Position numbers and translations under genes: made by a program. The notes below the pieces were generated by a model. That model did not search any database and was not told where the DNA came from. It was given only the letters and a program-made list of their open reading frames with translations. From contig CAZSRA010000005.1 in the NCBI GenBank assembly GCA_964609585.1, positions 2,502 through 66,501 of the forward strand: a DNA stretch of 64,000 nt, read 5' to 3'. Source of the DNA: an uncultured Candidatus Saccharimonadales bacterium. Its GTDB lineage: Bacteria > Patescibacteriota > Saccharimonadia > UBA4664. Shown in pieces: positions 1 to 64,000 of the stretch (position 1 is its first letter; the number at the start of each line of letters is the position of its first letter).

Positions 1-1
1 T

Positions 2-181
2 GATGCTTGGGAACGTCTCATTGCCGGGGCTGATCTCGTGCAGGGCTATACTGGTTTTATTTACAACGGGCCAGGGTGGGCAGCGCGGATTAATCGCGGA
101 CTAGCTGCGAAGGTGAGGGCTGGAGGATTTGCTTCGCTGACTGAAGCGGTGCGGGCGGAACGAACAAAACAGGGTTCATAG
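2..181 (+). CDS. pyrD: dihydroorotate dehydrogenase (quinone), C-terminal fragment; 5' end lies outside the window
   Basis: Frame 2 translates to [38 protein letters not shown]...KQGS-stop. This matches the conserved C-terminus of class 2 DHODH (GASLVQ.Y..FIY.GP motif). There is no start codon because the gene enters from upstream of the window. Confidence 0.6.
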
Positions 182-265
182 AATCGGTGGCGCCCAGTAC
201 CACCGAGGCCGCACGAATGCAGCGAAGGTGGCGCTGGGATGCCCAGCCGCTTTTACGCGGCCGGG

Positions 266-727
266 TCAGTGAGGCTGTTCGGGACCGGGGTCGGGCGCCT
301 GAACTGCGCCCAGGTTGCGGTCAACGAACTGGAAGACGATGTTCACGGTGCCGGCCTCGTCCCTCCGCGTGAAGCTCACGAATCCCCGCGCGGGATCGAC
401 CTCGCATGTGCTCCAGAACTTCCCCGAGAAAGGATACGTGAAGACAGGCTCAAAGCTAGATCCAGACCGCTGATAGCCGGTGGCTACGATTTCATATCCG
501 TATCGCCCAGGCTCGAACGTAACCAGATCGGGCCGGCAACCCGTTGGCACACTCTGGCTGATGCGGTCAGACCCTAAGGTTAGAGCCGCCCTTCCTTCTG
601 CCATCCTCTGGAGACGAGCGATCAGCGGCTCGCACACCGCGACCAGATCGGATTCAGCAGCAAGCCGATTGAACGTATACACGATGGGCTGCTCGGCGGA
701 TGACGGCGACGGAGCGGGAGTGTTCAT
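266..727 (-). CDS. hypothetical protein (high-GC ORF)
   Basis: 153-aa ORF of about 65% GC with a GC3-biased frame. No recognisable motif was seen. Confidence 0.35.
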   Translation of the reverse strand: MNTPAPSPSSAEQPIVYTFNRLAAESDLVAVCEPLIARLQRMAEGRAALTLGSDRISQSVPTGCRPDLVTFEPGRYGYEIVATGYQRSGSSFEPVFTYPFSGKFWSTCEVDPARGFVSFTRRDEAGTVNIVFQFVDRNLGAVQAPDPGPEQPH

Positions 728-835
728 GACAGCCTCCTATCAGTGTGTCGAGACGAGTTTCTCGACGCCGGCTATCTTCACATATTAAGCTGTCGGGGTC
801 AATTTTATATTATTCGTGTACCTGGATCGGGGTTT

Positions 836-1333
836 TTAGCGCGCCCGAGAGGGGTGGCTCAGGAGAACTTTGAAGATGTAGAAATGGCTTACATATAGGA
901 GCGGGACAACGACGGTTAGGAGGTACCAAGTAGCACCGAAATCGCCGAGATTTTTCACGAGGATGGGGCCTAGCGCAAACCCAGTTAGCAAGTCTACCGT
1001 GCCTTCGAGGTTAAAGACCCAGCTGAAAAAGTTTTGCACTCGAGCAGAACGAGACCACTGTAGCGAGCCAAACGCGATATAGGCTAGCGCAACTGCAATG
1101 AGGTCGCCAATGGCTGCAGGTCCGGAAAAGCCGGTCGGTAGTTTATGGGCAACAACGCCGGTTACGAGAAAGGCGGTACCGATATAGCGAAAGAAGTGAA
1201 CCGGGATTAGCACCTTTAGGGCCGTTGTTCTTGACTGAGTTTTTAATTTTGGCCATACAAATACTTGTACGATGACGGACCAGGCGACTATTGCCAATGT
1301 GGCGCTTAGTCCGAGTAAGATTGCATTTTCCAT
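836..1333 (-). CDS. hypothetical integral membrane protein
   Basis: 165-aa ORF with about 5 hydrophobic helices; composition matches the backbone. Confidence 0.5.
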   Translation of the reverse strand: MENAILLGLSATLAIVAWSVIVQVFVWPKLKTQSRTTALKVLIPVHFFRYIGTAFLVTGVVAHKLPTGFSGPAAIGDLIAVALAYIAFGSLQWSRSARVQNFFSWVFNLEGTVDLLTGFALGPILVKNLGDFGATWYLLTVVVPLLYVSHFYIFKVLLSHPSRAR

Positions 1334-1391
1334 TGCTTATCCTTTTTTTACACTATTTTTAGACATTATTTACTAACAGCCAGGTATGTTT

Positions 1392-1823
1392 TCATTCTTT
1401 CGCGACTGTTATTTCATGTAAGGTTCTAACTATTGATTCGGCACCAACTTTTTTCTGGATATCGCGCCAAAGTGGTAGGGCCTGGATGAGCCGTTGTTTT
1501 CCCGCAGGCGTAATGGATATGATGCGCATCCGGCCGTCTCCTTCGCCCTTTGCGATGTTGACCAGGTCGCCTTTTTGCAAGACGGCGAGATTGCGCGTTA
1601 GCGTTGTACGCTCGAGGCCGAGTAGATCGGCCAGTTGCAGCATTTGCGCCTCTCCGCACTTATTGAGGGCAGCAAGCAAACCAAACTGAGCCGAGCTAAT
1701 CCCGACCGGGACTAGTGCCTTGTCGTATCTGTTCGACAAAACTCGGGCCAGACGCCGAGCCGAAAAGCTGGCGCAGGCGTCGGGTAGATCTTGGAGATCT
1801 TTGGTGATTGTGTCGTTATTCAT
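1392..1823 (-). CDS. MarR-family transcriptional regulator
   Basis: 143 aa carrying a winged-HTH region (AQFGLLAALNKCGEAQMLQLADLLGLERTTLTRNLAVLQKGDLV) typical of MarR. Confidence 0.8.
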   Translation of the reverse strand: MNNDTITKDLQDLPDACASFSARRLARVLSNRYDKALVPVGISSAQFGLLAALNKCGEAQMLQLADLLGLERTTLTRNLAVLQKGDLVNIAKGEGDGRMRIISITPAGKQRLIQALPLWRDIQKKVGAESIVRTLHEITVAKE

Positions 1824-1887
1824 ACTACATGTATATACACCTATTTAAAAAAGAAGTCAAGAAGACAGCGACCTTAGTTAAGTCGAG

Positions 1888-2460
1888 CTAAGCGCGAAAA
1901 CATTCGGGCACATGATCATTGATCATTCCCACGGCTTGCATAAATGCCAGGCAAGTGGTGGGCCCGACGAACCGGAAGCCGTTTTTCTTTAAGTCTTTGC
2001 TCATTTTTGCGCTAATCTCGGCCGCTTTTGCACCGTCGGCATGGGTTAGCGGTTTGTCAGACACGAAGCTCCAGAAATATTCATCGAGGCTGCCATGCTT
2101 TTCTTTAATGGCAAGAGTAGCCTGAGCGTTTTCTATAACTGCATTGATTTTAAGTCGGTTACGGATAATGCCTGTGTCTTGAAGGAGCATTGCTTGCTTG
2201 TTTTGGTCGTATTGAGCTATTTTTTGTGGGTCAAAATTATCGAATGCTGTGCGGTAACCATCGCGTCTTGTGAGGATAGTAAGCCAGCTTAGCCCAGCCT
2301 GCGCGCCTTCAAGATTGAGCATTTCAAATAAAAGCTCGTCATTATGAACGGGACTCCCCCACTCCGTATCATGATAGGCAACCATAAGCTCATTGCCGCC
2401 CGCCCACGAGCAGCGTGTTTTATTGTCTAATTTCATAACTTTTATGTTATCACTTTGCAC
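1888..2460 (-). CDS. tag: DNA-3-methyladenine glycosylase I
   Basis: Tag signatures CSWAGG..AYHDTEWG and LEGAQAGLSWLTIL. The start may be the internal Met MKLDNK at nt 2436. Confidence 0.85.
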   Translation of the reverse strand: MQSDNIKVMKLDNKTRCSWAGGNELMVAYHDTEWGSPVHNDELLFEMLNLEGAQAGLSWLTILTRRDGYRTAFDNFDPQKIAQYDQNKQAMLLQDTGIIRNRLKINAVIENAQATLAIKEKHGSLDEYFWSFVSDKPLTHADGAKAAEISAKMSKDLKKNGFRFVGPTTCLAFMQAVGMINDHVPECFRA

Positions 2461-2593
2461 TACGCGGCATTGGATGGAGCTGCATCATGCTTGCCTGACT
2501 TTGACGACGTGATTTTTCTAGCACTTATCTGTCGTATATGAAGATCTCGGTTTTTGCATATAATTAAGGGAGGTAATCAAGGGCTCGAATGAG

Positions 2594-5500
2594 ATGGATG
2601 AGCAAGAACCGCACGCTGATAAAGAAGGTGCATTTCATGACTACGCTGCAGACTTCGCTGAAGCTACGAGCGCGGAATTGTCCCAGGATACTAAGACGAG
2701 CTCTTCAGATAGATATAGTCTTTTACCTCCTGAAGTTCGAGCCGCTTACGAAACAGGAGATGCAGATCAGCTAACTAGGGCCATCCAGACGGGTCTTATG
2801 ACCGCCATTAATATTGACAGTGAGACTGGTATTTTTGCGGCCAAGAATAAGGCCTTACTTGAACAACAATTAGTCGCCAGCGGCTTAGTTGCAGAGTTGG
2901 CCGAAGCTTATGCTACTTTAACTGATCCAGGAGTACCCGGCTCGCAACCGGGACGCCGAATACATCAAAGTCAAAGAAGTAGGCGGTTCATCGAATTAGC
3001 TGCAGGGGTACCTTATGACGAGGCTGGTCATCCAAAGGATGGCAAAACTCATGTTCTGGCCACGGATCATAATGATTTACTGGCCACTGATTGGGTTGCA
3101 CTTGCTTCTCTTCAAGAACCCGGCATCGAACAACAGAAATATTTACAGAGGTCTCTTGATGCACTTCGTGTTCGTCGAGCTTCGCGGCCGCAGAATTCCT
3201 ATGGTGTGGAAGAATATGTGGGGATAGCCGAAACGATTACTCCAGGTCTTGTGCCGAATATTCTCACCCTCGCTCGCGAGGCTCGTCAAATAAATGGTTT
3301 TAGTTCAGACCCTTTAGTCGACCAGGCCGATGCCGCAATCCTACAGTTCATACATAATGGACGAGAAGATCTTGCGACAGCGCTTTTAACCCCCTCGGGG
3401 AACGAGCCAGAACGGATCGCTCGCGCGCAGGATACTCTCCAGATGAGCACGGAAGAAAGAGACGCAACCGTACAACGTGCCGTAGCGCTGTATCAGGAAA
3501 AGGTTAAACAGTTTCGTGAAGCTATGACCGATCGCGGAATTCCTGAGGATATATTTGATCTAATAATCGATTCTATTTTATCTCATACAAATGATCCGGA
3601 GACGGCTCTTGAGGTTTCGCCGGATTTCTGGCAAACATTGGATGCCTTGCCTTATGCCGTAGAGGATAGCTTTTACAATACAAAGGGCTCGTTAGGCAGG
3701 GCATCTGAGTGTATTCAAGCCCTCGCGCAAAACGGATTGCTTGCTCAGTCACCTCGGGTTTTACCGGAAATGATGATTTTTGAGGACTCGACTAGCCGAG
3801 AGGCTTATGCAGCTTCGCTTTCTGAAGCCATCAGTGCTGAAGAGTCTGCAGGACGATCCTGGTCCGGTGGCTTTGCAGGTTTTAATGATCCTGCGGCCGC
3901 AAGAGAACTAGCTCTTCGTTTATTTCCACCCGAGGATCTATCCTCAGCCTCCCAAGCAACGATGACGCTTCTCGATGATCATCTCCACAAAGCGTATGGT
4001 CACCTGCCTTATTCCGATGGTCTCGTAGTGCTTAACCCCGAGCATAGCTCTTTTCTTGAGAGGGCAAAGGAGCTGCTCGTTAAGGGTGGACTTAGCGATG
4101 ACGGAGCCCTAGAACATATAGGCAAGCTCGCTATCAACTCTGAAGACGGCCCTGAAAATAGCGCTAAACTCTTGGACGCGCTTTCGATGTTTGAAGGACG
4201 ACAAGACGCAGCTGAAGGTCTTGCTCTTATGCTTGCTGCTAAAAACCCCGCAGAAGCCGCAAAAACGTGGGCCACCTACTCTAGGGAAGTTTCGACTTTA
4301 CCCGAATCTGCGCAAGCCGACCTTAAAAAAGTCTTCAGTGAGAGTCTCGAGCCGATGGAACATGCCCAGGCCTACTTTGGGCTTGTGACTGAGCTAGCAG
4401 CCCATAATGTTGCTCTCGGCCAGGATAATAGCTCAAGCTTCAGAGACCTATTTAAAAATACTCTGAGAGCGCCCGGGGAAAGGCAAAGGCTTATTGAAAA
4501 TTTTGTGGACCGAGATGTTATTTCTCGAGAAACACGCGCACGTTTGTCGCCGTACTTCCATGAGATCGTAGCCGAGGCCAAGGCCAAAACAGATGACGAT
4601 ACAGAGGAGGTAAAGCCCCCAGACCCTAGTACTCCTATCGAAGCTGTCGATCCATTTGAAGCCTACCCGGAAACGAAGGCCATCTTTAGGCGACTTGGCA
4701 TACCGGAACCCGTTGCCAAGGTTATGTACGATACCTGGCGAAGCTACGACAGCCTTGGTAAGGTCGCTCGGGATCAAGAAGACAGAGATTTCAAACCGAA
4801 GAAGCTCAAAGATTTTACTCCCGGTGATATCGAGGCTGTTTTAACCACTCGCATCAATAGAGTGAATCAACAACTTCTCGCAGCAAAAGAATATATTCGC
4901 GCCTATGGAATAGAAGAACTCCTGGAAGTGCACGACACATTTGAGACGGTAAACTTTATCCGCTCTAGACCTGAACGAATGCATGATCAGCTTATGCGCT
5001 GGCAAGATCCTAATGAAATAATAAAGGTTTTATCGGCTTCGGCATACCGGGATCCTAATGGAGCCTTTGATACAGCTGCCAATGATGCCTTTGGGCGGTT
5101 TGGTGAACCTGGTACCTTTTGTTTTGAGGCCAATGGTAAGGTTGGAATTGCTAAAATGGCCGTCAAGGCTGGCAAACGGGAACGAAGCATGGGACGTGAT
5201 CCCGAAATTGATTCACAACTCGAAATTGTCGAGATAAATGCACATGGCTCTCCTTCGACTTTAGCTCTTGGCGTTAAATTTGATACGCATGGCGATCTGC
5301 TGACTCAGGACGGATGGGATGTGGAGGATAATCTTGATCTAGAGGCCTACGCTCAGGCTGCTCAGAATCGAACAAAGGTCAAGGCCTTTGCTAATACTTA
5401 TAAAAAACATCTCGGCAGCGGTTATCGTGTAATCTTAAGCGCCTGCAGCACGGCTGGAGATGTAATCTTGAAAGCTTCAGAACAGGTAGATCCTGGTGAT

Positions 5501-5677
5501 CAGGGGTTAAAGAACATTGCTGAGACGTTGTCTGATGCACATGGTCGTCCGGTTTTTGCTAGTCCTAAAGATATTTACTCATACTCCATCGCCCCAGATG
5601 GAGCCATTGCTTTTGTAACTTCGCGAGATGGCAGAGAGCTAACTCCAGCTCGCATATACGAATCAGAGACGGTTTAA
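2594..5677 (+). CDS. large (1027 aa) hypothetical protein with a C-terminal CHAT/caspase-like protease signature
   Basis: Long uninterrupted ORF with no signal peptide or TM helices and a largely helical N-terminal 800 aa. The last about 200 aa contain EINAHGSP...RVILSACSTAGDV, resembling the His and Cys catalytic dyad of CHAT/caspase-fold peptidases. A GGGAGG RBS-like motif sits about 21 nt upstream, so the start may be slightly off. Confidence 0.6.
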   Translation: MDEQEPHADKEGAFHDYAADFAEATSAELSQDTKTSSSDRYSLLPPEVRAAYETGDADQLTRAIQTGLMTAINIDSETGIFAAKNKALLEQQLVASGLVAELAEAYATLTDPGVPGSQPGRRIHQSQRSRRFIELAAGVPYDEAGHPKDGKTHVLATDHNDLLATDWVALASLQEPGIEQQKYLQRSLDALRVRRASRPQNSYGVEEYVGIAETITPGLVPNILTLAREARQINGFSSDPLVDQADAAILQFIHNGREDLATALLTPSGNEPERIARAQDTLQMSTEERDATVQRAVALYQEKVKQFREAMTDRGIPEDIFDLIIDSILSHTNDPETALEVSPDFWQTLDALPYAVEDSFYNTKGSLGRASECIQALAQNGLLAQSPRVLPEMMIFEDSTSREAYAASLSEAISAEESAGRSWSGGFAGFNDPAAARELALRLFPPEDLSSASQATMTLLDDHLHKAYGHLPYSDGLVVLNPEHSSFLERAKELLVKGGLSDDGALEHIGKLAINSEDGPENSAKLLDALSMFEGRQDAAEGLALMLAAKNPAEAAKTWATYSREVSTLPESAQADLKKVFSESLEPMEHAQAYFGLVTELAAHNVALGQDNSSSFRDLFKNTLRAPGERQRLIENFVDRDVISRETRARLSPYFHEIVAEAKAKTDDDTEEVKPPDPSTPIEAVDPFEAYPETKAIFRRLGIPEPVAKVMYDTWRSYDSLGKVARDQEDRDFKPKKLKDFTPGDIEAVLTTRINRVNQQLLAAKEYIRAYGIEELLEVHDTFETVNFIRSRPERMHDQLMRWQDPNEIIKVLSASAYRDPNGAFDTAANDAFGRFGEPGTFCFEANGKVGIAKMAVKAGKRERSMGRDPEIDSQLEIVEINAHGSPSTLALGVKFDTHGDLLTQDGWDVEDNLDLEAYAQAAQNRTKVKAFANTYKKHLGSGYRVILSACSTAGDVILKASEQVDPGDQGLKNIAETLSDAHGRPVFASPKDIYSYSIAPDGAIAFVTSRDGRELTPARIYESETV

Positions 5678-5831
5678 GATTAATGTCGCTCTAGGTTTTG
5701 AGAACTTAGCTGGCACAGAAACCTGCGACGTTGCCAGTCTACCAAGAAGTTGTTGATGAAACCAAAAATACTAGCCTTATATCAGATATAAAATCAGATA
5801 TTTCAGCTAGCATTATTGCCAGATAATTCAT

Positions 5832-5915
5832 TGGTGCGCGAGAGAGGACTCGAACCTCCACGCCTTGCGGCACTTGCCCCTCAGACAAGCGTGTATACCA
5901 TTTCACCACTCGCGC
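5832..5915 (-). tRNA. tRNA-Leu (anticodon GAG), type II with long variable arm, CCA encoded
   Basis: The reverse complement GCGCGAGTGGTGAAATGGTATACACGCTTGTCTGAGGGGCAAGTGCCGCAAGGCGTGGAGGTTCGAGTCCTCTCTCGCGCACCA folds as a cloverleaf by hand. It has a 7-bp acceptor stem, anticodon stem CTTGT/GCAAG with loop CTGAGGG, a GGAGG-TTCGAGT-CCTCT T-arm and an extra arm. Confidence 0.85.
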
Positions 5916-5975
5916 GTGGATTGGTTAACTGGGTTACTTTAGCATATTTCCGAACGCAGGTGAAGTGGGGGATGT

Positions 5976-6308
5976 TCAATCTAAAATATAGGCGGCGGCT
6001 AGGCAAACGACGCCCAGAAAAATGATGAAGGGCCACAGAAACATAACATTGATGGTGTAATAAACGTTGTTGGGCTTGGTCCACCAACTTCTAATCCGCT
6101 TGGCTTTGCGATAATTGTCCCAAATGCGGAGGCGATTGAGCTCAATGAGCGATCCGGCCGTAATGAGGGTGACACCGAGGCCAGTAAGCCCCATGATAGG
6201 GCTGTTTTGGCCGATGAGCGCAAAGATGGAGATGAGGGCGATGAAGAGCCCTGGCGCAAAGCTGGGGGCTGGGGTTTTACCGCGCATTATGAGGTGAGAT
6301 ATAAGCAT
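5976..6308 (-). CDS. small hypothetical membrane protein (110 aa)
   Basis: The ORF-track entry 5976..6602 runs across the tRNA flank. A plausible start is the ATG at 6308 (MLISHLIMRGK...), which has an AGGAG motif 10 nt upstream. The product has 3 predicted TM helices. Confidence 0.45.
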   Translation of the reverse strand: MLISHLIMRGKTPAPSFAPGLFIALISIFALIGQNSPIMGLTGLGVTLITAGSLIELNRLRIWDNYRKAKRIRSWWTKPNNVYYTINVMFLWPFIIFLGVVCLAAAYILD

Positions 6309-6342
6309 ATGTTTTGGGCTCCTAAGTAATAATTTATGCTTC

Positions 6343-7968
6343 TTATGTATACACGAGGTAATCGTGTTGGCGTCCACGTGCGAATTCGGTCCGTAGATGC
6401 GCGCGAATGTAGTCCTCGGTGGCACCGGTCTTTTTGGTGGGATTGAAAATATTCTGGGGATCAAAGATGTGTTTGGTGGTGGCGAGGAGTTCAAAGAATT
6501 CTTCACCGTAGATTTTTGCAAGCGACGCGGCGCGCAGGAGATTATCGTTGTGGGTAGCCGAAGGGACGCCGCCGAGAGAAATAACGAGGTCGATGTATTC
6601 ATGGCTGAGGGTAAAGAGCTTGTCGACGTCTTTTTTGCGAGCTAGATCGAGGCGAGGCTGAAACCGCAAATTGCCAGTGCCGGCGTGGCCCCAAATGGCG
6701 ACTTCGAGATCGTGTTTGGCGAGGAGTTTGTAGATTTTGTCGAAGAGTTGCGCGAGCTTGTCTACGGGAACGGCGGCATCTTCCACAAATGGCAGCGCTT
6801 TTTTGGGTCCGTGTCCGAGCCAGGCTGCAACCGACGCGCGTCGAATTTTCCAGAGTGCGACTTGCTCTACGGGGTTTGTAGAAATACGCACCGTGCCGTT
6901 ATGGCGCTTTATGATGCGAGCAGCTTTGGTGCTGCGAAGCTTTTGGCTAAATTGAGAAGCGTTGTCAAACTCTACGAGCATGACGAGTCGCGGCACATCC
7001 TCGGGTATGAGATCTTTGAGGTCGGCTGGCCGCAGATTGTGGTGGAATTCGAGTACGTTGTGGTCGACGATTTCAACGGCGCTGGGTTCCAGAGTCAGCA
7101 ACCGCTTCACAGCGGCGGTAGCTTCGGGTACGGAATCGAAATTCCCGACCACAAGCGTTGTACGAGGATTATAGGGGGCGATCGCTAGAGTGATCTCGGT
7201 AATGAGACCGAGGGTGCCTTGGGAGCCGATGAAAACTTGGCTAAGGTCAAAAGAGCCGTTTTTACCGCGAACAGACCAAAGATCGTAGCCGGTAGAATTT
7301 TCTACCCCGGTTACTTGGCTTTTTTTAATGAGGGCTTCGTGGTCAGTGAGGAGGTTATCGAATTTGCGGTAGAGCTCGCCTTCGAGCGTGCTGAGACCTT
7401 TTTTGCGATTGAGTTCGCGGGCACTGATGCGACGAGTTTCAATGAGCGAACCGTCTGCAAGCACCACCTTTAAACTACGAACGGCTCGGCGGATAGTGCC
7501 ATATTTCACCGATTTTTCGCCACCGGAAGCACTCGCGACCACTCCCCCAATGGTGGAATATTCGTCGCCAATGGGAGCCTGCGGAATATGACGAAGGTGC
7601 GTGTAGAGCGCTTGCTGCAGCGTGTGGACGATAATGCCCGGCTGAACGGTGACGGTGTTGCGGTCGAGGCGGATGAGTTTGTTCATGTGGGCCGGGAAAA
7701 CAATCTGCAGGCCTTCGCCGACGGACCCGCCGCTTTGGTCACTCCCCTTCCCGCGGGCGACTATGGGCAGCGGGCGACCGGAAGCGGTACGTTCGTCGGC
7801 AAATTGGACGGTTTTGCAGACGTCGGCGGTGTTTTGAGGGTAGACAACTGCTGTTGGGGCGGCGGTAAAAATGCTTTGGTCCGTGGAGAAATGCTCAAGA
7901 GTGTCGGGGTCGTCGGTAACGCTTCCGAGCAGGCGGCTTTGGAGCTCTCTGAGATAGGCGTGTTTCAT
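6343..7968 (-). CDS. FAD-binding oxidoreductase (FAD-linked oxidase, GlcD/D-lactate dehydrogenase-like)
   Basis: Has an N-terminal PCMH-type FAD-binding segment (AVVYPQNTADVCKTVQFADE...PIVARGKGSDQSGGSV) and a C-terminal FAD-oxidase_C-like region. The start chosen is MKHAYLRELQ at 7968; the ORF-track start at 8109 adds 47 aa that are probably untranslated. Confidence 0.75.
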   Translation of the reverse strand: MKHAYLRELQSRLLGSVTDDPDTLEHFSTDQSIFTAAPTAVVYPQNTADVCKTVQFADERTASGRPLPIVARGKGSDQSGGSVGEGLQIVFPAHMNKLIRLDRNTVTVQPGIIVHTLQQALYTHLRHIPQAPIGDEYSTIGGVVASASGGEKSVKYGTIRRAVRSLKVVLADGSLIETRRISARELNRKKGLSTLEGELYRKFDNLLTDHEALIKKSQVTGVENSTGYDLWSVRGKNGSFDLSQVFIGSQGTLGLITEITLAIAPYNPRTTLVVGNFDSVPEATAAVKRLLTLEPSAVEIVDHNVLEFHHNLRPADLKDLIPEDVPRLVMLVEFDNASQFSQKLRSTKAARIIKRHNGTVRISTNPVEQVALWKIRRASVAAWLGHGPKKALPFVEDAAVPVDKLAQLFDKIYKLLAKHDLEVAIWGHAGTGNLRFQPRLDLARKKDVDKLFTLSHEYIDLVISLGGVPSATHNDNLLRAASLAKIYGEEFFELLATTKHIFDPQNIFNPTKKTGATEDYIRAHLRTEFARGRQHDYLVYT

Positions 7969-8283
7969 ACCTTTATGATACGGTGGAGCGCGAAAAATTA
8001 CAAAGCGCTTATGGCAAAAAAAAGCGGGTTCTCCGAAATTCCTCGCTGTCGCTTTCACGAAGATTCTGTTCAGCCCCGTTCGATACATTATTTTCAGGCA
8101 TGTGGGCATTGGTGGTATTTCTAAAATTTAAAGCGCTTATGGTAAAATTTTTGATTCTTTTGTCTTAGAAAAATGAATCATTTTTTTATAAATTCATGAT
8201 CGTGTGGTCGGGCAGAAAACAACAAGCTCGATTTCACACGTACCAACCCCTTCTTCTCTTTGATGTGAGGAGGTGTGAAAAGC

Positions 8284-8394
8284 ATGGAGGAGTACGAGAC
8301 GCCCGAAGCGTTCGAGCTCGGCAACCTCCGCGACGAGACCCACGGCAGCAACGGGTTCAACGACGCGGACGACACGCAGTACGACCAGGCGTAG
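8284..8394 (+). CDS. lasso peptide precursor (A peptide), 36 aa; not in the ORF track
   Basis: atggaggagtacgag...caggcgtag encodes MEEYETPEAFELGNLRDETH/GSNGFNDADDTQYDQA. GAGGAGG sits 8 nt upstream. The leader fits YxxPxLxxxGxxxxxTx with Y-17, P-14, G-8 and T-2. The core starts with Gly1 and has Asp7 and Asp9 available for the isopeptide ring. It lies immediately upstream of the C, B1 and B2 genes. Confidence 0.65.
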   Translation: MEEYETPEAFELGNLRDETHGSNGFNDADDTQYDQA

Positions 8395-8493
8395 GCGCCG
8401 GGTCGTACATAAGTTTTGCCCGTAATGGGTGAAGCTGCATGCCGGGGGCGTATATCGTCCCCGGCATGTCCCCATCTTCCTAAGGAGTATTGA

Positions 8494-10314
8494 GTGTTCT
8501 GGATCGCAGGGTACCATTCGTCCGATCATGCTCCCGCCAAGCAGCGACCGCGAGCAGGAGTTCTTCGACTGGGGGCCCGGGACTCCTGGTGGAGCTGTGG
8601 CTATCCCGATAGGTCCATCCGACAGGTACAAAACCAAACCTGTACCATGTTCGTGGTCGGCGACTGCCTCGCAACTGACGAAGAGCTGGAAACTTCACTG
8701 TCCAGCGCCGAAAAAGGCGCCTGGATGAACCTGATGATGTGGCCCGGGAATTACACTGTCGTCGTTTCGAGAGCGAGCAACACGACAATCCTTGGTGACC
8801 TGTCTGGAGTCAACCGGGTATACTATGCTCGTCATCAGGATGGTTGGTGGTGGTCGAACACAGCGAAGCCATTGGCAGCCTTGATTGGTGATGAGGTTGA
8901 CTTGACCTTGCTCGCCCTCGACATCAGCGTCTATGGCATCGACCTGTTCAACGGGAGAGCCCCATTCCGGCGAGTAGCCGCCATCCCTCCAGGGTCGGCG
9001 TTGCAGTTTAAGGATGGTGAGCCCTCCGTAATCCAGTGGTATGAACCAACGTACACGACATCTTTCTCGGCAACGGCGGAGGCTCTTCGAAACGCACTTC
9101 TTGACTCAACCAGGCGAAGAAGCCTCCTGGAAGGAGACGTTATATCCGGTGATTTGTCCGGTGGCTTCGATTCCAGCGGCGTACTAGCGGCGATGAGCCA
9201 AGAAAGATCAACCGTCGGCGTTACTCATGTGCACCCCTTGCTCAGCGATGAGGATGCACGATATGCAAGAAGAGTGGCCGAGGCCTGTAGCATTCGACAG
9301 ATCGTGGCTCAAGGAGATCAGTCTACCTTGCATTATGGTGGGTTGGACGACCCTGCGAGACTGCCCGTGACTGATCTTCCAGCCGCGGATGTCTTTTTGG
9401 CGAACTACAACCGGCAAAAGCTTCAGTTTGCTGCTGAAGCTGGAAGCCGCCACCATCTCACCGGTGCAGGAGGTGACTCCATGCTCGATGCATCCAGCAC
9501 TAGGATCGCGGATCAAATCATGATGGGCGACTGGGCGGGAGCGGTGAGGGCAACTTTCTTTATGGCCCACCGAACCGAATGTCCTCCATGGCGCATTGCT
9601 CGAGCCATGTGGATACTTGCTCATACCTCACATGAGCAGTCGCTCCGAGAGGTAGCTCGGTCCCTACCGGTTGTTCAGCCATACCTGGGCAGACACAAGC
9701 CGTGGGAGCACATAGCTTGGCACCTCCCTTCAACCGGCGCGAACTGGCTTACGGCCAACGCCGCTCAAGAAGTAGCCAAGCTTATGCGTGGACTGCTTAG
9801 AGATATGCCAGGTAGTTGGGCGAAGCGGCCAGGAGAGTTCCATGACTGGACGGGACTTCTTCGGACGGGCATAGAGAGAAAGTCGACGGTGGAACAGGCC
9901 CGCTTGCTCGGCATTACCATACACGACCCTTATCTCGATGCCCAGGTGATCCGGTGCTGCATGGCATTGCCGGGCCATATCCGGACATCGGGTGCTGGCT
10001 TTAAGCCGCTGCTATCTGCAGCGCTACCGAGCGTAATCCCGCCATTCTTGGCCGCGCGAACGACCAAGGGATCCTTCACGAGGATGATGTATGCAGGCAT
10101 CAAGCTGAACGAGCCTTGGCTGCATCAGCTCATCTCATCCTCGACGCTCATAGAGAGTGGGGTGATCAGGAAAACCGCAGCAGAAGAAACACTGAGACGC
10201 GCAGTCCATGGGCTAAATGCTCCTTTCAGAACGTTGCACCAATTCGTAGCAACGGAAATATGGCTGCAAGGCTTGGTGCTAGCAGAAAAAGATTGGTGGG
10301 AGACGAATAGATGA
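8494..10314 (+). CDS. lasso peptide isopeptide-forming cyclase (asparagine synthetase B-like, C protein)
   Basis: Contains the PP-loop ATP-pyrophosphatase motif SGGFDSSGVLAAM and an AsnB-like C-terminal half. The true start is probably the internal Met MFVVGDCLATDE at about nt 8647. The gene abuts the precursor and the B1/B2 genes. Confidence 0.8.
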   Translation: MFWIAGYHSSDHAPAKQRPRAGVLRLGARDSWWSCGYPDRSIRQVQNQTCTMFVVGDCLATDEELETSLSSAEKGAWMNLMMWPGNYTVVVSRASNTTILGDLSGVNRVYYARHQDGWWWSNTAKPLAALIGDEVDLTLLALDISVYGIDLFNGRAPFRRVAAIPPGSALQFKDGEPSVIQWYEPTYTTSFSATAEALRNALLDSTRRRSLLEGDVISGDLSGGFDSSGVLAAMSQERSTVGVTHVHPLLSDEDARYARRVAEACSIRQIVAQGDQSTLHYGGLDDPARLPVTDLPAADVFLANYNRQKLQFAAEAGSRHHLTGAGGDSMLDASSTRIADQIMMGDWAGAVRATFFMAHRTECPPWRIARAMWILAHTSHEQSLREVARSLPVVQPYLGRHKPWEHIAWHLPSTGANWLTANAAQEVAKLMRGLLRDMPGSWAKRPGEFHDWTGLLRTGIERKSTVEQARLLGITIHDPYLDAQVIRCCMALPGHIRTSGAGFKPLLSAALPSVIPPFLAARTTKGSFTRMMYAGIKLNEPWLHQLISSSTLIESGVIRKTAAEETLRRAVHGLNAPFRTLHQFVATEIWLQGLVLAEKDWWETNR

Positions 10315-10616
10315 GATACACGGCATCGAGACATGTACGACAAGTCGAATTCGAAGACGGATCGGTAGTACTGTGGAACCTTGCGGTTCGAAGGGGGAAC
10401 AATACACTGTTGCTGCCTCGAGGGGCGGCGGCCGTCCTCTGGAATTCCCTTAAAGGAGGTGCGTCTGTCGAAGAGGCCATAGAGACTCTTCAGACTCGGT
10501 ACAGTGTCGATAGGAGTCGGCTCGAAACCGATCTTCAACCGATCATCCAAAGTCTGCTAAAAAACAAGATGCTCGTCGATCCCTCACGTGTCCAAAGATG
10601 GTGGAGATTAGCGTGA
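10311..10616 (+). CDS. lasso peptide B1 protein (PqqD-family RiPP recognition element)
   Basis: 101 aa with the PqqD/RRE pattern FEDGSVVLWNLAVRRGNNTLLLPRGAAAVLWNSLKGGASVEEAIETLQTRYSV. Its ATG overlaps the stop of C in an ATGA arrangement, indicating translational coupling. Confidence 0.75.
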   Translation: MRYTASRHVRQVEFEDGSVVLWNLAVRRGNNTLLLPRGAAAVLWNSLKGGASVEEAIETLQTRYSVDRSRLETDLQPIIQSLLKNKMLVDPSRVQRWWRLA

Positions 10617-11032
10617 CTCTGTCCATGATCGAGCGCGACAATAGCTCTGCTGGGCTGTCGCTGCAAACCAAATGCCTGGGGATTATCGGCGCCATAGGGG
10701 CGCTTTTCGTTCTCCTGGCTCCCCTCCCTGTAGTCGAAGCATGGCTGAAGTGGCTTCGCAAGAAGACTAAGCCGGCCAAAGCAACTGAGACCGAAGAGCT
10801 GATCCGGGCAGTTCGGTGGGCGATGCGATTCTATCCCGGTAGGTTCGACTGCCTGCAAGTGCCACTGGGTGCTTGCATGGCCGGAGCACTAAGAGGCCGC
10901 ATGCCTACATGGTGCATCGGCGCTAAACTGAACCCTGTGGTTCAACATGCCTGGGTAGAGGCAGAGGGCCGGCCTGTCGCCGAGCCCGAGGCAGGATCCG
11001 ACTGGCCCTACAAAGCGGCAATCAGGATTTAG
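10598..11032 (+). CDS. lasso peptide B2 protein (transglutaminase-like leader peptidase)
   Basis: Contains RFYPGRFDCLQVPLGACMAG...WCIGAKLNPVVQHAWVEAEGRPV, i.e. the Cys and His (HAWVE) core of the lasso B / Transglut_core3 family. It overlaps the B1 stop; an alternative GTG start at 10613 would give a GTGA overlap. Confidence 0.8.
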   Translation: MVEISVTLSMIERDNSSAGLSLQTKCLGIIGAIGALFVLLAPLPVVEAWLKWLRKKTKPAKATETEELIRAVRWAMRFYPGRFDCLQVPLGACMAGALRGRMPTWCIGAKLNPVVQHAWVEAEGRPVAEPEAGSDWPYKAAIRI

Positions 11033-11152
11033 CCGCGATCACTAGCTCTGGCTTTTAACTAATTGCTAGAGCTGGCTGGGACCTCCGGCTGCAGAGCTGG
11101 AGGTCCCGGAGCCAATTATTCATGATTTTATGATTAGTATAGGATGGAATAT

Positions 11153-12283
11153 TTATCTAATAACCGCTGCAACGGCCGCAGCGAGGCCAGGCGTGAAGGC
11201 GCCGGGAATAACTTCGCCCGGGGTTGGTGATACTACGAGCTTGGCTAAGACTTCGGCGGCAGCTATTTTATGGGCATCGGTGATGGCCGTAACGCGATGA
11301 TCGAGCGCGCCGCGGAAGATTCCGGGGAAAGCTAGAGAGTTGTTTACTTGATTAGCGAAGTCGCTGCGGCCAGTGGCTACGACGGCGGCACCGGCAGCCC
11401 TGGCGATATCGGGCATTATTTCTGGGACAGGGTTTGCCATGGCGAAAATTATAGGATTTTTGGCCATGGTCTTGATCATTTGGGCCGTGAGAACGCCGGG
11501 CTGCGAAACCCCAATAAAAATGTCTGCCCCGCGGACTGCTTCGGCCAAGGAGCCGGGGCGAGGCATGCGATTGAACGAAAGAAGAGTTTGTTTTTCGGAG
11601 CTGAGATTGGTGCGATCGTGGCTAACAATCCCCCGGCTGTCGACGGTGATAATGTCGGAGCCGGCATATAGATGAATGAGCTTGGCGATGGCGACCCCCG
11701 CGGCTCCGGCTCCGGACAGCACAATTTTGCTTTCTGAGAGCGGTCGGCCGGTGATTTTTGCGGCGTTGATGAGACCGGCTAGAACTACTACTGCGGTACC
11801 ATGTTGGTCGTCGTGCATTACGGGGATGGAGAGTCTGGCTTTTAGCCGTTCTTCGACTTCGAAACAAAGGGGCGCTGCGATGTCTTCGAGATTGATGCCG
11901 CCAAAACTGGGCGCAATGGCGGTAACCGCAGCCACGATTTCGTCGGCAGTATGGACGTCTAACACAATTGGCACGGCGTCGATGCCAGCAAAATGCTTAA
12001 ACAGCATGGCCTTGCCCTCCATCACGGGGAGCGCACCGAGAGGGCCGATGTTGCCGAGGCCGAGCACGGCTGAGCCATCGCTAACGACGGCCACATTGTT
12101 GCCGGTCCAGGTGTAGTCGCCGGCCTTTGAAGGATGGTTTGCAACATAGGTGCTGACGGCCGCAACGCCAGGGGTGTAATAAAGACTGAGTTTTTCGCGA
12201 GTATCAGGGGTGTCCTTGAGGCGGATTTCGATTTTGCCTTTGAGCTTTTTGTGCTGGGTAAGTGATTTTTTGCTGTAATCCAT
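11153..12283 (-). CDS. NAD(P)-dependent malic enzyme (short form)
   Basis: Motifs YTPGVAAVS, VVSDGSAVLGLGNIGPLGALPVMEGKAMLFKHFAGIDAVPI and the NAD-binding GAGAAGVAIAKL. The start taken is MDYSKK at 12283; the ORF track extends to 12328. Confidence 0.85.
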   Translation of the reverse strand: MDYSKKSLTQHKKLKGKIEIRLKDTPDTREKLSLYYTPGVAAVSTYVANHPSKAGDYTWTGNNVAVVSDGSAVLGLGNIGPLGALPVMEGKAMLFKHFAGIDAVPIVLDVHTADEIVAAVTAIAPSFGGINLEDIAAPLCFEVEERLKARLSIPVMHDDQHGTAVVVLAGLINAAKITGRPLSESKIVLSGAGAAGVAIAKLIHLYAGSDIITVDSRGIVSHDRTNLSSEKQTLLSFNRMPRPGSLAEAVRGADIFIGVSQPGVLTAQMIKTMAKNPIIFAMANPVPEIMPDIARAAGAAVVATGRSDFANQVNNSLAFPGIFRGALDHRVTAITDAHKIAAAEVLAKLVVSPTPGEVIPGAFTPGLAAAVAAVIR

Positions 12284-12375
12284 GCAGATATTGTAGCGCA
12301 TGTCGATGTGCGAGCGGCCGCAATTCAATTTAACTTATGTATAATAATAGTTAGTTTAGCTTTTGAGGATGAAGT

Positions 12376-12753
12376 GTGAAGCAGTATCAAATTCTCTTAG
12401 TGGAAGACGAGAAGCCATTGGCTCAATCGTTAAAAATCAAGCTTGAACAAGCCGGGTTTACGGTAGTGCTAGCCCATAACGGTCATGAGGGTTTAGGGTT
12501 TATGGATCAGCGAACCTTCGACCTTATTCTTCTTGATTTGGTGATGCCGGTGATGGACGGGTTTGAAATGCTTGAAGAGCTTAAACGGCGAAAAAATAAA
12601 ATACCAGTTATTGTTACCACCAACCTCAGTCAGGGCAAAGATCTCCAGCGAGCCAAGAGTCTTGGAGCTACCGATTATACCGTGAAAGTAGATACTCCAT
12701 TGAGGGTGATTGTTGAACGAATTAGAGAAGAGCTGGCTGCTGGGGGCGAGTAA
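12376..12753 (+). CDS. single-domain response regulator (CheY-like receiver)
   Basis: Shows the REC pattern LLVEDE...DLILLDLVMPVMDG...PVIVTTNLSQ...GATDYTVK. GTG start. Confidence 0.8.
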   Translation: MKQYQILLVEDEKPLAQSLKIKLEQAGFTVVLAHNGHEGLGFMDQRTFDLILLDLVMPVMDGFEMLEELKRRKNKIPVIVTTNLSQGKDLQRAKSLGATDYTVKVDTPLRVIVERIREELAAGGE

Positions 12754-12768
12754 CTAATTAGGAGTATT

Positions 12769-13440
12769 ATGCAAGCAACTCAGATTACAAAAGATACATG
12801 GCAGCAAAAATGGCTTACTCGAGGCTTTATTTGCATGGTATTGCTTGTGGTTTTTTTCGTTGGACAAGGGGTCGCACAGCTTGCGACTACCGGCTCATAT
12901 AGTGCAAAAGATCAGTCTATTAGTGCGCTGGGTATTACAGCGTGTGGTAATTATCAAGAGCCTCAGACAAAGCAGTGGTTTTACCTTTGCTCTCCTCTGC
13001 ATATTGTTATGGACGGAACATTCGTAGCATGCGGCATTCTCATAATGCTTGCGACGATGCTCGCTATTGGGCCGCTTTGGCCTGGGCGTAAGTTGCGGAA
13101 GGCGGGTTTGGTTTTGCTATTTTTTGGAGGGATTGAGGAGGTTGTTGCAGGGTTTTCGCCGCTCAATTTAGCTCCTTTTTTGCATAGCCTATCGGGCGGG
13201 CTTGCAATTACGGCCCTCAACCTTGGCCTGATTCTACTTGGCTTTGCGGGGCTTAAGAAGCAGCCTGGATTGGGGTGGTTTGCGCTTGCGAGCGGGGCTA
13301 TTGGCGTATTTGGCCTGATGATGAGCGGCACGCCGCCTTACGTTGGGCTTGGATATGGGGGATGGGAGCGGGTCGCCGGATTTGCTTTTGTGATATGGAG
13401 CGTTGCGATGGGGACTTATTGGTTGCTAAGGCAGCGATGA
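12769..13440 (+). CDS. hypothetical integral membrane protein
   Basis: 223 aa with about 6 TM helices; 16 nt downstream of the response regulator. Confidence 0.5.
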   Translation: MQATQITKDTWQQKWLTRGFICMVLLVVFFVGQGVAQLATTGSYSAKDQSISALGITACGNYQEPQTKQWFYLCSPLHIVMDGTFVACGILIMLATMLAIGPLWPGRKLRKAGLVLLFFGGIEEVVAGFSPLNLAPFLHSLSGGLAITALNLGLILLGFAGLKKQPGLGWFALASGAIGVFGLMMSGTPPYVGLGYGGWERVAGFAFVIWSVAMGTYWLLRQR

Positions 13441-13511
13441 GCCAAATTACGACGCGGGTAGGGATGATGTAATATATGGAGTTTGAACTACGATGATCCT
13501 GCCGCTCTATG

Positions 13512-15698
13512 TCATTTGGATGCCGTAGGTGCCTCGGGTGCAAGCAGCACTACGGGTTTGGCGGAGGTTGAAGTGCTCTCGCCACTAATTTGATCCGCGC
13601 TAATTTCCTGAGCCGTCGCTACCTTGAGCGCAAAGGCAAACGTAGTCCCCTTACCCAACTCAGACGAAACGAACCGCACATTTCCGCCCATACCTTTGGC
13701 GATTAATTTGGCAATGTATAATCCGAGACCGGTTCCTTTGGCGGTATCACGCGTCAAAATACTATCTGCGGCCTGTTGGAACTTCTGGAACAAGAGTTTT
13801 TGATTTTCGGGGCTGATGCCGCGACCGGTGTCGGCTACGAAAGTTTCAATGAGATCGTCGGTCCGTTTAAAACTAATGGTAATTCCGCCCTTATCGGTAG
13901 ATTTAAGCGAATTACTTAAGAGGTTGCCAAAGATTTGTTTAATCCGGTCTACATCGCCGCTGACGAGCGGGAGGGGTTCGCTTGGTTTTTGGACTGTTAG
14001 CGTTAGGCCGTGCAGGATGCCGGCTCGTTCTTGCTCGCCAACTACCTCTAGCGCTAGCATTACGATGTCGATGGGGTGGCTAGCATACTTTACCTTCCCG
14101 AGCTCTAGGCTCGACATGTCTAGGAAGTCGTTTACGATGGCGATCAAGCGTTTACTAGAGTAGTCGATGTCGTCCATCATTTGGCGCAGGTCGGGGTCTT
14201 CAAGCACTTTTGTGTACATGGTTTTAACGAGAGAAACATTGCCCATGATGGCGGTGAGCGGGGTGCGCAGTTCATGAGAGGCGATGGAGAAGAATTCGTC
14301 GCGTGAACGCTGCAGCATTTTTTGCTCGGTTTCGTCGGAGATAAGGACTACGACTCCAATTGCTTGGCCGTCGATGCTGACGGGGGAGAAAAATAAAGTA
14401 TAGAATTTATCGCCGAATGCGATTTCGCGGGCTTCGGATGAAGTTTGATTTTTAAAACACTCTTGGACTTTGTCGCCCACATTGAGCCCTTGGGCCTTCG
14501 AAAATATTGATGTGAGATTGGCACTGGCCTCGGGCAACGAGGGGTCTATACCCAAGAGTCGGCGGGCGGCGCCGTTTAGAGTGATTATATTGTTATTTCG
14601 ATCGGTCATTATAAAGCCTTGGGTTAGGCTCAGGACCGAAGCAATGAGGCGCGTCCTGGACTCTAGGAGGCTGCTGGTCATTTCATTGAAGGCTGTGCCC
14701 AGGACTCCGATTTCGTCGTTTGACTCCACGCGGACTCGCTGCTTCAGGTCGCCGCCTTGGATTTGTTTTACGACCTGGGTGAAACGCAAGATAGGGTTAG
14801 TGATAAACCTTGACAGATATAGAGCCGCAAAGCTTGCTAAGATCGTGGCTAGAACGAGCACTTCGATCAGGGTGTTGCGCATTTTAATGAGCGGGGCGTC
14901 CACTTCGGCGGTATCAATTTTTACCACGAGCGTCCAGTCGGTTGCGGGGATATCTTTTGTGCTTTGGATGATGCTGTGACCGCGATAATCGGTAGCGTAG
15001 CCAGGCGAATTGGGGCTCGCGGTCAGAGCGGCTCCCAGATTGAAGCGCAAGGGAGTGAGGTATTGAAAAGCGCTGGTGGAACCGCGTCTCAGGAGATAAG
15101 ATTCACCCGTAACGCCAAGCTCAGAATAATCTTTGGTGACATTTAAATATGCAGCTGAGGTGGCTTCTACGATCACCACTCCCAGCGCTTGCCCTCCCCA
15201 TGAAAGCGGCGCAGCTAGGTACTGATCGAGATTACCGGCGGCGTTCTTAAAAAAGATGTTGCTGCTGGGCGCCTTGAGGCCGGCCGAAAGAACCTCTGTA
15301 TTGCCGTAATTTTGTCCTATGGCCGCGCGGTCGGTGGACGCCACAACAAGACCCGAAAGGTTAACGACGTGAATCCGGTGAAATGTGTCTTGGGCAGCCA
15401 GGATGTCGCTGAGCGATTGACTCAGGCTCGCCTGGAGCCTTGGGCTTGGAGCTTGCTCATATTGTTGGAGCAAGATGCGCAGTTGAGCTTTGTTTTGGAC
15501 AGTATTGAGCTCGGCCATGTTTTGGTCGTTTATAGTTTCAATACGGCTCAGCTGATGCTGAGCCGTATTGTTTATACGAACTTGAATCTGATCTTGCAAA
15601 GCACTCTCGCTTGTCCTGAAGGTGATCAAACCAGCACCAATGAGCGGCAGTAATGATACGCCTAGGATAATGAGGAGGAGCTTGGCAAAAATCTTCAT
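13512..15698 (-). CDS. sensor histidine kinase (signal anchor, extracytoplasmic sensing domain, HAMP, PAS-like, HisKA, HATPase_c)
   Basis: HisKA H-box SHELRTPLTAIMG and HATPase G-boxes DTGRGISPEN and GTGLGLYIAKLIAKGMGG. The N-terminus begins with TM helix MKIFAKLLLIILGVSLLPLIGAG. Confidence 0.85.
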   Translation of the reverse strand: MKIFAKLLLIILGVSLLPLIGAGLITFRTSESALQDQIQVRINNTAQHQLSRIETINDQNMAELNTVQNKAQLRILLQQYEQAPSPRLQASLSQSLSDILAAQDTFHRIHVVNLSGLVVASTDRAAIGQNYGNTEVLSAGLKAPSSNIFFKNAAGNLDQYLAAPLSWGGQALGVVIVEATSAAYLNVTKDYSELGVTGESYLLRRGSTSAFQYLTPLRFNLGAALTASPNSPGYATDYRGHSIIQSTKDIPATDWTLVVKIDTAEVDAPLIKMRNTLIEVLVLATILASFAALYLSRFITNPILRFTQVVKQIQGGDLKQRVRVESNDEIGVLGTAFNEMTSSLLESRTRLIASVLSLTQGFIMTDRNNNIITLNGAARRLLGIDPSLPEASANLTSIFSKAQGLNVGDKVQECFKNQTSSEAREIAFGDKFYTLFFSPVSIDGQAIGVVVLISDETEQKMLQRSRDEFFSIASHELRTPLTAIMGNVSLVKTMYTKVLEDPDLRQMMDDIDYSSKRLIAIVNDFLDMSSLELGKVKYASHPIDIVMLALEVVGEQERAGILHGLTLTVQKPSEPLPLVSGDVDRIKQIFGNLLSNSLKSTDKGGITISFKRTDDLIETFVADTGRGISPENQKLLFQKFQQAADSILTRDTAKGTGLGLYIAKLIAKGMGGNVRFVSSELGKGTTFAFALKVATAQEISADQISGESTSTSAKPVVLLAPEAPTASK

Positions 15699-15713
15699 TG
15701 AAGAATGGTACTG

Positions 15714-16907
15714 CTACTGGCTGGTGAGAACAAATTTACCGCCCTGAATGGTGTAGACATTGTATCCGCCACCAGCCAAGTCGCCGTTGGCATCAAACTT
15801 GATTTCGCCGGAGGCGCCTTGGAAATCGACTGCGGGCAAGGCCTTGCGGATTTCGTCACCGGTATTTGCGCCAGCTTTAATTACTCGAGCTAGAGCCATA
15901 AAGGCGTCGTAAGCTTGTGCTCCGGTGGCATTGGCTGGCTCGGAACCGTAAGCGGCCTTGTATTCATCGAGGAATGATTGGTTGCCCGGGGTAACTCCAA
16001 CGACGGTCATGCCCTCACCGGCTGCGCCAACATCGGTTATGAAGTTGACATCCTTAAGGGCGTCGGAGCCGTATACGGGGATGTTCGAGCCGAGCTGCTT
16101 GGCCTCGACCATGATGGCGGCACTGGCGGACTCATCTTCACTCACGATGTAGAGGGCGTCGGGTTTGGCTGCAAGTATTGTTTGGAGTTGGGTCTTAAAT
16201 TCGGTATCGGTGCTTTTGAAGGAGGTGTTGGAGGTTACCATTCCGCCAAGCTTCTTAAAGGCGTCTTGAGCGACTGCATCGAGCCCAGTACCATAGGCCT
16301 CCTGTCCGTACATGATGGCCAGTTTTTTCACCCCTTTGCCATACATTAGCTTGGTGACGAATACGCCTTGATGGCTGTCCGTGGGATAGGTGCGGAAGAA
16401 GAAGTCGTTGGGGATACTAAGCGCCGGGCTGCTAGCCGAGGGGCTTAAAAGCAATACCTGCTTTTGGTTGGCGATGGGCAGTGCGGCTAAAGTTGAGCCC
16501 GAGCAGGTATCGCCGATGATGGCAACTGCCCCTAATTTGGCCAATTCTTTGGTGGCATCGGCCGCTTTCGTGGCATCACACACGGTGTCGCGAACGTAAA
16601 CTTGGAATGTTAGGCCGTCTTCATTAAAGTCGTGCTGGGCTAACTCAACACCGTGTTGAAATACCTGGCCATAATTGGCTAAGTCGCCGGTGAGGGGAGC
16701 CATGAGGCCAAGCTTGATCGTACGGTTGGTGACCGGGGCTTTGGTTGCTGGCTTCGTAAGTAAATAGCCTCCCAGACCGGCTAGGCCGGCTAGTATTACC
16801 CCTCCAATTACCAGTCCTGTGATGTTGCGTTTTTGTGCTGGGCCGCTGGACGACCCAGGACTATTTGTATCTGTACCGTTTGGTTCAGACTGCATTTCAT
16901 TTGCCAC
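15714..16907 (-). CDS. ABC-type substrate-binding protein, branched-chain amino acid (LivJ/LivK, Peripla_BP_6) family; no cognate permease or ATPase in the window
   Basis: Pattern IKLGLMAPLTGDLANYGQ...GAVAIIGDTCSGSTLA...VLLLSPSASS with an N-terminal TM anchor. It lies directly downstream of the histidine kinase on the same strand. Confidence 0.75.
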   Translation of the reverse strand: MANEMQSEPNGTDTNSPGSSSGPAQKRNITGLVIGGVILAGLAGLGGYLLTKPATKAPVTNRTIKLGLMAPLTGDLANYGQVFQHGVELAQHDFNEDGLTFQVYVRDTVCDATKAADATKELAKLGAVAIIGDTCSGSTLAALPIANQKQVLLLSPSASSPALSIPNDFFFRTYPTDSHQGVFVTKLMYGKGVKKLAIMYGQEAYGTGLDAVAQDAFKKLGGMVTSNTSFKSTDTEFKTQLQTILAAKPDALYIVSEDESASAAIMVEAKQLGSNIPVYGSDALKDVNFITDVGAAGEGMTVVGVTPGNQSFLDEYKAAYGSEPANATGAQAYDAFMALARVIKAGANTGDEIRKALPAVDFQGASGEIKFDANGDLAGGGYNVYTIQGGKFVLTSQ

Positions 16908-17282
16908 ATTTGTGCCTTTTTACTGACTGTATAGTACTTATGCTTGCCGATAAGTACAATAGGCGAAAAGAGCAACCTTGAGGTCATGCTCATTGGGGAC
17001 ATACAAAAAGCCCCTGTGGATGGGGCTTTTTGGAGTAACTTGTCCCGGCAGTATAGCGAGACCAATACTTATCCAGCTTTGTTCGGCGCACTTGCGTCCG
17101 ACGATGGTCATCATCAGCGAACTTCGTCAGATGAAGACTTAAAAGACAACTCCTAAGTCTAAGGGCGACATATGCAGATGCACATGTCGCCCGTCGAGTG
17201 CCCTCAATGAGGCACGGATGCGTTATTTAGTTTTTCATTATTCGAGGATTGCCTCCAGTTCAAGATTGTCGGCGGCGCCGGC

Positions 17283-20200
17283 TCAGGGTGCAGAACTCAC
17301 ACGCCAGAGTGTTACTTGTCCCTCGAAGCCGACCGCCGTCTCGACCTTAGTGGATCGAGCCAGGAGGGCCTGAGTCGGGGCGTCCAAGCTGCTCAGGCTG
17401 TTCGTGTCACTGGTGTAGGTCATAATCCAGCGCACTTTGCCCGCGCACTGAGTTGTCTGCCACTGGATGTCGCACCACGGCTGAGAAATCTCGTTGCCGA
17501 TAGTGACTTCCGTCAGGACGACGTCCTGGGTCGGCACATACTCCTGCGCCAGTGTGGCTGCGACGCCGATAGCGTTGTCCTTGTGATCGACGATTCGCCA
17601 CCAAAAGCCACCGAGGTTGAGTGCTCCGATGAGAACGACCGCGACCATCGGGACCAGTCTCCGCCTGGCAGTAGTGCCGCGAAGCCAGCCGGTAACTTCC
17701 GCCGCCAGGTAGACATACAGGGGCACGAGCACGAGCTCGAAGTAGCTCGGGTAGCGGAGCTTGATCGCCCCGAACCCAATCACGGCGGCCGTGGCCCAGG
17801 CAAACAGCACCTGGTTATCTCTGACGGGCTGGAAGCTGCGTCTCATCAGACACTGCACCCAGCGGACCGCCATCACCGTGACACCGGAGGTCGCGACCAG
17901 GATCGAACCCACGAAGATCCGGTATTGATCGAACAACGGGCCGATGAGTTGGCCTGTGCTGTTAATAGAGCCACGACGAGCACCGGTTGCATTCCCGAAG
18001 GTCCGCTGCACCTGCTGCCCCATCTCCCCCCAGAACTGGCCGTACGCCGGGTTGAGCAGGGTCATGACCAGCAGATACCCCGTCACGATCGTAAGAGCGG
18101 TGGCGAAGAACTGGATGTGGTGGCGGTGGTACTTCCGGAAAATGAGCCAGCTTATTGCTGCCGCCAGCAGAACATAGGCGTCGGTGTGTTTGAACACCAC
18201 CGCCATACCCGCGGCAGCTCCGGCCAGAATGAACTGACCAGGAGTTGGGCGCTGTACTGCACGCCAGTAGAGCCACATGGCGGCGGTCACAAACACGATG
18301 GCAGTGTTCTCCATCCACCCGATGCGGTTGGCGTAGATCATCCAGCTATCGGTAGCGAGAAGCCCCGCGGTCACAAGCGCCGGCCTTGAGCCGATCGCTC
18401 GCCGCATGAAAGCCCAGAGCAGCAGGAGGGCCACCAGCGAGGTCGCCGCAGCAAGCCACCTGGCGGCGGCGATACCGGTTTGACCGACCAACTTGTCCCA
18501 CCCGGCCAGCTCCCAGAAGTAGAACGGAGGCTGGTAGAAGAAGGTTGAGACATGGTCGGCATAGTCGGGCCGACTCGCGAGGCGTCCTCCAGAGAGGAGG
18601 TTCCGTGCGATGGCCGAGTAGGCCGTCTCGTCCCAGATGAATCCGGGCCGGTTGTTGATGTTCCAGAAGCGCAAGAGCGCGGCGATGCCGAGGACTCCGA
18701 TGAGGGAAATCGACTCTCGACTCGCGAACTTACGACGCTTCCTTTTCGCACTTGATGGAGATGACATCATCCCTTCCTTTCCGGGTAGACTTGACGTCCC
18801 CCGCTTGATGTGGAGTCCGTGGAAGATCCCGAGGGTGAAAATCGACCCCAGAAACAGGGTAAGGAACGGGTAGAAGAACGCCTCCGGGCGCTTATTCTTC
18901 CGCACCTCAACTGATCCGAGGACTATAGCCGCCCCACTTGCCGCTCCTCCACCGACCAGGTCGGCTGAGGAGCCCAGTGCCGTCACGATGACAGCGATAG
19001 CCACCATCGATGCAGCCGAAGCCAGCACCAAAAGCGACTGCCGGGAGCGTCGCCTTGCGAACATGCTGTCGCGGTGTCGAACGATAAAGTCCGAACAACC
19101 TTGACCACCCCTCATGTACTCGCGGACAACGCCACGGAACCCCTTCCCGTGATCGTGGCCGCAAGTTAGAGCAGGAGCGAACCTGATACCGAACCCCTCC
19201 TTCGCGATCCGATAGAACCACTCGTAGTCCTCGTAGGATCGCTTCATGGAGACATCGGGGCCACCCACCGCCTCGAACACCGCGCGCGTGATGAACGCGT
19301 TGGCCGTCGTCGGAGGCTTGCAGCCGCGTCCGCCGAACGTGCTTGCGTCGAGCGTATACGGCTTGGGTACCCTGAGGGTCTTGGCGCCGAACACGTTGTG
19401 ATCCATGTACCGGCACCAGAAATCGCTGCCGAGCGAGTAAACGCCCCCGCCGACGCACTGCCACTCGCCGCTCAGCATCTCGCTGACGCCAGTGGCAATC
19501 CAATCTTGGGGCGGGATCGTGTCGCTGTCGGTTAGCGCGAAGATCTCACCCTTCGCGTTACTCAGTCCGGTGGTTCGTTTGACGTTGGCGTCACGCCCGG
19601 GGCCTGACGCATCCACCTCGAGGGTTCGGATGCGCGGGTCACTCTGGAGATCGCCGAGAGCTTCCCACGTCGGGTCGTTTATATCCCCGACAAGGATGAC
19701 TTCAGTCCTCCCGCCGTACTCTTGGTTCAGCAACGAGCTAACAGTCGCACGGATAGTGCGGCCGCTGCCCAAGCTGCCCTTTACTGGAATGACCACGCTC
19801 ACAAACGGCAGCGTGTGGATCGTCCCTCCATCTTGAGGATCCTGATTGTTGGTCACGTCGGACGTATCCGGACGACTCTCTTCGGGACCCATCGCCGATA
19901 GCCGAGCCGGGAAGGCCCAGAAGTGGCAGACGACGTAGTTGATCGCGGTGAAGATGGCGGTCGTTGCGAGCGCTGCCACAAGGTACTCCATGCCCAGCTT
20001 GATCAGGACGAAGTAAATCGCCTGGTTAACCGGAATGGTGACCACTCTCATGAGGTGGAATCGCCAAAAACTGACCCGGAAGCGGCTCTGCCGCTTCCTC
20101 CAGGTGAGCCTCCAGTTCAGGAAGAAGCTCGTCTCGATCGAGAGGAACCCCTGCAGAAAGAAGGCCGCCTGCTGTCCGAGATGGAGCCAGTGGACCTCAA

Positions 20201-20408
20201 AGTACAGACCGCCGACGCCGAACACGAACACGAGAGCGCCGATGAGGCTGAAGCTAGTGAGCGCAGCCTGGTGACGCCTGTACAGCTCTTGGACACTTCT
20301 GGGCACTTTGCCCTCCAGGTACGTTCTCCAAAGCTGGAACAACTTGGTCGACATGAAGACTGTCACCCTTCTTGGTCTTGAACGAATGATTTTGAACCTA
20401 CAAAACAA
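17283..20408 (-). CDS. tripartite fusion glycosyltransferase: GtrA-like flippase domain, GT2 polyprenyl-phosphate sugar synthase domain, and GT39/PMT_2 (ArnT/PMT-like GT-C) membrane domain
   Basis: N-terminal GtrA-like 4-TM region (VNQAIYFVLIKLG). Central GT2 region with VSVVIPVKG and the DXD motif ALTDSDTIPPQDW. C-terminal multi-TM region with the GT-C loop motif FIWDETAYSAIARNLL and FYQPPFYFW. GC is about 66%. An alternative start is MSTKLF at nt 20354. Confidence 0.75.
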   Translation of the reverse strand: MFCRFKIIRSRPRRVTVFMSTKLFQLWRTYLEGKVPRSVQELYRRHQAALTSFSLIGALVFVFGVGGLYFEVHWLHLGQQAAFFLQGFLSIETSFFLNWRLTWRKRQSRFRVSFWRFHLMRVVTIPVNQAIYFVLIKLGMEYLVAALATTAIFTAINYVVCHFWAFPARLSAMGPEESRPDTSDVTNNQDPQDGGTIHTLPFVSVVIPVKGSLGSGRTIRATVSSLLNQEYGGRTEVILVGDINDPTWEALGDLQSDPRIRTLEVDASGPGRDANVKRTTGLSNAKGEIFALTDSDTIPPQDWIATGVSEMLSGEWQCVGGGVYSLGSDFWCRYMDHNVFGAKTLRVPKPYTLDASTFGGRGCKPPTTANAFITRAVFEAVGGPDVSMKRSYEDYEWFYRIAKEGFGIRFAPALTCGHDHGKGFRGVVREYMRGGQGCSDFIVRHRDSMFARRRSRQSLLVLASAASMVAIAVIVTALGSSADLVGGGAASGAAIVLGSVEVRKNKRPEAFFYPFLTLFLGSIFTLGIFHGLHIKRGTSSLPGKEGMMSSPSSAKRKRRKFASRESISLIGVLGIAALLRFWNINNRPGFIWDETAYSAIARNLLSGGRLASRPDYADHVSTFFYQPPFYFWELAGWDKLVGQTGIAAARWLAAATSLVALLLLWAFMRRAIGSRPALVTAGLLATDSWMIYANRIGWMENTAIVFVTAAMWLYWRAVQRPTPGQFILAGAAAGMAVVFKHTDAYVLLAAAISWLIFRKYHRHHIQFFATALTIVTGYLLVMTLLNPAYGQFWGEMGQQVQRTFGNATGARRGSINSTGQLIGPLFDQYRIFVGSILVATSGVTVMAVRWVQCLMRRSFQPVRDNQVLFAWATAAVIGFGAIKLRYPSYFELVLVPLYVYLAAEVTGWLRGTTARRRLVPMVAVVLIGALNLGGFWWRIVDHKDNAIGVAATLAQEYVPTQDVVLTEVTIGNEISQPWCDIQWQTTQCAGKVRWIMTYTSDTNSLSSLDAPTQALLARSTKVETAVGFEGQVTLWRVSSAP

Positions 20409-20698
20409 AGATTATCCCCGTAGCAGGGATATCCTCATCTCTTTGTTCTTTTATCATAAAAAGTCTAAATTGTCAAAGAGGGAGATACGTCCGAAAATTG
20501 GCCTGAATGGTTATGCTTGCCCGTTCCTTAAGCCAAACGTAATATTGTTCATACCATTGATCGTACATTTTAATTCGGTGAGTGCCCGAGATTAGAAAAG
20601 CCCTTGCATCGCTAAATACTGTTCGTGTCAGCACAAAGTTGGCGGCAACTCTTATTTGCGTTATCGGACTCATTGTATATTTTCGAGGAATAATTCAT

Positions 20699-20784
20699 TG
20701 GTGCGCGAGAGAGGAGTCGAACCTCCACACCCTTGCGGGCACTAGAACCTGAATCTAGCGTGTCTACCATTCCACCACTCGCGC
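20699..20784 (-). tRNA. tRNA-Leu (anticodon CAG), type II, CCA encoded
   Basis: The reverse complement GCGCGAGTGGTGGAATGGTAGACACGCTAGATTCAGGTTCTAGTGCCCGCAAGGGTGTGGAGGTTCGACTCCTCTCTCGCGCACCA has anticodon stem CTAGA/TCTAG with loop TTCAGGT. It is a paralogue of the tRNA at 5832-5915 and shares the same 3' flank ATGAATTAT. Confidence 0.85.
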
Positions 20785-20842
20785 AGAGAAGTAGCATTTG
20801 TAACTGGCCTAGAATAGCATGAATCGAGACGCTGCGGAAGAC

Positions 20843-22600
20843 CTAGCGGATGGACGAGATGAAACGTTGGCGAATTGTCCAGCGCTGAACATCATAAAAA
20901 CGATCGGCGGGAACGACAAGACGCTGGGCTGCAATGCCGGAAGTACTGTCGCTCGCCCCATAGATATAGCCGGATTCATAGAGTACGGCGGCAGGTGCGT
21001 CGGCGTCCCAGGTTTTCAAGAAAGTGTCGTATTTACCGAGTCGTACTAGGGGATCACTACTAATGCGGCCAGCTTCGAGGGCATGGTCGGCGATGGTTGA
21101 GCTGTAGGCCGAGAGGTTGATGCCGGGATCTGTGGCCTGGCTGGAATGCCAAAATGGATAGACGTCGGGATCAGACCCGAGGTTAATGCCATAGAGGAGC
21201 ATTTGGAAGTTTCGGGGTCGCATATAGGTTTGCTGAAGTTGGTCGAGGCTAACGGTGGTAATGCGCACATCAATGCCTAGGGGTGCCCATTGGCGTTTAA
21301 TTTCGGCGGCGGCTCGTTTTAGCTCTGGATCACCGAGCGTAACGAGCTGAAGTCGAAGACCGGACGCTCCATTGGTTCGGGTGCTCGTGGGGGCGGTTTG
21401 CTTCCAGCCATCGGCGTCCAGAGCTTGTTTGGCGTCCACGATACTCAGAGCCGGTGGCTCGTATTTCGTGGTATAACCGAGCTGGCCGGGCAAAAGTGGC
21501 TGTGTGAGTGCCGCGCCCTGACCACCGGTGGCTTGCTGAAGGATAGATTGTCGATTTAGAGAGCTCGATAGAATGGTTCTGAGTGTTTTGTCTTTCAGCG
21601 TGGGGTCATTGGTTGCAAAGAAGAGAGTTTCGGCTTCGGGTAGGGTAAAATTATACATAGCAAGTCCGGCGGTGCTGGCGGTGGGGCCTGAATCTGGGTA
21701 AATCCGGCCCGGCGAGGTAACCTGCCTTTGGGCATAGGCGCGTAGGGTGTCCGCGGGGCTAGCGTAGAATTTGAAATCAAAACCATCGAGCTTGGGTCGC
21801 CCGAGATAGTAGCTGGTGTTGGCACTGAGTTCGATGATTTTAGCCGAGGGAGCGAAGGTTTTGATTTTGAATGGTCCGGTGCCGATAGGATTTTGGTTAA
21901 AAGCCGCTTCGCGGAGGAGCGAGGGATCAACCGACTCCAGCAAGTGCCTCGGGACGATACCGACGGTCGTGGAGTCAAGAAAGGAGTTTAAGGCTTGAGG
22001 CAGGGTGAACATTACCGTGTAGTCGTCTTTGGCATCAACTCTGACACCACTCCAAGATGAGGCCAGGGGCGATCTGGAGTCGGGATTTTGGATGGCGGCG
22101 ATAGTAAAAACGACATCGGCTGAGGTGAAGGGGACGTTGTCGTGCCATTTTACCCCGTGGCGAAGGTGAAAGGTATAGACTTTGCCGTCGCTCGAGACAT
22201 TCCAAGTAGCGAGATCGGGCACGAGCTGGCGTTTGGCGTTATAACGGGTGAGGCCGCTAAAAATGAGGCGGTTGATGTCGCTCGATGTAACGGATTCAGG
22301 CAAGAGTGGATTGAGGGTGCTGACGGTGCCGACAGCGGCTTCGGAATAAACACCGCCACTCGCTGGAACGGCTATTTTTGAGGCTTGAGTGAGCGAACTT
22401 ATTTGCTGGGTGAGGCTCATAAGGCTGATGCCAGCTATAAAGCCCCAAAGCAAAAGAAACCGGCGCACTACGCGCACTTGATGCCATTTACCCCAAATGT
22501 GTTGGTCGACGTAAGCGGCGACGTTTTTTTGGATGTGATAGGAGGTTCGGCGGAGGCGGCGCAACGAACGCCGGTACCGAAACCGCACGTAGTTAAACAT
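20843..22600 (-). CDS. ABC transporter substrate-binding protein, family 5 (oligopeptide/nickel, OppA-like), membrane anchored
   Basis: SBP_bac_5-like segments LTRYNAKRQLVPDLATWNVSSDGKVYTFHLRHGVKWHDNVPFTSADVVFT, plus an N-terminal TM anchor. Confidence 0.8.
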   Translation of the reverse strand: MFNYVRFRYRRSLRRLRRTSYHIQKNVAAYVDQHIWGKWHQVRVVRRFLLLWGFIAGISLMSLTQQISSLTQASKIAVPASGGVYSEAAVGTVSTLNPLLPESVTSSDINRLIFSGLTRYNAKRQLVPDLATWNVSSDGKVYTFHLRHGVKWHDNVPFTSADVVFTIAAIQNPDSRSPLASSWSGVRVDAKDDYTVMFTLPQALNSFLDSTTVGIVPRHLLESVDPSLLREAAFNQNPIGTGPFKIKTFAPSAKIIELSANTSYYLGRPKLDGFDFKFYASPADTLRAYAQRQVTSPGRIYPDSGPTASTAGLAMYNFTLPEAETLFFATNDPTLKDKTLRTILSSSLNRQSILQQATGGQGAALTQPLLPGQLGYTTKYEPPALSIVDAKQALDADGWKQTAPTSTRTNGASGLRLQLVTLGDPELKRAAAEIKRQWAPLGIDVRITTVSLDQLQQTYMRPRNFQMLLYGINLGSDPDVYPFWHSSQATDPGINLSAYSSTIADHALEAGRISSDPLVRLGKYDTFLKTWDADAPAAVLYESGYIYGASDSTSGIAAQRLVVPADRFYDVQRWTIRQRFISSIR

Positions 22601-22821
22601 TACTTCTTGGAGAGAATACTAAGTATTACCGATAAAACAAATAAAACGGCGAAGACGATGGTGGCATTGAAGATCACGGCTTCAGCGCCGCGCCTGGAAC
22701 GATAGTAATTGGTGTCGCCGCCAAAGGTGGCGCCGAGGCTTTGCCCCCGGGATTGTATCAGGATAAATAACATGAGCATGATGGCCGAGATGACGGTGAT
22801 GGCGTTAAACAGATTTCGCAC
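22600..22821 (-). CDS. secG: preprotein translocase subunit SecG
   Basis: 73 aa with two TM helices and the SecG-like loop LIQSRGQSLGATFGG. Confidence 0.65.
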   Translation of the reverse strand: MRNLFNAITVISAIMLMLFILIQSRGQSLGATFGGDTNYYRSRRGAEAVIFNATIVFAVLFVLSVILSILSKK

Positions 22822-23176
22822 GTTTTGCGGGCTCCAGAAGTTCGGTTAGTAGGTAATTTACGACCCAGATAATGACGGTAGCAATGACGGCAGTCCAAAA
22901 TGAGCGAAGCTGGAAACTGGGATAGATTTTGGTGACAAGATAGAGCATGAAGGCGTTGATAATGAGCGTAAAGAGGCCGAGCGTGAGAACAATGGCTGGT
23001 AGAGACAGAATGACAATTAGCGGCCGGATGACAGCATTCACGATTGAAAATATGAGCGCAGCAATTACGAGTACGCGCAGTTTATCGTTGTAGTTGATGC
23101 TGCCGGTCATTAATTCGGCCGCGGCCCACAGACCGAGGAAGTTTACGAGCACGCGCAGGGCGAATTTACGTAACAT
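22805..23176 (-). CDS. 4-TM membrane protein of the phage-holin-4_2 / DUF360 (PF04020-like) family
   Basis: Pattern MLRKFALRVLVNFLGLWAAAEL...SIVNAVIRPLIVILSLPAIVLTLGLFTLIINAFMLYL. Start taken at ATG 23176; the longer ORF-track frame is unlikely. Confidence 0.6.
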   Translation of the reverse strand: MLRKFALRVLVNFLGLWAAAELMTGSINYNDKLRVLVIAALIFSIVNAVIRPLIVILSLPAIVLTLGLFTLIINAFMLYLVTKIYPSFQLRSFWTAVIATVIIWVVNYLLTELLEPAKRAKSV

Positions 23177-23237
23177 AGCTTGGGTATGGTAGCACGAATC
23201 AGACTCCGGCGCTATGGGCGCTGCTTTTTTTCGTGTC

Positions 23238-23702
23238 TTAGGATTGTTTATCGAATAGACTATTTTTATCGGTAGCGGCAACTTTGCTTTCACTTTGAAA
23301 CATCCAACGCACCCCGTATTTGTCGGTGAGAGCGCCGTAACTGCCGAAGGGCATATCGCGAAGATCATCCATGAGATTTTTCGGGGCGTCGGCGGATAGT
23401 TTGTCAAAAATATCTCGAGTGTCGGCATACGAGCCACTATTAATGTACATGCAAATGAGATTACCGGGTTTGGGTAGCCTTGAGTCGTTCGGGAATAACC
23501 AGTCGGAGGCCGAGAAGTCGATGGTGCCACTTATGAGCCGCGCATTTATGACTTTGTCCTGCTGATCGGGGCGCATGTGATTTTTCATAGGTGTTTCGTT
23601 GACTTTCTGCATCGAAAGCTCGCCGCCAAGACAGCTTTTATAAAACTTCATAGCTTCGGCGCAATTGCCCTCAAAAAGCAAGTATGGTGTGAGATTTGGC
23701 AT
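23238..23702 (-). CDS. VOC-family protein (glyoxalase/bleomycin-resistance fold, PhnB-like)
   Basis: Begins MPNLTPYLLFEGNCAEAMKFYKSCLGGEL, which is PhnB/3-demethylubiquinone methyltransferase-like. Confidence 0.65.
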   Translation of the reverse strand: MPNLTPYLLFEGNCAEAMKFYKSCLGGELSMQKVNETPMKNHMRPDQQDKVINARLISGTIDFSASDWLFPNDSRLPKPGNLICMYINSGSYADTRDIFDKLSADAPKNLMDDLRDMPFGSYGALTDKYGVRWMFQSESKVAATDKNSLFDKQS

Positions 23703-23758
23703 GTTGCGATACTCCAGTTATTGAGACATTTGCCATTTTAGGGCGTTTGTGAACTAGG

Positions 23759-24604
23759 TTATTGTAGAAATCCGTCGTTTTGCGTGTAAGAAAGCCCGAC
23801 TTGATCACGATAAAACTCATCGACATTTTGGAAAATATTTGTGGGGATAATCCCGGTAAAGGCTTTGATGTCGCGGATGAAGTGCGACTGATCATGAAAA
23901 TTTAGTTCGTGGGCAATGTCGACGAGACGCCGGTAGTGTCCAGTTTTCATGAGCTCATAAGCCTGGTTGATGCGTTTTATCCGAATAAAGTGCCCAGCAT
24001 CCATTCCAACAGCTTGCTTGAAGCGTTTTTGAAATTGGCGCCCAGAGAGGTCGGCGGCGATATAGAGTGACTCTACCGTGAGGGAGCTGGGGTCGTGATT
24101 AATAAGGTCTAAAGCTTGCTCAATCGCAGGATCAGGCAAACCAACTCGCCCTTTTTCCTGCCGGAGGAAGTTGATGAGCAGATTTTGTTGGGTGTCCTTG
24201 TTTGCACTTAAAAGCTGGGTTTGGAGCTCTGGGCGTGAAGCGGCAAGATTTAGAGAGGTATTGGTGAGACTTGCTGCATCGAGTCCGAAAATTGACCGTA
24301 GAGCATGAGGCTTTAGTACAACTTGTAGGGTCTCGAAGGGAAACTTAAAGTGCATGATGCTCTTTTGAATGATCTGGCCGTACACGAATAGGAGCGGCAC
24401 ATGTGTTCGATGCACAGAGTCAGTTGCAAGATGTGTGATAGCGGAATCGGGGCCAGAATGTTGAAATAGAATACCCGGAAAACCATTGGGGAAAACTCGA
24501 ATTATGAGAGCTTCAGAACCCTGGTAAGTCGCTAGCCTAAAGCATTCCACATCGGTTTTGAGGTCGTCGGGTGGCAAGGTTATCTGAGATGTGACAGCAT
24601 TCAT
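23759..24604 (-). CDS. AraC-family transcriptional regulator
   Basis: C-terminal HTH_AraC: SLYIAADLSGRQFQKRFKQAVGMDAGHFIRIKRINQAYELM...FHDQSHFIRDIKAFTGIIP. Confidence 0.75.
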   Translation of the reverse strand: MNAVTSQITLPPDDLKTDVECFRLATYQGSEALIIRVFPNGFPGILFQHSGPDSAITHLATDSVHRTHVPLLFVYGQIIQKSIMHFKFPFETLQVVLKPHALRSIFGLDAASLTNTSLNLAASRPELQTQLLSANKDTQQNLLINFLRQEKGRVGLPDPAIEQALDLINHDPSSLTVESLYIAADLSGRQFQKRFKQAVGMDAGHFIRIKRINQAYELMKTGHYRRLVDIAHELNFHDQSHFIRDIKAFTGIIPTNIFQNVDEFYRDQVGLSYTQNDGFLQ

Positions 24605-25884
24605 GACGCGCGGGCGATGAGATGCTCGATATCATCGGGGGCGCTGGGTATACTGCCCGATAACACTTCGTGGCCGGTGGATGTAATGAGAATGTCATCT
24701 TCGAGGCGGACCCCGATCCCCTCTTCGGCAAGGTAAAGGCCGGGTTCGCAAGTGACAACCATGCCGGGAGCGAAAGTGAGCTTGGAGTCGCCGGTATCAT
24801 GAACGTCGAGGCCGAGATGGTGGGAGATGTGGGGGTAATACTTGTGGAGATGTTTGGCAGCGGACGAGCCTTTGGCCTGAGCTGGGGTAATGAGCTGAAG
24901 CGCCACGAGCTCTTTTATAAGGTGTTTTCGCATGGCGGCATCAATGCTAAGGATGGTAGCACCGGGCTTATGCAGGGCAATACCGATTTGTTGCGCCCGG
25001 TAGACGGCTTCGTAGACGGCACGTTGGCGGGGCGTGAAATGACCACTGGCAGGAACAGTGCGGGAAATGTCGGCGGCGTAATAGCCGGCTTCGGCCGCGG
25101 TGTCGAAAAGCACGAGGTCATTTTTCTGTACGAGGCTGTCGCCCGGCGTTGCGTGAATGATGGTGGCATTTTTGCCGGCGGCAACGATGGAGCTGAAGGC
25201 GGGACCAGTGGCGCCGCGGCGCGTGAATTCGGCCAGGAGCTCAGCGCTGAGGTCGTATTCGGGAAGGTTCGGGCCAAGAGTAGCATAGGCTTTTTCAAGT
25301 CCGGAGCGCGTCATCTCAATAGCCTGGCGGATCTGAGCAATTTCGGCGGGAGCTTTGATGGTGCGTTGGTTTCCGAGAAAATCAAGACAGGATTTGAGCT
25401 TGTGCTCGGGAAGCTGCTGACGGAGAAAGGAAGCGCGACGAGCTGCGGGCCCGAGGGGGCCGGGCTCTGGAGCGGCGTCTGCATTTACATAAATGGTATG
25501 AAACTGCCGGGTGAGGTGTTTTAGGATATTTTTGAGCTCGTTTAGATCGAGAACGGCCTGAACGCCGGAACGCTCTGCGGCTGCTTTTTTGCTGAGACGC
25601 GGACCGGTCCAGAGCGCCATGGTATCGTCGGTTTCGCGGAGGAATAGGATTTCGCGCAAGTGTTCGTTGGGGTGACCGGGCGCCAGGAGGAGTACGGCTT
25701 CTGGCTCGTCAATGCCGGTGAGGTAGTAGAAATTGGAGTCGGGGCGGAAGGGGTATTCGAAATCGCCGCGGCGACGCAGGACATCGGCGGTATCGATGAT
25801 GGCGATGGCTTCGGGACCAATGCTTTGGGCTAGCTTTTGGCGATTGGCGGCGTGGAATTCGGGTGGGAGGGGTTGGTAGCGCAT
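24601..25884 (-). CDS. pepP: Xaa-Pro aminopeptidase (M24B)
   Basis: M24 metal-ligand motifs (HHLGLDVHD, VVTCEPGLY, EDDILIT) and an N-terminal creatinase-like domain. Confidence 0.85.
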   Translation of the reverse strand: MRYQPLPPEFHAANRQKLAQSIGPEAIAIIDTADVLRRRGDFEYPFRPDSNFYYLTGIDEPEAVLLLAPGHPNEHLREILFLRETDDTMALWTGPRLSKKAAAERSGVQAVLDLNELKNILKHLTRQFHTIYVNADAAPEPGPLGPAARRASFLRQQLPEHKLKSCLDFLGNQRTIKAPAEIAQIRQAIEMTRSGLEKAYATLGPNLPEYDLSAELLAEFTRRGATGPAFSSIVAAGKNATIIHATPGDSLVQKNDLVLFDTAAEAGYYAADISRTVPASGHFTPRQRAVYEAVYRAQQIGIALHKPGATILSIDAAMRKHLIKELVALQLITPAQAKGSSAAKHLHKYYPHISHHLGLDVHDTGDSKLTFAPGMVVTCEPGLYLAEEGIGVRLEDDILITSTGHEVLSGSIPSAPDDIEHLIARAS

Positions 25885-26199
25885 GGGGCAATTATAGCGG
25901 AAATTTTGGCCTAAAAATGCAGGGTGCCACCCCTGCGCGCCGCTAAAATGCGGGGCAGGGGTGGCGGGGATCGCGGACCCGATCTTGTACCACGCCGCCA
26001 GAGCGGCGGGGTTGGGCTAGCTGGGGTACAGGCCGATCATGAGGAAGACGCCGGCGGTGAGGAGCAGCAGGACGCAGTTGACGGCGTTCCTGAGCTTCGG
26101 GTTTTCCACGGTTTTCTCCTTATGCGACGGGGGTCCTACTAGGTAAAGCTTGGCTAGTATACGTATTTTTATTTATCTTGTCAATTATCTTGACCTTTC

Positions 26200-27729
26200 T
26201 TAGGTTTGTGGCGTTTGACCGAGATACTCTTTGACTATATTGGCTTTAGCGAGGCCGACAATAGCGGCGACCTCTTCGAGAGTGGCAAGCTTTACTCCCT
26301 GAACCGAGCCAAAACGACGAATGAGGAGTTTGCGAGTGGCGGGGCCCACGCCCGGAATGTCGTCGAGGAGACTCGAGGTTTGGCGTTTGCCGCGGAGGAT
26401 GGTTTGGTAGGTGATGGCAAAACGATGAGCTTCGTCGCGGACGCGCTGGAGGAGCTGGAGGATATGGGAGGTGTGTGGGAGGAGGATGGATTCGTAGGTG
26501 TCGCCGGCGACGGTGCGTTCGAAGGTGTAGGCATCTAATTTTTTGGCTTCGGCTTGCTTTCGCCCATCCTTTTCTGCCAACCCGGGGGCGGGCAGACTGT
26601 GGGTAGTGCGGCGGATGATTTCTTCTTCGCGTTTGGCGAGGCCGATGGCGGGGATTTTCATACCGAGCTGATCGAGCACGCCGAGGGCAGCGGCGAGTTG
26701 GGGCTGACCACCGTCGATGAGGAGCAGATCCGGCATAGGCCAGTCGGCAAGGTTTTTGGGGCTAAAGCGCCGCGTGATGACTTCGCGCATATGAGCGTAA
26801 TCGTCGTTGCCGGTGAGGTTCATTTTGAAGCGGCGATAATGGTCGCGGTTGGGCACGCCGTCGGTGAAGACGACCATGCTGGCCACGTTGTCGACGCCGC
26901 CGAGGTGGGAAATGTCGAAGGCTTCGATGCGGCGCGGCTCGCTGGGGAGGCCGAGGCGCTCGGCGAGGCCCACGAGTGCTTGGTCGCGCGTGAGGTCGAA
27001 GGCTTCTTTGTCACCAAAGATCATTTGCTTGCTGAAGGATTTGAGGTCGCTGAGCTGGTCGCGCAGGTGAGCGGCGGTTTCGAAATCTTTCTTTTTGGCG
27101 GCGCGGAGCATGTCGGTTTCGAGGTTGGTCATGAGTTTGGTTTGCTCGCCGCGTAGGTAGAGTTCGAGGCGGCGAATAGTTTTGCGGTAATCTATGGCCG
27201 TAATGGCGCCCTCTTCGGGGCCGGGGCAGAGGCCGATGTGATATTGAAGGCAGCCGCGGTTGGGCCAATTGGCGTGGGTGACATACGGGAACACTTTGCG
27301 GAGCATGCGCATGGCGCGGCGAAGGGCGTCGGCGGAGGTGAAGGGGCCGTAGTAGTGGGCCTTATCGTCCATGGGACGGCGTACGTAGCTAATGACGGGA
27401 AATTCGTCGGCGGAAATTTTGATGTAGAGCCAATTTTTGTCGTCTTTGAGGTCAATGTTGTATTTGGGCTTGTAGCGTTTGATGAACTCGGACTCGAGGA
27501 AAAGCGCTTCAACTTCGCTACCAACGGTGATCCATTCGGTGTCAGCGATGTCGGCCACAAGGAGGTTGGTTTTGGGGTCGCGGTGTTTGTTTTGGAAATA
27601 GCTCATGACTCGGTTTTTGAGCACGGAAGCTTTGCCAATGTAGATGATTTTTTTGTCGGCGTCGCGGTGAAAGTAAACGCCGGGCTCAGCGGGGAGGGTT
27701 TTGAGTTTGGCTCGGAGTTGGTCGGTCAT
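26200..27729 (-). CDS. uvrC: excinuclease ABC subunit C
   Basis: GIY-YIG N-terminus (PGVYFHRDADKKIIYIGKASVLKNRV), UvrBC-interaction region and C-terminal HhH (LLDDIPGVGPATRKLLIRRFGSVQGV). Confidence 0.9.
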   Translation of the reverse strand: MTDQLRAKLKTLPAEPGVYFHRDADKKIIYIGKASVLKNRVMSYFQNKHRDPKTNLLVADIADTEWITVGSEVEALFLESEFIKRYKPKYNIDLKDDKNWLYIKISADEFPVISYVRRPMDDKAHYYGPFTSADALRRAMRMLRKVFPYVTHANWPNRGCLQYHIGLCPGPEEGAITAIDYRKTIRRLELYLRGEQTKLMTNLETDMLRAAKKKDFETAAHLRDQLSDLKSFSKQMIFGDKEAFDLTRDQALVGLAERLGLPSEPRRIEAFDISHLGGVDNVASMVVFTDGVPNRDHYRRFKMNLTGNDDYAHMREVITRRFSPKNLADWPMPDLLLIDGGQPQLAAALGVLDQLGMKIPAIGLAKREEEIIRRTTHSLPAPGLAEKDGRKQAEAKKLDAYTFERTVAGDTYESILLPHTSHILQLLQRVRDEAHRFAITYQTILRGKRQTSSLLDDIPGVGPATRKLLIRRFGSVQGVKLATLEEVAAIVGLAKANIVKEYLGQTPQT

Positions 27730-27780
27730 GGTTTATATTATACGGTATTATTGTAAAATTGTTAAAAATATGCTATAATT

Positions 27781-28389
27781 ATGAGGACAAGCACTTCCCC
27801 TAGCCCACTGGAGCAAAGCATGCGTTTGTTGAACATCCAGGTCCTAGCCGGTGGAACCGGATCAAGCCCCGCACCGACCCACTTCAACTGGCCGATGGTC
27901 GTGCCGATGGTGGCCTTTGCCGTCGGTGTGATCATCATCACTCTGGTCGCGACCTCCCAGAGGAGCCTCTGGAGCGTCCGGATGGTCGCCCTGCTGCTGA
28001 GCGGACTCGGTGCGTTCGTCCTCGGCGGCTACAGTGTGGTACACACGGCAGGCGGACTGTACGTCAAGTCGGCTCCGGCTACCGACAGCGTGATGAACAG
28101 CTGCGGAACCTACCTTGGCCTCGAGGGCGGCGACGCGAACCCGGACGCACTACGGGACTTTCGGATCTGCGTTCACGGCTGGAACAGCGGCCACGGCCGG
28201 CCGGTCCCGGTGACGGTGAAGGTGACGACGACTCTGCAAGACTTCGCCGACCACCACCGTGAGCTTGGTCCGGCCAAGACGCTGATCGTGACCAGCCACA
28301 CGCCTCCTCAGGGCGGCGCGTCAGGGAGCGCCATGTCGGACGACCCGAACATGGCGCTCTATCCGGGCGACCTCGTCGAAGCCGGCTAA
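27781..28389 (+). CDS. hypothetical membrane protein (high-GC)
   Basis: 202 aa at about 65% GC with 2 TM helices. Confidence 0.4.
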   Translation: MRTSTSPSPLEQSMRLLNIQVLAGGTGSSPAPTHFNWPMVVPMVAFAVGVIIITLVATSQRSLWSVRMVALLLSGLGAFVLGGYSVVHTAGGLYVKSAPATDSVMNSCGTYLGLEGGDANPDALRDFRICVHGWNSGHGRPVPVTVKVTTTLQDFADHHRELGPAKTLIVTSHTPPQGGASGSAMSDDPNMALYPGDLVEAG

Positions 28390-28557
28390 TCCCGGCTTCT
28401 GTGACCTGCGGGCCCCGTCATGCTGACGGGGCCCTTCTGGCGTCTGAGTGCAGCAATGTGGAAACGCAGGCGGAGGTCAAGAGAACTTATGCTTGACTTT
28501 GCTCACTAATTATCCTAGCGTATGTTAGCCCAACGAACACACACATAGGGAGCCATA

Positions 28558-28911
28558 ATGGCCAATCCTGAAGTCCAAACGTCCGACACGGTGGACGAAG
28601 CTATCCGGGGTCGCCGCTACATGGCGAGTCTGCTTCTCGGATTCGTCGCCGAACAGCTGCCAGCGGATGCAACGGTCGACACCGTAACGTTCCGAGTGGG
28701 GTGCAGTAACGTTTCGGAACAACCGGCGGCGAACGGTGGACACCCGAGGCAGTGCTGCGGGGTCAGCGTCATCATCCGCCCGAGAACGGGCGGTCCCGGT
28801 GCACTCCTGCAGTATTTCGAGGTCGTTGCGCTCGTGAGCCCCGGCGACGAGCGCCTTCTGAGCGAGCTGCACGACAAGTCCTGGATGCAGGGTGCGGTGT
28901 CGGCAAGCTGA
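28558..28911 (+). CDS. hypothetical protein (high-GC)
   Basis: 117 aa, followed by a hairpin terminator at 28937-28980. Confidence 0.35.
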   Translation: MANPEVQTSDTVDEAIRGRRYMASLLLGFVAEQLPADATVDTVTFRVGCSNVSEQPAANGGHPRQCCGVSVIIRPRTGGPGALLQYFEVVALVSPGDERLLSELHDKSWMQGAVSAS

Positions 28912-28936
28912 AGACGCCGACGCCCTACAACCCGTG

Positions 28937-28980
28937 GCCTCCGCCTTGAAGTAACAGGGCGGAGGCTTAGGCCTTTTTAG
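28937..28980 (+). terminator. rho-independent terminator-like hairpin
   Basis: A 9-bp stem GCCTCCGCC/GGCGGAGGC with loop TTGAAGTAACAG is followed by TTAGGCCTTTTT. It sits in the convergent gap between 28558-28911 (+) and uvrA (-). Confidence 0.5.
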
Positions 28981-28984
28981 GCAA

Positions 28985-31822
28985 TTATTTTTGTGGCCTA
29001 GTGGCTTTTTCGAAAATACGCTTGAGGTAGCGGCCGGTGTGGCTGCCTTCAATGCCGGCGATGCGCTCGGGCGAGCCGATGCCGAGCACAGTGCCGCCAC
29101 CAGCACCACCTTCGGGGCCCATGTCGATGAGCCAGTCGGAGCTTTTGATGACGTCGAGGTTGTGTTCAATGACGAGCACGGAGTTGCCGGTGTCGACGAG
29201 AGCGTTGAGGACGGCCAGCAGGCGGTTGACGTCTTCGAAGTGGAGGCCAGTGGTGGGCTCATCGAGAATGTAGAGGGTTTTGCCGGTGGAGCGGCGAGCC
29301 AGCTCGGTGGCGAGTTTGATACGTTGAGCTTCGCCGCCGGAGAAGGTGGTGGCGGATTGGCCGAGATGGATGTAGCCGAGGCCGACTTGGTTTAAGGTAT
29401 CGAATTTGCGGCGGATGGGCGGGATGTTTTCGAAGAATGTGACTGCTTCTTCGACCGTCATGTCGAGAACTTCGGAGATGTTTTTGCCTTTGTAGTGAAT
29501 TTCGAGGGCCTCGCGGTTGTAGCGGCGACCTTTGCATTCTTCGCAGGTTACGTACACATCGGGCAGGAAATGCATCTCGATTTTGATGATGCCGTCACCC
29601 CGGCAGAGTTCGCAGCGGCCACCTTTGACATTGAAGGAGAAGCGGCCGGCTTTGTAGCCGCGGATTTTGGCTTCGGGGGTTTGAGCAAAGAGCTCGCGGA
29701 TGTCGCCGAAGACGCCGGTGTAGGTGGCAGGGTTTGAGCGCGGCGTGCGACCGATAGGGCTTTGGTCGACGGAGATGACTTTGTCGAGATTTTTGAGGCC
29801 TACGATTTCGTCGTGTTTGCCCGGTAGATCGCCGGCGCGGTGATAGACTTGGGCTAATTTTTTGGCGAGGATGTCGTTGACGAGACTTGATTTGCCCGAG
29901 CCGGACACGCCGGTGACGGATACGAGCATGCCGAGAGGGATTTCCACATCGACGCCTTTGAGATTGTGCTCGCGGGCGTTTTTGACAGTGATGGATTTGT
30001 GGTTGCCGGGGCGACGTTTTTTCGGTATTTTGATGGATTTTGCGCCGGAGAGGTACTGGCCGGTGAGGCTTTCGGGTACGGCTTCGACCTGAGCTGGAGT
30101 GCCGGCCGCCACAATGTGCCCACCGTGCTCGCCGGCGAGGGGGCCGACGTCGATGACGTAGTCGGCCATGCGAATGGTATCTTCATCGTGCTCCACGACG
30201 ATGACGGTGTTGCCGAGGTCGCGCAGGCGCACGAGGGTGGCGATGAGGCGGTCGTTATCGCGCTGGTGAAGGCCGATGCTGGGCTCGTCGAGAATATAGA
30301 GCACGCCCATGAGACTGGAGCCGATTTGGGTTGCCAGGCGAATGCGTTGAGCTTCACCTCCGGCGAGGGTGTTGGCACTGCGGTCGAGGGTGAGGTAATT
30401 GAGACCAACATCGCGCAAGAAGCTCAGTCGTGCACTGATTTCTTTGAGGATTTGGGTGGCGATTTGAGCCTCGCGGGCCCCTAGCTCGAGGTTTTCGAAC
30501 ATGCTAGCAGCCTCGCCGATGGAGAGGGTGGTGAGGTCCACAATGGATTTACCGCCAACGGTGACGGCCAGAATTTCGGGTTTGAGTCGTTTGCCGTGAC
30601 ACACGGGGCATTCACGCTCAGTCATGTATTTTTCGATGTCTTTGCGCACAAATTCGGAATCGGTTTCGTGGTAACGGCGCTCCATGTTGGGTATGACACC
30701 TTCGAAATTGGTGTGATAGGTGCGGCCGGCTGGTCCGCGCATGGAGATTTCGGTGTCGCCGGAGCCGTAGAGGATGATGCGTAGGTCGGCGGGCTTCATT
30801 TCGATTACGGGGGTGTCGAGCGAGAAGCCGTAGGTTTTGGCCACGCCTTCGAGGAGTTTGGTGTACCAATTCATGCGCGTAGTGGTTTTGGCCCAAGGGC
30901 GAATGGCTCCTTCAGCCAGGGTGAGGCGGCGATTGGGAATGACGGCTTCGGGGTCCACTTCGAGGCGGGTACCGAGGCCGGTACAGTGCGGGCAGGCACC
31001 GTGGGGTGAGTTGAACGAGAAGTTGCGGGGGGCGATGTCGGGGAGGTTGACCTCGCGGTGGACGGGGCAGGCGTAATGCTCGGAGAAGACCTGCTCTTTG
31101 GCGTCGTCGGGGGTGAGCATTTTAATGATGCCGTCGCTCAGTGCAAGCCCTTGTTCGAGGCTTTCGGTGAGGCGCTGGCGGATGTCGGGGCTGACGGCCA
31201 GACGATCGACCACGGCTTCGAGGGTGTGCTTTTTTTGCTTGTCGAGGTCGGGGAAATCGTCGATGTCGATGATGGTACCGTCGACGCGCAAGCGGGTGTA
31301 GCCAGCTTTGCGGAGTTCAACAGCCACATTGCGGTGCTCGCCTTTTTTGTCGTCGATGACGGGGGCGAGCAGCATGATGCGGGTGTTTTCGGGGAGTTCC
31401 ATAATTTGGTCCACGATTTGGCCCGAGGTTTGGCGCAAGACTTCGCGCCCGCAAATGGGGCAATGTGGGATACCAACGCGAGCGTAGAGCAAGCGCAAAT
31501 AGTCGTAGATTTCGGTGACGGTGCCAACGGTGGAGCGAGGGTTGCGGGAACTGGATTTTTGATCGATGGAAATGGCCGGCGAGAGGCCGTCGATTTGGTC
31601 GACGTCGGGCTTTTCCATGAGGCCAAGGAATTGGCGGGCGTAGGCGGAAAGCGATTCCACATAACGACGCTGCCCTTCGGCGTAGATGGTGTCGAAGGCG
31701 AGGGATGATTTGCCGGAGCCAGATAGCCCGGTAATAACTACGAGTTGGTCGCGCGGAATTTCGACGTCGACGTTTTTGAGGTTGTGCTCGCGGGCGCCGC
31801 GAACCACGATTTTGTCGGTCAT
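28985..31822 (-). CDS. uvrA: excinuclease ABC subunit A
   Basis: Starts [45 protein letters not shown]. It has two ABC ATPase modules and zinc-finger CxxC pairs. The true start is ATG 31822; the ORF-track entry runs 215 codons further upstream through an open high-GC frame. Confidence 0.9.
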
Positions 31823-32022
31823 ACCACCTTTCGCCGGCTTCGAAAACAACACACTGGGCCGGTCATTACGGAGTGGAATTGTACAGGAATTTGGGGGATT
31901 TGGCAAACCATTAGGGGCGTGCATTTTAAAATCGAAAAGCCCCGCGCCCGCCAGCTGGATTGCTGGAGGCACGGGGCGTCCCGTTGATACTTGGAGGTAC
32001 GGCTCGGCTGGCTCGGGGCCGT

Positions 32023-32883
32023 TCAGCCCATGGGCTTGAACTCGCTGAGCGCCTTCAGCTGGCGGACGGCCGAGTTGATTCGCTCGGCCCACAGCCGCGG
32101 CTGGTCGGCGAAGGAGTTGTGGTAGGCGCCGGGCACATACCGTTGCTTCAGGAAGTTCTTGCCGTAGATCCGACACAGGAGCCGCTCGGCGACCCGGCTG
32201 CGCAGGAACCGGTCGTTCCCGTACTCGCAGAAGAGCAGGATGGTCGTGGTGGTGCGCTGGCGAGCGGAGAGGCCGGAGCGGCGGCCGAAGTTGAGCAAGC
32301 AGAGGATCTGAGCTCGCCGGGTCTTGGGATCGACGTCCCCCATGAACTCGACGTGGCGGGCGGAGATCTGCTTGGCCTCTTCTTCCACCACGGGAGCCGG
32401 ACCGGTGACTAGCTTCCACTTCCAGAACGACCGGGGAAGCAAGAAGGTGGCCGGCACTCCGAGGCACAGGACGCCGTGCGGGATGAGCTTGAGGCTCCGA
32501 GCCTTCACCATCGGGTCGATGTAGACGTTGCCGATGAGCTCGACCGACTGGTAGTGCTCGGGATCGTCAGCCAGGCAGTCTTCGACCGCGGTGATTACCC
32601 CGGCGCCCATGGAGGCGCCGATGACGATGAGCCGCCGGTAGTCGTTGGCCTTGGCGTAGTCGAGGATTGCCCTCGCTTCGGCCTCCAAACTGTGGCCACC
32701 GGTGCCGTGGTTGACGGCGACCCAGTCACCACACGGGTCGAGTCCAACCCCCTCGAGTGCTTCGCGCACGATCTCGCCAGAGTTGGCGATCCCGACGGCG
32801 ACCGCGACGAGAAGGTTGGTTTCACCCGTGGGCCGAGGCCCCGTGATGAACGGAGCGATTTCCATGAGAGCCAAAGCCCTCAC
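32023..32883 (-). CDS. alpha/beta-hydrolase-fold protein (high-GC)
   Basis: Nucleophile elbow [10 protein letters not shown] (GxSxG) at about 66% GC. The start may be an internal ATG. Confidence 0.55.
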
Positions 32884-32919
32884 CTCCTAGGGTAGAATCA
32901 ACGTACTTGGGACTTGTAT

Positions 32920-32948
32920 ATTATATCATGAAAACTATAAAAATGCAA
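32920..32948 (-). promoter_or_regulatory. sigma70-like promoter TTGCAT-N17-TATAAT
   Basis: The minus-strand reading is TTGCAT ttttatagttttcatga TATAAT. It lies in an AT-rich linker just upstream of the high-GC ORF 32023-32883. Confidence 0.5.
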
Positions 32949-33056
32949 AATATTACCCCAAAGAAAAGGCCCGGCGGCGTGCCGGGCGGACGCGAAGTTT
33001 TTGGGAGTTGGTAGGTAGCCTTCGAAACCTTTTGTGATGTTACCGTGACCCGTGGC

Positions 33057-33809
33057 CTACCAGAGATGCAAGGGCCACCTGACGTCGGCGTCGAGCCAGT
33101 GCAAACTGAGGTACCAGGAGCTCGAAACGGGGAGTCCCGTCCGGACCTGGTCCACCACGAGGAGTCCTCCGTAGACGGCGAGCATACAGGCCATCAGGAC
33201 GACGATGCGCGTGGGCACGGTCGGAGGGATGTTTGCCTCGGAGGCGCGCCCGACGGCCGTCAGGTTCGTCACCTTCGGGCGCAACCAGTTGTCCATGAGG
33301 GGGACGACGACGTTGAGGACCGTGCCGCCAATCGCCGGGATGATCCCGAGGTTGTGGGCCAGCGACGTGGGCGAGGAGTGCAGGCGCACGTCCAAGTCCG
33401 GCGAGTTGCCGTTGGTGGGCCCGCCGCTCAGGTGGAACCCGATACCGGCGATGAGACCGATGGTGTAGCAGCCGACGTTCCACTTCCAGCCGACGTAGCG
33501 CGTGTCGTTGAACACGCCGCCGATGCGCTCCCAGCCCCAGGCTGCGAAGCTCAGGAGAAGCGGCAGCACGATGGCGTCGCCTAGGACGGCCGCGTAGCTG
33601 ATGTTTCGCCAGCCGAAGCTGTTTGGCTGCATGTGCTGGCAAGCCATCCAGACGTAGGCGATTGCCATGGGGCTGACCACGATGATCCACAGCGGTGCCC
33701 CGACCCTCCGACCGGCCTTTACAGCCGGCATCAGGTTTGCGTACCCGCCCAGACCGAAAAGCACGGCCATGATGGCGAACAAGCGGTCGTCGATTTGCAT
33801 GTAACTCAC
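33057..33809 (-). CDS. hypothetical integral membrane protein (high-GC)
   Basis: 250-aa ORF with about 6 TM helices. Confidence 0.45.
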   Translation of the reverse strand: MSYMQIDDRLFAIMAVLFGLGGYANLMPAVKAGRRVGAPLWIIVVSPMAIAYVWMACQHMQPNSFGWRNISYAAVLGDAIVLPLLLSFAAWGWERIGGVFNDTRYVGWKWNVGCYTIGLIAGIGFHLSGGPTNGNSPDLDVRLHSSPTSLAHNLGIIPAIGGTVLNVVVPLMDNWLRPKVTNLTAVGRASEANIPPTVPTRIVVLMACMLAVYGGLLVVDQVRTGLPVSSSWYLSLHWLDADVRWPLHLW

Positions 33810-33852
33810 CTTTCGTGAGTCGTCTACCCGAGGAACTTCCTCAAGCTTTTAT

Positions 33853-33881
33853 ATTATAACATTTATCTTTCAAATTCGCAA
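33853..33881 (-). promoter_or_regulatory. sigma70-like promoter TTGCGA-N17-TATAAT
   Basis: The minus-strand reading is TTGCGA atttgaaagataaatgt TATAAT, in an AT-rich linker upstream of 33057-33809. Confidence 0.45.
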
Positions 33882-34073
33882 CTTAATCCATGTGACTGAT
33901 ACCTACTTATTTGGTTGAGACTTATGCAATTCACCCCTAACCACAAGTGCCGCCACCTCGTCATGCAGCATAAACTCAGTTCCAGCAAGCTGGGTGAAGG
34001 CGGCGTACGGGGTTAAACTTTCGCCTTCGATCTGCGCTTTTTTCACTCTGGCTTGAACTTCTCTAGAGTCGGA

Positions 34074-34538
34074 TCAATTGTGTAATGGAGCTGGTAGCGG
34101 CGATACCGGATATGGAACATTAACCCGGTAGGTGAAGCATTGATAGCCTTTGGTGTGGGTAGCGGTATTGGGTGAGGCGCCGATTACGATGTTGGGACGG
34201 GCGGTAGCTTGACCGTCGGTTAAGAAGGTGGCACAAAGCTGATATTGGCCAAACAAGGACGGCTTATAATCATAATTTGCGAGTCTTTTTTTAACGCCGC
34301 TGGTGAGGCCGGATAGCTCGGAGAGGCTAGCGGGTAGGGTTGCTGCGCCCGATAAGCCATTTCTGGCTTCGACATCAACAGCCTGGCTGATAGCCGTAAA
34401 ATCTGATTCGATCGTGGCGTCGTGGGCGGGTCCTTGGCGGAGGGCGAAGTTCGTTGCGATAGCGCCAGCACAAAACACGCCAAGCACTAGTACTGTGATT
34501 TGGTAGCGTTGAAGGGGTTTAAGCGTCTTGGTGCTCAT
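34074..34538 (-). CDS. hypothetical exported/anchored protein
   Basis: 154 aa with an N-terminal TM/signal anchor. Confidence 0.45.
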   Translation of the reverse strand: MSTKTLKPLQRYQITVLVLGVFCAGAIATNFALRQGPAHDATIESDFTAISQAVDVEARNGLSGAATLPASLSELSGLTSGVKKRLANYDYKPSLFGQYQLCATFLTDGQATARPNIVIGASPNTATHTKGYQCFTYRVNVPYPVSPLPAPLHN

Positions 34539-35217
34539 CGCGCCAATAGTAGAGAAATATACCGCCGGCTATGGCGAGCGTGATGGCTAGATGGACAAAA
34601 TTGCCGAGGATGCTGCTGGACGCAGGGCTACCGAAAGCGTTATAGGAGGGTGCCGTACTGGTTGGGCTCGATATGAGGCTGTAAACGAAATTAATGACAT
34701 TGCCGAGGCCGACTATAAACGTAACGATGAGTGTGAGCTGGATGCTTTTTTTGCGCGAAGGATCGCGACGAAGACGGTCATCGCTAAGCTCGGCTTTTTT
34801 GAGACGAAGGAAAAGGTAGGCCAGAATGGGAAAGCTCACGATTAGGGCAGATGAGGCGATGGATGTAGGGCCTGTAGAGTCAAGAAGTGAGCCATCGGAA
34901 CCAAAGAGCGTGTTGACACTGGAGTGCAAAATGGAGCCCAGCGAAGTAGCCGCTACGGCAAGCGCAATGAACATGATGATGTACTCCAGACCCCGGGTAG
35001 AGAAGTTTTGGACGACAGCGTGCGGCAATACTTGGGGATCGTGATTCTGTGCGGACGGAGGCGGCGGGACGGGTAGATCGTCGTCCTGACCTTTGAGGCC
35101 TGCAGCGACCATTTTTCTGTCCCAGCCAGCGGCCAAGAGATCGGCTTTAATTTGGTTGTCTGAATGGCCTTTTTCTCGAGCGGCGGCGATGTACTCAACG
35201 AGAGACTGATGCGGCAC
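34519..35217 (-). CDS. hypothetical membrane protein
   Basis: 232 aa with a soluble N-terminus and then 4 TM helices. It overlaps the start of the downstream gene by 20 nt. Confidence 0.5.
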   Translation of the reverse strand: MPHQSLVEYIAAAREKGHSDNQIKADLLAAGWDRKMVAAGLKGQDDDLPVPPPPSAQNHDPQVLPHAVVQNFSTRGLEYIIMFIALAVAATSLGSILHSSVNTLFGSDGSLLDSTGPTSIASSALIVSFPILAYLFLRLKKAELSDDRLRRDPSRKKSIQLTLIVTFIVGLGNVINFVYSLISSPTSTAPSYNAFGSPASSSILGNFVHLAITLAIAGGIFLYYWRDEHQDA

Positions 35218-35276
35218 GAAGGGTTCTCCGTAAATGCTTTTGGTTTATTGTGGGCCCAGGCGATGCGCGTGTCAAA

Positions 35277-35468
35277 TTAGCGGGCGCGGTAGAGATCGGC
35301 TTCGGCGTCTGCCTGAGCTTGTTCGGCTTGCTGCTGCTCAGTGCGCAAATTATCGGCGGCAGTTCTGGTATCGGCAGCTCGGGTATCGAGGTCGTCGGCC
35401 TGTGAGCGAAGGTCGCCGGCTTGGCGTTCGAGATCGTCAGCAGTTCGTTCCATGTCGTTTGGGTCCAT
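35277..35468 (-). CDS. small acidic coiled-coil protein (63 aa)
   Basis: Repetitive D/A/R/Q-rich helix with a GGAGGG motif upstream. The call is weak. Confidence 0.3.
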   Translation of the reverse strand: MDPNDMERTADDLERQAGDLRSQADDLDTRAADTRTAADNLRTEQQQAEQAQADAEADLYRAR

Positions 35469-35600
35469 AGGATGCCCTCCGTTTTTGATATATGGGTATA
35501 TTACCGAGAGGGGGGCAGCTTAGCTTCGTCGGTGGTGAGCAAAAAGGTGTTGGTAACGAGCGGTTTTTTGGAATTTCTCCTAAAAAACAGCGCTAGAGAC

Positions 35601-35637
35601 GCGAAAACCGCCGGGTCCCTTGGACGGACCCGACGGC
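35601..35637 (-). terminator. rho-independent terminator (hairpin plus U-run) after 35650-36111
   Basis: The minus-strand reading is GCCGTCGGGTCC GTCCAA GGGACCCGGCGG TTTTCG, 10 nt after the stop. It is homologous to the hairpin at 36319-36349. Confidence 0.55.
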
Positions 35638-35649
35638 ATCGAACCGTAT

Positions 35650-36111
35650 CTACTGTTCATCCCTCCTGAGAATGGCGAGCCCGGCGTAGACTCCGATGAT
35701 AGAGCCGAGGTATGCCGCGGCCGTGACCACGAACCTGGTCTGGTCCTGCGAAGACAGCTTGTGGAACTCGGCGCCCACAAGCAAGCCTTCGGCCCACTGC
35801 CAGACGATGGCTAGGCCGATTGCCAACGCAACGACGAAGCCGTTGAGGCGGGACAGGCTACTGTCATCGATCTTGGCCGCAATGAAACGGCAGGGCAGAG
35901 CAGTGGCGCAACCCAGTAGGGCCGGGGCCGCCAGCCACACCGGCGGGAGGTCGCCTTTGAACCAGTTGGCGAACCAATTGGCAATTCCGGCGGCCACGAG
36001 GATCGCGAAGATCAGGCTGATGTTCCAGAAGCGCAGGGGCAGGAATCGGTCGATGCGAGCAACCAAGCTATCGGACGAGCGCCGGACGGGGGTGGCGATG
36101 GTGGCAGACAT
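35650..36111 (-). CDS. hypothetical membrane protein (153 aa)
   Basis: 4 TM helices. It is flanked by its own promoter/leader and terminator cassette. Confidence 0.5.
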   Translation of the reverse strand: MSATIATPVRRSSDSLVARIDRFLPLRFWNISLIFAILVAAGIANWFANWFKGDLPPVWLAAPALLGCATALPCRFIAAKIDDSSLSRLNGFVVALAIGLAIVWQWAEGLLVGAEFHKLSSQDQTRFVVTAAAYLGSIIGVYAGLAILRRDEQ

Positions 36112-36193
36112 GGGGAGCTCCAGAGCACGAGGAGGTATGAGTGATATGTGAATGGTTCGGCATCCCGCAAATATTGAGCGTGATGGTTTATGT

Positions 36194-36222
36194 ATTATAT
36201 AATACTTATGCTAAAAATGCAA
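36194..36222 (-). promoter_or_regulatory. sigma70-like promoter TTGCAT-N17-TATAAT
   Basis: The minus-strand reading is TTGCAT ttttagcataagtatta TATAAT. It is followed by an about 85-nt leader containing GATGCCGAACCA. Confidence 0.5.
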
Positions 36223-36300
36223 ATTTAATGTCCAAATGAGAGTTAGGGCAGCAAAATCTGGAATACAAAAAAACAGCCTAAGCTGTTCTGGCGATTCATT

Positions 36301-36349
36301 AGAATTTAAAAGCGGCTTACCGCCGGGCCCCTTGGACGGGCCCGGCGGT
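36301..36349 (-). terminator. hairpin terminator after 36364-36771
   Basis: 11-bp stem CCGCCGGGCCC/GGGCCCGGCGG followed by a short U-run. It is about 85% identical to the 35601-35637 element. Confidence 0.5.
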
Positions 36350-36363
36350 CTCGAACCGATGCT

Positions 36364-36771
36364 TCACTCGTCACTGGTGACGATCTTGTAGGAGAGGAGG
36401 TAGTTGAGGCCGGCGGCGATCAGGAAGATCACGACGGCCCAGGTCAGAGTGGGGTGCGATGACATGTAGTCCCCGAAGCTCTTGTTCGTGTATTCGATGT
36501 TGGCTTTCTTTCTGCCGGCTGGCACCGCCAACGCGAGGGCGACACCAACGACCAGCGTGAAGACGAAGCCGAGCATGTAGGAAACCTGGTATCCGCCGAC
36601 GGTCTCGTGGAAGAGCGCGAACCCGCCGAGTCCGCCGACGGCCCCGAGGAACGCGGCCATGGCGATAGGGGGAATGGCGTGCCCGCCGATGCTTGCGGCC
36701 AGCATGGCTGCGACGACGATGCGGGCGATCACCAGGATCAGTTGCACCTTGGCTACCTTGCTCAATCCCAT
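36364..36771 (-). CDS. hypothetical membrane protein (135 aa)
   Basis: 4 TM helices. Its coding sequence is unrelated to 35650-36111 despite homologous flanks. Confidence 0.5.
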   Translation of the reverse strand: MGLSKVAKVQLILVIARIVVAAMLAASIGGHAIPPIAMAAFLGAVGGLGGFALFHETVGGYQVSYMLGFVFTLVVGVALALAVPAGRKKANIEYTNKSFGDYMSSHPTLTWAVVIFLIAAGLNYLLSYKIVTSDE

Positions 36772-36842
36772 GGGGTCCTCCCGGACAAAGTGATGAATTG
36801 TGGTGGTTCGGCATCGGCCTCGTGTGAGTACGATGTTTTACT

Positions 36843-36871
36843 ATTATATAATGTATTTATAATAAATGCAA
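36843..36871 (-). promoter_or_regulatory. sigma70-like promoter TTGCAT-N17-TATAAT
   Basis: The minus-strand reading is TTGCAT ttattataaatacatta TATAAT, followed by a leader homologous to that of 35650-36111. Confidence 0.5.
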
Positions 36872-36902
36872 ATAAATATTGTCTTCGATCTCGAACTGGG
36901 CT

Positions 36903-36931
36903 TTGGCTTTTTAGAGCTTCGGTCCTATAAT
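36903..36931 (+). promoter_or_regulatory. sigma70-like promoter TTGGCT-N17-TATAAT
   Basis: Sits 30 nt upstream of ATG 36961, with GGAGAG 6 nt before the ATG. Confidence 0.45.
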
Positions 36932-36960
36932 CCTAAACATAATGGGAATGGAGAGTTAGA

Positions 36961-37784
36961 ATGCCAGAACATGGACCCGGAGGTGATCAAGAGCCAGCGA
37001 TGCATGGACGACCAGTCGATGTGTCGGGTGAGCTTAGCGACTTGGCAAAAGCGAAGATCGTAGATAGGACGAATTTATTCACAGCAGTGGCTGGGGCGGC
37101 CGCTCGCGAGTTAGATCGGCACAACGACCAGACTCATGCCGAACAAGGCTCTAGGGTCGATTCCGCGCGAGCCGATCTCGAAGCAGTACATGCTGGAAAG
37201 AGTCGCAGAGATGGTGCGACACCCGAAATGCCCGAAAGCCCCTTCGTCACCGATAAGGACGGGGTCATCTTAGATGTGCCGTCGCTCAGGGCGGTCGGCA
37301 AACAAGATCTTGCAAAACCCACTGAAGAGCCCGGCTTTACAGGAGTTCGAAACGGGCTTACCTACGAAAATGGCGTTATCACTGACATAGGGGTGAACCT
37401 CCCGCCGGTGCCACAGCCCGAACAGCCCGTTTTACCTAGAATTGAAGGGGTTGAATATGACGAGAAGGGTCTTATTACAGGCTTCAAAAAAAGCCCCGAA
37501 CGAGGAGACAGTACACAACCGACTCCACCTTCAATGCCTAAATCGGAGGGAGCAGGCGTACCGACTGAAACGGCTGATATGCCAGCTGCTGTGACCCATG
37601 GACCAATGGTTGGCGTTGAAGGAGCTCTTTCTGGTGTGACACGTCCTGCAGAAGATCAGCCGCAGCAAGCTTCGACCGTTGTCGAAACAACAAGTGCCCC
37701 AGAAGGCGCTCCAGCCAAAAAGCGACTGCGCGATAGACTACCGGGTCGAGCTAAACGGATTCTTGGTTTGGACGGTAAGCATGT

Positions 37785-37788
<4 letters not shown>
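36961..37788 (+). CDS. hypothetical protein (275 aa, P/E/G-rich, high-GC)
   Basis: ORF with RBS and promoter. No recognisable domains. Confidence 0.5.
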
Positions 37789-39785
<1,997 letters not shown>

Positions 39786-39914
39786 GAGCTTTAGTATAGC
39801 AGATAGTTGACTTATATGGGGTTTTTATGCATAGTTTTTAAACGTCTTGTTGGGCGTCCGCTCAAAACAATGAGCAACCAGCATGGCTCGATCTTTGGAT
39901 TGGAGCGGATTGAC

Positions 39915-40550
39915 ATGAAACGTAGAGGTAAGGCCCTCTGGACCGTAGCACTAGGAGCGGCCATAGGTGCCGGACTCATGAGTGTCATTATGAGTCCGAG
40001 CAGCGACTCGGCGCGGCCGACGACTAAGCCGGCGGCGGCTTCAACGTCGAACCTCACCGCAAGCGGCTCGCAGCTGAGCCCCTCCTCGTCGGCGACTACG
40101 AGGCCGAACGCCTCTGTGTGCCCCACGAGTTCGGTGCCGGCAACTACGACCGGGCCTGCCCCGGAGCTGAGTGTTCAGCTGGGGTCGGCCGGTTACACCT
40201 TGGTGATGACCGACGACACCTGGTGGACCTGGAAGAACACCTGTGACCCGCAGGCGCCCATCATCAAGATCAAGCGGCTGAAGCCGCTGATCGATCGACT
40301 GAGCAACACCGAGGGCTCCAGTATCGGAACCTTCTGGTGCAGCGAGTCCTTGAGTGCCACGCGATCGATCCCTCGAATGGTGACCGACTACAAGGCCGCC
40401 TATGAGGCGACCAAGGGCGGTTCGCTGATCCCCGACACACGCCAGATGCCCCGCGTGCCCGACGAGGATCCCAACGTTCAGTTCTACGCAGCCTGGGTCA
40501 AAGTGCCATCCGGCATTATGGCATGCTACAGCGGGCGGGCGCCCGCCTAA
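39915..40550 (+). CDS. hypothetical secreted protein (high-GC)
   Basis: Begins MKRRGKALWTVALGAAIGAGLMSVIMSP (signal peptide), followed by an S/T/P-rich linker. The ORF-track start at 39807 is probably too early. Confidence 0.5.
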   Translation: MKRRGKALWTVALGAAIGAGLMSVIMSPSSDSARPTTKPAAASTSNLTASGSQLSPSSSATTRPNASVCPTSSVPATTTGPAPELSVQLGSAGYTLVMTDDTWWTWKNTCDPQAPIIKIKRLKPLIDRLSNTEGSSIGTFWCSESLSATRSIPRMVTDYKAAYEATKGGSLIPDTRQMPRVPDEDPNVQFYAAWVKVPSGIMACYSGRAPA

Positions 40551-40663
40551 GCTCTCCACGACTCCGGCAGTGTGCCGATCGACCCTCCTAGGAGGGGGCC
40601 AGCCCCTAGCGAACAGAGCCCCTTAGCGCTTTATTTGCCGGGGGCTCTGTTCGTTTCATTGGT

Positions 40664-41200
40664 CTATTCGTGCATGCCGTGAAGGCGGCGGAATTCTTCT
40701 TTGTGGCCGAGCAAGCGGTCGGCGACGAGCTGAGGATGATGGACGGTGCGGAAGATGAAGTTTTCACTCGTACCGGCGGTTTGGATTTCGATATCGCCAT
40801 AATCGAGGATGGTGCCAAAAACACCCTTGCGCCCACCTTTCACATCTTCAATATTGCCAAGGCTGAGTTCGGCGGTTTGGCGAGCAAAGAGGCCGCTTTG
40901 TTGGACTTTAATGAGGTGCATGTTGGTAACAAGAAGGTAGTTGTGCTGAAAAACGAAGATGGCCGATAGGATAATGAGCACTGCGATAACCATAAGCGCA
41001 GCTGCCAGAGCGAAAACAAGATTGGGCGGCAAAAAGGCGAGCTGGCCGCCAGGCACGCTCAGTCGCGCATAGACGCCAAGGTAGGCTATAACGACAACCG
41101 CAATGAGAATGCTAATGATGATGGGCCAAACGAAAACCGTGAAATAACGGTTGATCCGCTCTGTAATGGTTTCACCGGGGTCAAGGATAAAATCGGCCAT
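40664..41200 (-). CDS. membrane protein with bacterial PH-like (YdbT/bPH_2-type) domain
   Basis: 2 TM helices followed by a cytoplasmic domain. Confidence 0.5.
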   Translation of the reverse strand: MADFILDPGETITERINRYFTVFVWPIIISILIAVVVIAYLGVYARLSVPGGQLAFLPPNLVFALAAALMVIAVLIILSAIFVFQHNYLLVTNMHLIKVQQSGLFARQTAELSLGNIEDVKGGRKGVFGTILDYGDIEIQTAGTSENFIFRTVHHPQLVADRLLGHKEEFRRLHGMHE

Positions 41201-41218
41201 GCGGATCTCCTGCTAGTG

Positions 41219-42277
41219 TTAACCCACTGTACCAAAGCCGGAAGCCGCAAGCAAAGTAATGGCAGCGGCGAGGCCCGAAATCTCGATAGCGGCTACGAGG
41301 CGATAGTGGAGGGAACTCCAGCGTCCGAGGCCTTTGCGCCAAACGGTGAAGTGGGTGATGAGGTAAACGATGAAGAGCATGACGAGCAAACCGATGGTGA
41401 TGAGGGTACCGAGGTTCAGCGTACGAATGATGGAGAGTGGCTTGAAGAGGCTGTACTGTTGAGGAGCCGGAGCGCTGGAGATGGTTTGACTGCTTGCCAC
41501 AATGGGCCTAGGCGTGGGGACAGGCGTGGGAGCTACAGTGGCAGTGGGGGCAGGAGTGGCTACGAGAGCTACTGGGGTGGCCGGCACTGGTGCTGGCGTT
41601 GATTTTGGAACGGGTCTGGCGGTGGGGGCCGGAACACTGGCGGCCACGCTGACGCCGGCTTGGGCGCCGTAATGCGCTACCACAAGTGTGGTTTGGCCGC
41701 CTACAAGGGTGCCATTTTCCACCGCAAAGCCAACATCAGTGTAGTGAGGATTGAGAATATTGGCACGATGACCAGGCGAATTCATCCAGCCTTGGACCGT
41801 GCCGGCGGTGGTGTCGAAATCTTTAGCGAGATTTTCACCGGCATAGGTGTAATTGTAACCAGCCTGAGTAAACCAATACCACGGCTGAATGCCGCTGGGC
41901 GAAACGTGAGCCCAATAATTTTCCGCGAACATGTTCCCTGCTTTGAGGGTGGCGCTTTGGTTGAGGCGGGCGTCCATGCGCAGAGGCGAAAGGCCATTGG
42001 CGACGCGTTGTTGATTGGTTTGGTCGAGAAGGTCGGTGGGGGTGATGTCGGAGGCGTAGGCGAGTACATTGCCCTGGGTGAGAGCACGAACGGCGGGTGG
42101 TCGCAGGAGATTGGCGGAAATTTGTACGCCAATGATAAGAAACGCCACGAGCGCGAGGCCATGGAGGCGAATAAGATGAGGGCGGTGGTCGTTGTGTTTG
42201 TGGGGCACAAACCAGTGCTTGAGATGATGACGCAGTGTTTTTGGTTTACGCTTGCCTGGCATGGGGTTATTGTACAT
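41219..42277 (-). CDS. CAP-domain (SCP/PR-1-like) protein with Pro/Thr-rich linker and C-terminal TM anchor
   Basis: CAP-domain signatures ENYWAHVSPSG...GWMNSPGHRANILNPHYTDVGFAV. Confidence 0.7.
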   Translation of the reverse strand: MYNNPMPGKRKPKTLRHHLKHWFVPHKHNDHRPHLIRLHGLALVAFLIIGVQISANLLRPPAVRALTQGNVLAYASDITPTDLLDQTNQQRVANGLSPLRMDARLNQSATLKAGNMFAENYWAHVSPSGIQPWYWFTQAGYNYTYAGENLAKDFDTTAGTVQGWMNSPGHRANILNPHYTDVGFAVENGTLVGGQTTLVVAHYGAQAGVSVAASVPAPTARPVPKSTPAPVPATPVALVATPAPTATVAPTPVPTPRPIVASSQTISSAPAPQQYSLFKPLSIIRTLNLGTLITIGLLVMLFIVYLITHFTVWRKGLGRWSSLHYRLVAAIEISGLAAAITLLAASGFGTVG

Positions 42278-42417
42278 GATTTTAGATTTGACGGGTTTTA
42301 AGCGTTTTTGTGCTTAGTAATGAGGTTAAGCAGCCTGGAAGATTCCGGATTCAGCCCCAGAATTTCGTATATCAAGTGGATCTAGTGCATCTTCTAGCTT
42401 AGAAAGGGGGTAGGTTT

Positions 42418-43947
42418 TTGTATTTTATTGACGAATTACGTGCTTTACCCTATAGTCCCGGACACGACGTGAACCTCGACAACCTAGGAGCAATCATGGT
42501 TTTTAAGTGCCGACGGCCCGGAGAGATTCTCGGAAATGTTCTCCAGGACGCTCAGGGAAATGTCACCGGCGGGCGTGTGTTCGGGTGGGAAGCAGAACAG
42601 GGTATTTCTTGCCTAGAGATGCTTGACGGCAAGCTCGAAGTGGCCGATAACCACACGATGTGGAGCATGCTCTGCCATGTATACCCCCCAAGCCACCCCT
42701 TCAATCGTTCGGGTAATCGCCACTACATCGATGTGGGGAGCCACCCCGAGCGCTGTACGGCTGAGCACAATACAGTCCGAGGGATCGTTCGCGATTTCTT
42801 CTTCGGCGAGGGCGAGATGGACCGCCGAGCGCGCGCCGCTACGAGATACTTCAAAGAGGCGAAGCAACGCGATGTCTATCTGAAAGTCTGGGGTGGCAAC
42901 ACTACCGGCGGAGAGACATATGCAGGTCATGCCAACTACCAAATCTGGCTGCCGATCGACACAGCCATCTCAGATGATCGCATGAGTATCGAAGACTTCA
43001 TGTATCCGCTGGCGCCCTTCTTGGCAACCTGTTCTATCGTTCTGGGCGCAGGTGACCTGGTATGGGATGGAGACGGACTCCACATGAACGTGTCCGTTCG
43101 AGCGAGCCGCATCTGGGACGCGTTCTCCTGCTCCACCACCCGAAGCCGATCGCTCGTCAATCTGCGCGACGAGCCGCACGCCGGGGATGGTTCGAGCCGC
43201 CTGCATGTCATCAGCTTCGATGCACCCATCCGACCTCGAACCAAGGCTCGGATACACTCCCTGATGGTCGTACTGCTTACTATGCGCGAGCAGGGCAAGC
43301 TCAAGGGCCTCAGACTATCGGGCGAGGAGCTCGTACAGGTGACTCAAACCGTCACCCGCAACCCGGAGTACAAGTTCTCGCTTGAGTGCGGCAATAAAAG
43401 CGCATTTGATATCCAGAGGACCTATGCCCAGGAAGCCCTGGAGTTCGTCACTGGTCGGGTCGGTCTCGAGCAGTTCGCACCCTGGGTCGAGGACTATATG
43501 CGGTGCCTCGATCTGATCGCCGAGCATGGCTACAACGCCGAGGCACTCAGCGACGAGCTGGACTGGGCCCTTACGTGGGAATCGGTCCAGGAGCTGGTGA
43601 GGGCTGGCCACACCAGCAGAACCAAGCTTTTCGGCCGCCAACTAGAGCTACACCTACATACGGGCAGAGACACCCGACGGATGCGAGCGGCGGCGGCCGA
43701 CCCCTGGTTCGAAAGGTTTGGTCTGCACGAGCTACCCGAAATCCTTGAGCCCCCCAGAACTCGCGCTTGGGCGCGTGGGGCAGTCATCGCGGCCGCCCAG
43801 GAACTCCGCCTGGACTTCAACGCGGATTGGGAGATTGTGGTCGTGAATGGGGAGTCCATTCATCTACCAAAACCCGGCAGCCCGAAACTCCCGTTCCAGG
43901 CTCAGAACTTGGTCCGCCAAGCGGGCCTCGAACACTTACTAGTCTGA
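42418..43947 (+). CDS. Pup-ligase/deamidase family (PafA/Dop-like) glutamine-synthetase-fold amidoligase
   Basis: RVFGWEAEQGIS matches (R)IMGIETE(F/Y)G(V/I)S. YIDVGSHPERCTAE matches PafA YLDVGSHPEYATAE. VWGGNTTGGETYAGHANY matches PafA KNNTDGKGASYGCHENY. GC is about 65%. The true start is probably ATG 42496 (MVFKCRR...). Confidence 0.75.
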   Translation: MYFIDELRALPYSPGHDVNLDNLGAIMVFKCRRPGEILGNVLQDAQGNVTGGRVFGWEAEQGISCLEMLDGKLEVADNHTMWSMLCHVYPPSHPFNRSGNRHYIDVGSHPERCTAEHNTVRGIVRDFFFGEGEMDRRARAATRYFKEAKQRDVYLKVWGGNTTGGETYAGHANYQIWLPIDTAISDDRMSIEDFMYPLAPFLATCSIVLGAGDLVWDGDGLHMNVSVRASRIWDAFSCSTTRSRSLVNLRDEPHAGDGSSRLHVISFDAPIRPRTKARIHSLMVVLLTMREQGKLKGLRLSGEELVQVTQTVTRNPEYKFSLECGNKSAFDIQRTYAQEALEFVTGRVGLEQFAPWVEDYMRCLDLIAEHGYNAEALSDELDWALTWESVQELVRAGHTSRTKLFGRQLELHLHTGRDTRRMRAAAADPWFERFGLHELPEILEPPRTRAWARGAVIAAAQELRLDFNADWEIVVVNGESIHLPKPGSPKLPFQAQNLVRQAGLEHLLV

Positions 43948-43960
43948 GGAGGTAGTCGTG

Positions 43961-43999
43961 GTCGGGTGGGGAGCTATTCCCCACCCGACCATTTTTTTT
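43961..43999 (+). terminator. rho-independent terminator
   Basis: GTCGGGTGGGGA gcta TTCCCCACCCGAC followed by TTTTTTTT, 14 nt after the stop of 42418-43947. Confidence 0.7.
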
Positions 44000-44128
44000 G
44001 GGGTTTCGATTGCACAATAGTTGCCGATATTTCATAAATGTTATATAAATTACGAACTTGTGTCGCCAACCGGGCGGCCAAGACAGAGGGATGGACCTTC
44101 AAAACCCAACTTTAAGGAGATCATCGAG

Positions 44129-44737
44129 ATGAACCCCCTTTTGGTGGCCATCATGCTGCTTGCCGGCGTGGCCATCGCTATCTTCCTCACGCGACGGCGC
44201 AACCGGAAGATCCGGACCGATCGCGCCGCAGCCAAACGGCGATCCGACCCGTTCGCCGACGAGCGCGCCGCCGGCGGCGACCCGATGAAGATCGGGCCCG
44301 GCACTCAGATCAGGAACGGCATCGAGGAGTACTTCGTCCGCGGTACTGTCACGTGCACCAGCGGTGGCTCCACTTGGTGGGAGCACTACTTGAACACTGA
44401 CGAGGACTCCCCCTACGACTACATCTCGGTCGAGAAGGTGCGCGGGGGCGTGGAGACCTGCGCCTGGAAGACGATCCGAGGTAGCGGCCTGGACCACACC
44501 CAGGATTACCTCACGTACGGCAACCGGAATTACGAGTTCTCCGAACAGAGTGACAACGCACGATACACGACGACCGGCACCACCGACCTCCCACAGGAAA
44601 GCGGCAGCCTCAAGTACGTCGACTTCGCAACCCCGGACGGCCAGTGGAAGCTCTCCTTCGAGTGCTACGACGGGGCCGACTGGGAAGTCAGCGTCGGCGA
44701 GGTCGTGACGGGGCTGGAGATCAACCTCGCAGGCTGA
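44129..44737 (+). CDS. DUF4178-like protein with N-terminal TM helix
   Basis: Start is MNPLLVAIML with AGGAGA 7 nt upstream. Its repeated beta-rich segments (WWEHY; YVDF...GQWKLSFECYDGADWEVSVGEVV) resemble DUF4178, but this is from memory and no HMM was run. A TTGCCG-N17-TATAAA promoter lies upstream. Confidence 0.5.
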   Translation: MNPLLVAIMLLAGVAIAIFLTRRRNRKIRTDRAAAKRRSDPFADERAAGGDPMKIGPGTQIRNGIEEYFVRGTVTCTSGGSTWWEHYLNTDEDSPYDYISVEKVRGGVETCAWKTIRGSGLDHTQDYLTYGNRNYEFSEQSDNARYTTTGTTDLPQESGSLKYVDFATPDGQWKLSFECYDGADWEVSVGEVVTGLEINLAG

Positions 44738-44884
44738 CGGCAACACACGCTAGACCCTGTTCCAGGTCCATCCCTCACGCAGAGGGGCCCCGGGAGCACA
44801 TGCATCCCGGGGCCCTGTGCCCGCACAATTTTACTTTCCTGCAATTATAGGTTATAAATATACGATTACCGGACGCGTGCCATC

Positions 44885-45454
44885 GTGCTCGAGCACGGTC
44901 GCACCTACTATTTGAAGGGAGAGATCCCAACGGTTGAATATCAGGACCAATCTCCGGATGGCCTGAAGCTCGCGATCGTCACCGGAGCGCTCCGCGTTGA
45001 CCAATTCAGTATCCTGCAGGAAGAATCGCTGCGCGCAGCGGATCTGACTGCGAGGTGCCGGATCGTCGGCGCGAGTCATGTCATCGAGTACACGCTCAAC
45101 GGCCTGCCCATGTGGGAGGTTTTTGCGTGTCAGGATGTCGAAGAGGATGCCCTGCGCTATTCGCTGGATCATGTAACGGCCCACGTCGTGGAGACCGAAC
45201 ACCCCGGTGGAGCGCGGCACATCTTCCAAGCCTCGCTGACTTCTACGGAAGCAGCCGAGGAGGACTTGAGGCGACTTCGGCTTCGGCCGCTGCGTCTTGA
45301 GTTCGCGTTCCCGTCTGCGGACGGAACTCAGGCCCCCGTCACCATCATCAGTGGCGAACCCCAATCTGGAGGCATTCTGGTCGAAACGGCTCATTCCTAT
45401 CCCAACTATGGGCAGGTTGTCCTGACCCGCTCAGTTCTTCAGCTTAGGAGCTGA
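44885..45454 (+). CDS. hypothetical protein (high-GC)
   Basis: GTG start. The GC3-rich frame ends with AGGAG positioned for the next gene, implying the same operon as 45460-47073. The antisense ORF 44852-45394 is judged an artefact. Confidence 0.4.
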   Translation: MLEHGRTYYLKGEIPTVEYQDQSPDGLKLAIVTGALRVDQFSILQEESLRAADLTARCRIVGASHVIEYTLNGLPMWEVFACQDVEEDALRYSLDHVTAHVVETEHPGGARHIFQASLTSTEAAEEDLRRLRLRPLRLEFAFPSADGTQAPVTIISGEPQSGGILVETAHSYPNYGQVVLTRSVLQLRS

Positions 45455-45459
45455 TACCT

Positions 45460-47073
45460 ATGTTCAAACCCAGAGTCCGGCGCTGGATTGCCCCGCTCGT
45501 AGCGGTGGCTTTCCTGGCTGCTGGATGCAGTAGCGGCTTGCCCGACAGTTCCAAGAAGCCGGCCGAGGCACTCAAGACGCGCATTGCGACGGTTCAGACA
45601 GACGTCGACGCCGCCAAGAAGTCCTTCGGCCAGCGCCTGCAGCAGCCCGACGCCGCCTTCATGGCCGGATACTCCGACCAGGTGGAAGCCGGCTGGTTCA
45701 CCACCGCCACCAAGGCTCAGACCACTGCCGCCAACCTGTACAACACTCAGGTGGTGCCACTGGTCAAAGCCGACAAGAGCGGCGATGCCAGCAAGGTGAA
45801 CACCCTGGTGAGCCAGGTCAACACCCAGCTCGACACCGCCGAGGCGGATGCCAAGATCCCGGCGCAGCGCATCGGCGACGTCATCAAGACGAAGGCCAAT
45901 GCAGCGACGGTCTCGAAGGCTGCTACTGATCTGGCGACAGCCCTGGACGGCCGGGACACCGACCTGTCCGCTGCCGCCGACCAGGCAGCCAAGAAGCACC
46001 CGACTAGTGCCGCCTCCATCACCAAGCACCTCACCGAGGCGCACGGATGGCGTACGAGCTCGGATGCGGCACTGGCCGCCATGTCATCTACCCTGGCCAG
46101 CAGCACGCCGAACTATGCCACGGTGCTCGACAGCTCGACGACGATCCAGTCGGCGGCCAAGAGTTCCGTGGACAAAACCCCGGCTCTGCTCACGGCACTG
46201 ACCGATCTCGACACGTCGAGCGTGGAAACGCTCGTCGACATGAAGATCACGTGTACCATCACGGTCAGCCGTTCGAGCTGGGACGACAACTCCGACTCCG
46301 ACTCGGTGTCGAACTACACGTTCCCGGTCGTCATGAGTGACAACTCCGAGGTGTGCGCCTACTGGGCGGACTTCGACGAGAAGAACGCCACTGGAGACGC
46401 CAAGTTTGCCCACGTGAACGAAGACTGGGGCAGCCGCGGCGACTTCAACGTCGACAGCGGAATCGACCGCAAGATGTGGGACACCCTGAAAGTCGACGCC
46501 TTCCAGCAATGGCCGGGCAGCGACAATGCGGGGGAGTACTACATCGAGAACGTCGATGCCACGTACTACACGAAGATGGACACGAGCGTCGACGGCGTCA
46601 CCACCAAGGGCGACTGGCAGGAAGTGGACTCCGACGAGTTCGCTCTGCTCCAGGACAGCCTGGGCATGGACATCAGCGAGCGAGCGGTGGGCCAGTTCGC
46701 CGACGAAGCCAACTATCAGCCCTCGCCTCCGGGCGCGCTGTACGTCGGCGACACTCACTACGGCTCGTGGCAGCAGGACACCAGCGGCAACAGCTTCTGG
46801 GTGTTCTACGGCCAGTACCGGCTCTTCAGCGATCTGCTCGGCGGGCCGTTCTACCAGTCCGACTACAATCGCTGGAGCACCGGCTACCGATACCACCAGC
46901 CCTACTACGGTAGCCTCGGTGGACAACCCCGCTGGGGCACCAAAGCGCCCGGTACCGCCGCGCGCTTCCCCGCTAGTACGTTCATTTCGACCGGAGGAGC
47001 CAGAGCCAAGGCGACCGTTCGCGGTGCTGGCCCGGCCGATCGTGGTCGTGGTCCTGGAGGAGGAGGCAAGTGA
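45460..47073 (+). CDS. lipoprotein (537 aa)
   Basis: Signal peptide plus lipobox LAAGC, an Ala/Thr-rich N-terminal half, an aromatic-rich C-terminal region and a Gly/Arg tail (RGRGPGGGGK). Confidence 0.55.
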   Translation: MFKPRVRRWIAPLVAVAFLAAGCSSGLPDSSKKPAEALKTRIATVQTDVDAAKKSFGQRLQQPDAAFMAGYSDQVEAGWFTTATKAQTTAANLYNTQVVPLVKADKSGDASKVNTLVSQVNTQLDTAEADAKIPAQRIGDVIKTKANAATVSKAATDLATALDGRDTDLSAAADQAAKKHPTSAASITKHLTEAHGWRTSSDAALAAMSSTLASSTPNYATVLDSSTTIQSAAKSSVDKTPALLTALTDLDTSSVETLVDMKITCTITVSRSSWDDNSDSDSVSNYTFPVVMSDNSEVCAYWADFDEKNATGDAKFAHVNEDWGSRGDFNVDSGIDRKMWDTLKVDAFQQWPGSDNAGEYYIENVDATYYTKMDTSVDGVTTKGDWQEVDSDEFALLQDSLGMDISERAVGQFADEANYQPSPPGALYVGDTHYGSWQQDTSGNSFWVFYGQYRLFSDLLGGPFYQSDYNRWSTGYRYHQPYYGSLGGQPRWGTKAPGTAARFPASTFISTGGARAKATVRGAGPADRGRGPGGGGK

Positions 47074-48044
47074 TGTCCGACATCAAATCGACGGGGCAAG
47101 CAACGCGCAAGTTTCGCTGGGTGCCGGCGGTCGTGATCTTTGCGGCCAGTGTGCTCGGAGTCACGTACCTGTGGCTGTTCGGTGACCTGCGGAGCTCGAT
47201 CGGGTACTCCATCCGACCGTTCACCTTCGCTCTCGTGGCGCTGGTGATCCTCGTGCTCTTCCGGACGGTGCTCGACCGCATCACGCCCTGGGACGACACC
47301 GCGACTGTCGTGGACGACAACAACGGGCCGATCGCGCTTCAGCGTGCGGCCCAGTACGCGGCACTCCTGCTCGGCATGGGCGGCAGTCTCATCATGGCCC
47401 CAGCTCGTCCGCTCCTGGAAACCCTCGGGTCGTTCGCGCTGGACGGCGTGATCGTAGCGGCAGCCCTCATGGCATCAACCTTCGTCACCGACTGGTACCT
47501 GCTCCGGCACGTCCCGAACGCTGACGAGATGCGAGGAGGCAACTGGGCGGTTGCGTTCGTGGAAGCCGGCGCCTACCTGGCGCTCGGTATCATCCTCAAC
47601 GGCGCCTTCGCCGGCAGGGGTGGCGGTGCCTTGAGCGGCCTGCAGTTCTTCGCGATCGGACAGCTCACGCTGATCGGGACCTACCTGCTCTACCGCATCG
47701 TCAACGCCTGCAGCATCGAGGAGGAGATCCGCACCAACAACCTCGCTCTGGCGATCGAGGTTGGCGGCTTCATGCTCGCCGTGGGCATCGTGCAATGGTT
47801 CGCCATTGCCGGCCCGTTCACGGGCTTCATCCAGGACATGAACTCGTACGCCGAGGCTCTCGTGCCCGGCCTGCTGGCGCTGGCCTTGGTGATGGTCCTC
47901 GTCGACTTGGTGCTCCTGCCGCGTGTCACCCTCCGGGGGAACACGCACCACGGCAAGATTGGGCCCTCGCTGATCATCGCCGGCATCGTCCCCTTCATGG
48001 GGGTGATCATCGGCGCCAGCCTCGCCGCCGGTCTCACCGGCTAA
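47070..48044 (+). CDS. DUF350-repeat integral membrane protein
   Basis: Repeats of the DUF350-type pattern acidic-x-x-(N)xA(V/L)A.xxxG...G (ADEMRGGNWAVAFVEAGAYLALGIIL; EEEIRTNNLALAIEVGGFMLAVGIV). Its ATG overlaps the upstream stop in an ATGA arrangement. Confidence 0.6.
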   Translation: MMSDIKSTGQATRKFRWVPAVVIFAASVLGVTYLWLFGDLRSSIGYSIRPFTFALVALVILVLFRTVLDRITPWDDTATVVDDNNGPIALQRAAQYAALLLGMGGSLIMAPARPLLETLGSFALDGVIVAAALMASTFVTDWYLLRHVPNADEMRGGNWAVAFVEAGAYLALGIILNGAFAGRGGGALSGLQFFAIGQLTLIGTYLLYRIVNACSIEEEIRTNNLALAIEVGGFMLAVGIVQWFAIAGPFTGFIQDMNSYAEALVPGLLALALVMVLVDLVLLPRVTLRGNTHHGKIGPSLIIAGIVPFMGVIIGASLAAGLTG

Positions 48045-48137
48045 CAGGCGACCCTTCTTCGTTCACCCCGTGCCCGTCCCTTCGCCACCTGGCGGCGGGA
48101 CGGGCACCCGACACCGGGACACGCAGGCTAAACCTGC

Positions 48138-49919
48138 ATGTCCCGTTCGTTCCCTGTTTCCCGTCCTTCGACAATAGATTGGAGAACCGTGGCTACAACC
48201 ACCGATGAAGCACCTCAGGCAACCCCCAAGGTTGCTCGGGGTGCTCGCTACGTCATCACGGCCGTGGCTCTGCTTACTGGCGCTGCCGGCCTGGTCTTCG
48301 AGTACCTGCTCGCGACCACCGCCAGCTACCTCCTCGGCAGCAGCAACTACCAGTTTGCCGTCACCATCGGCCTGATGATGGGCATGATGGGCGTCGGTGC
48401 ATGGGTCCAGCGGGCCATTCCTGACCGCCGAGTGCTCGGCACCTTCATCGGTATCGAGCTGGTACTCGGCCTCATGGGTGGCTTCGCGGCCATCGCCAAC
48501 CTGATGGCGTTCGCCAAGATGCCCGATCACTACCCGCTCGTGCAATACGCGTTCATCATCGGGATTGGCCTGGCCATTGGCATGGAAATCCCGCTGGCGG
48601 CGCGCATGAACGAGCAGTTCGAGCGCCGGCTCAAGATGAACCTCGCCACGATCGTGGGTGCCGACTACGCGGGTGCCTTGATCGGTGCGATCATCTGGGT
48701 GAAGCTCATCAACTTGATGATCCCCTTGACTACTCTGGGGTTCTACATCGCGATGGCGAACCTGGCGGTGGCCGCTCTGTGCCTGTGCTACTTCTGGCGG
48801 CGTGGCATGATTGCCCGCCGGCGTGCCAAGCTTGGTGGTGCAGTCGCGATCGTTCTGAGCGCCGCGACGCTGATGTTCGGTACCCTTAACGCGGGTGCCT
48901 GGACGGTCGCCGCCAATCAGGACCTGTACGCCGACCCGATCGTCTTTAGCGAGACGACGCCCTACCAGCAACTCGTGATCACGCAGCGGACCAGTCCCGA
49001 CGACACCCGCCTGTACATCAACGGCAACCTCCAGTTCTCATCGGAGGACGAGGCGATTTACCACGAACTGCTGGTGCACCCGGCGATGAATCTTGGCCCC
49101 CATGGCAGGGTTCTGATCCTGGGCGGCGGCGACGGCATGGCCCTGCGCGAGGTTCTCAAGTACCCCGACGTGACGTCGGTGACGCTCGTGGACCTCGACC
49201 CGGCGATGATCCAGCTCGCCCGCACGAACCCGCTCCTCACCCGGCTCAACCAGGGGTCCTTCAGCGACGCCCGAGTGACGGCTACGGTGAGCGGGCTCAC
49301 CGACACCGGCGAGACGACGGACGTGGTTCAAACCACCGACGACCGCGTAAGACAGGCCAAGGGCACGACCACCTACGGCGTGCGCAAGGTCGCGACGGTT
49401 CACGTATACACGGTCGATGCGTTCCAGTTCATCCGGGCTCATCCCGGTATATGGAACACGATCTTCGTCGACCTGCCAGACCCAAGTACCGTAGAACTGG
49501 CAAAGCTCTACAGCCAGGAGTTCTACGGAATGGTCAAGGGGGTCCTGGCCCCCGACGGCTTCATGGCGGTCCAATCCGGGTCGCCTTACCATGCACGCCA
49601 GGCCTACGTCTGCATCCTCGAGTCGATCAAGGCTGCTGGCTTCTCGGTTCTGCCGTACCACGCCAACGTGCCCTCCTTCGGAGATTGGGGCTGGACGCTG
49701 GCGTGGAAGAGTTCGCTGCCGGACTCGGTCATCCGTGACCGCATCGCCGGGCTCCAGAGCTGGCCAGTTCCGACCCGCTACCTCGTCGACGGCGCGTCGT
49801 TCACCAGCACCCTTAGCTTTGGCCGAGGCTGGCTCGACGACCGCAACATCACCCCGAGCACGTTGATGAACCCCACCATCCTCAACTACTACGTCCAGGA
49901 GGGCTGGAAGATCGAGTAG
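48138..49919 (+). CDS. membrane-fused spermidine synthase-like polyamine aminopropyltransferase
   Basis: N-terminal multi-TM domain and a C-terminal PABS domain: YHELLVHPAM...RVLILGGGDGMALREVLKY...VDLDPAMIQLAR...IFVDLPDP. The start is uncertain; a GTG near 48189 is possible. Confidence 0.8.
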   Translation: MSRSFPVSRPSTIDWRTVATTTDEAPQATPKVARGARYVITAVALLTGAAGLVFEYLLATTASYLLGSSNYQFAVTIGLMMGMMGVGAWVQRAIPDRRVLGTFIGIELVLGLMGGFAAIANLMAFAKMPDHYPLVQYAFIIGIGLAIGMEIPLAARMNEQFERRLKMNLATIVGADYAGALIGAIIWVKLINLMIPLTTLGFYIAMANLAVAALCLCYFWRRGMIARRRAKLGGAVAIVLSAATLMFGTLNAGAWTVAANQDLYADPIVFSETTPYQQLVITQRTSPDDTRLYINGNLQFSSEDEAIYHELLVHPAMNLGPHGRVLILGGGDGMALREVLKYPDVTSVTLVDLDPAMIQLARTNPLLTRLNQGSFSDARVTATVSGLTDTGETTDVVQTTDDRVRQAKGTTTYGVRKVATVHVYTVDAFQFIRAHPGIWNTIFVDLPDPSTVELAKLYSQEFYGMVKGVLAPDGFMAVQSGSPYHARQAYVCILESIKAAGFSVLPYHANVPSFGDWGWTLAWKSSLPDSVIRDRIAGLQSWPVPTRYLVDGASFTSTLSFGRGWLDDRNITPSTLMNPTILNYYVQEGWKIE

Positions 49920-50045
49920 TGATACTCGTCCTACGAGAGACGGGGGCCGCCCATGGCAGCCCCCGTCCCGGACAATCTTTTTGCGATATTATGCTTGGCA
50001 TTTGCCAGACACGATGCCACAAAAATTCCTCAGGCTGTTTGCGCT

Positions 50046-50678
50046 TTAGCAGTGGTGTTTTTCGAGAGTGACATGGAAGATAACGAGGCCTGTGAGTTTG
50101 CTCGTTTGGACAATGAGGTATGGGTTTGAGGTAGCCTGGGTAATACTACAAGTGATTGTGGGCGTAGACTCGGTAACATTGACCTGGGTTCCCGTGGCGC
50201 TCGCTGTAATATTGGTAATATGCAGGCCGTAACCGGTGGTGAGCTCGGGCCCAAGATTTAGGCCGATGACGCTGGCTGTCGTAAAGTCGATCGGAATAAT
50301 AGGCGGTAGCGTAGGCAGACCTGCGTGCACTGCTTGCCAATACCGTTTCCAATCGGCGGCCGTGTTTATGAGCTGCTGGCCATGGCCTGGGACTTTAGCG
50401 CGAGTATCACCGTCAACGAGGATCTCGAAAGGCACGGAAATGATGGGCGGGGCAGGAGAGGCCGCCGGTTTTGGGGTACCAATGAGGTTGTTGGTGCCGT
50501 CGCGGCAAATGGGAGGATCAACATCGAAAACGGGATTACCGGCCTCTAGACAATCAGCGTACGAAGCAATGGGTGCCGTAGAGCTAGCGGACACAAAAAT
50601 AGCCATGACGCTGGCAAGCGAAAGGCTCATTAGTAGTTGCAACCACTGTCTTCGTTTTATAAACGTGAGCACTTTCAT
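50046..50678 (-). CDS. hypothetical secreted protein
   Basis: N-terminal signal/TM anchor and a Thr/Pro-rich mature region. Confidence 0.45.
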   Translation of the reverse strand: MKVLTFIKRRQWLQLLMSLSLASVMAIFVSASSTAPIASYADCLEAGNPVFDVDPPICRDGTNNLIGTPKPAASPAPPIISVPFEILVDGDTRAKVPGHGQQLINTAADWKRYWQAVHAGLPTLPPIIPIDFTTASVIGLNLGPELTTGYGLHITNITASATGTQVNVTESTPTITCSITQATSNPYLIVQTSKLTGLVIFHVTLEKHHC

Positions 50679-50856
50679 GGTTTAACTATACGATATGTTG
50701 CGCCAATGGTGCGGACCCACTCCCCGGCACAGGTATTTCGGATGGGCATTGGCTGGTGGTTTAACTAGCGATAATTGCGGAATTTAATCGGGGAGGCCCC
50801 CGGACCAGCGCCGTTGCTGGTCCGGGGGCGGCTCCGGATGGGTGAGATGGATAGCC

Positions 50857-51240
50857 TCAGGTGGCTGCGGGCCGGCGACGGCCGTCTTGCATCGCGGTGA
50901 GGTGGCTCGCCAGCGGCCCCGTCGAAGGCGAGCGCCTTCTGCTCGGTTGCCCGAAGACGAACCCCATCGCGGCGGTGTGCATCTTGGCGCGTTGGCGCTG
51001 GCGCTGAGCTTCGGAGTCCGCGTAGCACCACCAGACGATCAACGAGCCGGCGGGCACGAAGGCGATGAGGACGACGCAGATGGCGGCGATCCTGTTGATG
51101 GCGGCCGAGTCCGATGCGCCGGTGATGATGACATCGAGGCCACAGATCCCGGCGATGGTCGTGGCCACCAGGGCCGCGATGGCCAACTTCAGGTGCTGCA
51201 CGAGGACCTTCGGCATGGGCGTGCTGGTACGACGAGGCAT
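50857..51240 (-). CDS. small membrane protein (127 aa, high-GC)
   Basis: The internal ATG at 51240 is preceded by AAGGAG 6 nt upstream and lies 20 nt downstream of the stop of 51260-51709. The ORF-track frame extends it spuriously to 51612. Confidence 0.45.
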   Translation of the reverse strand: MPRRTSTPMPKVLVQHLKLAIAALVATTIAGICGLDVIITGASDSAAINRIAAICVVLIAFVPAGSLIVWWCYADSEAQRQRQRAKMHTAAMGFVFGQPSRRRSPSTGPLASHLTAMQDGRRRPAAT

Positions 51241-51259
51241 GATGTACTCCTTGGGTTGG

Positions 51260-51709
51260 TCAGGCCGCTGCGGCAGCGTTGGCGTCGACGATGGCGCGCC
51301 GCCGCTGTGCGGCGGGCGTGAATGGCTGGGCCCCGGGGGACGAAGCGAACTTGAGTCCGTAGCTCGGGGGCCTGCCGATGGTACCGTTGGCGAACACGTA
51401 GCCCTGACCACTCGCCGAACTGGAGAGTGGCACGAGCTGCTCGATACCGGGGCCGAACTCGGGTTGGGACCTGATGGCCCGGCGATTGGGCCTGAGACCG
51501 CGAACGACACCGACGAGCTTGGTGGTTGTGCCCGTCTGGGGCACGGCGAGGGCGACGAACCCGAGCAGGCCGGCCAGGCCGAGCTGTTCGGTCGAGTTGA
51601 ACATGCCGACACCGTACGCGAACGCGCCGATCACTGCTGCGACCAGCCCGAGGAGCATGCTCCCCGAGAACGTGTGCCTGGGTGCCTTGCGGTGAAGCTG
51701 GTGAGCCAT
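51260..51709 (-). CDS. small membrane protein (149 aa, high-GC)
   Basis: 2 TM helices; operon partner of 50857-51240. Confidence 0.4.
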   Translation of the reverse strand: MAHQLHRKAPRHTFSGSMLLGLVAAVIGAFAYGVGMFNSTEQLGLAGLLGFVALAVPQTGTTTKLVGVVRGLRPNRRAIRSQPEFGPGIEQLVPLSSSASGQGYVFANGTIGRPPSYGLKFASSPGAQPFTPAAQRRRAIVDANAAAAA

Positions 51710-51826
51710 GAGACTATTCCTACTTTCAATCCAGTCGGTGTCCGGAGGGTGTTGCTAACCATCGTATCGGACGACGATCATGCGGCGTAGCATAACATTT
51801 TTCAGCTTGTTTGTACAGTTTTTGGG

Positions 51827-52417
51827 TTATAGTTCCGAAACTCTATCTGGGAGCTTGGAGGATTTATTTTCGATGAGTTCAATGATTTCGTCTACTAACG
51901 CGGCCGGGTCGCGACTGAAGATAATGCCGGTGCGGGCGCGTTTGGCGGCTTTGAGGACATGCTCGACTTCGTCGGTCATGCCGCCAGAGCCTAGGAGCAC
52001 GCCGATGGGTTTGCGTTCTTCGATGGCGATGGTGAGCTCGTTGAGTGTACCAATGCGACCACCTACCATAATGACGGCATCGGACGAGCGCACGAGCAAG
52101 AGATTGCGGCCGGTGTATTCGAAGCCGGTGAAGAGAACAGTGTCGAAGACATCAAGGGGGAGTTGGTATTTTTTCACATGCGCGAGGCGGGAAGCGGCGG
52201 GCGAAAAACCAATGGAGGTAATGTCTTTGCCGCCTTCTTCCTTGGCGGCCTTGGCAGCATAGTACGGCAATCCGCGGGTAGCGCCGGTGATCACAAGATG
52301 GCCGCGGCGAACGATTTCTCGAGCGGCGGCGGCGGCCAAGTCTTTTGCCGGTTCTACGCTATCGCCGCGGGCGGCCCCAGAGACGCAAATTTGGTAACGC
52401 AGGTCGTGCTTAGGCAT
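51827..52417 (-). CDS. LOG/TIGR00725-family Rossmann-fold nucleotide-binding protein
   Basis: Motifs VITGATRGLPYYAAKAAKEEGG ... VIMVGGRIGTLNELTIA. It overlaps the upstream gene by 8 nt. Confidence 0.65.
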   Translation of the reverse strand: MPKHDLRYQICVSGAARGDSVEPAKDLAAAAAREIVRRGHLVITGATRGLPYYAAKAAKEEGGKDITSIGFSPAASRLAHVKKYQLPLDVFDTVLFTGFEYTGRNLLLVRSSDAVIMVGGRIGTLNELTIAIEERKPIGVLLGSGGMTDEVEHVLKAAKRARTGIIFSRDPAALVDEIIELIENKSSKLPDRVSEL

Positions 52418-53663
52418 GGCGGGTGAGGATCTCCGGTTTTATGATGGCGTTGTCGAGCTTGTCTAGGAGCTGCGCTTCGAGAACTTTTTCGCCCATGTAG
52501 CGGGCAAAAACTTCGTTCCAGAGGGCTTCGCGGAAATGGTAGAGATAGCGGTCTTCGTAGGTGATGCCGTTGGAATAGCTAAGGCTTAGGTCCATCAGAT
52601 TGAAGGTGACGGTATCGTGAGACGCGCCTTTGAGTACAGCGACGTAGTCGAGGTTTTTCCAAAATTCGAGCTCAGGATCGATGTCATAGAGCACTGCTTC
52701 GGCCCGGCGCCAGTGGAGATCTTCGGGCTGCACATGGGGCTCGAAAATTTCGGGATGCGTCTCATTCGTGAGCTTGCCGAAGTAGCGCTGGATGACGCGC
52801 CAGTGAATGTGGGCGTTGTCGGTGATTTTGACATGGGCAGGATCGGCAATGAGGGTATCGGAAATGATGGCGCCGAAGTTCTTTTTGGTTTGCATGAGCT
52901 TGAAGAATGAGCTGTAGAGGCGGATTTCGTTGTAATAGTGGAAGAGCAGGGGCATAACTTTGAGGGTAACGCCGGTCATATGGGTTTCTTTCATGGGCAT
53001 GACGGCGATGGCGCCCATTTCTTTGGAATGGGTGATGTTGTGGCGCTTTTTGGCAATGAAGTGCTCGGCTACATCGCCCCATTTGCTAAGCGCAAAGGGA
53101 ATCACTTTGATGCGGCGGGGCTCAAAGTCGGCCGGGGTGAGGTCGAGATATTGTTTGTCGAAGTCGTTGAGGAATTCGGGGCTTTCGACGAATCTGAGCG
53201 CCAGGAAGAGTTCAAAGATGTTTTCTTCTTCGAGAAGGCGCGAAACCAGATGGTGGCCGAGGCGGTCCATAATGGCCATGGGGGGCATGCGGCGGAGCAT
53301 GGTTTCGGCGACGCTCTCTTTGAGAAACCAGCCGTCTTTGGGGAGGGGGGCGTTTTCGGCGGCTTTAACGATGAGAGGGATCATTTCGACGAGGCTGGTG
53401 GGGTCGGTGCCACCGATGGCACGGGCCAGGTGATTGTCGTGCTCCCCTACTTGCTTGATGAGAGCGGCGTAGAGCTCGGGACCGGTAGCTGTGGCGGTGA
53501 GTCCGAGCTGTTTGGTGCGGTGAGCTGCGGTTTCGGCAATTTCGGCTGCGAGTTTCACGTCCGTGCCTTTTTGGTGCGACTGAAGTTCGAGCTGATGAAG
53601 GGCGTGGTCGAACAACGGTTCTTTGGCCTGGAGAAATCTGCCAATAGTACTCATTTTAGACAT
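52410..53663 (-). CDS. conserved hypothetical protein (417 aa)
   Basis: Long ORF with backbone composition and no recognisable motif. It is translationally coupled to the LOG-like gene. Confidence 0.5.
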   Translation of the reverse strand: MSKMSTIGRFLQAKEPLFDHALHQLELQSHQKGTDVKLAAEIAETAAHRTKQLGLTATATGPELYAALIKQVGEHDNHLARAIGGTDPTSLVEMIPLIVKAAENAPLPKDGWFLKESVAETMLRRMPPMAIMDRLGHHLVSRLLEEENIFELFLALRFVESPEFLNDFDKQYLDLTPADFEPRRIKVIPFALSKWGDVAEHFIAKKRHNITHSKEMGAIAVMPMKETHMTGVTLKVMPLLFHYYNEIRLYSSFFKLMQTKKNFGAIISDTLIADPAHVKITDNAHIHWRVIQRYFGKLTNETHPEIFEPHVQPEDLHWRRAEAVLYDIDPELEFWKNLDYVAVLKGASHDTVTFNLMDLSLSYSNGITYEDRYLYHFREALWNEVFARYMGEKVLEAQLLDKLDNAIIKPEILTRHA

Positions 53664-53694
53664 CCTTTTGTTGGGCTTACATGATGCATGGTTT

Positions 53695-54669
53695 TTAAAC
53701 GAGGTCGCTGATTTTTAACTTCATACGCTTGATGCGGCTCGTGCGGAGAATGCCGGTTTTGGCGCCAATTTGGGCGACCACGCCACTGGCGTTGGCGCTA
53801 CCGAGGCTTAGAGCGTCTTCGATGGCGAGGCCTTTGGCAAGGGCGGCCACAAAGCCGGAACCGAAGGCATCGCCGGCGCCGAGGCGGTCGACAACTTTCA
53901 CCTTTTGGTAAGTGCCGGCTTGGTATAATTTGCGGCCGGCAGCGGCGTAGGAACCGGATGGACCGTTGGTGCCAACGACGTATGGGCAGGTACCGCCAGC
54001 GCGCACAACAGTGTCGTGGAGGTTGTCGCCGCCAAAGAGGATGCGCAGCTCTTCGGCGTTGGCTTTGAGGACGGACACAAGCGGCAGGAGTGCACGGAGT
54101 TTTTTGGTTTGGGCGAGTTCGGCATTACCGGGGTCTAACGCAACCTGGATGCCGTGGTTATTGGCATGCTTGAGGAGCTTGGTGAGCAGGTCCATATTGC
54201 CGGCAAGAGAAGTGATGTAGAACCAATCGGCTTCGAGGGTACGAATGGCAATGTCTTTTGCCTTGAGGTCGTGAGAGGCGCCCCGATGAGTGAGAACGGT
54301 GCGCTCGCCATTGGCATTGAGAAGGATGGTGGAATAGCCGGTGGAAAGACGAGGGTCGGTGACCACGCGGTCCGTGACGACACCTTCGCGGGCGAGGACG
54401 CGCATCACTTCGGCTCCGGCCGGATCATGGCCGATTTTGCCAATGTAGCCGGCTTGCAAGCCTTGGCGGGCGAAGGTAACAGCGGCATTGGTGGCGCCAC
54501 CGCCGGTATCGAAATAGACGTGTTCGACATCAATTTTGGCGCCGAGGGGGAATTGTTCGACATAATCGCGCGTGCGTACATCGCGACGAGCGTGCAAAGC
54601 TTTACCGGTAAGGAAGACATCCTGAGTAGCAGCACCGAATGTGAGAATTTTGGATTTTATATCAGTCAT
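53695..54669 (-). CDS. PfkB-family carbohydrate/nucleoside kinase (ribokinase-like)
   Basis: Motifs GGGATNAAVTFARQG ... DRLGAGDAFGSGFVAALAKG (PfkB signature 2). Confidence 0.8.
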   Translation of the reverse strand: MTDIKSKILTFGAATQDVFLTGKALHARRDVRTRDYVEQFPLGAKIDVEHVYFDTGGGATNAAVTFARQGLQAGYIGKIGHDPAGAEVMRVLAREGVVTDRVVTDPRLSTGYSTILLNANGERTVLTHRGASHDLKAKDIAIRTLEADWFYITSLAGNMDLLTKLLKHANNHGIQVALDPGNAELAQTKKLRALLPLVSVLKANAEELRILFGGDNLHDTVVRAGGTCPYVVGTNGPSGSYAAAGRKLYQAGTYQKVKVVDRLGAGDAFGSGFVAALAKGLAIEDALSLGSANASGVVAQIGAKTGILRTSRIKRMKLKISDLV

Positions 54670-54734
54670 TACATCTGATGATAGCAGTTATGGTTTGGGA
54701 ATGGTACTACCCCGTGCTTTGACGTATTTTTATT

Positions 54735-55619
54735 TCAAGCGGCTTTGCCGGCCGAGCCAAACACTTCCATCTTGTGCTCAACCACGGCTTGAACGGCTGC
54801 AACGACTTCAGGCATAAGCTTGACGACCGCAAATTCGGTGGGGTGATCTGCTAGGACCTTTTCCAGCGTGGTACGGAAGGCGCGGCGCATTTCGGAGTTG
54901 ATATTGATTTTGCTAATGCCACGTTCGACGGCCCCACGAAACTGCTCGTCTGGGGTACCGGAACCGCCATGAAGGCTAAGGTAGCCGGGGGCAGCAGCTC
55001 GAATTGTGGCGAGAAGGTCTAGGTCGAGCTGTTTCGGGACGGGATAGAGGCCGTGGAGGTTGCCGATTGCGACGGCATAGGTGTCGATGCCTGTGGCTTT
55101 AATGAACTTGACTGACTCCTCGGGAGTGGAGAAGGTTTTGCGAATCTCGTCGTAATCGATGGCTTCGGTGTGAACATTGGAGGAACCACCAAAATAGTGA
55201 GGCTCACTTTCTACCAATGCGCCCGTGGTTTTGGCGTATTCGACCACCTCTTTGGTGGCGGCAATGATTTCTTCGTCGCTGGCGTCTTTTTTTGCCTGGG
55301 AAAGATCCATGTGGATAAATTCAAAACCGGCATCGATACCAGCTTTGGCAGCCTCGATGCTCGGGCTGTGGTCGAGGTTTATGAACATTTGAAGGTCGTA
55401 TTCGAGTTTGTAATTGTCGACGAGGCATCGAATGTTGTGAAGCCCCATGGCGTCTACTTCGCCCTGGCTAACTTCTACGAGGACGGGGCTTTTTTTGGCA
55501 GCAGCGGCTTTTGCGACCGCAATGAGCGTTTCTTGATTGTCGATATTGAAGGCCCCGAGGGCAAATTTTTCTTGTTTGGTGCGAGCGTAGAGTTCGCGGG
55601 CAGCTTCAATGTTGGTCAT
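54735..55619 (-). CDS. fba: class II fructose-bisphosphate aldolase
   Basis: Motifs FNIDNQETLIAVAKAA...PVLVEVSQGE...NLDHS...AIGNLHGLY...SLHGGSG. Start at ATG 55619; the ORF-track frame extends to 55721. Confidence 0.85.
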   Translation of the reverse strand: MTNIEAARELYARTKQEKFALGAFNIDNQETLIAVAKAAAAKKSPVLVEVSQGEVDAMGLHNIRCLVDNYKLEYDLQMFINLDHSPSIEAAKAGIDAGFEFIHMDLSQAKKDASDEEIIAATKEVVEYAKTTGALVESEPHYFGGSSNVHTEAIDYDEIRKTFSTPEESVKFIKATGIDTYAVAIGNLHGLYPVPKQLDLDLLATIRAAAPGYLSLHGGSGTPDEQFRGAVERGISKININSEMRRAFRTTLEKVLADHPTEFAVVKLMPEVVAAVQAVVEHKMEVFGSAGKAA

Positions 55620-55663
55620 GATGAGAGTCTCGCTTATGGTTGGTATTGTGGCAGGTCGGGTGG

Positions 55664-56077
55664 TTATTTGGCAAACCGACGCCCCGCGGCCAGGCTTATC
55701 ACGTAGATGAGGCCATAACACAGGTACAGTACGAAGGTGAGTAAGGCGACGTCGGTGCGGTTATGAATGTGCCCGGCGGCGAGTCGAACAATTACTTGAG
55801 CCGAGGCAAGCCCGAGCACTACGGCCATCCCGGTGGAAACGAGGGTACCTTTGCCAAAATGACGCAGTAGCACGAGAGATAATACGAGTATTCCAAGTCC
55901 ATAGACGGCGCCTGTAACGACGAGGCCGCTGGCGATTGCGAGGCCATTATTTTTCATGGCTGGCAGCAATGCGCTCGCACGACCGCTGAGCCAGAAGGCG
56001 GCCATGCCGGCGGCGAAGGTTAGAAAATAGGTGGTATCGGAGGCCATAAGAATTCGACTAGAACGGGCGGCGGCCAT
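55664..56077 (-). CDS. hypothetical membrane protein
   Basis: 137 aa with 4 TM helices. Confidence 0.4.
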   Translation of the reverse strand: MAAARSSRILMASDTTYFLTFAAGMAAFWLSGRASALLPAMKNNGLAIASGLVVTGAVYGLGILVLSLVLLRHFGKGTLVSTGMAVVLGLASAQVIVRLAAGHIHNRTDVALLTFVLYLCYGLIYVISLAAGRRFAK

Positions 56078-56109
56078 GCATGATCCTCGTTTATTACAAT
56101 GAGGTTACT

Positions 56110-57096
56110 TTACCCCTTACGCTTCAATAAATCGAGCGCTTTTTTTGCTATGTGGGGCGCTGTGAGGCCAAAATACTCGAGAAGTTCGGCGGGCGCGCCC
56201 GATTCTCCAAACCGGTCGAGCATGCCGATACGCGCCATGGGAACGGGATGATGATCGGCTAGCGTTTCAGCCACGGCGCCACCGAGGCCGCCCGCGATTT
56301 GACCCTCTTCTGCCGTGAGGACGGCGCCAGTTTTGCGAGCACTGGCGACGATGGTGACGGTGTCGAGCGGCTTTACGACGGCGGCGTTGATGACTTCAAC
56401 CTCAATCCCCTTTTTGCTCAGGGCCTCGGCAGCTACCAGGGCCTGATAAACCATGGTGCCGCAGGCCACGATGGTGAGGTCTTTACCGAGACGTAGTACT
56501 TGGGCTTTGGATAGGGAGAAGGGTGAATTTTGGGTCGTAATGACGGGTGATTTTTCGCGAGCAAGGCGAAGGTAAGCGGGGCCATAATGGCCGGCGATGG
56601 TGTGGGTGGCTTTTTCGGCTTCGACGGCATCGGCCGGGACTATTACGATCATATTCGGCAAAACGCGCATGAGCGCGATGTCTTCGAGCATCTGGTGGGT
56701 GGCGCCGTCGGGGCCAACCGAAACACCGGCGTGAGAGCCGACGATTTTGACATTGGTGTCGTTGAGGCAAATGGTAGTGCGGATTTGCTCCCAGTTGCGA
56801 CCGGGAGAAAAGGCGGCGTAACTCGAGACAAACGGGGTTTTGCCAGCAAGAGCCATGCCGGCAGCCACGGTAACGAGATTTTGCTCTGCCACCCCGATTT
56901 CTACAAAACGCTCGGGGTAGCTTTTGGCAAATTCGATCATACGGGTGGATTCGGTGAGGTCGGCGCAGAGGGCGACTACGTTTTTATTGGTGTGAGCAAC
57001 GCCAACGAGGCCTCGGCCAAAACCTAGGCGAATGGCTTCTTGTTTTACTTCGGCCGAGAAGAGGTCGGGAGTGAGATATTGTTTGGGCTCAATCAT
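56110..57096 (-). CDS. transketolase, C-terminal subunit (pyrimidine-binding plus C-terminal domains)
   Basis: Motifs GVAEQNLVTVAAGMALAGKTPFVSSYAAF...GPDGATHQMLEDIALMRVLPNM. Matches the split-transketolase arrangement. Confidence 0.85.
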   Translation of the reverse strand: MIEPKQYLTPDLFSAEVKQEAIRLGFGRGLVGVAHTNKNVVALCADLTESTRMIEFAKSYPERFVEIGVAEQNLVTVAAGMALAGKTPFVSSYAAFSPGRNWEQIRTTICLNDTNVKIVGSHAGVSVGPDGATHQMLEDIALMRVLPNMIVIVPADAVEAEKATHTIAGHYGPAYLRLAREKSPVITTQNSPFSLSKAQVLRLGKDLTIVACGTMVYQALVAAEALSKKGIEVEVINAAVVKPLDTVTIVASARKTGAVLTAEEGQIAGGLGGAVAETLADHHPVPMARIGMLDRFGESGAPAELLEYFGLTAPHIAKKALDLLKRKG

Positions 57097-57287
57097 GGTT
57101 TAATGATACGGCTTGTGCCTGAAATCTCAAAACGCTTATGCGACGTGATTCGACGGGAGGTGCGGTTTAAACGAGGCATATTTCAAACTCCTAATAAGTG
57201 CACAACTAGTTTTTGTGCTGTCGGCGGGCCCGGCACCAGCGCCCGAAGGCACTGGCGCCGGGGGATCGATGACGAAGGGACTGTCGA

Positions 57288-57884
57288 CTAGTCGAGTGAC
57301 AGGCCATAGCGATGAAGGGCGATCGGGACGAAGACTCTCATGACCCAGTCTGCACTCTCGGTCCGCTCCTTGCTCTCCGGGTCCAACCCAGTGACGACCG
57401 TGGCCGTTCGCTCCCATCCGAAACGAGCACAGATGATTCGGATGATCACGGGGATCATGTCTTCAGCGATCTTGCAGCTGAAGTAGTCCGTGAAGCCGAG
57501 CTCGTCTCCGGGTTCCACCCAGATGACTTCGACTTCCTCGGCATCAGGATCCTCGTGCCAAAGCACGGAGTCCGCACCCGGCCTCTGCTGTTGGATCCAG
57601 GTCACCAGGTGGGACAGCGAGAGGCTGCCGCCTGACACCGGGACCAGCTCCATCTTCATCCCGAGCGGATCCGCCTCGTTGAGACCAGAGAACCAGATGG
57701 CCACTCCGTGATTTGCTCTCACGACCGCCTGGATCAGTTTGATCAGCTTGAGATCTGCCACGCCCCCGGGGAGTCCGAAGCTGACTTCGTACTGGTCCGG
57801 AGCTGTAGGGTCCTGGCCGCTGAGGTCCTCCACCTCGATGATGTGCTCGGGCTCGACGGTGGGGTTGTTGCCGTCATTGGTCAC
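57288..57884 (-). CDS. hypothetical protein (high-GC) inserted between the transketolase subunit genes
   Basis: 198 aa, acidic, at about 63% GC. No recognisable motif. Confidence 0.45.
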   Translation of the reverse strand: MTNDGNNPTVEPEHIIEVEDLSGQDPTAPDQYEVSFGLPGGVADLKLIKLIQAVVRANHGVAIWFSGLNEADPLGMKMELVPVSGGSLSLSHLVTWIQQQRPGADSVLWHEDPDAEEVEVIWVEPGDELGFTDYFSCKIAEDMIPVIIRIICARFGWERTATVVTGLDPESKERTESADWVMRVFVPIALHRYGLSLD

Positions 57885-57963
57885 GATTTCTCCGATATCT
57901 AAGCTTGGGTCCTTCCCAAGCCCGACCGAGACAGTTTAGGGGAATTTACGAATTATGTAAATT

Positions 57964-58287
57964 CTACAGGGGGAGTTCGGGATACATGGTCCTGATTAGG
58001 ATATAGGTTGCAAGCTGCAGGAGCAGGAATCCACCAATGACGATTGCAATGGTAATCCATTTGACGAGCGATCGGCGATTGACTGGAACAACATGGCGCA
58101 CTAGAGCATAAATGTCGGCGACGGCGGCGATAGTGGTCAAGATGACGGGAATGAAAAGAAACGGTACAAAGGCGAGTCCAGCCGCCCCGCAACCGGTGCT
58201 CGGACAGCTCGTGTAAACGAATGCGAAGAAACCGATCCACGCTGCAACGGCTAGAAGGTTTAGGATGATGAGTGTTTTTTTCTTCAC
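57964..58287 (-). CDS. small membrane protein (107 aa)
   Basis: 3 TM helices; starts 4 nt after the tktN stop. Confidence 0.45.
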   Translation of the reverse strand: MKKKTLIILNLLAVAAWIGFFAFVYTSCPSTGCGAAGLAFVPFLFIPVILTTIAAVADIYALVRHVVPVNRRSLVKWITIAIVIGGFLLLQLATYILIRTMYPELPL

Positions 58288-58290
58288 CGA

Positions 58291-59163
58291 TTATTCGTGT
58301 TCGCTACGGATCCTGCCGCCGAGGGTGCGGAGTTCGTGGAGAGCGATGCGAGCTTGGTCGGCTTTGGGTGGGGCGCCGGGCGGCTCGATGGTACCGGGTG
58401 GGTTGCCGTGCCAATGGTAGTCATTTTCCATGTAATCGACACCCCGGCCCGGAATAGTGTGGGCGATAATGGCAACAGGCAGATTGGAGATGGATTTGGC
58501 GAGGCCTGTGGCATCGATGATGGCCTGGAAGTTGTGGCCGTCGATTTCGATGACGTACCAGCCAAAGGCGGCGAATTTGGCGGCGAGGTTGCCGAGGGGC
58601 ATGACCGTGTCGGTGGGGCCGTCGATCTGGATATTGTTGCGGTCGATGATGGCGGTGAGGTTCGAGAGTTTATTTTTGGCAGCAAACATGACAGCTTCCC
58701 AAATGTTGCCTTCGTCGAGCTCGCCGTCGCCCGTAATTACATAGACGTGACTGCGCGAACCGTCCATACGCAAAGCCAGGGCGTGGCCGGCAGCTTGACT
58801 TATGCCTGAACCAAGCGGGCCCGAAGTGGATTCGAGGCCGGGCAGACGCAAGCGTTCCGGGTGACCCTGGAGACGCGAGCCGAATTTGCGCAAGGTTCCC
58901 AACTCTTTGACCGGGAAATAGCCGGCGCGAGCCATGGTGGCATAGCGCACCGGTACGCAGTGGCCATTGGAAAGGAAAAGGCGGTCACGCTCAGGCCAAT
59001 CGGGCTCTTTCGGGCGATGGTTGAGGATTTCGAAATAGAGTGCGGTAAATATGTCGGCGAGACCGAGTGGGCCAGCACTGTGCCCGCTCCCAGCCTCTAC
59101 GAGCATCTTGATGATGTCTTCGCGGATTTGCTCGGCTTGGAGTTCGAGTTGCTTATGGGTCAT
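58291..59163 (-). CDS. transketolase, N-terminal subunit (TPP-binding)
   Basis: Motifs GHSAGPLGLADIFTALYF ... SNGHCVPVRYA ... ITGDGELDEGNIWEA. Confidence 0.85.
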   Translation of the reverse strand: MTHKQLELQAEQIREDIIKMLVEAGSGHSAGPLGLADIFTALYFEILNHRPKEPDWPERDRLFLSNGHCVPVRYATMARAGYFPVKELGTLRKFGSRLQGHPERLRLPGLESTSGPLGSGISQAAGHALALRMDGSRSHVYVITGDGELDEGNIWEAVMFAAKNKLSNLTAIIDRNNIQIDGPTDTVMPLGNLAAKFAAFGWYVIEIDGHNFQAIIDATGLAKSISNLPVAIIAHTIPGRGVDYMENDYHWHGNPPGTIEPPGAPPKADQARIALHELRTLGGRIRSEHE

Positions 59164-59208
59164 GGTTAGAGCATAACTGGTTTTGGCGGTTTTGGGGAGA
59201 GTGGTTTG

Positions 59209-59847
59209 CTAACTTGTGCCTTCGGCGATAGACTGAACGGCAATATAGGCGATCTCAGGATCGGCGGCGTCGTGAATGAAGCTGCCAACGTCCAGGAGAT
59301 TGGCGCCGGCTTCGACAGCGAGACGGCTGGTTTCTTGGTTTAAACCACCGTCGACGCCGATCTCGAGATCGGGATTAATGGCTTTGGCTTGGGCAATTTT
59401 TTCGAGACAGTCGGCGCGGAATTCACCGCCGTTGTGGCCAAGACGCCCGGTAAAAACAAGAAGATGGTGGACGGTGGGCAACATGTCGCGGACTTGCTCG
59501 ATGGTGGTCTCCACGTTAACGGCGAGGCCGACTTGGATATCCATTTCGCGCAGCGTTTTGAAAAAGGCTTCGTGGTCGAAGGGGGCTTCAAAATGGGTGA
59601 TCACGAGGCGAGGCTGGAGGCTGATGATATCTTCGATTTGGCTTTCAGGATGGGTCATCATGAGGTGGAGGTCGAAGGGGACGCCGTCGATGTCGTAGAC
59701 CTGACTAAGTCCAATAGTTTTGACCTCGGTGAAGACGCCATCGCCCACATCGATATGTAGGCGGGTGGCAAAGGGTTTCACGTTGTCGATGCGACGAGCG
59801 TAGTCTTCGGGGGTGGTGGCGTTAATAGTGGGCGCGACGCTAGCCAT
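59209..59847 (-). CDS. rpe: ribulose-phosphate 3-epimerase
   Basis: Motifs LHIDVGDGVF ... DLHLMM ... GVDGGLN. Confidence 0.85.
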   Translation of the reverse strand: MASVAPTINATTPEDYARRIDNVKPFATRLHIDVGDGVFTEVKTIGLSQVYDIDGVPFDLHLMMTHPESQIEDIISLQPRLVITHFEAPFDHEAFFKTLREMDIQVGLAVNVETTIEQVRDMLPTVHHLLVFTGRLGHNGGEFRADCLEKIAQAKAINPDLEIGVDGGLNQETSRLAVEAGANLLDVGSFIHDAADPEIAYIAVQSIAEGTS

Positions 59848-60286
59848 AGAGTTCCTCGATTTGATCGAGGCGTTTTTGATATTTGGGATTTTTTGAGAAT
59901 TCGGTTTTGAGCCAGGCGTCGACGGCGGCGAGGCAGGTGTCTTGGTCGGTATAGCTTGGTGCCAGTACGAGTACGTTCACATTGTCGTCGCGACGAGCGT
60001 GGACGGCGGTGTCTTCGTTCCAGGCGATGGCGGCGCGAATGCCACCTACACGGTTGGCGGCTATGGCCATACCCTGACCGGATTTGCAGATGAGGATGCC
60101 GAGGTCGTCATCCTCTCCTCCGAGCAATTTGGCCGTGACGGCGTAGGCGTACTGCGGGTAGTCGTCGAGCGCATCGTAAGTGCGAGCCCCCACATCCTCG
60201 ACCTCATAGCCCGAGTGGGCGAGATGTTCGCGTAAGACGTTCTTGAGTTCATAGCCGCCGTGATCGGCGCCGAGGTAGATCTTCAT
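59840..60286 (-). CDS. rpiB: ribose-5-phosphate isomerase B
   Basis: Motifs MKIYLGADHGGYELK ... GILICKSGQGMAIAANR. Confidence 0.85.
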   Translation of the reverse strand: MKIYLGADHGGYELKNVLREHLAHSGYEVEDVGARTYDALDDYPQYAYAVTAKLLGGEDDDLGILICKSGQGMAIAANRVGGIRAAIAWNEDTAVHARRDDNVNVLVLAPSYTDQDTCLAAVDAWLKTEFSKNPKYQKRLDQIEELYG

Positions 60287-60292
60287 GGATTC

Positions 60293-61303
60293 TTAAGCGA
60301 TCGTTTTGCCGACATTGACGACGTTTTCGATTAGGCGGTTGGAGTAGCCCCATTCGTTGTCGTACCAGACAACCACCTTGAGGAGATTGCCGCCTACGAC
60401 GTTGGTGAGGGCAAGGTCGACGATACCAGAGTGGGGATTGCCGATGAAGTCGGAGCTTACGAGGGGCTCATCGGTGGTGTCGAGGATGCCTTGGAAGCGG
60501 TCTTCTTTGGTGGCAGCAACGAGAGCAGCATTAACTTCATCTTTGGTGACATCTTTGCTCGTAACAAAGGTGAAATCGCTCAAGGATACAACGGATGTGG
60601 GGACGCGAACCGAGAGAGCGTCAAATTTGCTCTTGAGGGCCGGGAAAGCCTTTGCGGCAGCAGTAGCGGCACCGCTGGAAGTGGGGACAATGTTTTCGGC
60701 GGCATTGCGGCCTTCGCGCTTGTCTTTGTTGGGTGCGTCCTGGAGCGCTTGGCTGGCGGTATAGCTGTGGACGGTGGTCATCATGGCTTTTTCGATGCCA
60801 AATTTCTCTTCGATGACAACGGCCACGGGCGTGATGCAGTTGGTGGTGCAGGAAGCGTTTGAGACCACTGCGTCGCTGGCGCTAAGATCACCTTCGTTGA
60901 CGCCGATCACGAAGGTACCGACGCCTTCACCCTTGGCGGGACCCGAGATCACTACGCGTTTGGCACCGGCGGTGAGGTGCTTGGAGGCGTCTTCGACTTT
61001 GGTAAAGCGGCCGGTGGATTCAATGACGACATCGACTTCGAGCTCTTTCCAGGGCAACAGCGCCGGGTCTTTCTCGGCGGTAACGCGGATTTTTTTGCCG
61101 TCAACGATGAGGTGGCCCTCATCGAAGCCGACTTCTTGGTGATAAGTGCCATAGTTTGAATCGTGCTTGAGGAGGTAGGCTAGGGTGTCGGTTGACGTAA
61201 TGTCGTTGATGGCGACAACTTCGAGCTCTGCATTTTGCTCTGCGATCTTGAATGCGTTGCGGCCGATACGTCCGAAACCGTTGATGGCGACTTTGTAGGT
61301 CAT
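60293..61303 (-). CDS. gap: glyceraldehyde-3-phosphate dehydrogenase
   Basis: Motifs INGFGRIGRNAFK and ASCTTNCITP (catalytic Cys). Confidence 0.9.
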   Translation of the reverse strand: MTYKVAINGFGRIGRNAFKIAEQNAELEVVAINDITSTDTLAYLLKHDSNYGTYHQEVGFDEGHLIVDGKKIRVTAEKDPALLPWKELEVDVVIESTGRFTKVEDASKHLTAGAKRVVISGPAKGEGVGTFVIGVNEGDLSASDAVVSNASCTTNCITPVAVVIEEKFGIEKAMMTTVHSYTASQALQDAPNKDKREGRNAAENIVPTSSGAATAAAKAFPALKSKFDALSVRVPTSVVSLSDFTFVTSKDVTKDEVNAALVAATKEDRFQGILDTTDEPLVSSDFIGNPHSGIVDLALTNVVGGNLLKVVVWYDNEWGYSNRLIENVVNVGKTIA

Positions 61304-61425
61304 ATTTGGGGTTCACCTGATTAGTTACTTTAACAATAGGAGGTTATGGGCGCGGGGGCAAGTCGTTTTGACATGAGGTATAATGGCTGGGTCCAAACGC
61401 CCTATCCCTAGAAGGGATTTTAACT

Positions 61426-62082
61426 ATGATCGCTTCCAGATCGCTCCCCGATCAGGCCACTCGGACCCTGCGCGAATGTGCTGAAGCGATGGTCCGCGGG
61501 GAAGTAAGCGGTGAGCTCCTCCTGACTCGGCTGTACAGCTCCTTCGGCAGTCTGGGTGGATATATGATCGAGGTGCTAGCCCAGATGGTCGAAAAGCTCT
61601 CCGAACGCGAGCTGACGGTTCGCGTGGCGGGTGGCGAGCTCTATGACCCGAGACTGCCAGCAGATCATCTGCCGTTGGCGCTGGGCCCGCTGGATCAGAT
61701 CTGGCGGCTGTCCATCGTCGAACACCGAGACCTTACTCCCGGTATGGTGCTCTACTCGCTTACACCCGAAGCCGGGGGCCTGCGACGCTGTGAAGCGGTT
61801 ACTCCCGAGAAAGCGGCGCGACGGCGGGCCGATTTCGCCAAGTATCGGCCGCCTCAGGAAGATGAGAGCTGGCTGTGGACTAAGCTTCGCGAGACGAGGC
61901 CAGACGCGTACTGGACGGTCGTAAAGCTGATCGACGCCCACTTCACAGACAACTCACTCACCGATAGCCAGTTCAAGGCGCTTCGAAGCTTGTCCCTCGT
62001 AGGGCCAGCACGCTTCACGCTCGGGGATTTGCTTGCAGCGGCAAGCATCACCGACCGGCTTGTCGTGGATCTCGTGTCATGA
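61426..62082 (+). CDS. hypothetical protein (high-GC)
   Basis: 218-aa GC3-rich ORF with no recognisable motif. Confidence 0.4.
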   Translation: MIASRSLPDQATRTLRECAEAMVRGEVSGELLLTRLYSSFGSLGGYMIEVLAQMVEKLSERELTVRVAGGELYDPRLPADHLPLALGPLDQIWRLSIVEHRDLTPGMVLYSLTPEAGGLRRCEAVTPEKAARRRADFAKYRPPQEDESWLWTKLRETRPDAYWTVVKLIDAHFTDNSLTDSQFKALRSLSLVGPARFTLGDLLAAASITDRLVVDLVS

Positions 62083-62185
62083 TCGGAAAGTGAAGCATCT
62101 CAGCCTCTTCGGAGCGCCCGTTCTTGGGAACGGCAAGGGCGTCTCTGAGGGGGCGCTTTTGTTGTAATTTTCAATCCCATGTTAT

Positions 62186-62214
62186 CTAGACATAAAATTA
62201 TTATTATGCTATAA
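62186..62214 (+). promoter_or_regulatory. sigma70-like promoter TAGACA-N17-TATAAT
   Basis: AT-rich linker 44 nt upstream of GTG 62258, which is preceded by GGAGG. Confidence 0.45.
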
Positions 62215-62257
62215 TATGCAAGTTCAATCCCTTTTTACAACTAGCTTGGAGGCTAGA

Positions 62258-63130
62258 GTGAGCAGCTCGCTCGAACGCAACACCCCGCCCATCTTCGCTG
62301 AGATGAACGGGCGCTTCGGTACCGAGATCGTCAGCGGCGTCATCACCGAGCTCGACTCCTGGCGGAACTTCAGCCGTCTCACCGCCTCTTCGGAGGTGCT
62401 CGACGAGAGCTTCGGCGACGTCATGGACGCGCTCGGCACGACCAACGGCCTCGCGATTCCGCGCGCCTTCGTGCCCCAGGCCGAGGGCCCGCTGGTCCGA
62501 CTGGCGGAAGGATTCGGCTACACCGGCGACGAGGGCAACCCGAACAACCCCGGGCTGGGCCTCGTGACCAACCTGGCCGGCATGGCCCTGGCCGTGACGT
62601 ACGCCGACGCGCCGTCCGCCACGATCGTCCACCCGTACACGGGCGTGACGGCCGCGATCAGCGGGATCTGGCACTACCTGCCGCGGGGCACGGTACAGGA
62701 GGCCATGCTGCTCATCCAGCAGCTGGTCGAGGCCGAGGGCGAGGAGTTCTCGCCGGCCGACCTCTGGGTCAACTTGTCGGCGGGCGGTCGCGAGGCCGGC
62801 TTCTTCATCGACAAGAACGGCCGCAACATCCTGCTCGCCGGTGAACCGCGCCACGTCTACGTCCGCAACATCTGGCGCGTGTTCGGCCAGGCGCGCCCCT
62901 ACGGTCTCGATCTCGCCGGGCTCTTCCGCGACCTGTGGATCGACGCCGAGGTGCCGTTCGATCAGATCGGCTTCGACCCGCGCGACACCACCACCTGGCG
63001 CAACGAGCTCGGCGAGCTGTGCCTGCCGAGCAAGCGCCTGTCCGACGCGGCCGGCGAGCCGGGCTGGTCATCGGCCGTCCACGCCATCTGCTGGACCGGC
63101 AACACGGCCGCCCGCAGGACGCGTAGCTAG
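62258..63130 (+). CDS. hypothetical protein (high-GC)
   Basis: GTG start with GGAGG 5 nt upstream. The ORF-track start at 62216 lies inside the promoter. About 66% GC. Confidence 0.4.
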   Translation: MSSSLERNTPPIFAEMNGRFGTEIVSGVITELDSWRNFSRLTASSEVLDESFGDVMDALGTTNGLAIPRAFVPQAEGPLVRLAEGFGYTGDEGNPNNPGLGLVTNLAGMALAVTYADAPSATIVHPYTGVTAAISGIWHYLPRGTVQEAMLLIQQLVEAEGEEFSPADLWVNLSAGGREAGFFIDKNGRNILLAGEPRHVYVRNIWRVFGQARPYGLDLAGLFRDLWIDAEVPFDQIGFDPRDTTTWRNELGELCLPSKRLSDAAGEPGWSSAVHAICWTGNTAARRTRS

Positions 63131-63215
63131 TACGAGGAGATGAACGACGGCCCCCGAGATGAAACCTGTCTCGGGGGCCGACTCCGTTTTAATTATTTTT
63201 TTACTTATTTGTAAC

Positions 63216-63749
63216 TTACCACCATTTATCCGCTTGTGCCCGCTCAGAGCACTCGCGAATGATCTTCCATGCTTCTTCGGGGCCGGTGATGCCGCGCACG
63301 AGGGTGCCGCCTTTTTTGAGGTCTTTGTAGTGGGTGAAGTGATGCGTGATTTGCTTTTTCCACTGTTCGCCGAGCTCGTCGACGTGTTTGATGGCGCCGA
63401 GATTGCGGTCGTCGGCGGGGACACAGATGATTTTGTGGTCGTTTTCGCCGTCGTCTTCGAAGTCGACCATGCCAATGACGCGAGTTTCTTCGATGACGAG
63501 GCCCATAGGCAGGGGCTCTTCCGTCACGAGCAGTACGTCGAGCTCGTCGCCGTCTTCATCGAGGGTTTGAGGGATGAAGCCGTAGCTCGTGGGTTTGGCA
63601 AAAATGCTTGGTTCAACGCGATCGAGAGCAAACAGTTTTTCGTGCCGGCGCCACTCCACTTTGAGCGTGGAGCCTTTGGGGATCTCGATGACGGTGGTGA
63701 CGTACTCGCCGTCTTTGCCAAATGGTAGTTTATTGAATGGGTAGCCCAT
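63216..63749 (-). CDS. ppa: inorganic pyrophosphatase (family I)
   Basis: Motifs IEIPKGS ... DGDELDVLLV ... D..DDHKII. Confidence 0.85.
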   Translation of the reverse strand: MGYPFNKLPFGKDGEYVTTVIEIPKGSTLKVEWRRHEKLFALDRVEPSIFAKPTSYGFIPQTLDEDGDELDVLLVTEEPLPMGLVIEETRVIGMVDFEDDGENDHKIICVPADDRNLGAIKHVDELGEQWKKQITHHFTHYKDLKKGGTLVRGITGPEEAWKIIRECSERAQADKWW

Positions 63750-63802
63750 ATGCCTCCTGTGATGTGATTATCGCTGGCTATTTTAGCATAGGTCCTGGTG
63801 TG

Positions 63803-64000
63803 CTATTGCTTAAGGCTCGCAAAGACCAGCTTGGCAGCTTGTGTTTCGGGCAGATCGAAATAGCCGGTAGCTGGTTTTGACTCCGCGTAGCCCGCAGCAA
63901 AGGTAAAGCCCATGGTTTTACCGGCAGGGTTTGGATAAAAATTGAGCCCACAACCGCTGCCGGAGCTACTATAGCTAGCGGCCATGAGATTAATGCTGCT
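63803..64000 (-). CDS. 3' end of an ORF whose start lies outside the window (hypothetical)
   Basis: The open frame reaches the window edge; only the C-terminal 60 aa are visible. Confidence 0.25.
   Translation of the reverse strand, partial: SSINLMAASYSSSGSGCGLNFYPNPAGKTMGFTFAAGYAESKPATGYFDLPETQAAKLVFASLKQ

What the first reader, a model, noticed from the sequence alone, without database searches (positions are those of the whole stretch)
2594..5677. 1027-aa orphan protein with a C-terminal CHAT/caspase-like His-Cys dyad, adjacent to tRNA-Leu(GAG)
The C-terminal 200 aa contain ...EINAHGSP... and ...YRVILSACSTAGDV.... This fits the H-G ... (L/V)(L/V)SAC(S/E)(T/S)(A/G) catalytic pattern of CHAT/caspase-fold peptidases. 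The N-terminal 800 aa are helical with no TM or signal peptide. The gene has lower GC (about 47%) than the surrounding backbone and ends 155 bp from the 3' end of a tRNA-Leu. It could be a large effector or regulatory protease.
Basis: partly seen in the sequence, partly recalled or inferred. Interest (0 to 1): 0.6.

Follow-up and report, generated by a model that had tools for sequence, protein, structure and literature searches.

The report
Caspase-like protease in a candidate-phyla bacterium
This 1027-residue protein, probably from a tiny episymbiotic bacterium (Saccharimonadia), ends in a previously unannotated caspase-fold cysteine protease domain that is a distant cousin of a Pseudomonas type VI secretion effector; it is a new family of a known enzyme kind, and its target is unknown.

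Summary
The ORF (2594-5677, +, 1027 aa), both motifs and the tRNA-Leu(GAG) 155 bp downstream are real. The protein is not an orphan: an exhaustive HMMER search finds 103 homologous clusters, and the only two with organism labels are Patescibacteria/Saccharimonadales. The conserved part is a C-terminal module (residues ~690-1027). His884 and Cys951 are invariant in 64/64 homologues.

AlphaFold models are confident (pLDDT 93). They show a helical subdomain followed by an alpha/beta domain with caspase-type topology, with His after strand 3 and Cys after strand 4. The best Foldseek hits are Tce1 (a P. aeruginosa DUF4347 T6SS effector and putative cysteine protease, E 1.7e-5), SAVED-CHAT, caspases and Craspase. 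A profile-profile comparison with 12 verified DUF4347 domains gives 91% probability and aligns His with His and Cys with Cys. Shuffled and reversed controls give 2% or less.

No Pfam, NCBIfam, PADLOC or PDB sequence model reaches threshold, including CHAT, Peptidase_C14 and DUF4347. It is therefore a new family within the caspase/CHAT/CPD clan, not a member of CHAT or C14.

The gene stands alone among housekeeping genes in seven contexts. Whether it is an effector, and what it cleaves, remains inferred. The N-terminal helical module also occurs fused to other C-termini, which hints at a modular effector.

The parts
2594..5677 (+). Complete gene: 1027-aa cytoplasmic-type (no signal peptide or TM), acidic multidomain protein
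2594..3253 (+). Residues 1-220: variable, acidic N-terminal region. It is present in only about half of the full-length homologues and is poorly conserved
   Evidence: occupancy 0.5-0.7, top-residue frequency about 0.23
3266..3943 (+). Residues ~225-450: second conserved module. R231, L264, W346, Y405, F430 and A436 are invariant in 18/18, with no conserved His or Cys. The same module occurs in P0101 and P0102, which carry different C-termini
3944..4660 (+). Residues 451-689: weakly conserved linker region, presumed helical (not modelled)
4661..5005 (+). Residues 690-804: family-specific all-helical subdomain packed on the protease domain. W715, F783, Q799 and W803 are invariant
   Evidence: AF2 model me3b1568de08e, pLDDT 93.6, pTM 0.91; conservation
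5006..5674 (+). Residues 805-1027: alpha/beta domain with caspase-type (clan CD) topology, distantly related to DUF4347/Tce1
   Evidence: AF2 model mb07b8875085e, pLDDT 92.7; Foldseek PDB; hhalign against DUF4347 91.2%, E 1e-6; controls
5243..5248 (+). His884-Gly885, proposed general base, directly after strand beta3 (IVEIN-A-H-G)
   Evidence: His is invariant in 64/64; it aligns with the DUF4347 S-H-G histidine, and the bait match to chain 9qpe_G places that DUF4347 His at about Tce1 His186 (PMC13323088)
5441..5446 (+). Ala950-Cys951, proposed nucleophile, directly after strand beta4 (RVILS-A-C)
   Evidence: Cys is invariant in 64/64; it aligns with the DUF4347 Y-G-C cysteine
5832..5915 (-). 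tRNA-Leu(gag), convergent neighbour 155 bp downstream. This is context only, and no att-like repeat or integrase was found

Best explanation
The gene encodes a stand-alone, multidomain cysteine peptidase of a previously unannotated family. The only two labelled members of the family are Patescibacteria/Saccharimonadales. The conserved C-terminal ~340 residues form one unit: a family-specific helical subdomain (690-804) packed on a caspase-hemoglobinase-fold (MEROPS clan CD) domain (805-1027). In that domain His884 (end of strand 3, H-G) and Cys951 (end of strand 4, A-C) form the catalytic dyad, as in caspases, CHAT proteases, the C80 toxin self-cleaving domains and the DUF4347 effector Tce1, which is the nearest detectable relative. 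The long N-terminal part (a conserved module at 225-450 plus variable regions) most likely positions or regulates the protease, as the helical N-terminal regions do in separase and TPR-CHAT, or acts as a carrier. Shown here: the family exists, the dyad is invariant, the fold is as described, the domain is homologous to DUF4347, and the gene has no conserved genomic partner. Inferred: the domain is an active endopeptidase cutting specific protein targets. More speculatively, those targets belong to the bacterial host of an episymbiont, or the domain cuts its own polypeptide.
For: 103 homologous clusters, with the conserved module always C-terminal. His884 and Cys951 are invariant in 64/64, 65/65 and 37/37 sequences at about 30% identity. 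AF2 models are confident: pLDDT 93.6 with pTM 0.91, and pLDDT 92.7 with pTM 0.89. Their order is b1-a-b2-a-b3-His-a-b4-Cys-a-b5. Foldseek against the PDB with the cropped domain gives 9qpe_G Tce1 (E 1.7e-5, prob 1.0, TM 0.52), 8tl0_C SAVED-CHAT (E 2.5e-3, prob 1.0), caspase-9, -11, -4 and -2, and Craspase 7xsq/8d9f. With the longer model, caspases and Craspase are already the highest-probability hits. hhalign of the family against 12 Pfam-verified DUF4347 domains gives 91.2% probability and E 1e-6, pairing H with H and C with C. Reversed and shuffled controls give 2.1% or less. Sub-threshold PF14252 hits occur in 9/65 members, and the one examined in detail spans both motifs. Tce1 (PA0256) is a DUF4347 protein described as a putative cysteine protease, with His186/Cys240 superposing on the TcdB CPD dyad (PMC8262886, PMC13323088). 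Ser952 is not conserved (50/64), whereas Cys951 is. For the taxon: HSX00506.1 is labelled [Patescibacteria group bacterium] and HSW98556.1 [Candidatus Saccharimonadales bacterium], and the window's UvrB is 71-73% identical to that of the 774-kb contig carrying P0015.
Confidence: 0.7

Rival explanations
1. Self-processing module. Like the C80 cysteine protease domains of MARTX and TcdA/TcdB toxins, the C-terminal domain cuts its own polypeptide after a trigger and releases the N-terminal region, which would be the actual functional cargo.
For: The closest structural relative, Tce1, was itself matched by its authors to the TcdB CPD (PMC13323088). The protease is the conserved C-terminal constant part, while N-terminal regions vary in length and sequence. 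There is a cluster of conserved basic residues near the domain (R862, R864, R868, K/R937-938, H939), as would suit a small anionic activator (inference).
Against: TcdB itself is only a weak Foldseek hit (8qeo_A, E 0.21, prob 0.16). No cleavage site or activator site was identified. The 225-450 module has no recognisable enzymatic signature. Bacterial hosts lack InsP6 (own knowledge).
Confidence: 0.15
2. A Cys-His enzyme on the caspase scaffold that is not a hydrolytic protease, for example a transpeptidase/transamidase (as GPI8 or legumain-type ligases in clan CD) or another acyl-transfer enzyme.
For: Clan CD includes transamidases (established knowledge). Only the dyad and the fold are established here. 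Additional invariant polar residues (D820, N822, E845, N974) have no assigned role.
Against: The great majority of characterised clan-CD enzymes, and all the top structural matches, are endopeptidases.
Confidence: 0.08
3. Component of an anti-phage defence or abortive-infection system, like SAVED-CHAT or Craspase, activated by a signal from partner genes.
For: SAVED-CHAT and Craspase are among the best structural hits. In one context (L025/L026) the divergent neighbour is an OLD/AriA-like ATPase.
Against: There is no PADLOC hit for the target or three homologues. There is no sensor domain (SAVED, TPR-gRAMP partner) and no conserved neighbour across seven contexts, which are housekeeping genes.
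Confidence: 0.04
4. An alpha/beta-hydrolase-like esterase using Ser952 in A-C-S-T-A-G as a GxSxG-type nucleophile, with the H-G as an oxyanion-hole motif; or a catalytically dead scaffold.
For: The local sequence xACSTAG superficially resembles a nucleophile elbow, and strand-H-G resembles the lipase oxyanion motif (sequence).
Against: Ser952 is replaced by E, L, N, K or H in 14/64 homologues, while Cys951 is invariant. High-probability fold hits are clan CD, and the one lipase-like hit has prob 0.20. Invariance of His and Cys at 30% identity argues against a dead scaffold.
Confidence: 0.03

Closest known systems
Tce1 (PA0256) of Pseudomonas aeruginosa / Pfam DUF4347 (PF14252); structure 9QPE chain G
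   Same: Best structural match (Foldseek E 1.7e-5, prob 1.0, TM 0.52 normalised to the target). Profile-profile homology at 91% aligns the strand-H-G-x-P-x-x-L-x-L-G and strand-x-C motifs and the following VxAS strand. The proposed His-Cys dyad is in the same order, with the protease domain at the C-terminus behind an N-terminal extension (PMC13323088).
   Different: Below the Pfam threshold: the best member scores 19.2 bits against a cutoff of 24.6, and the query itself has no hit. Only strands 3-5 align. Tce1 is a 310-aa cargo loaded into Hcp3 rings of a T6SS, whereas this protein has 1027 aa, carries an extra conserved helical subdomain (690-804) and a 690-aa N-terminal region, and has no Hcp/VgrG or other secretion genes nearby. 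Classical DUF4347 domains sit at the N-terminus of giant adhesin-like proteins.
CHAT proteases (PF12770): SAVED-CHAT (8TL0), Csx29/TPR-CHAT of Craspase (7XSQ, 8D9F)
   Same: Caspase-like fold with His after strand 3 and Cys after strand 4. The LSAC-type motif resembles CHAT (sequence). Structural hits have prob 0.90-1.0. The architectural logic is a helical N-terminal region followed by a C-terminal protease, as in TPR-CHAT and separase (established knowledge).
   Different: No PF12770 hit for the query, and none among the families most often matched by the 65 members. No PDB sequence hit. No sensor domain or CRISPR/CBASS partners. Not in PADLOC.
Caspases/metacaspases (MEROPS C14)
   Same: Same fold class and same order of catalytic residues. 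Weak but consistent structural matches to caspase-9, -11, -4, -2 and -7.
   Different: No Peptidase_C14 HMM hit. The QACxG pentapeptide is absent (position 949 is variable, G955 in only 39/64). There is a C-terminal beta-meander instead of the caspase a5-b6/p10 arrangement. TM is only 0.3-0.48.
C80 self-cleaving cysteine protease domains (MARTX RtxA, TcdA/TcdB CPD, OspB)
   Different: The direct match is weak (8qeo_A, E 0.21, prob 0.16). No InsP6 site or self-cleavage site was identified. The organismal setting differs.

Membership tests
MEROPS clan CD (caspase-hemoglobinase fold cysteine peptidases) | His then Cys in sequence, each directly after a hydrophobic beta-strand, typically H-G ... 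A-C (Chen et al. 1998 signature; own knowledge) | tested here: met
   IVEINA-H884-G and RVILSA-C951 follow strands E74-78 and E141-145 of model mb07b8875085e. His and Cys are 64/64. Position 950 is A/S/G in 64/64.
MEROPS clan CD (caspase-hemoglobinase fold cysteine peptidases) | Alpha/beta/alpha sandwich with caspase strand order; structural similarity to solved members | tested here: met
MEROPS clan CD (caspase-hemoglobinase fold cysteine peptidases) | Catalytic geometry (His and Cys side chains adjacent) and peptidase activity | not testable with these tools
Pfam CHAT (PF12770) | Match to the family HMM at or above the gathering score | tested here: not met
   No PF12770 hit for the query at E<=10. 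It is not among the 25 most frequently matched of the 52 families reported for the 65 members at E<=1; the remaining 27 families, each matched by at most one member, were not listed.
Pfam CHAT (PF12770) | Structural similarity to solved CHAT domains | tested here: met
   8tl0_C E 2.5e-3, prob 1.0, rmsd 5.4; 7xsq_B E 1.2e-2, prob 0.96; 8d9f_A prob 0.90.
Peptidase_C14 (caspases, metacaspases) | Match to the family HMM; QACxG-type active-site pentapeptide | tested here: not met
   No C14 hit. The sequence is LSACST. Position 949 is variable (Q17, K11, H6 and others) and G955 is present in only 39/64.
Pfam DUF4347 (PF14252) / Tce1-like | Match to PF14252 at or above the gathering score (24.6 bits) | tested here: not met
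   The query has no hit. 9/65 members match at E<=1, with the best E 3.2e-4. The best cropped member scores 19.2 bits, E 1.1e-3, over residues 70-164 and profile positions 44-127.
Pfam DUF4347 (PF14252) / Tce1-like | Profile-profile homology with the catalytic His and Cys in register | tested here: met
   hhalign of A2 against A3 (12/12 verified DUF4347): 91.2%, E 1e-6, 85 columns, H with H and C with C. Reversed and shuffled controls give 2.1% or less.
Pfam DUF4347 (PF14252) / Tce1-like | Association with Hcp/T6SS (Tce1), or an N-terminal position in giant repeat adhesins (classical DUF4347) | tested here: not met
   The domain is C-terminal. No Hcp, VgrG or adhesin repeats appear in the protein or among called neighbours in seven contexts.
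Peptidase C80 (CPD of MARTX/TcdA/TcdB) | Structural match to the CPD; InsP6-dependent self-cleavage | tested here: inconclusive
   There is only a weak TcdB hit (8qeo_A, E 0.21, prob 0.16). The link is indirect, through Tce1 (PMC13323088). Activation and cleavage cannot be tested here.
Alpha/beta hydrolases (GxSxG nucleophile elbow) | Invariant Ser nucleophile in sm-x-S-x-sm; alpha/beta-hydrolase fold | tested here: not met
   Ser952 is present in only 50/64. The high-probability fold hits are not alpha/beta hydrolases.
Known anti-phage defence systems (PADLOC-DB) | Match to a defence-system protein model; conserved partner genes | tested here: not met
   No PADLOC hit for the target, P0015 or P0003. 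P0005 has only marginal Cas11e noise. No conserved neighbours.

The most novel reading that the evidence does not exclude
The family is a lineage-specific set of modular effectors of episymbiotic Patescibacteria. A conserved helical carrier module (residues ~225-450) is combined with interchangeable C-terminal enzymatic domains. The clan-CD protease is the commonest of these, while P0101 and P0102 carry other, unknown domains. The proteins diverge much faster than housekeeping genes (about 35% against 71% identity between two related genomes), sometimes sit next to tRNA genes with foreign base composition, and are delivered into, or act on, the bacterial host cell to cleave specific host proteins.
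Probability: 0.15. Interest if true: 0.7.

Novelty: new variant of a known kind. Interest (0 to 1): 0.45.

Why it matters
Patescibacteria (the candidate phyla radiation) make up a large share of bacterial diversity and live attached to other microbes, yet almost nothing is known about the proteins they use on their hosts. Most of their large proteins have no annotation. This finding places one such family of about 100 sequence clusters, with no Pfam or NCBIfam model, in a defined enzyme class. It provides a concrete catalytic dyad that can be mutated, a confident structural model, and a link to the recently described T6SS effector Tce1/DUF4347, whose own activity is still unproven. It also extends the reach of DUF4347-type domains from giant adhesins and a Pseudomonas T6SS cargo to a different phylum and a different architecture. 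If the protease acts on host proteins, it would be an entry point to the molecular basis of the epibiotic lifestyle. If not, it is still a new branch of the caspase-fold clan that deserves a family model in the databases.

Tried and rejected
1. Direct family assignment by HMM. Pfam, NCBIfam and PDB sequence searches with the protein, the C-terminal 277 aa, a family consensus and two family profiles all gave nothing above threshold. The profile from A1 was swamped by helical low-complexity matches to designed helical proteins, so I cropped to the alpha/beta domain.

2. The word-indexed homologue search found only 1-2 relatives in three tries. The family appeared only in the exhaustive HMMER search.

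3. GTDB genome scans. The full protein gave no relative. A degenerate DNA pattern for the motif FGIx[NH]FxR-x5-LxxQxxxW gave 3 hits, all chance by tblastn.

5. The genomic-island idea for the tRNA neighbour. There is no att-like repeat of the tRNA end and no integrase, and low GC is seen in only 2 of 7 copies. I rejected it as an established feature and kept it as a weak lead.

6. Defence-system idea: no PADLOC hit.

7. Serine-hydrolase reading of ACSTAG: rejected because Ser952 is not conserved.

8. A direct phmmer search from a family member to the Tce1 chain gave no hit. I retrieved genuine DUF4347 domains from plasmids with a from-memory bait and verified them by Pfam.

9. Exact look-ups of window housekeeping proteins failed because my minus-strand references kept the stop codon and dropped the start codon. 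This is harmless for the domain scans.

10. Promoter and terminator consensus scans were uninformative.

11. Literature searches for the SRA run and for Saccharibacteria protease effectors found nothing specific.
Full report
OBSERVATION. The window contains an ATG-initiated ORF at 2594-5677 on the + strand encoding 1027 residues. The same product was called independently on a Logan contig. EINAHGSP (His884, codon 5243-5245) and YRVILSACSTAGDV (Cys951, codon 5444-5446) are present. ARAGORN and Rfam both find tRNA-Leu(gag) at 5832-5915 on the minus strand, 155 bp from the stop codon. Gene GC is 48.5% and GC3 is 40.7%. The window as a whole is 56% GC, and its UvrA/B/C, malic-enzyme and FAD-oxidase genes have GC3 of 58-71%. 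There is no hydrophobic segment compatible with a signal peptide or TM helix, and the protein is acidic.

NOT AN ORPHAN. The word-indexed search saw a single 26%-identical homologue. The exhaustive HMMER search of 1.84 billion cluster representatives found 103 clusters at E<=1e-3, 39 of them at E<=1e-30. In all of these the matching region is the C-terminal ~320-340 residues of the protein. About 18 clusters also share residues ~225-690. None has a precomputed Pfam domain or an informative name.

CONSERVATION OF THE PROPOSED DYAD. His884 and Cys951 are invariant in a 64-sequence alignment of the C-terminal module, in the 65-sequence alignment A1, and in the 37-sequence alignment A2 of the cropped alpha/beta domain. 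In A2 mean column identity is 30% and only five columns are invariant: P870, H884, G941, C951 and N974. Further invariant or nearly invariant positions are W715, F783, Q799 and W803 in the helical subdomain, and D820, N822, F844, E845, G860, R864, R868, N934 and Y936. Ser952, the alternative nucleophile in 'ACSTAG', is present in only 50/64.

SEQUENCE-LEVEL FAMILY TESTS. Pfam-A, NCBIfam and the PDB sequence library give no significant hit to the full protein, its C-terminal 277 residues, a family consensus, or family profiles. In particular, no PF12770 (CHAT) or Peptidase_C14 match appears for the query, and neither family is among those most often matched by the 65 members. The only recurring weak signal is PF14252 (DUF4347), seen in 9 of 65 members with a best E of 3.2e-4. 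In the one cropped member examined in detail, the hit scores 19.2 bits against a cutoff of 24.6 and spans residues 70-164, which includes both the H-G and the x-C motifs.

LINK TO DUF4347/Tce1. The depositors name PDB chain 9qpe_G 'DUF4347 domain-containing protein'. PA0256 (Tce1) was reported to contain DUF4347 (PMC8262886). It was later described as a putative cysteine protease cargo of Hcp3, with His186/Cys240 superposing on the dyad of the TcdB cysteine protease domain. Mutational support exists only for the paralogous Tce2 C115S (PMC13323088). To test homology at residue level I retrieved genuine DUF4347 domains from annotated plasmids, using a from-memory bait (loci L013-L024). I aligned 12 of them (A3) and confirmed that all 12 pass PF14252, with a best E of 1.5e-56. 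hhalign of the family profile A2 against A3 gives 91.2% probability and E 1e-6 over 85 columns. It aligns IVEINAHGSPSTLALG with VHLVSHGSPGCLYLG, RVILSACST with LLLYGCNV, and PVFAS with IRAS. Reversed and column-shuffled versions of A3 give at most 2.1% probability and scores of 20 or less, against 46.4 for the real comparison. The family is therefore a distant homologue of DUF4347 with the catalytic residues in register. It is below Pfam's membership threshold, and only strands 3-5 are alignable.

REST OF THE PROTEIN. Among 18 long homologues, residues 1-200 are poorly conserved and often absent. Residues ~225-450 form a second conserved module: R231, L264, W346, Y405, F430 and A436 are invariant, with no conserved His or Cys. 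Residues 450-690 are weakly conserved. Two long proteins, P0101 (1255 aa) and P0102 (1351 aa), share only this middle module: 31% identity over 168 residues, pairwise E 4e-13, and library E about 3e-5. They lack the protease module. Their C-termini have no Pfam, PADLOC or PDB relatives.

GENOMIC AND TAXONOMIC CONTEXT. Around the gene lie Tag glycosylase, a MarR regulator, a small membrane protein, an FAD-linked oxidase and a lasso-peptide cluster. Further away are UvrA, UvrB, UvrC, glycolytic and pentose-phosphate genes, and a distant PafA-like gene. The window holds no paralogue. In six other contexts (L003/L004, L005, L009-L011, L012, L025/L026, L027/L028) the homologue is a stand-alone gene among unrelated housekeeping genes, with no recurring neighbour, secretion apparatus or immunity-like gene. 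Only two family members carry an organism label: HSX00506.1 [Patescibacteria group bacterium] and HSW98556.1 [Candidatus Saccharimonadales bacterium]. The latter shares a 90% cluster with P0015, which lies on a 774-kb contig. That contig's UvrB is 71-73% identical to the window's UvrB, and its malic enzyme is 66% identical. By contrast the family proteins of the two genomes share only about 35% identity in the C-terminal module and about 26% N-terminally. I therefore infer that the window is a Saccharimonadia chromosome and that the family evolves much faster than housekeeping genes, although orthology of the two copies is not established. Neither the query's own peptide patterns nor a motif pattern that matches about half the family found any member among 185,579 GTDB species representatives, so the family appears uncommon there.

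tRNA AND BASE COMPOSITION. There is no direct repeat of the tRNA end and no integrase near the gene. A tRNA lies within about 600 bp of the family gene in 3 of 7 contexts. A rough binomial gives P of about 0.008 under an assumed 45 tRNAs per 0.9 Mb. The low-GC signature is confined to the window copy and L003, while five other copies match their background. Recent horizontal acquisition of this particular copy is plausible but not shown.

MECHANISM AND CONFIDENCE. The best-supported reading (confidence 0.7) is a clan-CD cysteine endopeptidase with His884 as general base and Cys951 as nucleophile. It carries an obligatory helical subdomain and sits at the end of a long helical N-terminal region that regulates it or targets it. 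The fold, the dyad and the homology are shown. Catalytic activity, substrates, any self-cleavage, and any role toward a host bacterium are inferred. The rivals are a self-processing CPD-like module (0.15), a non-hydrolytic Cys-His enzyme (0.08), a defence-system component (0.04), and a serine hydrolase or dead scaffold (0.03).

NOVELTY. The enzyme kind is known. The family is unannotated, falls below every curated model, has its own architecture, and has so far been labelled only in Patescibacteria. I rate it a new variant of a known kind, with moderate interest (0.45). The most novel reading not excluded is a modular, fast-evolving effector system of episymbiotic bacteria with interchangeable C-terminal domains (probability about 0.15).

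Noticed in passing
window 8275-11032 (+): Lasso-peptide-type gene cluster. The candidate 39-aa precursor at 8275-8394 is MKSMEEYETPEAFELGNLRDETH|GSNGFNDADDTQYDQA (Thr at -2, Gly1, Asp7/Asp9). It is followed by an Asn-synthase-like cyclase (8494-10314), a PqqD-like B1 (10311-10616) and a transglutaminase-like B2 protease (10598-11032). A RiPP cluster in a probable Saccharimonadia genome could be unusual.
   Followed up: partly
window 3266-3943 (residues ~225-450 of the target); proteins P0101, P0102: The conserved middle module of the target also occurs in two 1255- and 1351-aa proteins that lack the protease module and end in different, completely unannotated C-terminal regions. This suggests a carrier module with interchangeable C-terminal domains.
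   Followed up: partly
window 5832-5915; L009 12937-13013; L012 6688-6926: A tRNA gene lies within about 600 bp of the family gene in 3 of 7 genomic contexts, with a different tRNA each time (rough P about 0.008). No att repeat or integrase was found in the window.
   Followed up: partly
window 2594-5677 compared with L003, L005, L009, L012, L025, L027: The low GC/GC3 of the gene (48.5%/40.7% against 56% background) is shared only by the L003 copy. Five other family members match their genomic background, so the anomaly belongs to this copy and not to the family.
   Followed up: yes
L025 7955-9778 (-) and L026 67-1890 (-): In one related genome the divergently transcribed neighbour of the family member is an OLD/AriA-like AAA_15 ATPase, a defence-type protein. 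This is not seen in any other context.
   Followed up: partly
window 42418-43947 (+): A PafA/Dop-like (Pup ligase family) ORF scores far below the NCBIfam cutoffs (164 bits against 551), so it is a distant homologue of the pupylation enzymes in a probable Patescibacteria genome.
   Followed up: no
window 41219-42277 (-) and L025 2887-3945: A 352-aa CAP-domain (cysteine-rich secretory protein family) protein is present both in the window and near the family member in the related 774-kb contig, at 45% identity.
   Followed up: no
whole family (method note): The word-indexed homologue search returned 1-2 relatives in three attempts, while the exhaustive HMMER search returned 103 clusters. For helical, compositionally biased proteins the word index badly under-reports families, so 'orphan' calls based on it are unsafe.
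   Followed up: yes
window 5270-5332 and 5456-5512 (residues 893-913 and 955-973): The window protein carries two loop insertions: one after the His strand, shared with only a few homologues, and one after the Cys that is absent from most homologues. The second has lower pLDDT (63-78). Their significance is unknown, but the loop after the catalytic Cys is where caspases are processed.
   Followed up: no

Follow-up and report, generated by a model that had tools for sequence, protein, structure and literature searches.

A predicted class II lasso-peptide operon in a Candidatus Saccharimonadales chromosome

The DNA stretch analysed here (the window, 64,000 nucleotides) carries, within 2.9 kb, what is by its sequence an intact, canonical four-gene lasso-peptide cluster of the order A-C-B1-B2. 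We put the probability that this is a functional class II lasso operon residing in the chromosome of a Candidatus Saccharimonadales bacterium (CPR/Patescibacteria) at roughly 0.8. A complete A-C-B1-B2 cluster had been proposed in an earlier, sequence-only reading of this DNA, and HMM scores above curated thresholds and homologous clusters elsewhere support that proposal. The features of the locus, in window coordinates, are:

8110-8283, no strand: AT-rich spacer (35% GC) separating the lasso operon from the divergently oriented FAD-oxidase gene
8267-8273, plus strand: GAGGAGG ribosome-binding site, 10 nt 5' of the ATG at 8284, by direct sequence reading
8284-8394, plus strand: precursor gene A, 36 aa plus stop, leader and core read from the sequence
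8412-8469, plus strand: pair of neighbouring hairpins between A and C (stems of 10 bp, 8412-8436, and 14 bp, 8437-8469)
8482-8487, plus strand: AAGGAG ribosome-binding site for C, by sequence reading
8494-10314, plus strand: lasso cyclase C, 606 aa, GTG start, matching PF00733 and NF033561; predicted Asn-synthetase-like, ATP-dependent macrolactam synthetase
10311-10616, plus strand: B1, PqqD-like RiPP recognition element (RRE), 101 aa, PF05402 (35.2 bits)
10613-11032 (or from 10598), plus strand: B2, transglutaminase-like leader peptidase, matching PF13471 and NF033537
11042-11075 and 11076-11109, no strand: two strong hairpins between the convergent B2 and malic-enzyme genes (dG -54.4 kcal/mol, z -6.83)

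The sequence-only reading had described the enzyme genes as an AsnB-like cyclase with the PP-loop SGGFDSSG, a PqqD/RRE protein and a transglutaminase-like protease (CL...HAWVE), and had named PF00733, PF05402 and PF13471 among the models to check; these three are matched above their curated cut-offs. C scores 78.7 bits against PF00733 (cut-off 21) and marginally passes NCBIfam NF033561 (300.1 bits, cut-off 300). Its PP-loop reads DLSGGFDSSG, with DLSGGFDSS at residues 220-228, and the SGGxDS motif is invariant in 22 cyclase relatives. A public copy of C (P0001) has its start called at Met52, giving 555 aa; conservation of an N-terminal WIAGY motif in homologues favours the 606-aa form.

B1 exceeds the PF05402 cut-off of 23.4 bits and scores below the cut-offs of the lasso-specific NCBIfam B1 models (27.7 versus 70). 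The B1 family profile matches the solved lasso RREs TbiB1 (5v1u, E = 3e-13) and TfuB1 (6jx3, 6e-9), and we predict that B1 is the leader-binding RRE. B2 scores 60.1 bits against PF13471 (cut-off 26) and 67.2 bits against NF033537 (cut-off 33); within its DCL...HAWVE motif, Cys80 and His112 (139-aa numbering) are invariant across homologues, as is Glu126, with the third triad residue uncertain. The independent assembly L002 uses the GTG at 10613 as the start of this protein, which gives 139 aa; a start at the ATG at 10598 would give 144 aa. Among solved structures no sequence-level match was found for C or for the B2 profile, and the single-sequence structure model of B2 (pLDDT 50) was kept out of the fold search. 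The start of B1 overlaps the C stop in an ATGA, and B2 shares a GTGA with the end of B1 at 10613, an overlap that grows to 19 nt with the start at 10598. All three proteins have lengths close to those of their homologues (606 versus 588-609 aa for C, 101 versus 89-95 for B1 and 139 versus 138-143 for B2).

Gene A had been proposed as an unannotated 36-aa precursor at 8284-8394, which is borne out by small ORFs at five homologous loci. The encoded peptide is MEEYETPEAFELGNLRDETHGSNGFNDADDTQYDQA, composed of a leader, MEEYETPEAFELGNLRDETH (8284-8343), and a 16-residue core, GSNGFNDADDTQYDQA (8344-8391). In the ORF listing the open frame extends 5' to a GTG at 8275; the ATG at 8284 is the one that follows the ribosome-binding site by 10 nt, a GAGGAGG that the earlier reading had also placed ahead of A. 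The leader had been said to match YxxPxLxxxGxxxxxTx, and this holds for Y-17, P-14, G-8 and T-2 but not for position -12, which is Ala instead of the Leu of the lasso motif YxxPxLxxxG. Positions -17, -14 and -8 are also kept in three homologous loci, L009, L012 (with Phe at -17) and L013. The leader scores 16.7 bits against NCBIfam lasso_leader_L3, below the cut-off of 19; this sub-threshold leader score and the position of C barely at its family cut-off were counted against the lasso model. The core starts at Gly1 and carries D7, D9 and D10, which confirms the earlier observation of a Gly1 start with Asp7 and Asp9 placed for ring formation. A thus has the Thr at -2, the Gly1 and the Asp or Glu at position 7, 8 or 9 expected of a lasso precursor, and the lack of Cys in the core (no disulfide) places it in class II.

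The five other loci with a small ORF upstream of the cyclase (L009, L013, L012, L001 and L011) encode cyclases only 34-38% identical to that of the window, and across all six precursors T-2, G1 and Y13 are kept. The same conserved positions in small ORFs at five such distant loci take the precursor signal beyond chance, and homology confirms A as a genuine gene. The sequence-only reading had left the ring open between Asp7 (7 residues) and Asp9 (9 residues). Comparison of the six precursor sequences favours Asp9: every one of them has an acidic residue at position 9 (five Asp, one Glu), while position 7 varies, with Asp in the window and L001, Lys in L009 and Asn in the remaining three (L011, L012, L013), so that the macrolactam most likely joins Gly1 to Asp9 (codon at 8368-8370). 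The same operon might instead form a 7-residue ring from Gly1 to Asp7, as this Asp occurs in two of the cores and known lasso macrolactam rings span 7-9 residues (PMC8498205); given the variability of position 7, the invariably acidic position 9 and a single shared cyclase clade, in which a common ring size would be expected across the family, we regard a ring at Asp7 as unlikely. Position 10 is Asp in the window and in three relatives, Gly in L013 and Arg in L011.

With the ring at Asp9, the pathway could run as follows. The 36-aa precursor would be translated at a high level, its codons being nearly all G/C-ending and hairpins lying 3' of its stop. B1 would bind the leader through the Y-17/P-14/G-8 motif, and B2 (Cys80/His112) would cleave after His-1, guided by Thr-2, to expose Gly1. 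C would then adenylate the Asp9 side chain and join it to the Gly1 amine, producing a 9-residue macrolactam that would encircle the tail DTQYDQA, in which Tyr13 is the probable steric plug. Without further tailoring, the predicted peptide has 16 residues, a mass of 1698.64 Da and a strongly acidic character (net charge about -4); no dedicated exporter is encoded for it. The loop of three residues between Asp9 and Tyr13 is short, an observation that counts against the lasso model.

The precursor gene differs from the enzyme genes in its codon usage. Within the operon, high GC is confined to the 111-nt A gene (64.9% GC, GC3 97%), and across the homologous loci GC3 reaches 74-97% in precursor genes versus 48-67% in enzyme genes (binomial p between 1e-7 and 1e-12 for four loci; about 0.01 for L011). 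A and C had been thought to be translationally coupled; they lie instead 99 nt apart, with two stable hairpins in between, and C is provided with an AAGGAG site and a GTG start of its own. These hairpins (dG -46.9 kcal/mol, z -3.99, a stability reached by none of 200 shuffles) are not followed by a U tract and recur at the equivalent position in the five homologous loci (6/6 in total). They likely form an mRNA-stabilising or attenuating element that would set the ratio of A to the enzymes, and A-B/C intergenic hairpins of lasso operons offer a parallel; a literature search for published examples of the latter returned nothing usable. Together, the codon bias and the hairpins after the precursor may represent expression tuning inside a RiPP operon. 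The promoter presumably lies in the AT-rich region at 8110-8283, where no consensus sigma-70 site was found, and a promoter and terminator scan of 7.9-11.3 kb gave nothing above shuffled expectation. The hairpins at 11042-11109 are likely a bidirectional terminator at the operon end.

Flanking-gene similarity and the labels of metagenome-assembled genomes (MAGs) point to a Candidatus Saccharimonadales (CPR/Patescibacteria) host. The cluster is flanked by a divergent FAD-linked oxidase gene and a convergent malic enzyme gene. More than 100 proteins share 72-82% identity with the malic enzyme, and the named ones are nearly all from Saccharibacteria/Saccharimonadales, with one exception labelled Bacillota; the adenine glycosylase shares 65% identity with its counterpart in the closest relative, L004. 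Among named cyclases, the nearest are HSE29343.1, encoded on a contig of 889 kb, and HSE60792.1, both from Saccharimonadales MAGs, and identity to the closest named relatives is 34-38%. An exhaustive HMMER search of 1.84 billion representatives found nothing else more than 38% identical to the cyclase. This search was needed to reveal the family, as a word-indexed protein search returned only 4 matches for the cyclase query and 3 for the family alignment; two scans of genome contigs (with the single cyclase and with a two-sequence alignment) confirmed no relatives, and a scan of metagenome contigs with the two-sequence alignment gave none. In a crude tree, some 17 moderate-GC Saccharimonadales-type clusters, counted as 50%-identity representatives, form one group. 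The cluster is by sequence part of a small, previously undescribed lasso family in Saccharimonadales, and the relatives that come next seem to be actinobacterial, with high GC.

The sequence-only reading had described an islet of 64% GC against a backbone of 55%, acquired possibly from an actinobacterium. The islet does not hold: the operon has 56.6% GC and the span of the finding 56.1%, against 56.0% for the window, which puts the operon at the 56th percentile among windows of the same size, and its dinucleotide and tetranucleotide signatures lie inside the window's spread. On these statistics we reject both a high-GC islet and recent horizontal transfer, of which the composition shows no sign. 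With Saccharimonadales-type cyclases nearest and actinobacterial-type ones next, the claim of an actinobacterial acquisition survives only as an old event.

An explanation in which the cluster is not a genuine CPR feature would make it either a recent import from an actinobacterium of high GC content or a piece of actinobacterial DNA that is mis-binned or chimeric. The cyclase does fall in an NCBIfam family built on actinobacterial enzymes, and it has high-GC relatives (33-35% identity for L014 and L015, 30% for Kribbella). The cluster is missing between the malic enzyme and adenine glycosylase genes in L004, a comparison only partly informative given how little of the gene order near the malic enzyme is shared by relatives, and three loci have tRNA genes 0.3-2.4 kb upstream. 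Against this stand the window-like composition of the operon and the recurrence of the C-B1-B2-malic enzyme junction, joining it to Saccharimonadales-type genes, in the independent assembly L002. The closest cyclases moreover sit in moderate-GC Saccharimonadales-type loci, one of them on the 889-kb contig, and their mutual identity of below 50% implies long residence or old transfers. We therefore consider recent import or chimerism quite improbable.

A decaying or silent remnant, with recognisable genes but a product no longer made, is very improbable: an exporter, immunity gene, regulator and consensus promoter were not found, CPR genomes are under reductive pressure and the cyclase scores right at its family threshold, but none of the four ORFs is truncated or interrupted, catalytic motifs and key precursor residues are conserved, and deeply diverged loci retain the gene overlaps, the ribosome-binding sites, the codon bias of the precursor gene and the structured intergenic elements, which indicates purifying selection.

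The operon is bounded by hairpins and housekeeping genes. No ABC exporter was found near the cluster, and UvrA gave the sole ABC_tran match among the approximately 46 larger window ORFs scanned, in line with the earlier remark that a D-type exporter is absent; nor does an ABC transporter lie beside the clusters in L009, L011, L012 and L013. We found no tailoring, immunity or regulator gene for the lasso operon, and no GNAT acetyltransferase among the window ORFs scanned. In L011, a YcaO-nitroreductase gene directly adjoins the lasso genes.

Among known systems, the actinobacterial-type class II clusters with split B (fusilassin/fuscanodin, with TfuB1, and the TbiB1 system of Thermobaculum terrenum) share with the window cluster the A-C-B1-B2 order, the stand-alone PqqD-like RRE, the YxxP...G...T-2 leader motif, and a Cys-free core with a Gly1 start and an Asp acceptor within 7-9 residues. 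The window cluster differs from them in its CPR Saccharimonadales host, as opposed to an actinobacterium or free-living Gram-positive bacterium, in an unusually acidic core with its own conserved D9-x-T11-x-Y13 motif, and in having no ABC exporter. NF033561, the best NCBIfam model for the window cyclase, represents the albusnodin type (Streptomyces albus alb cluster), whose cores, as here, have 15-16 residues and start with Gly1 (PMC9266682). Members of that family require a GNAT acetyltransferase, conserve Lys10 and have a fused B (PMC9266682; bioRxiv 10.1101/2024.12.31.630886), whereas the window cluster lacks a GNAT gene, has Asp at position 10 and a split B. Albusnodin-type chemistry is thereby rejected, and the resemblance is confined to cyclase ancestry.

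RES-701-type lasso peptides have 16 residues, a Gly1-Asp9 ring and a short tail with aromatic plug residues, matching the core length, predicted ring size and tail type seen here; they are hydrophobic and Trp-rich, whereas the window core is polar and acidic, and the core sequences show no similarity. The predicted acidic 16-mer has no obvious known analogue.

The lasso biosynthetic logic of this cluster is ordinary, and its interest lies in its context, a CPR host with a reduced genome. CPR bacteria such as Saccharibacteria have minimal genomes and rely on host bacteria, often Actinobacteria. They have been reported to carry very few biosynthetic clusters (PMC7298704). The RiPP clusters listed in their genomes, of the linear azole-containing peptide and lanthipeptide types, are likewise small clusters in reduced genomes but belong to another RiPP class, and no lasso is listed (PMC7298704); our literature search found no lasso cluster in Saccharibacteria, Patescibacteria or CPR.

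The presence of a diverged four-gene cluster in several Saccharimonadales-type genomes, with its core motif kept, suggests that the peptide is useful to their lifestyle. One tentative, rather doubtful extension would be a Saccharimonadales-specific lasso family (G1...D9-x-T11-x-Y13), anciently derived from actinobacterial hosts and kept in genomes of about 1 Mb for a role between epibiont and host or against competitors; if true, the peptide would be the first RiPP effector linked to episymbiosis in CPR bacteria. The near-100% precursor GC3 combined with conserved hairpins would make a neat case of expression tuning in a RiPP operon, and with a self-contained cluster of 2.9 kb heterologous expression should be straightforward.

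The lasso operon consists of four plus-strand ORFs, coding for a precursor (A), an Asn-synthetase-like cyclase (C), a PqqD-like RRE protein (B1) and a transglutaminase-like leader protease (B2), and is bounded by FAD-linked oxidase and malic-enzyme genes:

6343-8109 (-), FAD-linked oxidase gene, divergent from the operon
8267-8273 (+), GAGGAGG box before A
from GTG 8494 (+), C, 606 aa, with AAGGAG at 8482-8487 in front
from the ATG overlapping the C stop (ATGA at 10311-10314) (+), B1, 101 aa
from GTG 10613 (GTGA overlap) (+), B2, 139 aa; alternatively from ATG 10598, 144 aa
11153-12328 (-), malic-enzyme gene, convergent with the operon and abutting B2

All three enzyme assignments pass, since every score exceeds its cut-off: C matches PF00733 (78.7 bits, cut-off 21) and NF033561 (300.1 bits, cut-off 300), B1 matches PF05402 (35.2 bits, cut-off 23.4), and B2 matches PF13471 (60.1 bits, cut-off 26) and NF033537 (67.2 bits, cut-off 33). 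These are the identities that the sequence-only reading had proposed; a lack of HMM support and a frameshift were both looked for, and neither was found. A B1 profile built from six homologues matches the solved lasso RREs TbiB1 (5v1u, E 3e-13) and TfuB1 (6jx3), the SGGxDS PP-loop of C is invariant across 22 relatives, and Cys80 and His112 of B2 are invariant across five. The leader of A scores 16.7 bits against NF033521 (lasso_leader_L3), below the cut-off of 19.

The A product is the leader MEEYETPEAFELGNLRDETH followed by the core GSNGFNDADDTQYDQA. The start in the ORF listing, GTG 8275, lies merely 1 nt from the GAGGAGG box and ATG 8284 lies 10 nt from it, making ATG 8284 the credible start. 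Translational coupling, proposed for all the genes downstream of A, holds for C, B1 and B2, whose starts and stops overlap, and fails between A and C, which are separated by a 99-nt gap with two hairpins. Past B2, two further hairpins (11042-11109, z -6.83) mark off the operon from the convergent malic-enzyme gene. In an independent assembly of the locus (L002) the B2 gene call starts at the GTG. The public copy of the cyclase (P0001, 555 aa) begins at Met52, omitting window positions 8494-8646; conservation of the N-terminal WIAGY motif in cyclase homologues favours the longer GTG 8494 start, and the deposited model is probably too short. At one of the distant loci, L013, the gene caller missed an intact B2 (7990-8421 (+), 143 aa, ATGA overlap with B1) and placed a 105-aa ORF on the other strand instead.

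A small ORF also lies just upstream of the cyclase in five distant loci with homologous lasso clusters, and this comparison confirms the proposed 36-aa precursor.

Predicted cores of the six precursors
Window: GSNGFNDADDTQYDQA
L009: GSAGNDKKDDTQYWV
L013: GTAGNNNADGTEYYE
L012: GNKSNNNADDTEYRE
L001: GNKSNNDPDDTEYRE
L011: GGRWNHNPERNSTYWS

T-2, G1 and the core Tyr are invariant in all six precursors, and Y/F-17, P-14 and G-8 are retained in four of the six leaders. Core position 9 is Asp in five precursors and Glu in one; position 7 is D, K or N, and position 10 is D, G or R. The defining feature of lasso peptides is a 7-9-residue ring with Asp or Glu as the acceptor (PMC8498205). Because residue 9 is the sole acceptor conserved in register, the ring is probably Gly1-Asp9, narrowing an earlier choice between Asp7 and Asp9, and we infer that Tyr13 is the plug of the predicted lasso. 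The predicted product has a computed mass of 1698.639 Da and a net charge of about -4.

The albusnodin family requires a GNAT acetyltransferase, a conserved Lys10 and a fused B (PMC9266682; bioRxiv 10.1101/2024.12.31.630886); in contrast, the window cluster has no GNAT, an Asp at position 10 and a split B, and albusnodin-type chemistry was rejected on these grounds. No exporter, isopeptidase, kinase or other tailoring gene adjoins the window operon or is conserved beside the related clusters, in agreement with the D-type exporter having been read as absent.

When 1.84 billion representatives were searched exhaustively with HMMER, the window cyclase was the sole member of its 50%-identity cluster, with best other matches 34-38% identical and 201 representatives at E<1e-30. 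Of the ten closest representatives only two are assigned to an organism, both of them Saccharimonadales MAG proteins (HSE29343.1 and HSE60792.1); the former lies on an 889-kb contig and is auto-annotated as an albusnodin/ikarugamycin-family macrolactam cyclase. A Kribbella protein appears lower in the list (30% identity). Genomic GC was approximated from amino-acid composition (GARP/FYMINK ratio) and relationships from a crude, unbootstrapped NJ tree. On this basis about 17 moderate-GC representatives cluster with the window cyclase, including both named Saccharimonadales proteins and the L001, L011 and L012 cyclases, and high-GC-type sequences occupy the neighbouring branches. Two of these high-GC neighbours were fetched, and both have fused B proteins. 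One (L014 1-6854, 67% GC) carries three tandem cyclase and fused-B modules on a single contig, which makes it a lasso locus of several modules in one of the nearest relatives outside CPR. The other (L015 1199-5353, 70.5% GC) has a PCMT-type methyltransferase gene followed by cyclase and fused B, adjoins an actinobacterial-style conservon (Robl_LC7/DUF742/ATP_bind_1), and resembles an actinobacterial cluster that includes a methyltransferase for tailoring. In L011, a YcaO-nitroreductase fusion gene (10933-13059, 708 aa) lies directly 3' of B2, a second, LAP-type RiPP enzyme of a type earlier reported in CPR.

More than 100 proteins share 72-82% identity with the malic enzyme encoded next to B2, the named ones being from Candidatus Saccharibacteria or Saccharimonadales except one labelled Bacillota, and several of the former lie on contigs of 0.8-1.45 Mb. 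The adenine glycosylase (1888-2460) is 65% identical to its counterpart in the same closest relative, L004. Saccharimonadales fall within Candidatus Saccharimonadota/Saccharimonadia, part of CPR. The order C-B1-B2-malic enzyme-response regulator-DUF998 is found again in L002, assembled separately (SRR9179560), and this speaks against a chimeric join.

The cluster had been described as a 64% GC islet, possibly acquired from an actinobacterium. The operon has 56.6% GC and the span of the finding 56.1%, against 56.0% for the window, placing the operon at the 56th percentile among windows of the same length. In dinucleotide signature the operon lies at a distance of 0.094 (vs 0.063 +/- 0.028), a value that 10.6% of windows reach or surpass, and its tetranucleotide correlation does not stand out. 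The high-GC islet is not confirmed, and composition gives no sign of recent acquisition. Within the operon high GC is limited to A (64.9%) and arises there from 36 of 37 codons having G or C at the third position. A genuine high-GC stretch lies nearby at 17283-20408 (-) (60-63% GC, GC3 75%), coding for a 1041-aa fusion of GtrA, GT2 and PMT_2 glycosyltransferase domains.

The neighbourhood of the cluster differs in every locus, and in L004 the malic-enzyme and adenine-glycosylase genes have no lasso cluster between them. Three of the six loci carry a tRNA gene, a possible integration hot spot, 0.3-2.4 kb upstream of the precursor (window 5832-5915, Leu; L012 6148-6224, Met; L013 5320-5395, Trp). 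This makes the cluster an accessory one, probably mobile on long timescales. Long residence in the lineage is favoured by its composition, which resembles the host's, and by the mutual identity of Saccharimonadales-type cyclases, which stays below 50%. Actinobacteria are known hosts of Saccharibacteria, and an old link to them is plausible. The biosynthetic system itself is canonical, and related Saccharimonadales MAG cyclases were already auto-annotated; what is new is a precursor family that had not been annotated and whose core is conserved, together with the predicted ring position and the lineage context. Reports of BGCs in CPR are rare (PMC7298704), and our literature search found no lasso cluster reported for Saccharibacteria, Patescibacteria or CPR. 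Any role of the peptide in the epibiont way of life is speculative.

An extreme codon bias, restricted to the tiny A gene, is conserved across the five loci compared:

Window 8284-8394
L001 1878-1997
L009 7821-7937
L012 7017-7166
L011 7812-7937

Precursor GC3 values are 97, 97.5, 92, 96 and 74% (window 97, L011 74), against 48-67% for the enzyme genes and an overall GC of 45-56% for the lasso loci (binomial p 1e-7 to 1e-12 in four loci, about 0.01 in L011). The window A-C gap holds two adjacent hairpins (8412-8436 and 8437-8469; dG -46.9 kcal/mol, z -3.99, 0/200 shuffles equally stable). The gaps in all loci (63-140 nt) contain GC-rich hairpins of 12-18 bp (z -2.3 to -6.3), varying in sequence, preserved in structure and position, and in every locus lacking a following U tract. 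Proteobacterial lasso operons have similar inverted repeats. We infer that codon bias and hairpins would be devices that raise precursor output far above that of the enzymes, by way of efficient translation plus a 3' stabiliser or partial attenuator.

No large biosynthetic machinery was found among the window ORFs scanned. A 1027-aa ORF (2594-5677 (+)) between the adenine glycosylase gene and tRNA-Leu has no Pfam match. Core sugar-phosphate genes are present, with the N- and C-terminal halves of transketolase as separate genes (56110-57096 and 58291-59163 (-)), an unannotated 198-aa ORF between them and FBA class II, RPE and GAPDH genes close by. A Pup-ligase-family ORF (42418-43947 (+), PF03136, 141 bits) and one with a PrcB_C domain (50046-50678 (-)) resemble pupylation/proteasome components, unexpected in a Saccharimonadales-type contig.

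Follow-up and report, generated by a model that had tools for sequence, protein, structure and literature searches.

Recurrent TTG-N17-TATAAT candidate promoters at single-gene, GC-rich units in a Saccharibacteria chromosome segment

Between core genes of the 64,000-nt stretch of DNA analysed here (the window), a chromosomal segment of a member of the Saccharibacteria (CPR), several GC-rich genes are each preceded by an AT-rich linker carrying nearly the same promoter motif. What are these promoters, and why do they recur at genes of such deviant composition? The answer favoured here, with a probability of roughly 70%, is that the recurrent sites would be ordinary housekeeping sigma promoters (sigma-70/sigma-A type), each heading an insulated monocistronic unit.

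Promoter sites and their excess over chance

The first-pass annotation listed four minus-strand promoters with an exact 17-nt spacer, and all four stand at the positions given. P1 (TTGCAT-N17-(TGA)TATAAT, 32920-32948), P3 (36194-36222) and P4 (36843-36871; both TTGCAT-N17-TATAAT) are exact matches, and P2 (33853-33881) reads TTGCGA-N17-(TGT)TATAAT. The AT-rich linkers were likewise found as described, with 73-83 nt at about 30% GC against 62-65% GC in the flanking genes, and the sites lie 40-80 nt 5' of start codons with Shine-Dalgarno sites. The hexamers had been called near-consensus, a term that holds for the -10 and for the TTG but not for the rest of the -35, since TTGCAT agrees with the canonical TTGACA at only three of six positions.

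On the plus strand, TTGCCG-N17-TATAAA is indeed present (44021-44049) upstream of ATG 44129, the start of a DUF4178 gene (44129-44737, plus strand, GC3 0.80) that is followed by a hairpin at 44784-44815. The proposed site at 36903-36931, TTGGCT-N17-TATAAT, exists and is divergent from P4, but the gene that it serves (36961-37788) is not GC-rich (GC 0.55, GC3 0.45). A promoter placed at 62186-62214 also exists, but lies at 62187-62215 and reads TAGACA-N17-(TGC)TATAAT; the high-GC3 gene behind it (62258-63130, plus strand, GC3 0.91; hairpin at 63148-63180) starts at GTG 62258, not at an ATG abutting the -10. A further site on this strand, TTGTAA-N17-(TGC)TATAAT (27751-27779), precedes the high-GC3 membrane gene 27820-28389, after which a hairpin follows (28410-28434).

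Chance matches in AT-rich spacers might be suspected, as TATAAT-like strings readily arise in such DNA. Exact TTGCAT-N17-TATAAT occurs three times, however, against 0.14 expected from dinucleotide shuffles of the window and 0.003 expected from a Markov null trained on its 51 AT-rich segments alone, where none of 5000 resamples reached three or more; in the same segments, TTGNNN-N17-TATAAT occurs five times against 0.10 expected. Orientation and spacing relative to the genes are moreover correct at all sites. The idea that the motif is equally frequent in random AT-rich sequence therefore fails, and chance is left with a negligible probability. This excess does not make the four promoters independent, because P3 and P4 are paralogous and, outside the hexamers, P1 and P2 resemble them no more than any other promoter of the window does; the specific CAT recurrence thus amounts to about two independent events.

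A longer form, TTTGCATTT-N15-TATAATA, also fits all three exact sites and is absent elsewhere in the 64 kb, and the exact TTGCAT core is rare among 165 other loci, its status as a genome-wide consensus lying beyond the reach of the 64-kb window. The identical non-consensus CAT and its flanking T's could alternatively be a factor-binding site, with TTTGCATTT acting as an operator over the -35, or as a -35 element read by an alternative sigma factor, in a small membrane/hydrolase regulon. This explanation is quite improbable, given that two of the three sites are mutual copies, that the window shows no enrichment of the heptamer TTTGCAT (10 copies, 8.8 expected), that neither a palindrome nor a second half-site is present, and that the -10 matches the primary-sigma hexamer perfectly.

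Near-consensus promoters (at least 10 of 12 matches) are modestly enriched at high-GC3 genes (6 of 13, against 7 of 52 others; Fisher p = 0.016), as is exact TTG-N17-TATAAT among high-GC3 transcription units (5 of 11, against 1 of 30; p = 0.003), both tests having small numbers and tallies of genes and transcription units made by the analyst. An explanation by ordinary promoters leaves this enrichment unaccounted for.

Comparison with core-gene promoters

The label native-style, given earlier to these promoters, is appropriate because the type drives core genes here and is kept upstream of Saccharibacteria orthologues despite divergence of the spacer. The TTGnnn-N17-(TGn)TAtAAT layout was found upstream of core uvrA (TTGCCA-N17-TACAAT, 31878-31906, minus strand), uvrC (TTAACA-N17-TATAAT, 27737-27765, minus strand, apparently leaderless) and tkt (57103-57130), and the same architecture precedes the DUF5671 operon and the pup-ligase gene. 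In the relative L082, whose UvrA is 86% identical, both uvrA hexamers are kept while the spacer has diverged. Upstream of four to five Saccharibacteria homologues of the membrane protein served by P2, which are only 16-39% identical, the -35 TTG and ATGnTATAAT are retained. P1, P3 and P4 are not open to such footprinting because the genes they serve are singletons.

Like the primary-sigma promoters of Firmicutes and many other bacteria, the sites combine a -35 TTG, a 17-bp spacer, a -10 TATAAT and a frequent TGn at -15/-14, with an AT-rich upstream flank and 40-80 nt before the Shine-Dalgarno site and start codon; unlike them, they have TTGCAT in place of TTGACA at the -35. A literature search found no paper on experimental promoter recognition in Saccharibacteria.

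Architecture of the units and the tandem pair

The arrangement of one gene, one promoter and one hairpin was borne out. The stop codons of nearly all high-GC genes are followed by GC-rich hairpins, as had been noted for many of them, each 80-nt stretch folding at -30 to -40 kcal/mol. No Rfam family matched the unit region. The P1 unit contains an alpha/beta-hydrolase-fold gene (32023-32865, minus strand; Abhydrolase_6 by domain match; GC 0.65, GC3 0.86), with TTG 32874 as an alternative start; it is a singleton without relatives in the protein collection. On its 3' side, a GC-rich hairpin followed by TTTTCGATTTT (31939-31977, minus strand) adjoins the uvrA promoter. The P2 unit contains a gene for a multi-helix membrane protein of 247 aa (33057-33800, minus strand, GC3 0.89), whose AF2 model (pLDDT 90) has no match in the PDB, and ends in an intrinsic-terminator-like hairpin with CTTTTCTTTG (32969-32987, minus strand). 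Folding predicts a 5'-proximal stem-loop in its transcript (33826-33846, minus strand), the whole leader folding at z = -3.4 relative to shuffled sequence, and a reading of the sequences by eye places a palindrome at a similar position in 4/4 homologue leaders.

Both on the minus strand, the P3 and P4 units match each other in promoter, 5'-terminal stem, GATGCCGAACCA box, ribosome-binding context and terminator. In the P3 transcript the predicted stem CAUC...GAUG (36161-36185) runs into the box at 36153-36164, and in the P4 transcript CAUCG...CGAUG (36812-36835) runs into that at 36804-36815, the two elements spanning 36153-36185 and 36804-36835, respectively. An 85-nt alignment of promoter plus leader gives 70.6% identity (E 1e-6), and a 40-nt alignment of the terminators (35608-35636 and 36320-36348) gives 87.5% (E 8e-9), with a stem difference that is compensatory; two more small hairpins lie 3' of the P4-unit terminator (36311-36324 and 36270-36289). 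Judged from sequence, the two units are one evolutionary event. The genes inside them both encode singleton 4-TM proteins, of 153 aa (35650-36111, GC3 0.81) and 135 aa (36364-36771, GC3 0.85).

Stem-loops at the 5' terminus are known mRNA stabilisers, as in the leaders of E. coli ompA and B. subtilis aprE. The present leaders are similar in that a stem-loop lies only a few nucleotides from the predicted 5' end, and RNase J is encoded in the relative L162. They differ in that the structure is a prediction here and in that the P3 and P4 leaders, which have the CAUC/GAUG outer stem in common and different inner stems, are not more stable in folding than shuffled sequence (z +0.8 for P3, -0.7 for P4).

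The tandem pair raises the possibility that shells of promoter, leader and terminator serve as homology arms, between which unrelated ORFs are swapped or tandemly added by recombination. The recurrent promoter would then belong to the shell and the GC-rich ORF would be exchangeable cargo, in hosts that are naturally transformable. Homology of the P3 and P4 shells extends as far as the start and stop codons, whereas the coding DNA between them is alike only at shuffled level (z = 0.04, codon-shuffled control). An independent parallel is found in another Saccharibacterium, L086, where 445 nt (the 3' end of gap plus promoter and leader) are duplicated at 100% identity before two unrelated GC-rich ORFs, which are at random level in DNA (z = 0.09) and have related terminators; the relative L006 has the first of these only. 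In comparison with L082 (core proteins 84-86% identical), two slots, one at the uvrC-divergent promoter and one 5' of uvrA, hold other GC3-rich ORFs behind similarly laid-out promoters. However, the two 4-TM proteins of the window are identical in TM spacing and resemble each other weakly (z = 2.8, p about 0.02), so that they may be old paralogues with flanks under selection, and the terminator, with its compensatory change, implies elapsed time. The L086 protein pair is also weakly alike (z = 3.5, p about 0.01), and this tandem, coming from a metagenome assembly, could be a strain-variant artefact. The membrane gene adjacent to uvrA in L082 is a diverged homologue and not a replacement, and fast in-place divergence can thus mimic swapping. 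Exchange of this kind is conceivable but doubtful.

Origin of the GC-rich genes and likeness to mobile units

The genes served by these promoters are singletons or members of twilight-zone families, with GC3 of 0.8-0.9, a preference for AAG, GAG and CAG, and no strand-specific skew. Thirteen genes have this deviant usage in common (G3 0.33 vs 0.17, AAG 0.86 vs 0.29, GAG 0.75 vs 0.35, CAG 0.83 vs 0.38), and their third-position skew is about -0.2 whichever strand they lie on, whereas resident genes show -0.5 on the minus strand and between 0 and +0.4 on the plus strand. The persistence of high GC3 in these genes across several genomes is left unaccounted for by ordinary promoters.

It had been proposed that the genes were acquired; their foreign-looking codon choice and absent strand skew agree with this, but no donor could be named, and the one traceable family is borne by Saccharibacteria with its own promoter. 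Recent acquisition from high-GC donors (e.g. actinobacterial hosts of Saccharibacteria), with native promoters fitted afterwards, would also suit the missing U-tract in many of the hairpins. Terminator hairpins without a U-tract are typical of Actinobacteria. Both 4-TM genes (m36111 and m36771) are absent from L082. Against this stand the donor search, in which the genes were singletons among 5.8 billion proteins, and the speE-like gene, whose best plasmid-borne relatives are proteobacterial and only 34-37% identical. The 33057-33800 family, a small Saccharibacteria family of 42 distant clusters (identity up to 39%), occurs in Saccharibacteria-like contexts, and in five of five genomes the gene has its own promoter and a raised GC3, which disfavours the view that a native promoter has recently captured a foreign gene. 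Recent acquisition is accordingly considered unlikely.

Phage morons are defined by their own promoter and terminator and by deviant GC (PMC3594210), a definition that the architecture of the units fits, and the units might be remnants of a phage or another mobile element (true morons or integron cassettes). Like the morons of HK97/HK022 (PMC3594210), they are single genes with own promoter and terminator and a GC unlike that of their neighbours, present in one genome and missing from the corresponding site of a relative; unlike them, they lie between chromosomal uvrA, uvrB and uvrC, with no prophage or phage homology, and one is old and conserved in the phylum. Searches found no phage, plasmid, defence or integron signatures. 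Core genes stand on either side, phage and plasmid DNA gave no matches, PHROG and PADLOC gave none except weak ones to a 63-aa coiled-coil protein, the 33057-33800 family is not in IMG/VR, and there is no recombinase among the Pfam-scanned ORFs. Integron cassette arrays share the tandem single-ORF units of one orientation, the structured element after each ORF and the similar boundaries around unrelated ORFs. Here, in contrast, every unit has its own promoter, the boundaries are common to two units only, and the 3' hairpins form perfect stems; attC-type imperfect repeats, GTTRRRY cores and an integrase are absent. A mobile-element origin is thus very improbable.

Replacement-type flexible genomic islands, or hypervariable islets between conserved genes, are known from marine and other bacteria. 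They likewise place differing, compositionally deviant and often membrane or surface genes in the same slot of related genomes; the present slots differ in scale, each taking a single gene that comes with its hairpin and a strong promoter of consensus type.

Under the preferred reading, by ordinary housekeeping promoters, transcription would start at a -35 TTGnnn, 17-bp spacer and -10 TATAAT, often TGn-extended, and pass from the AT-rich promoter through a 40-80-nt leader and a Shine-Dalgarno site into a short ORF, mostly for a membrane protein, before being terminated at a very stable GC-rich hairpin. The stem-loop at the start of the leader would probably protect the transcript against 5'-end-dependent decay, and expression would probably be strong. 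Much of the exact TTGCAT repetition would stem from local events: one expression shell is present in tandem copies as the 36194 and 36843 units, P1 shares just the motif, and P2 is a variant whose layout is old in the phylum. The units, seated in the gaps that separate core genes (uvrB/uvrA and uvrA/uvrC), resemble morons in architecture, while the promoters themselves are ordinary; their products would be lineage-restricted and very fast-evolving proteins, with a codon usage unlike that of the remaining genome.

Promoter sites between uvrA and uvrB

The stretch comes from the chromosome of a Saccharibacterium (CPR/Patescibacteria). Its minus-strand UvrB (37785-39785) shares 67-74% identity with Candidatus Saccharibacteria MAGs among the GTDB genomes and 84% with one metagenome contig, L082, and the window also encodes a DUF5671 protein, a domain common in CPR genomes. 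A Pup-ligase-family (PafA/Dop-like) gene of core-like codon usage lies at 42418-43947 (plus strand) in this Saccharibacterium; pupylation is chiefly an actinobacterial trait. The promoter sites sit between uvrA (28985-31819) and uvrB, in a 6-kb gap of eight small genes, and the Logan assembly of run SRR9179560, made independently, matches positions 31674-38228 base for base.

Four minus-strand sites with a 17-nt spacer, listed in the first-pass annotation, were confirmed in the sequence: P1 (32920-32948), P3 (36194-36222) and P4 (36843-36871) are exact TTGCAT-N17-TATAAT, and P2 (33853-33881) is TTGCGA-N17-TATAAT. Their description as near-consensus holds for the -10, which is exactly TATAAT in all four, and for the retained TTG of the -35 (TTGCAT in three, TTGCGA in one), but TTGCAT matches TTGACA at only three of six positions. 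The spacer of exactly 17 bp (4/4) lies within the 17 +/- 1 bp of sigma-70/sigma-A promoters, and P1, P3 and P4 also fit the longer pattern TTTGCATTT-N15-TATAATA. Each site is intergenic, occupies 73-83 nt of AT-rich DNA (about 30% GC) flanked by coding regions of 62-65% GC, and points to a gene whose start codon, with an SD-like site, follows about 40-80 nt downstream. AAGGTGA precedes the ATG at 33800 (P2, membrane protein gene 33057-33800), GGAGGTGA stands about 15 nt before the ATG at 32865 (P1, hydrolase-fold gene 32023-32865) and 6 nt before an alternative TTG at 32874, and GGAG/GGGAGG precede the ATGs at 36111 (P3, gene 35650-36111) and 36771 (P4, gene 36364-36771).

The TTGCAT-N17-TATAAT sites are real and statistically solid. 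Three exact copies were observed against 0.14 expected from dinucleotide shuffles of the window; under a stricter null, resampling from only the 51 AT-rich segments of the window, 0.003 were expected and three copies were reached in 0 of 5000 resamples, so the motif does not occur at the frequency of random AT-rich sequence. The exact motif is rare among 165 other fetched loci, and the heptamer TTTGCAT by itself is not enriched within the window. Judged by hexamers and spacing, P1-P4 look like ordinary primary-sigma promoters with predicted starts. Two further sites proposed at high-GC genes had to be revised: the one placed at 62186-62214 is really TAGACA-N17-(TGC)TATAAT at 62187-62215, with its gene beginning at GTG 62258, and the promoter at 36903 serves a gene whose GC3 is ordinary or low (0.45). 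P3 has a palindromic -10 region (TATTATATAATA), so that the plus strand at 36174-36203 also scores as a promoter (TTGAGC-N18-TATAAT); it would run antisense into the 3' end of 36364-36771 and is probably incidental.

The same layout at core genes and in relatives

The view of these promoters as native-style was borne out, since the layout is common to the core genes uvrC (27737-27765, TTAACA-N17-TATAAT) and uvrA (31878-31906, TTGCCA-N17-TACAAT), those of the DUF5671 operon (35247-35275, TTGACA-N17-CACAAT) and the one for the transketolase C-half (57103-57130). Upstream of uvrA, GTTGCCAAA and TGTACAAT are kept in L082 while few of the 17 spacer bases agree, a pattern that would be the footprint expected of a working promoter. 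For the P2 gene 33057-33800, the upstream regions of homologues at five Saccharibacteria loci align on the -35 TTG and an ATGnTATAAT extended -10, with proteins that are only 16-39% identical. Hexamer conservation in orthologues was thus seen for P2 (five genomes) and uvrA; the genes of P1, P3 and P4 are singletons.

Some starts in this group appear leaderless, with the ATG 6-7 nt past the -10 hexamer: uvrC (TATAATATAAACCATG, 27729-27742, minus strand), the transketolase C-half gene (TATCATTAAACCATG, 57096-57108, minus strand) and uvrC of L082 (TATAATTACCGTATG, L082:19472-19487). The aminopeptidase P gene (24601-25884) has a near-consensus promoter, TTGACA-N17-TATACT (26156-26184, minus strand), about 270 nt upstream and a terminator-like hairpin with a T-run (25919-25936) right before its ATG; this leader (25885-26184) may act as an attenuator or as a riboswitch of unknown type, and it matched nothing in Rfam even at E<=1.

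Sites scoring at least 10/12 numbered 0 in 1-20 kb, 1 in 19.5-27.5 kb, 11 in 27-46 kb and 2 in 46-64 kb. Of the 13 plausible ones, six stand ahead of GC3-rich genes; counted by gene, the enrichment is modest (Fisher p=0.016), and exact TTG-N17-TATAAT is enriched at such genes with p=0.003 by transcription unit, both tests having small numbers and gene and unit calls of our own. The small, fast-evolving, mostly membrane genes of this class are persistently GC3-rich and appear to carry preferentially the strongest predicted promoters and hairpins.

GC3-rich genes as single-gene units

Thirteen genes of the window have GC3 of 0.75-0.91, and those of the P1-P4 units reach 0.81-0.89 against about 0.55-0.70 in surrounding genes. 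The class differs from core genes in kind, more than in degree: G3 is 0.33 versus 0.17, and the preferred codons change as well (Lys AAG 0.86 versus 0.29, Glu GAG 0.75 versus 0.35, Gln CAG 0.83 versus 0.38). Resident genes have a very strong third-position GC skew that differs by strand (minus-strand genes about -0.5, plus-strand genes 0 to +0.4); that of GC3-rich genes is near -0.2 on both, and together with their codon usage this makes them look 'foreign'. As examples of strand, 52410-61303 (minus) may be set against 12376-13440 (plus); most window genes lie on the strand with the C-rich coding sequence. Translational selection as the source of the high GC3 was ruled out, as the core sugar-metabolism genes gap, tkt, fba and rpe, assumed to be likely well expressed, share the core codon usage and prefer AAA, GAA and CAA.

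A very stable GC-rich hairpin of -30 to -40 kcal/mol lies within 80 nt downstream of nearly all GC3-rich genes of the window. An intrinsic (Rho-independent) terminator would have a U-tract directly behind its GC-rich stem, a form that these hairpins show only in part. The hairpins after 33057 (CTTTTCTTTG) and 32023 (TTTTCGATTTT) have a stem and a T-run; after 62258-63130 the T-run comes 6 nt past the stem (ACTCCGTTTT), after 35650 it is partial (TTTTCGCG), and after 36364 the stem has no adjacent T-run and two more hairpins with T-runs follow. Those after 27820-28389, 44129-44737, 47070-48044 and 57288-57884 are without a T-run. On the 5' side, two hairpins are predicted in the P2 leader, whose fold is far more stable than those of shuffled sequence (z=-3.4); the leaders of four homologues of its gene each show a palindrome near the predicted 5' end, as read by eye from the unfolded sequence. 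Rfam, applied to the window at gathering threshold and to 31.5-38 kb at E<=1, returned only tRNAs and noise and matched no part of a unit. The picture is one of apparently insulated, monocistronic units of promoter, 5' stem, SD, ORF and hairpin. On the plus strand, 44129-49919 is a GC3-rich four-gene block with strong hairpins between some of its genes, which encode a DUF4178 protein, a 537-aa protein without a Pfam match, a double-DUF350 membrane protein and a long SpeE-like aminopropyltransferase; a donor search for the last (plasmid tblastn) was uninformative, its best matches being proteobacterial and 34-37% identical.

Three word-indexed searches of 5.8 billion clustered proteins with the cassette proteins returned the query alone, and the cluster look-up gave singletons. 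For the 247-aa membrane protein of P2 (33057-33800), exhaustive HMMER brought up no more than 42 clusters, all distant (<=39% identity). The surroundings of members with fetchable DNA are those of small, Saccharibacteria-like genomes (SmpB, RNase J, UDG, FtsK), and one member adjoins uvrA in L082 (family HMM E=7e-19). The GC3 of the gene exceeds that of its neighbours in every case (0.87 versus about 0.62 in L082; elsewhere 0.70 versus about 0.52, 0.72 versus 0.58, and 0.75-0.80 on short contigs), and the promoter layout is retained at each locus, so that gene and promoter have long travelled together within the phylum. This is contrary to what would be predicted of a recently acquired gene under a native promoter. 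The idea that the promoters serve acquired genes is therefore compositionally plausible but unproven, and for the P2 unit it is contradicted by this deep conservation. The family itself (33057-33800, P0004-P0044) is small, of about 230 aa and restricted to Saccharibacteria, with an invariant His, near-invariant Ser/Asp/His/Trp and the motif LHDSxTSWAHNLG; its confident AlphaFold model (pLDDT 90) has eight helices and no Foldseek match in the PDB, and no Pfam family covers these proteins.

The closest named concept to these units is the phage 'moron', a gene of deviant GC with a promoter and a terminator to itself (PMC3594210). The window units resemble it as single genes with their own promoter and terminator, and in a GC unlike that of surrounding genes, but they are flanked by uvrA and uvrB, without phage context. 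Blastn against phages and plasmids gave no DNA match, no member of the membrane family was found in IMG/VR, and PHROGs and, for defence genes, PADLOC gave nothing beyond two weak matches (a PHROG of unknown function; PADLOC PbeC, E about 2e-3) to a 63-aa ORF. This acidic coiled-coil ORF (MDPNDMERTADDLERQAGDLRSQADDLD...; 35277-35468, minus strand) separates the DUF5671 operon from the cassette units. Unlike the promoterless cassettes of an integron array, each window unit has its own promoter. Integron attC sites are imperfect inverted repeats with RYYYAAC/GTTRRRY cores, whereas the 3' elements here read as perfect GC-rich stems, only two of which resemble each other; a nearby GGTTCGA, by reading, does not match GTTRRRY. 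An integron array adjoins an intI tyrosine recombinase gene, but no recombinase domain was found in the ORFs scanned with Pfam, a scan that covered all but a few small ORFs.

Tandem shells and possible turnover in core-gene gaps

The recurrence of the motif in P1-P4 is in part a local tandem duplication. One expression shell, comprising the promoter, leader and terminator around the ORF, is present in two tandem copies, at 36194 (gene 35650-36111) and 36843 (gene 36364-36771). Promoter and leader are 70.6% identical across 85 nt (E about 1e-6), with the box GATGCCGAACCA identical and a common pre-ATG context (G)GAG..CCCCATG, and the region that begins right behind the stop codon and includes the terminator hairpin is 87.5% identical across 40 nt (E about 8e-9), with one stem pair altered on both sides from C-G to T-A. 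Both predicted leaders start with a stem CAUC(G)...(C)GAUG and differ in the inner part. The enclosed coding sequences are similar only at the level of codon-shuffled DNA (z=0.04), and the proteins have in common only an identically spaced 4-TM layout and, locally, weak similarity (z=2.8, p about 0.02). The box and the terminator core have no further copies within the window, and a search of the metagenome collection gave no exact match to the terminator pattern. P1 and P2 were ruled out as further copies, as they share nothing but the motif with P3/P4; the recurrence of TTGCAT thus amounts to about two independent events.

An independent parallel was found in another Saccharibacterium, L086 (1059-3370), where two tandem units follow the gap gene and a 445-nt block occurs twice at 100% identity. 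Besides the 3'-terminal 111 nt of gap, the block comprises a promoter (TTGACA-N17-(TGA)TAGTAT) with a leader about 245 nt long, and its copies precede two ORFs of GC3 0.84 and 0.76 (core 0.57), which are at random level as DNA (z=0.09), weakly similar as proteins (z=3.5) and end in related terminators. A relative, L006 (2424-3410), has the first unit only (64% protein identity), and in the window gap and rpiB abut without a unit. The L086 leader contains a hairpin with a T-run, has no Rfam match and may encode an sRNA or attenuator. The tandem could be a real addition of a unit through the shell or a strain-variant assembly artefact; under either origin, it shows different ORFs within the same shell in one population.

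L082 allows the gaps themselves to be compared. Its order is uvrB, a radC-like gene (labelled by reading the translated sequence), two genes, the membrane-family gene on the opposite strand, uvrA, two small GC3-rich membrane ORFs and uvrC; these two ORFs are on the opposite strand, with TTGATA-N17-(TGA)TATAAA in the uvrC-divergent promoter region. The equivalent slots of the window carry different genes, including a GC3-rich membrane gene (27820-28389) with TTGTAA-N17-(TGC)TATAAT in its uvrC-divergent region, and, the membrane family excepted, no window islet protein has a detectable counterpart in L082. The two genomes become homologous again precisely where the uvrA promoter has its upstream edge. 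Core-gene gaps are therefore either sites of gene turnover or places where divergence has been fast enough to erase orthology. The membrane family, at about 16% pairwise identity versus 86% for UvrA, shows that such divergence does occur. A synteny check of the GTDB relatives L001-L008 found no islet genes in common, these genomes being too distant.

One model proposes 'expression sockets', conserved shells between core genes inside which deviant, unrelated ORFs would be exchanged or stacked. A socket would be short and consist of a strong promoter, a leader with a 5' stem-loop and a terminator hairpin, and its ORFs would be swapped or tandem-stacked by homologous recombination on the shell, for which the natural transformability of these bacteria is invoked; frequent recombination could then, as a side effect and through GC-biased gene conversion, leave the cargo with its lasting GC3 excess. 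The conserved shell with different cargo at P3/P4 and in L086 leaves room for such sockets, a model that we consider unlikely. If true, it would describe a promoter-equipped, integrase-free analogue of the integron for small membrane or surface proteins, and shell-conserved cargo exchange would offer a simple mechanism of surface or accessory-gene diversification in reduced epibiont genomes.

Taken purely as a promoter observation, the finding is ordinary, and the more interesting by-product is the insulated single-gene units, fast-evolving, GC3-rich and mostly membrane ORFans in core-gene gaps. Promoter recognition in Patescibacteria/CPR has so far hardly been studied, and the window supplies a phylogenetically footprinted layout, TTGnnn-N17-(TGn)TATAAT, including apparently leaderless forms, which could help in annotating the newly tractable Saccharibacteria and in designing expression constructs for them.

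Follow-up and report, generated by a model that had tools for sequence, protein, structure and literature searches.

Two neighbouring genes of an uncultured Saccharibacteria genome, designated A and B, are enclosed by matching regulatory flanks, while their coding sequences lack detectable DNA similarity. We give about an even chance to the interpretation that they derive from an old tandem duplication of one whole transcription unit, or from its acquisition as a ready-made pair, the regulatory signals alone having been retained. Positions refer to the window, i.e., the whole 64 kb stretch of that genome that was analyzed. The pair sits between uvrB and uvrA. A and B can be read as independent transcription units of one gene each, oriented in the same direction. 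Both have a near-consensus promoter of the sigma-70 type, a predicted 5′ UTR of 65–76 nt with an SD, a gene encoding a small membrane protein for which four helices are predicted, and a GC-rich 3′ hairpin. The elements are the following:

36843–36871, minus strand: promoter of unit A, a perfect TTGCAT-N17-TATAAT, from pattern and promoter scans and alignment
36772–36836, minus strand: predicted 5′ UTR of unit A, about 65 nt, its start inferred from the position of the −10 box
36804–36815, minus strand: leader box of unit A, an exact 12-mer, GATGCCGAACCA
36771–36364, minus strand: gene A, 135 aa, orphan membrane protein with four predicted helices
36319–36358, minus strand: 3′ element of unit A, made of the CGGUUCGA box (36351–36358) and a 12-bp hairpin (36319–36349) with loop GUCCAAG
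36270–36289, minus strand: canonical intrinsic terminator downstream of the A hairpin, an 8-bp stem and then a U run, from a terminator scan and the fold of 36260–36366
36194–36222, minus strand: promoter of unit B, a perfect TTGCAT-N17-TATAAT, from pattern and promoter scans
36112–36187, minus strand: predicted 5′ UTR of unit B, about 76 nt, its start inferred from the position of the −10 box
36153–36164, minus strand: leader box of unit B, the same exact 12-mer, GATGCCGAACCA
36111–35650, minus strand: gene B, 153 aa, orphan membrane protein with four predicted helices
35607–35646, minus strand: 3′ element of unit B, made of the CGGUUCGA box (35639–35646) and a 12-bp hairpin (35607–35637) with loop GUCCAAG

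The first-pass annotation had described two adjacent genes with common promoter, leader and hairpin flanks, and all these elements were indeed found, on the minus strand and beyond chance expectation. Both promoters showed the pattern that had been claimed, and the window contained three perfect matches to TTGCAT-N17-TATAAT versus 0.14 expected; the third, at 32920–32948, is ahead of other genes. The likeness between the promoters of A and B reaches past the boxes, with an extended −35 region (TTTGCATTT) and an extended −10 region (ATTATATAATA) in common, and the spacers between the boxes were at shuffle level (alignment z = 1.0). Similar signals occur in related genomes: ATTATATAATA was also present upstream of an unrelated gene in the relative locus L082, and TTGCAT-N17-TATAAT was found in locus L085 (L085:13892) ahead of a GC3-rich accessory gene.

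Concerning the leaders, a common sequence of about 85 nt had been proposed. The 12-mer and the common start context, in which an SD is followed by CCCCATG (GGAG..CCCCATG), bear this out in part, while the lengths came to about 65 and 76 nt, assuming that transcription starts about 7 nt past the −10 box, and the 5′ likeness was not continuous. GATGCCGAACCA starts 27 nt past the −10 box in one unit and 29 nt in the other. With its 12 nt it is the longest substring common to both leaders, and none of 2000 shuffles gave one as long. When A and B were aligned, the stretch from the −10 box to this core (z = −1.1) and that from the core to the ATG (z = 0.1) were both at shuffle level. Over the 5′ flanks as a whole, the best ungapped block was 39 nt at 72% identity, a gapped global alignment had 73 identical positions in 121 aligned columns (60%), and BLASTN at word size 7 recovered only the exact 12-mer.

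In both leaders, CAUC/GAUG is predicted to close a stem-loop at the 5′ end; further inside, the stems are not alike, and these two sequences, the only ones available, align ambiguously. In leader A the stem-loop is CAUCG..CGAUG and the SD (GGGAGGA) is partly inside a small hairpin; in leader B the stem-loop is CAUC..GAUG and the prediction pairs the SD (GGAG) with a CCUC stretch. Neither fold was more stable than shuffled sequences (−15.1 kcal/mol, z = −1.1, for A; −11.5 kcal/mol, z = 0.08, for B). The ATG within GATGCCGAACCA opens in both units an upstream ORF beginning MPNH, which in A and B alike is in the +1 frame relative to the main start, the leader lengths being 9 nt apart. These upstream ORFs have no properly spaced SD, and their AUG sits within the predicted 5′ stem. 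Many genes of the window appear leaderless, while A and B have long leaders. Rfam at the gathering threshold gave just two tRNAs in the whole window, and a permissive scan of 35500–37000 (E up to 10) gave no match over either leader. A pairing of CGAACC in the leader with GGUUCG in the 3′ box was also considered and discarded: the RNAduplex registers differed between A and B, and the B duplex had p = 0.14.

The 3′ elements are clearly homologous. Each consists of a CGGTTCGA box and a 12-bp GC hairpin past the stop codon, and over 40 nt they are 88% identical (alignment z = 15.6, with 0 matches expected by chance), in good agreement with the identity of about 85% reported before. The folds were markedly stable for A (−35.8 kcal/mol, z = −4.3) and B (−32.9 kcal/mol, z = −4.0). 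A and B are identical in the 8-nt box and in the 7-nt loop, and their stems differ in a compensated manner. The four stem substitutions between A and B, including one compensatory change from C-G to U-A, keep the mRNA-strand pairing in 24/24 cells (100%), whereas the plus strand pairs in only 22/24 (92%); under random substitution, the retention of mRNA-strand pairing has P ~0.01. This shows the signature of selection on RNA structure and, since the pairing is kept on the mRNA strand only, it is reasonable to interpret that the hairpin acts as RNA.

The features of these hairpins, which are stable, GC-rich, located past the stop codon and associated with a U tract, fit an intrinsic terminator or a 3′ stabilizing hairpin. 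UUUU directly follows the B hairpin, and the A hairpin has a weak U tract 9 nt downstream in addition to the canonical terminator listed above. GC-rich hairpins at the 3′ end are also seen in many other genes of the window. Rfam gave over hairpin A a few weak sub-threshold matches, which reflect the stem-loop only. The T-arm-like CGGUUCGAxxCCG raised the idea of an attachment site derived from a tRNA, or of a 3′ end resembling one. This was rejected: neither ARAGORN nor Rfam detected a tRNA at this place, the short stem shares positions with the 12-bp hairpin and, by eye, there is no acceptor strand or CCA end.

The called reading frames of A and B are confirmed by their GC3 (0.86 and 0.81, respectively), which is higher than that of the neighbouring genes (0.54–0.71). 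Neither protein had a homologue among 5.8 billion sequences in a word-index search, nor a family match in Pfam, PHROGs, NCBIfam or PADLOC scans, and for B no homologue was found by full phmmer (HMMER) against 1.84 billion representatives. The AF2 single-sequence models contain four main helices plus a short one for A (pLDDT 61) and four helices for B (pLDDT 60), values too low for the folds of A and B to be compared. The proteins had been described as different. This stands at the level of statistical significance and needs qualifying insofar as both are of the four-helix membrane type and give a weak collinear match covering TM2-TM3 (BLASTP E = 0.009 over 49 residues, as a single comparison). 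Their Smith-Waterman score was equalled in 6/1000 shuffles, but in 42/1000 block shuffles. A and B were each other's best non-self phmmer match among 391 ORFs of the window, with a non-significant E = 0.18. Between the coding DNAs there was no BLASTN match, and their likeness was at shuffle level.

Further copies of the flanks, whose complete absence the first-pass annotation had named as a refutation of its proposal, were not found in the searched sets. Fuzzy and nhmmer searches gave no third copy of either flank in the 64 kb window, and none in 93 loci (1.5 Mb) that included the closest relatives. The IMG/VR viral contigs gave 0 hairpin matches and two matches to the leader pattern, both within coding sequence. 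Four hairpin matches in JGI metagenomes, on contigs of 63–72% GC, covered the palindromic core with no other flank sequence and were attributed to chance. Likewise, no integrase, recombinase or transposase domain was detected in the about 46 ORFs of the window scanned against Pfam; the search for a site-specific recombinase nearby, as the first-pass annotation had advised, found none in the 64 kb, and no integrase or recombinase was seen in the homologous slots of relatives. These relatives were found by a UvrB protein search, as the GTDB representative genomes share only 67–74% UvrB identity and are too distant for synteny. The gene content of the uvrB-uvrA interval differed in every related Saccharibacteria genome compared; a locus from a second sample (L001) was 100% identical to the window and added no variation.

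On these data we infer a duplication, the roles of the boxes and the co-regulation of A and B as follows. One ancestral unit would have given rise to A and B, most likely by an old tandem duplication, or else the two may have arrived together, already paralogous, in a uvrB-uvrA stretch that appears to gain and lose genes freely in the host lineage. Positions free of constraint, in the coding DNA, in the promoter spacer and over most of the leader, would then have been randomized, and the fast-evolving membrane proteins would have drifted into the twilight zone. Only short functional signals would have been kept by selection, namely both promoter boxes (−35 and −10), the 12-nt box, the SD with the start context, and the CGGUUCGA box with its hairpin. 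The GAUG of the 12-nt box would serve as the 3′ arm of the 5′-terminal stem-loop, and the hairpin would work as mRNA-strand RNA, either as a terminator or as a protector of the 3′ end. The identity of the 12-mer, the 8-mer and the 7-nt loop in both units suggests a common trans-acting factor and the joint regulation of both mRNAs.

The duplication is favoured by the same order, orientation and adjacency of the elements, the similar sizes and the like start context, by the clear homology of the 3′ element, and by the matching offset of the 12-mer from the −10 box. The likeness is punctate and the segments in between do not exceed shuffles, a pattern that deep divergence under selection would be expected to leave, and all four stem substitutions keep the mRNA-strand pairing. 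The proteins argue in the same direction with their common four-helix membrane type, equally high GC3, weak collinear TM2-TM3 match and reciprocal best matches. So do the lack of further flank copies in the searched sets and of a recombinase or transposase in the window, and the variable content of the uvrB-uvrA interval among close relatives. The case is weakened by the fact that protein homology between A and B is not established, given the block shuffles and the phmmer E value, by the coding sequences being without DNA similarity, and by the need for non-coding signals to outlive the coding sequence, which is unusual. Moreover, with two copies only, selection is not fully separable from a recent copying of the flanks alone, and the promoter likeness may merely be a lineage consensus, as the occurrences in L082, at 32920–32948 and in L085 indicate.

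In an unlikely but not negligible explanation, A and B would be unrelated genes, possibly from a donor of higher GC, and local copying or recombination would have equipped each of them separately with one and the same set of promoter-leader and terminator sequences. It would account for flanks that are significantly similar around coding sequences and proteins that are not, and for the GC3 of A and B, which looks foreign compared to the neighbours; the same promoter type does stand ahead of other GC3-rich accessory genes (32920–32948 and L085:13892). The phenomenon is documented under the name of putative mobile promoters, where similar upstream regulatory sequences precede non-aligning genes, as in the case of A and B; the criterion is an upstream alignment of 50 nt or longer with no less than 80% identity (Matus-Garcia et al., NAR 2012; PMC3488235). 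The 5′ likeness of A and B, 39 nt at 72% plus the 12-mer, falls below that criterion, is punctate instead of forming a single recently copied block, and occurs in just two adjacent copies with no third in the searched sets; in addition, the 3′ end is common too. The promoter part can be accounted for by the lineage consensus, and both cargo proteins belong to one size class, with four-helix topology and reciprocal best matches.

A shared cis-regulatory site on A and B is possible, and the first-pass annotation had likewise considered the leader a potential cis-regulatory RNA. The stronger proposal that function, not common descent, explains the matching flanks is an unlikely one; in it, the leader box, with or without the 3′ box and hairpin, would be a specific cis-regulatory RNA element, which could be a riboswitch-like sensor, a leader-peptide attenuator based on the upstream ORF, or the binding site of a regulatory protein or small RNA. 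The identical 12-mer at a matching position in otherwise randomized leaders speaks in its favour, as do the MPNH upstream ORF with its conserved +1 frame relation, the invariant box and loop next to a stem varying with compensation, and the long leaders among many apparently leaderless genes. Against it are the absence of Rfam matches at any E value up to 10, leader folds of no more than shuffle stability, upstream ORFs devoid of a properly spaced SD and with the AUG inside the predicted 5′ stem, the inconsistent 5′-3′ box pairing between A and B, and the absence of the motif from the relatives and collections searched. Besides, 12 nt is too short for a ligand-binding aptamer.

Integron cassettes are promoterless and linked to the tyrosine-recombinase integrase IntI, the attI site and the Pc promoter, and their attC is an imperfect palindrome at the cassette 3′ end, bounded by the core sites RYYYAAC and GTTRRRY. 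That A and B could belong to a mobile gene-cassette array, integron-like or made of recombinase-associated immunity genes, with flanks acting as recombination sites for the swapping of unrelated cargo, is highly improbable. Some resemblance exists, as the genes are small, co-directional and of skewed GC, a palindrome-containing intergenic sequence is repeated, the pair is located in a hypervariable chromosomal slot and, speculatively, small membrane proteins are plausible immunity factors. On the other hand, neither the 64 kb nor the corresponding slots of relatives yielded an integrase or recombinase, there are two units only, each with a strong promoter of its own, no copies occur elsewhere in the searched sets, and neither PADLOC nor PHROG gave a match. 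The hairpin, with a perfect 12-bp stem whose conservation is in the RNA sense, differs from the imperfect palindrome of attC, and GCCGAAC and GGTTCGA misfit the core sites (by eye) and bracket the coding sequence instead of lying within one site. In the rAID-1 arrays of Bacteroidales, a 5′ XerD-like recombinase precedes two or more genes of one orientation, up to 31, whose GC is skewed towards lower values and whose intergenic sequences are repetitive (bioRxiv 10.1101/471110). A and B share with them the small co-directional genes, the GC skew relative to the surroundings and the repetitive intergenic sequence, and differ in having no XerD-like recombinase, two genes, higher GC and no similarity to immunity families, and in belonging to another phylum. 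So, the cassette-type organization and mobility put forward in the first-pass annotation are unsupported because of the lack of copies in the searched sets and of a recombinase, the own promoter of each unit, and flanks which, as that annotation had itself remarked, are not canonical attC. What the pair resembles is a probable local duplication of old date within a variable chromosomal region, and not a mobile gene-cassette system.

Ordinary tandem paralogues provide the closest comparison for such a duplication. A and B resemble them in adjacency, co-direction, element order, gene size and membrane topology, as well as in the homologous terminator, the common leader box and the promoter type. 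They differ in that the coding sequences have diverged past significant detection while short non-coding signals persist, and in that both proteins are complete orphans. Concerning the 3′ end, a comparison can be made with REP/BIME palindromes and shared intrinsic terminators, as a GC-rich hairpin past the stop codon could stabilize the mRNA or terminate its synthesis; the A/B hairpin differs from these in occurring in two copies and in having an invariant 8-nt box and 7-nt loop that a plain terminator does not need.

To our knowledge, almost nothing is known of post-transcriptional control in the host phylum. In this respect, the 12-nt box and the CGGUUCGA box with the GUCCAAG loop might be a new pair of UTR signals for an RNA-binding factor that jointly controls a few fast-evolving envelope proteins, or else a reusable "expression jacket" that domesticates foreign genes. 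We regard this as decidedly unlikely; if it were true, more members would be expected elsewhere in the host genome. The pair would gain greater weight only if the UTR boxes defined a regulon or a reusable expression module. If the duplication is true, A and B would be a small, clean case of regulatory signals outlasting the genes they served, and they would show how orphan membrane proteins restricted to one lineage come and go in a hotspot of the reduced genome of an epibiont. In that case they would provide useful background on the evolution of the Saccharibacteria envelope, and not a new mechanism.

Units A and B, two neighbouring minus-strand transcription units, have the same layout of elements:

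36871..36843, minus: promoter A, TTGCAT-N17-TATAAT
36836..36772, minus: predicted 5′ UTR of A, about 65 nt
36771..36364, minus: gene A, 135 codons, ATG at 36771
36358..36351, minus: 8-nt box of A, CGGTTCGA, five bases past the stop codon
36349..36319, minus: hairpin of A, 12 bp, loop GTCCAAG
36289..36270, minus: canonical terminator of unit A (terminator scan), separate from the conserved hairpin
36222..36194, minus: promoter B, TTGCAT-N17-TATAAT
36187..36112, minus: 5′ UTR of B, about 76 nt
36111..35650, minus: gene B, 153 codons
35646..35639, minus: 8-nt box of B
35637..35607, minus: hairpin of B, with TTTT directly after

Both reading frames were confirmed by GC3 in the called frames (0.86 in A, 0.81 in B).

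The flank likeness that the first-pass annotation had described for these two adjacent genes is real. The 3′ elements (8-nt box plus hairpin) are 88% identical over 40 nt and their likeness clearly exceeds chance, with an alignment score of z = 15.6 and two occurrences in the window of a degenerate 29-mer of the element versus 0.00 expected. In the leaders, the 12-mer GATGCCGAACCA shows no differences between A and B and starts 27 nt (A) or 29 nt (B) downstream of the −10 box; it is the longest substring common to both leaders, and its length was equalled in 0 of 2000 shuffles, so the match is beyond chance. Otherwise the 5′ likeness is punctate, without a continuous block: the promoter spacer (z = 1.0), the stretch from −10 to the core (−1.1) and that from the core to the ATG (0.1) are at shuffle level, as are the coding ends (first and last 60 nt).

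The promoter likeness may reflect just a lineage consensus. Perfect TTGCAT-N17-TATAAT occurs three times in the window versus 0.14 expected, the third copy (32920-32948, minus) lying upstream of a GC3-rich alpha/beta-hydrolase gene (32023-32883). The same promoter type is found in the relative L085 (position 13892), at the equivalent position upstream of a hydrolase gene non-homologous to that of the window, and the relative L082 has the extended −10 ATTATATAATA ahead of an unrelated gene. As the same promoter signals stand ahead of other genes, only the leader 12-mer and the 3′ box with its hairpin are specific to this pair. By eye, TTTGG-N8-TTTGCATTTTTA is common to promoter B and the promoter at 32920-32948. 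The ATTATATAATA of promoter B is palindromic and creates a plus-strand promoter-like site, TTGAGC-18-TATAAT (36174-36203), facing antisense of the terminator and coding sequence of A; an antisense transcript is possible.

The pairing pattern of the 3′ hairpin marks it as an RNA element of the mRNA strand. Both copies are predicted to fold into a 12-bp stem (−33 and −36 kcal/mol, z about −4). They differ by four stem substitutions, two giving G·U pairs and two jointly changing C-G to U-A, which leave 24 of 24 stem cells paired on the mRNA strand and turn two into C·A mismatches on the plus strand; the chance that four random substitutions spare all 12 pairs is about 1%. Neither the box nor the 7-nt loop varies; as the 40 columns contain just five differences, this alone is weak evidence (P = 0.08). 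Many window genes are followed by GC-rich hairpins without strong U tails, unrelated in sequence to the A/B hairpin.

Whether searched by exact match, fuzzy match or profile, the window and 93 loci (1.5 Mb) yielded just the A and B copies and their identical duplicates in L001, a locus from a second sample. IMG/VR gave no hairpin match; two leader-pattern matches there were both within coding sequence, and four JGI metagenome matches to the hairpin core, on contigs of 63–72% GC, had only the palindrome in common with it. The further copies that the first-pass annotation had proposed to count were absent from the window, the 93 loci and IMG/VR for both leader and hairpin, and from the JGI metagenomes for the hairpin.

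No Rfam family was detected over either leader, even up to E = 10, and the stability of the leader folds did not exceed that of shuffles (z = −1.1 and +0.1). In the minimum-energy fold, both leaders carry a 5′-terminal stem-loop closed by CAUC(G)/(C)GAUG, whose GAUG is formed by the first bases of the 12-mer, and the Shine-Dalgarno sequence (SD) lies in part within a small predicted hairpin. A 5′-terminal stem-loop stabilises a bacterial message against decay, and that of the A and B leaders may act likewise. The AUG inside the 12-mer (36814 and 36163, minus), within the predicted 5′ stem, opens an upstream ORF starting MPNH in both units, in frame +1 relative to the main start; it has 147 codons in A, spanning the entire gene, and 31 in B, and is preceded by no well-spaced SD in either. 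A pairing of the leader box with the 3′ box was inconsistent between A and B. Many window genes (27781, 62216, 39785 and others) have a TATAAT-like box immediately at the start codon or a few bases upstream of it, which suggests leaderless mRNAs; A and B, in contrast, have long SD-bearing leaders.

The window, from a Candidatus Saccharibacteria genome, is ordinary chromosome: it carries uvrA, uvrB and uvrC as well as genes for glycolysis and transketolase. The segment bounded by uvrB and uvrA (31821-37785 in the window; about 12000-17600 in L082, L083, L085 and L086) holds a different gene set in every relative (UvrB 85–88% identical) and is a gene-content hotspot of this lineage:

L082 and L085: small coiled-coil proteins, DUF5671, pilin-like gene
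L083: glycoside-hydrolase, malectin and discoidin-domain genes
L086: BamHI-type restriction-modification pair

In the window, the stable core of this segment is made up of DUF5671, the pilin-like gene and a coiled-coil gene. Its coiled-coil protein, 63 aa long and encoded next to B on the downstream side (35277-35468, minus), is 49% identical to a 70-aa L085 protein and 40% to a 74-aa L083 protein. A and B are flanked by this core on one side and by a divergently transcribed gene of 275 aa on the other, and no relative compared has a counterpart of either. Their GC3 (0.81–0.86) stands out from neighbouring genes (0.54–0.71) and resembles that of the higher-GC relative L082, which makes acquisition from a related lineage plausible.

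Elsewhere in the window, GC3 is 0.80–0.91 at 27781-28389, 32023-33809, 44021-49919 and 62216-63130 versus 0.45–0.60 in other genes (genome 56% GC). This spread, with 49% to 62% GC across the genomes with 85–88% identical UvrB, points to a fast base-composition shift in the lineage; the GC3-rich genes may derive from higher-GC relatives. Also encoded in the window are a protein of the Pup-ligase family (Pfam E = 6.7e-41) and a PrcB_C-domain protein (42418-43947, 50046-50678); pupylation/proteasome components are characteristic of Actinobacteria, the group that usually hosts Saccharibacteria. A 241-aa protein (22805-23530, minus) has a Phage_holin_4_2 domain (E = 2.5e-26), as does a 122-aa protein near SecG in L085. 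The window protein resembles a conserved membrane protein of the chromosome more than a prophage component.

No homologue of A or B was found among 5.8 billion sequences, nor of B among 1.84 billion representatives (full HMMER), and Pfam, PHROGs, NCBIfam and PADLOC gave no significant match. In AF2 models, which are of low confidence (pLDDT about 60), A and B each have four long helices. Compared with each other, A and B gave a BLASTP E of 0.009 over a collinear TM2-TM3 stretch and a Smith-Waterman score of 46, equalled by 6/1000 residue shuffles but 42/1000 block shuffles; among 391 window ORFs they were mutual best non-self phmmer matches (E = 0.18). These comparisons are compatible with very old paralogy without proving it.

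The cassette-type organisation suggested by the first-pass annotation was not borne out: only two copies were found in the sequences searched, each unit has its own promoter, and the nearby recombinase it had proposed to look for was absent, with no integrase, recombinase or transposase among about 46 window ORFs scanned. A mobile cassette system is very improbable: set against either the integron or the rAID-1 (10.1101/471110) model, A and B do not match in recombinase, in the structure of the sites, in the number of copies or in promoter content. The main rival has unrelated genes each recruiting the same regulatory sequences separately, in the manner of "mobile promoters" (PMC3488235). We consider it unlikely: the upstream likeness falls short of the alignment of at least 50 nt at 80% identity or more used in that work, and separate recruitment must account for the common size class and topology of both proteins.

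The most economical account, to which we give about an even chance, is that one complete transcription unit was duplicated in tandem long ago, or that an already paralogous pair was acquired together, in the variable slot. After duplication, neutral positions would have been randomised, with short functional signals kept in both units. A specific shared cis-regulatory site is possible and compatible with duplication. The likely explanation is an ordinary one, a duplicated orphan pair that retained its signals.
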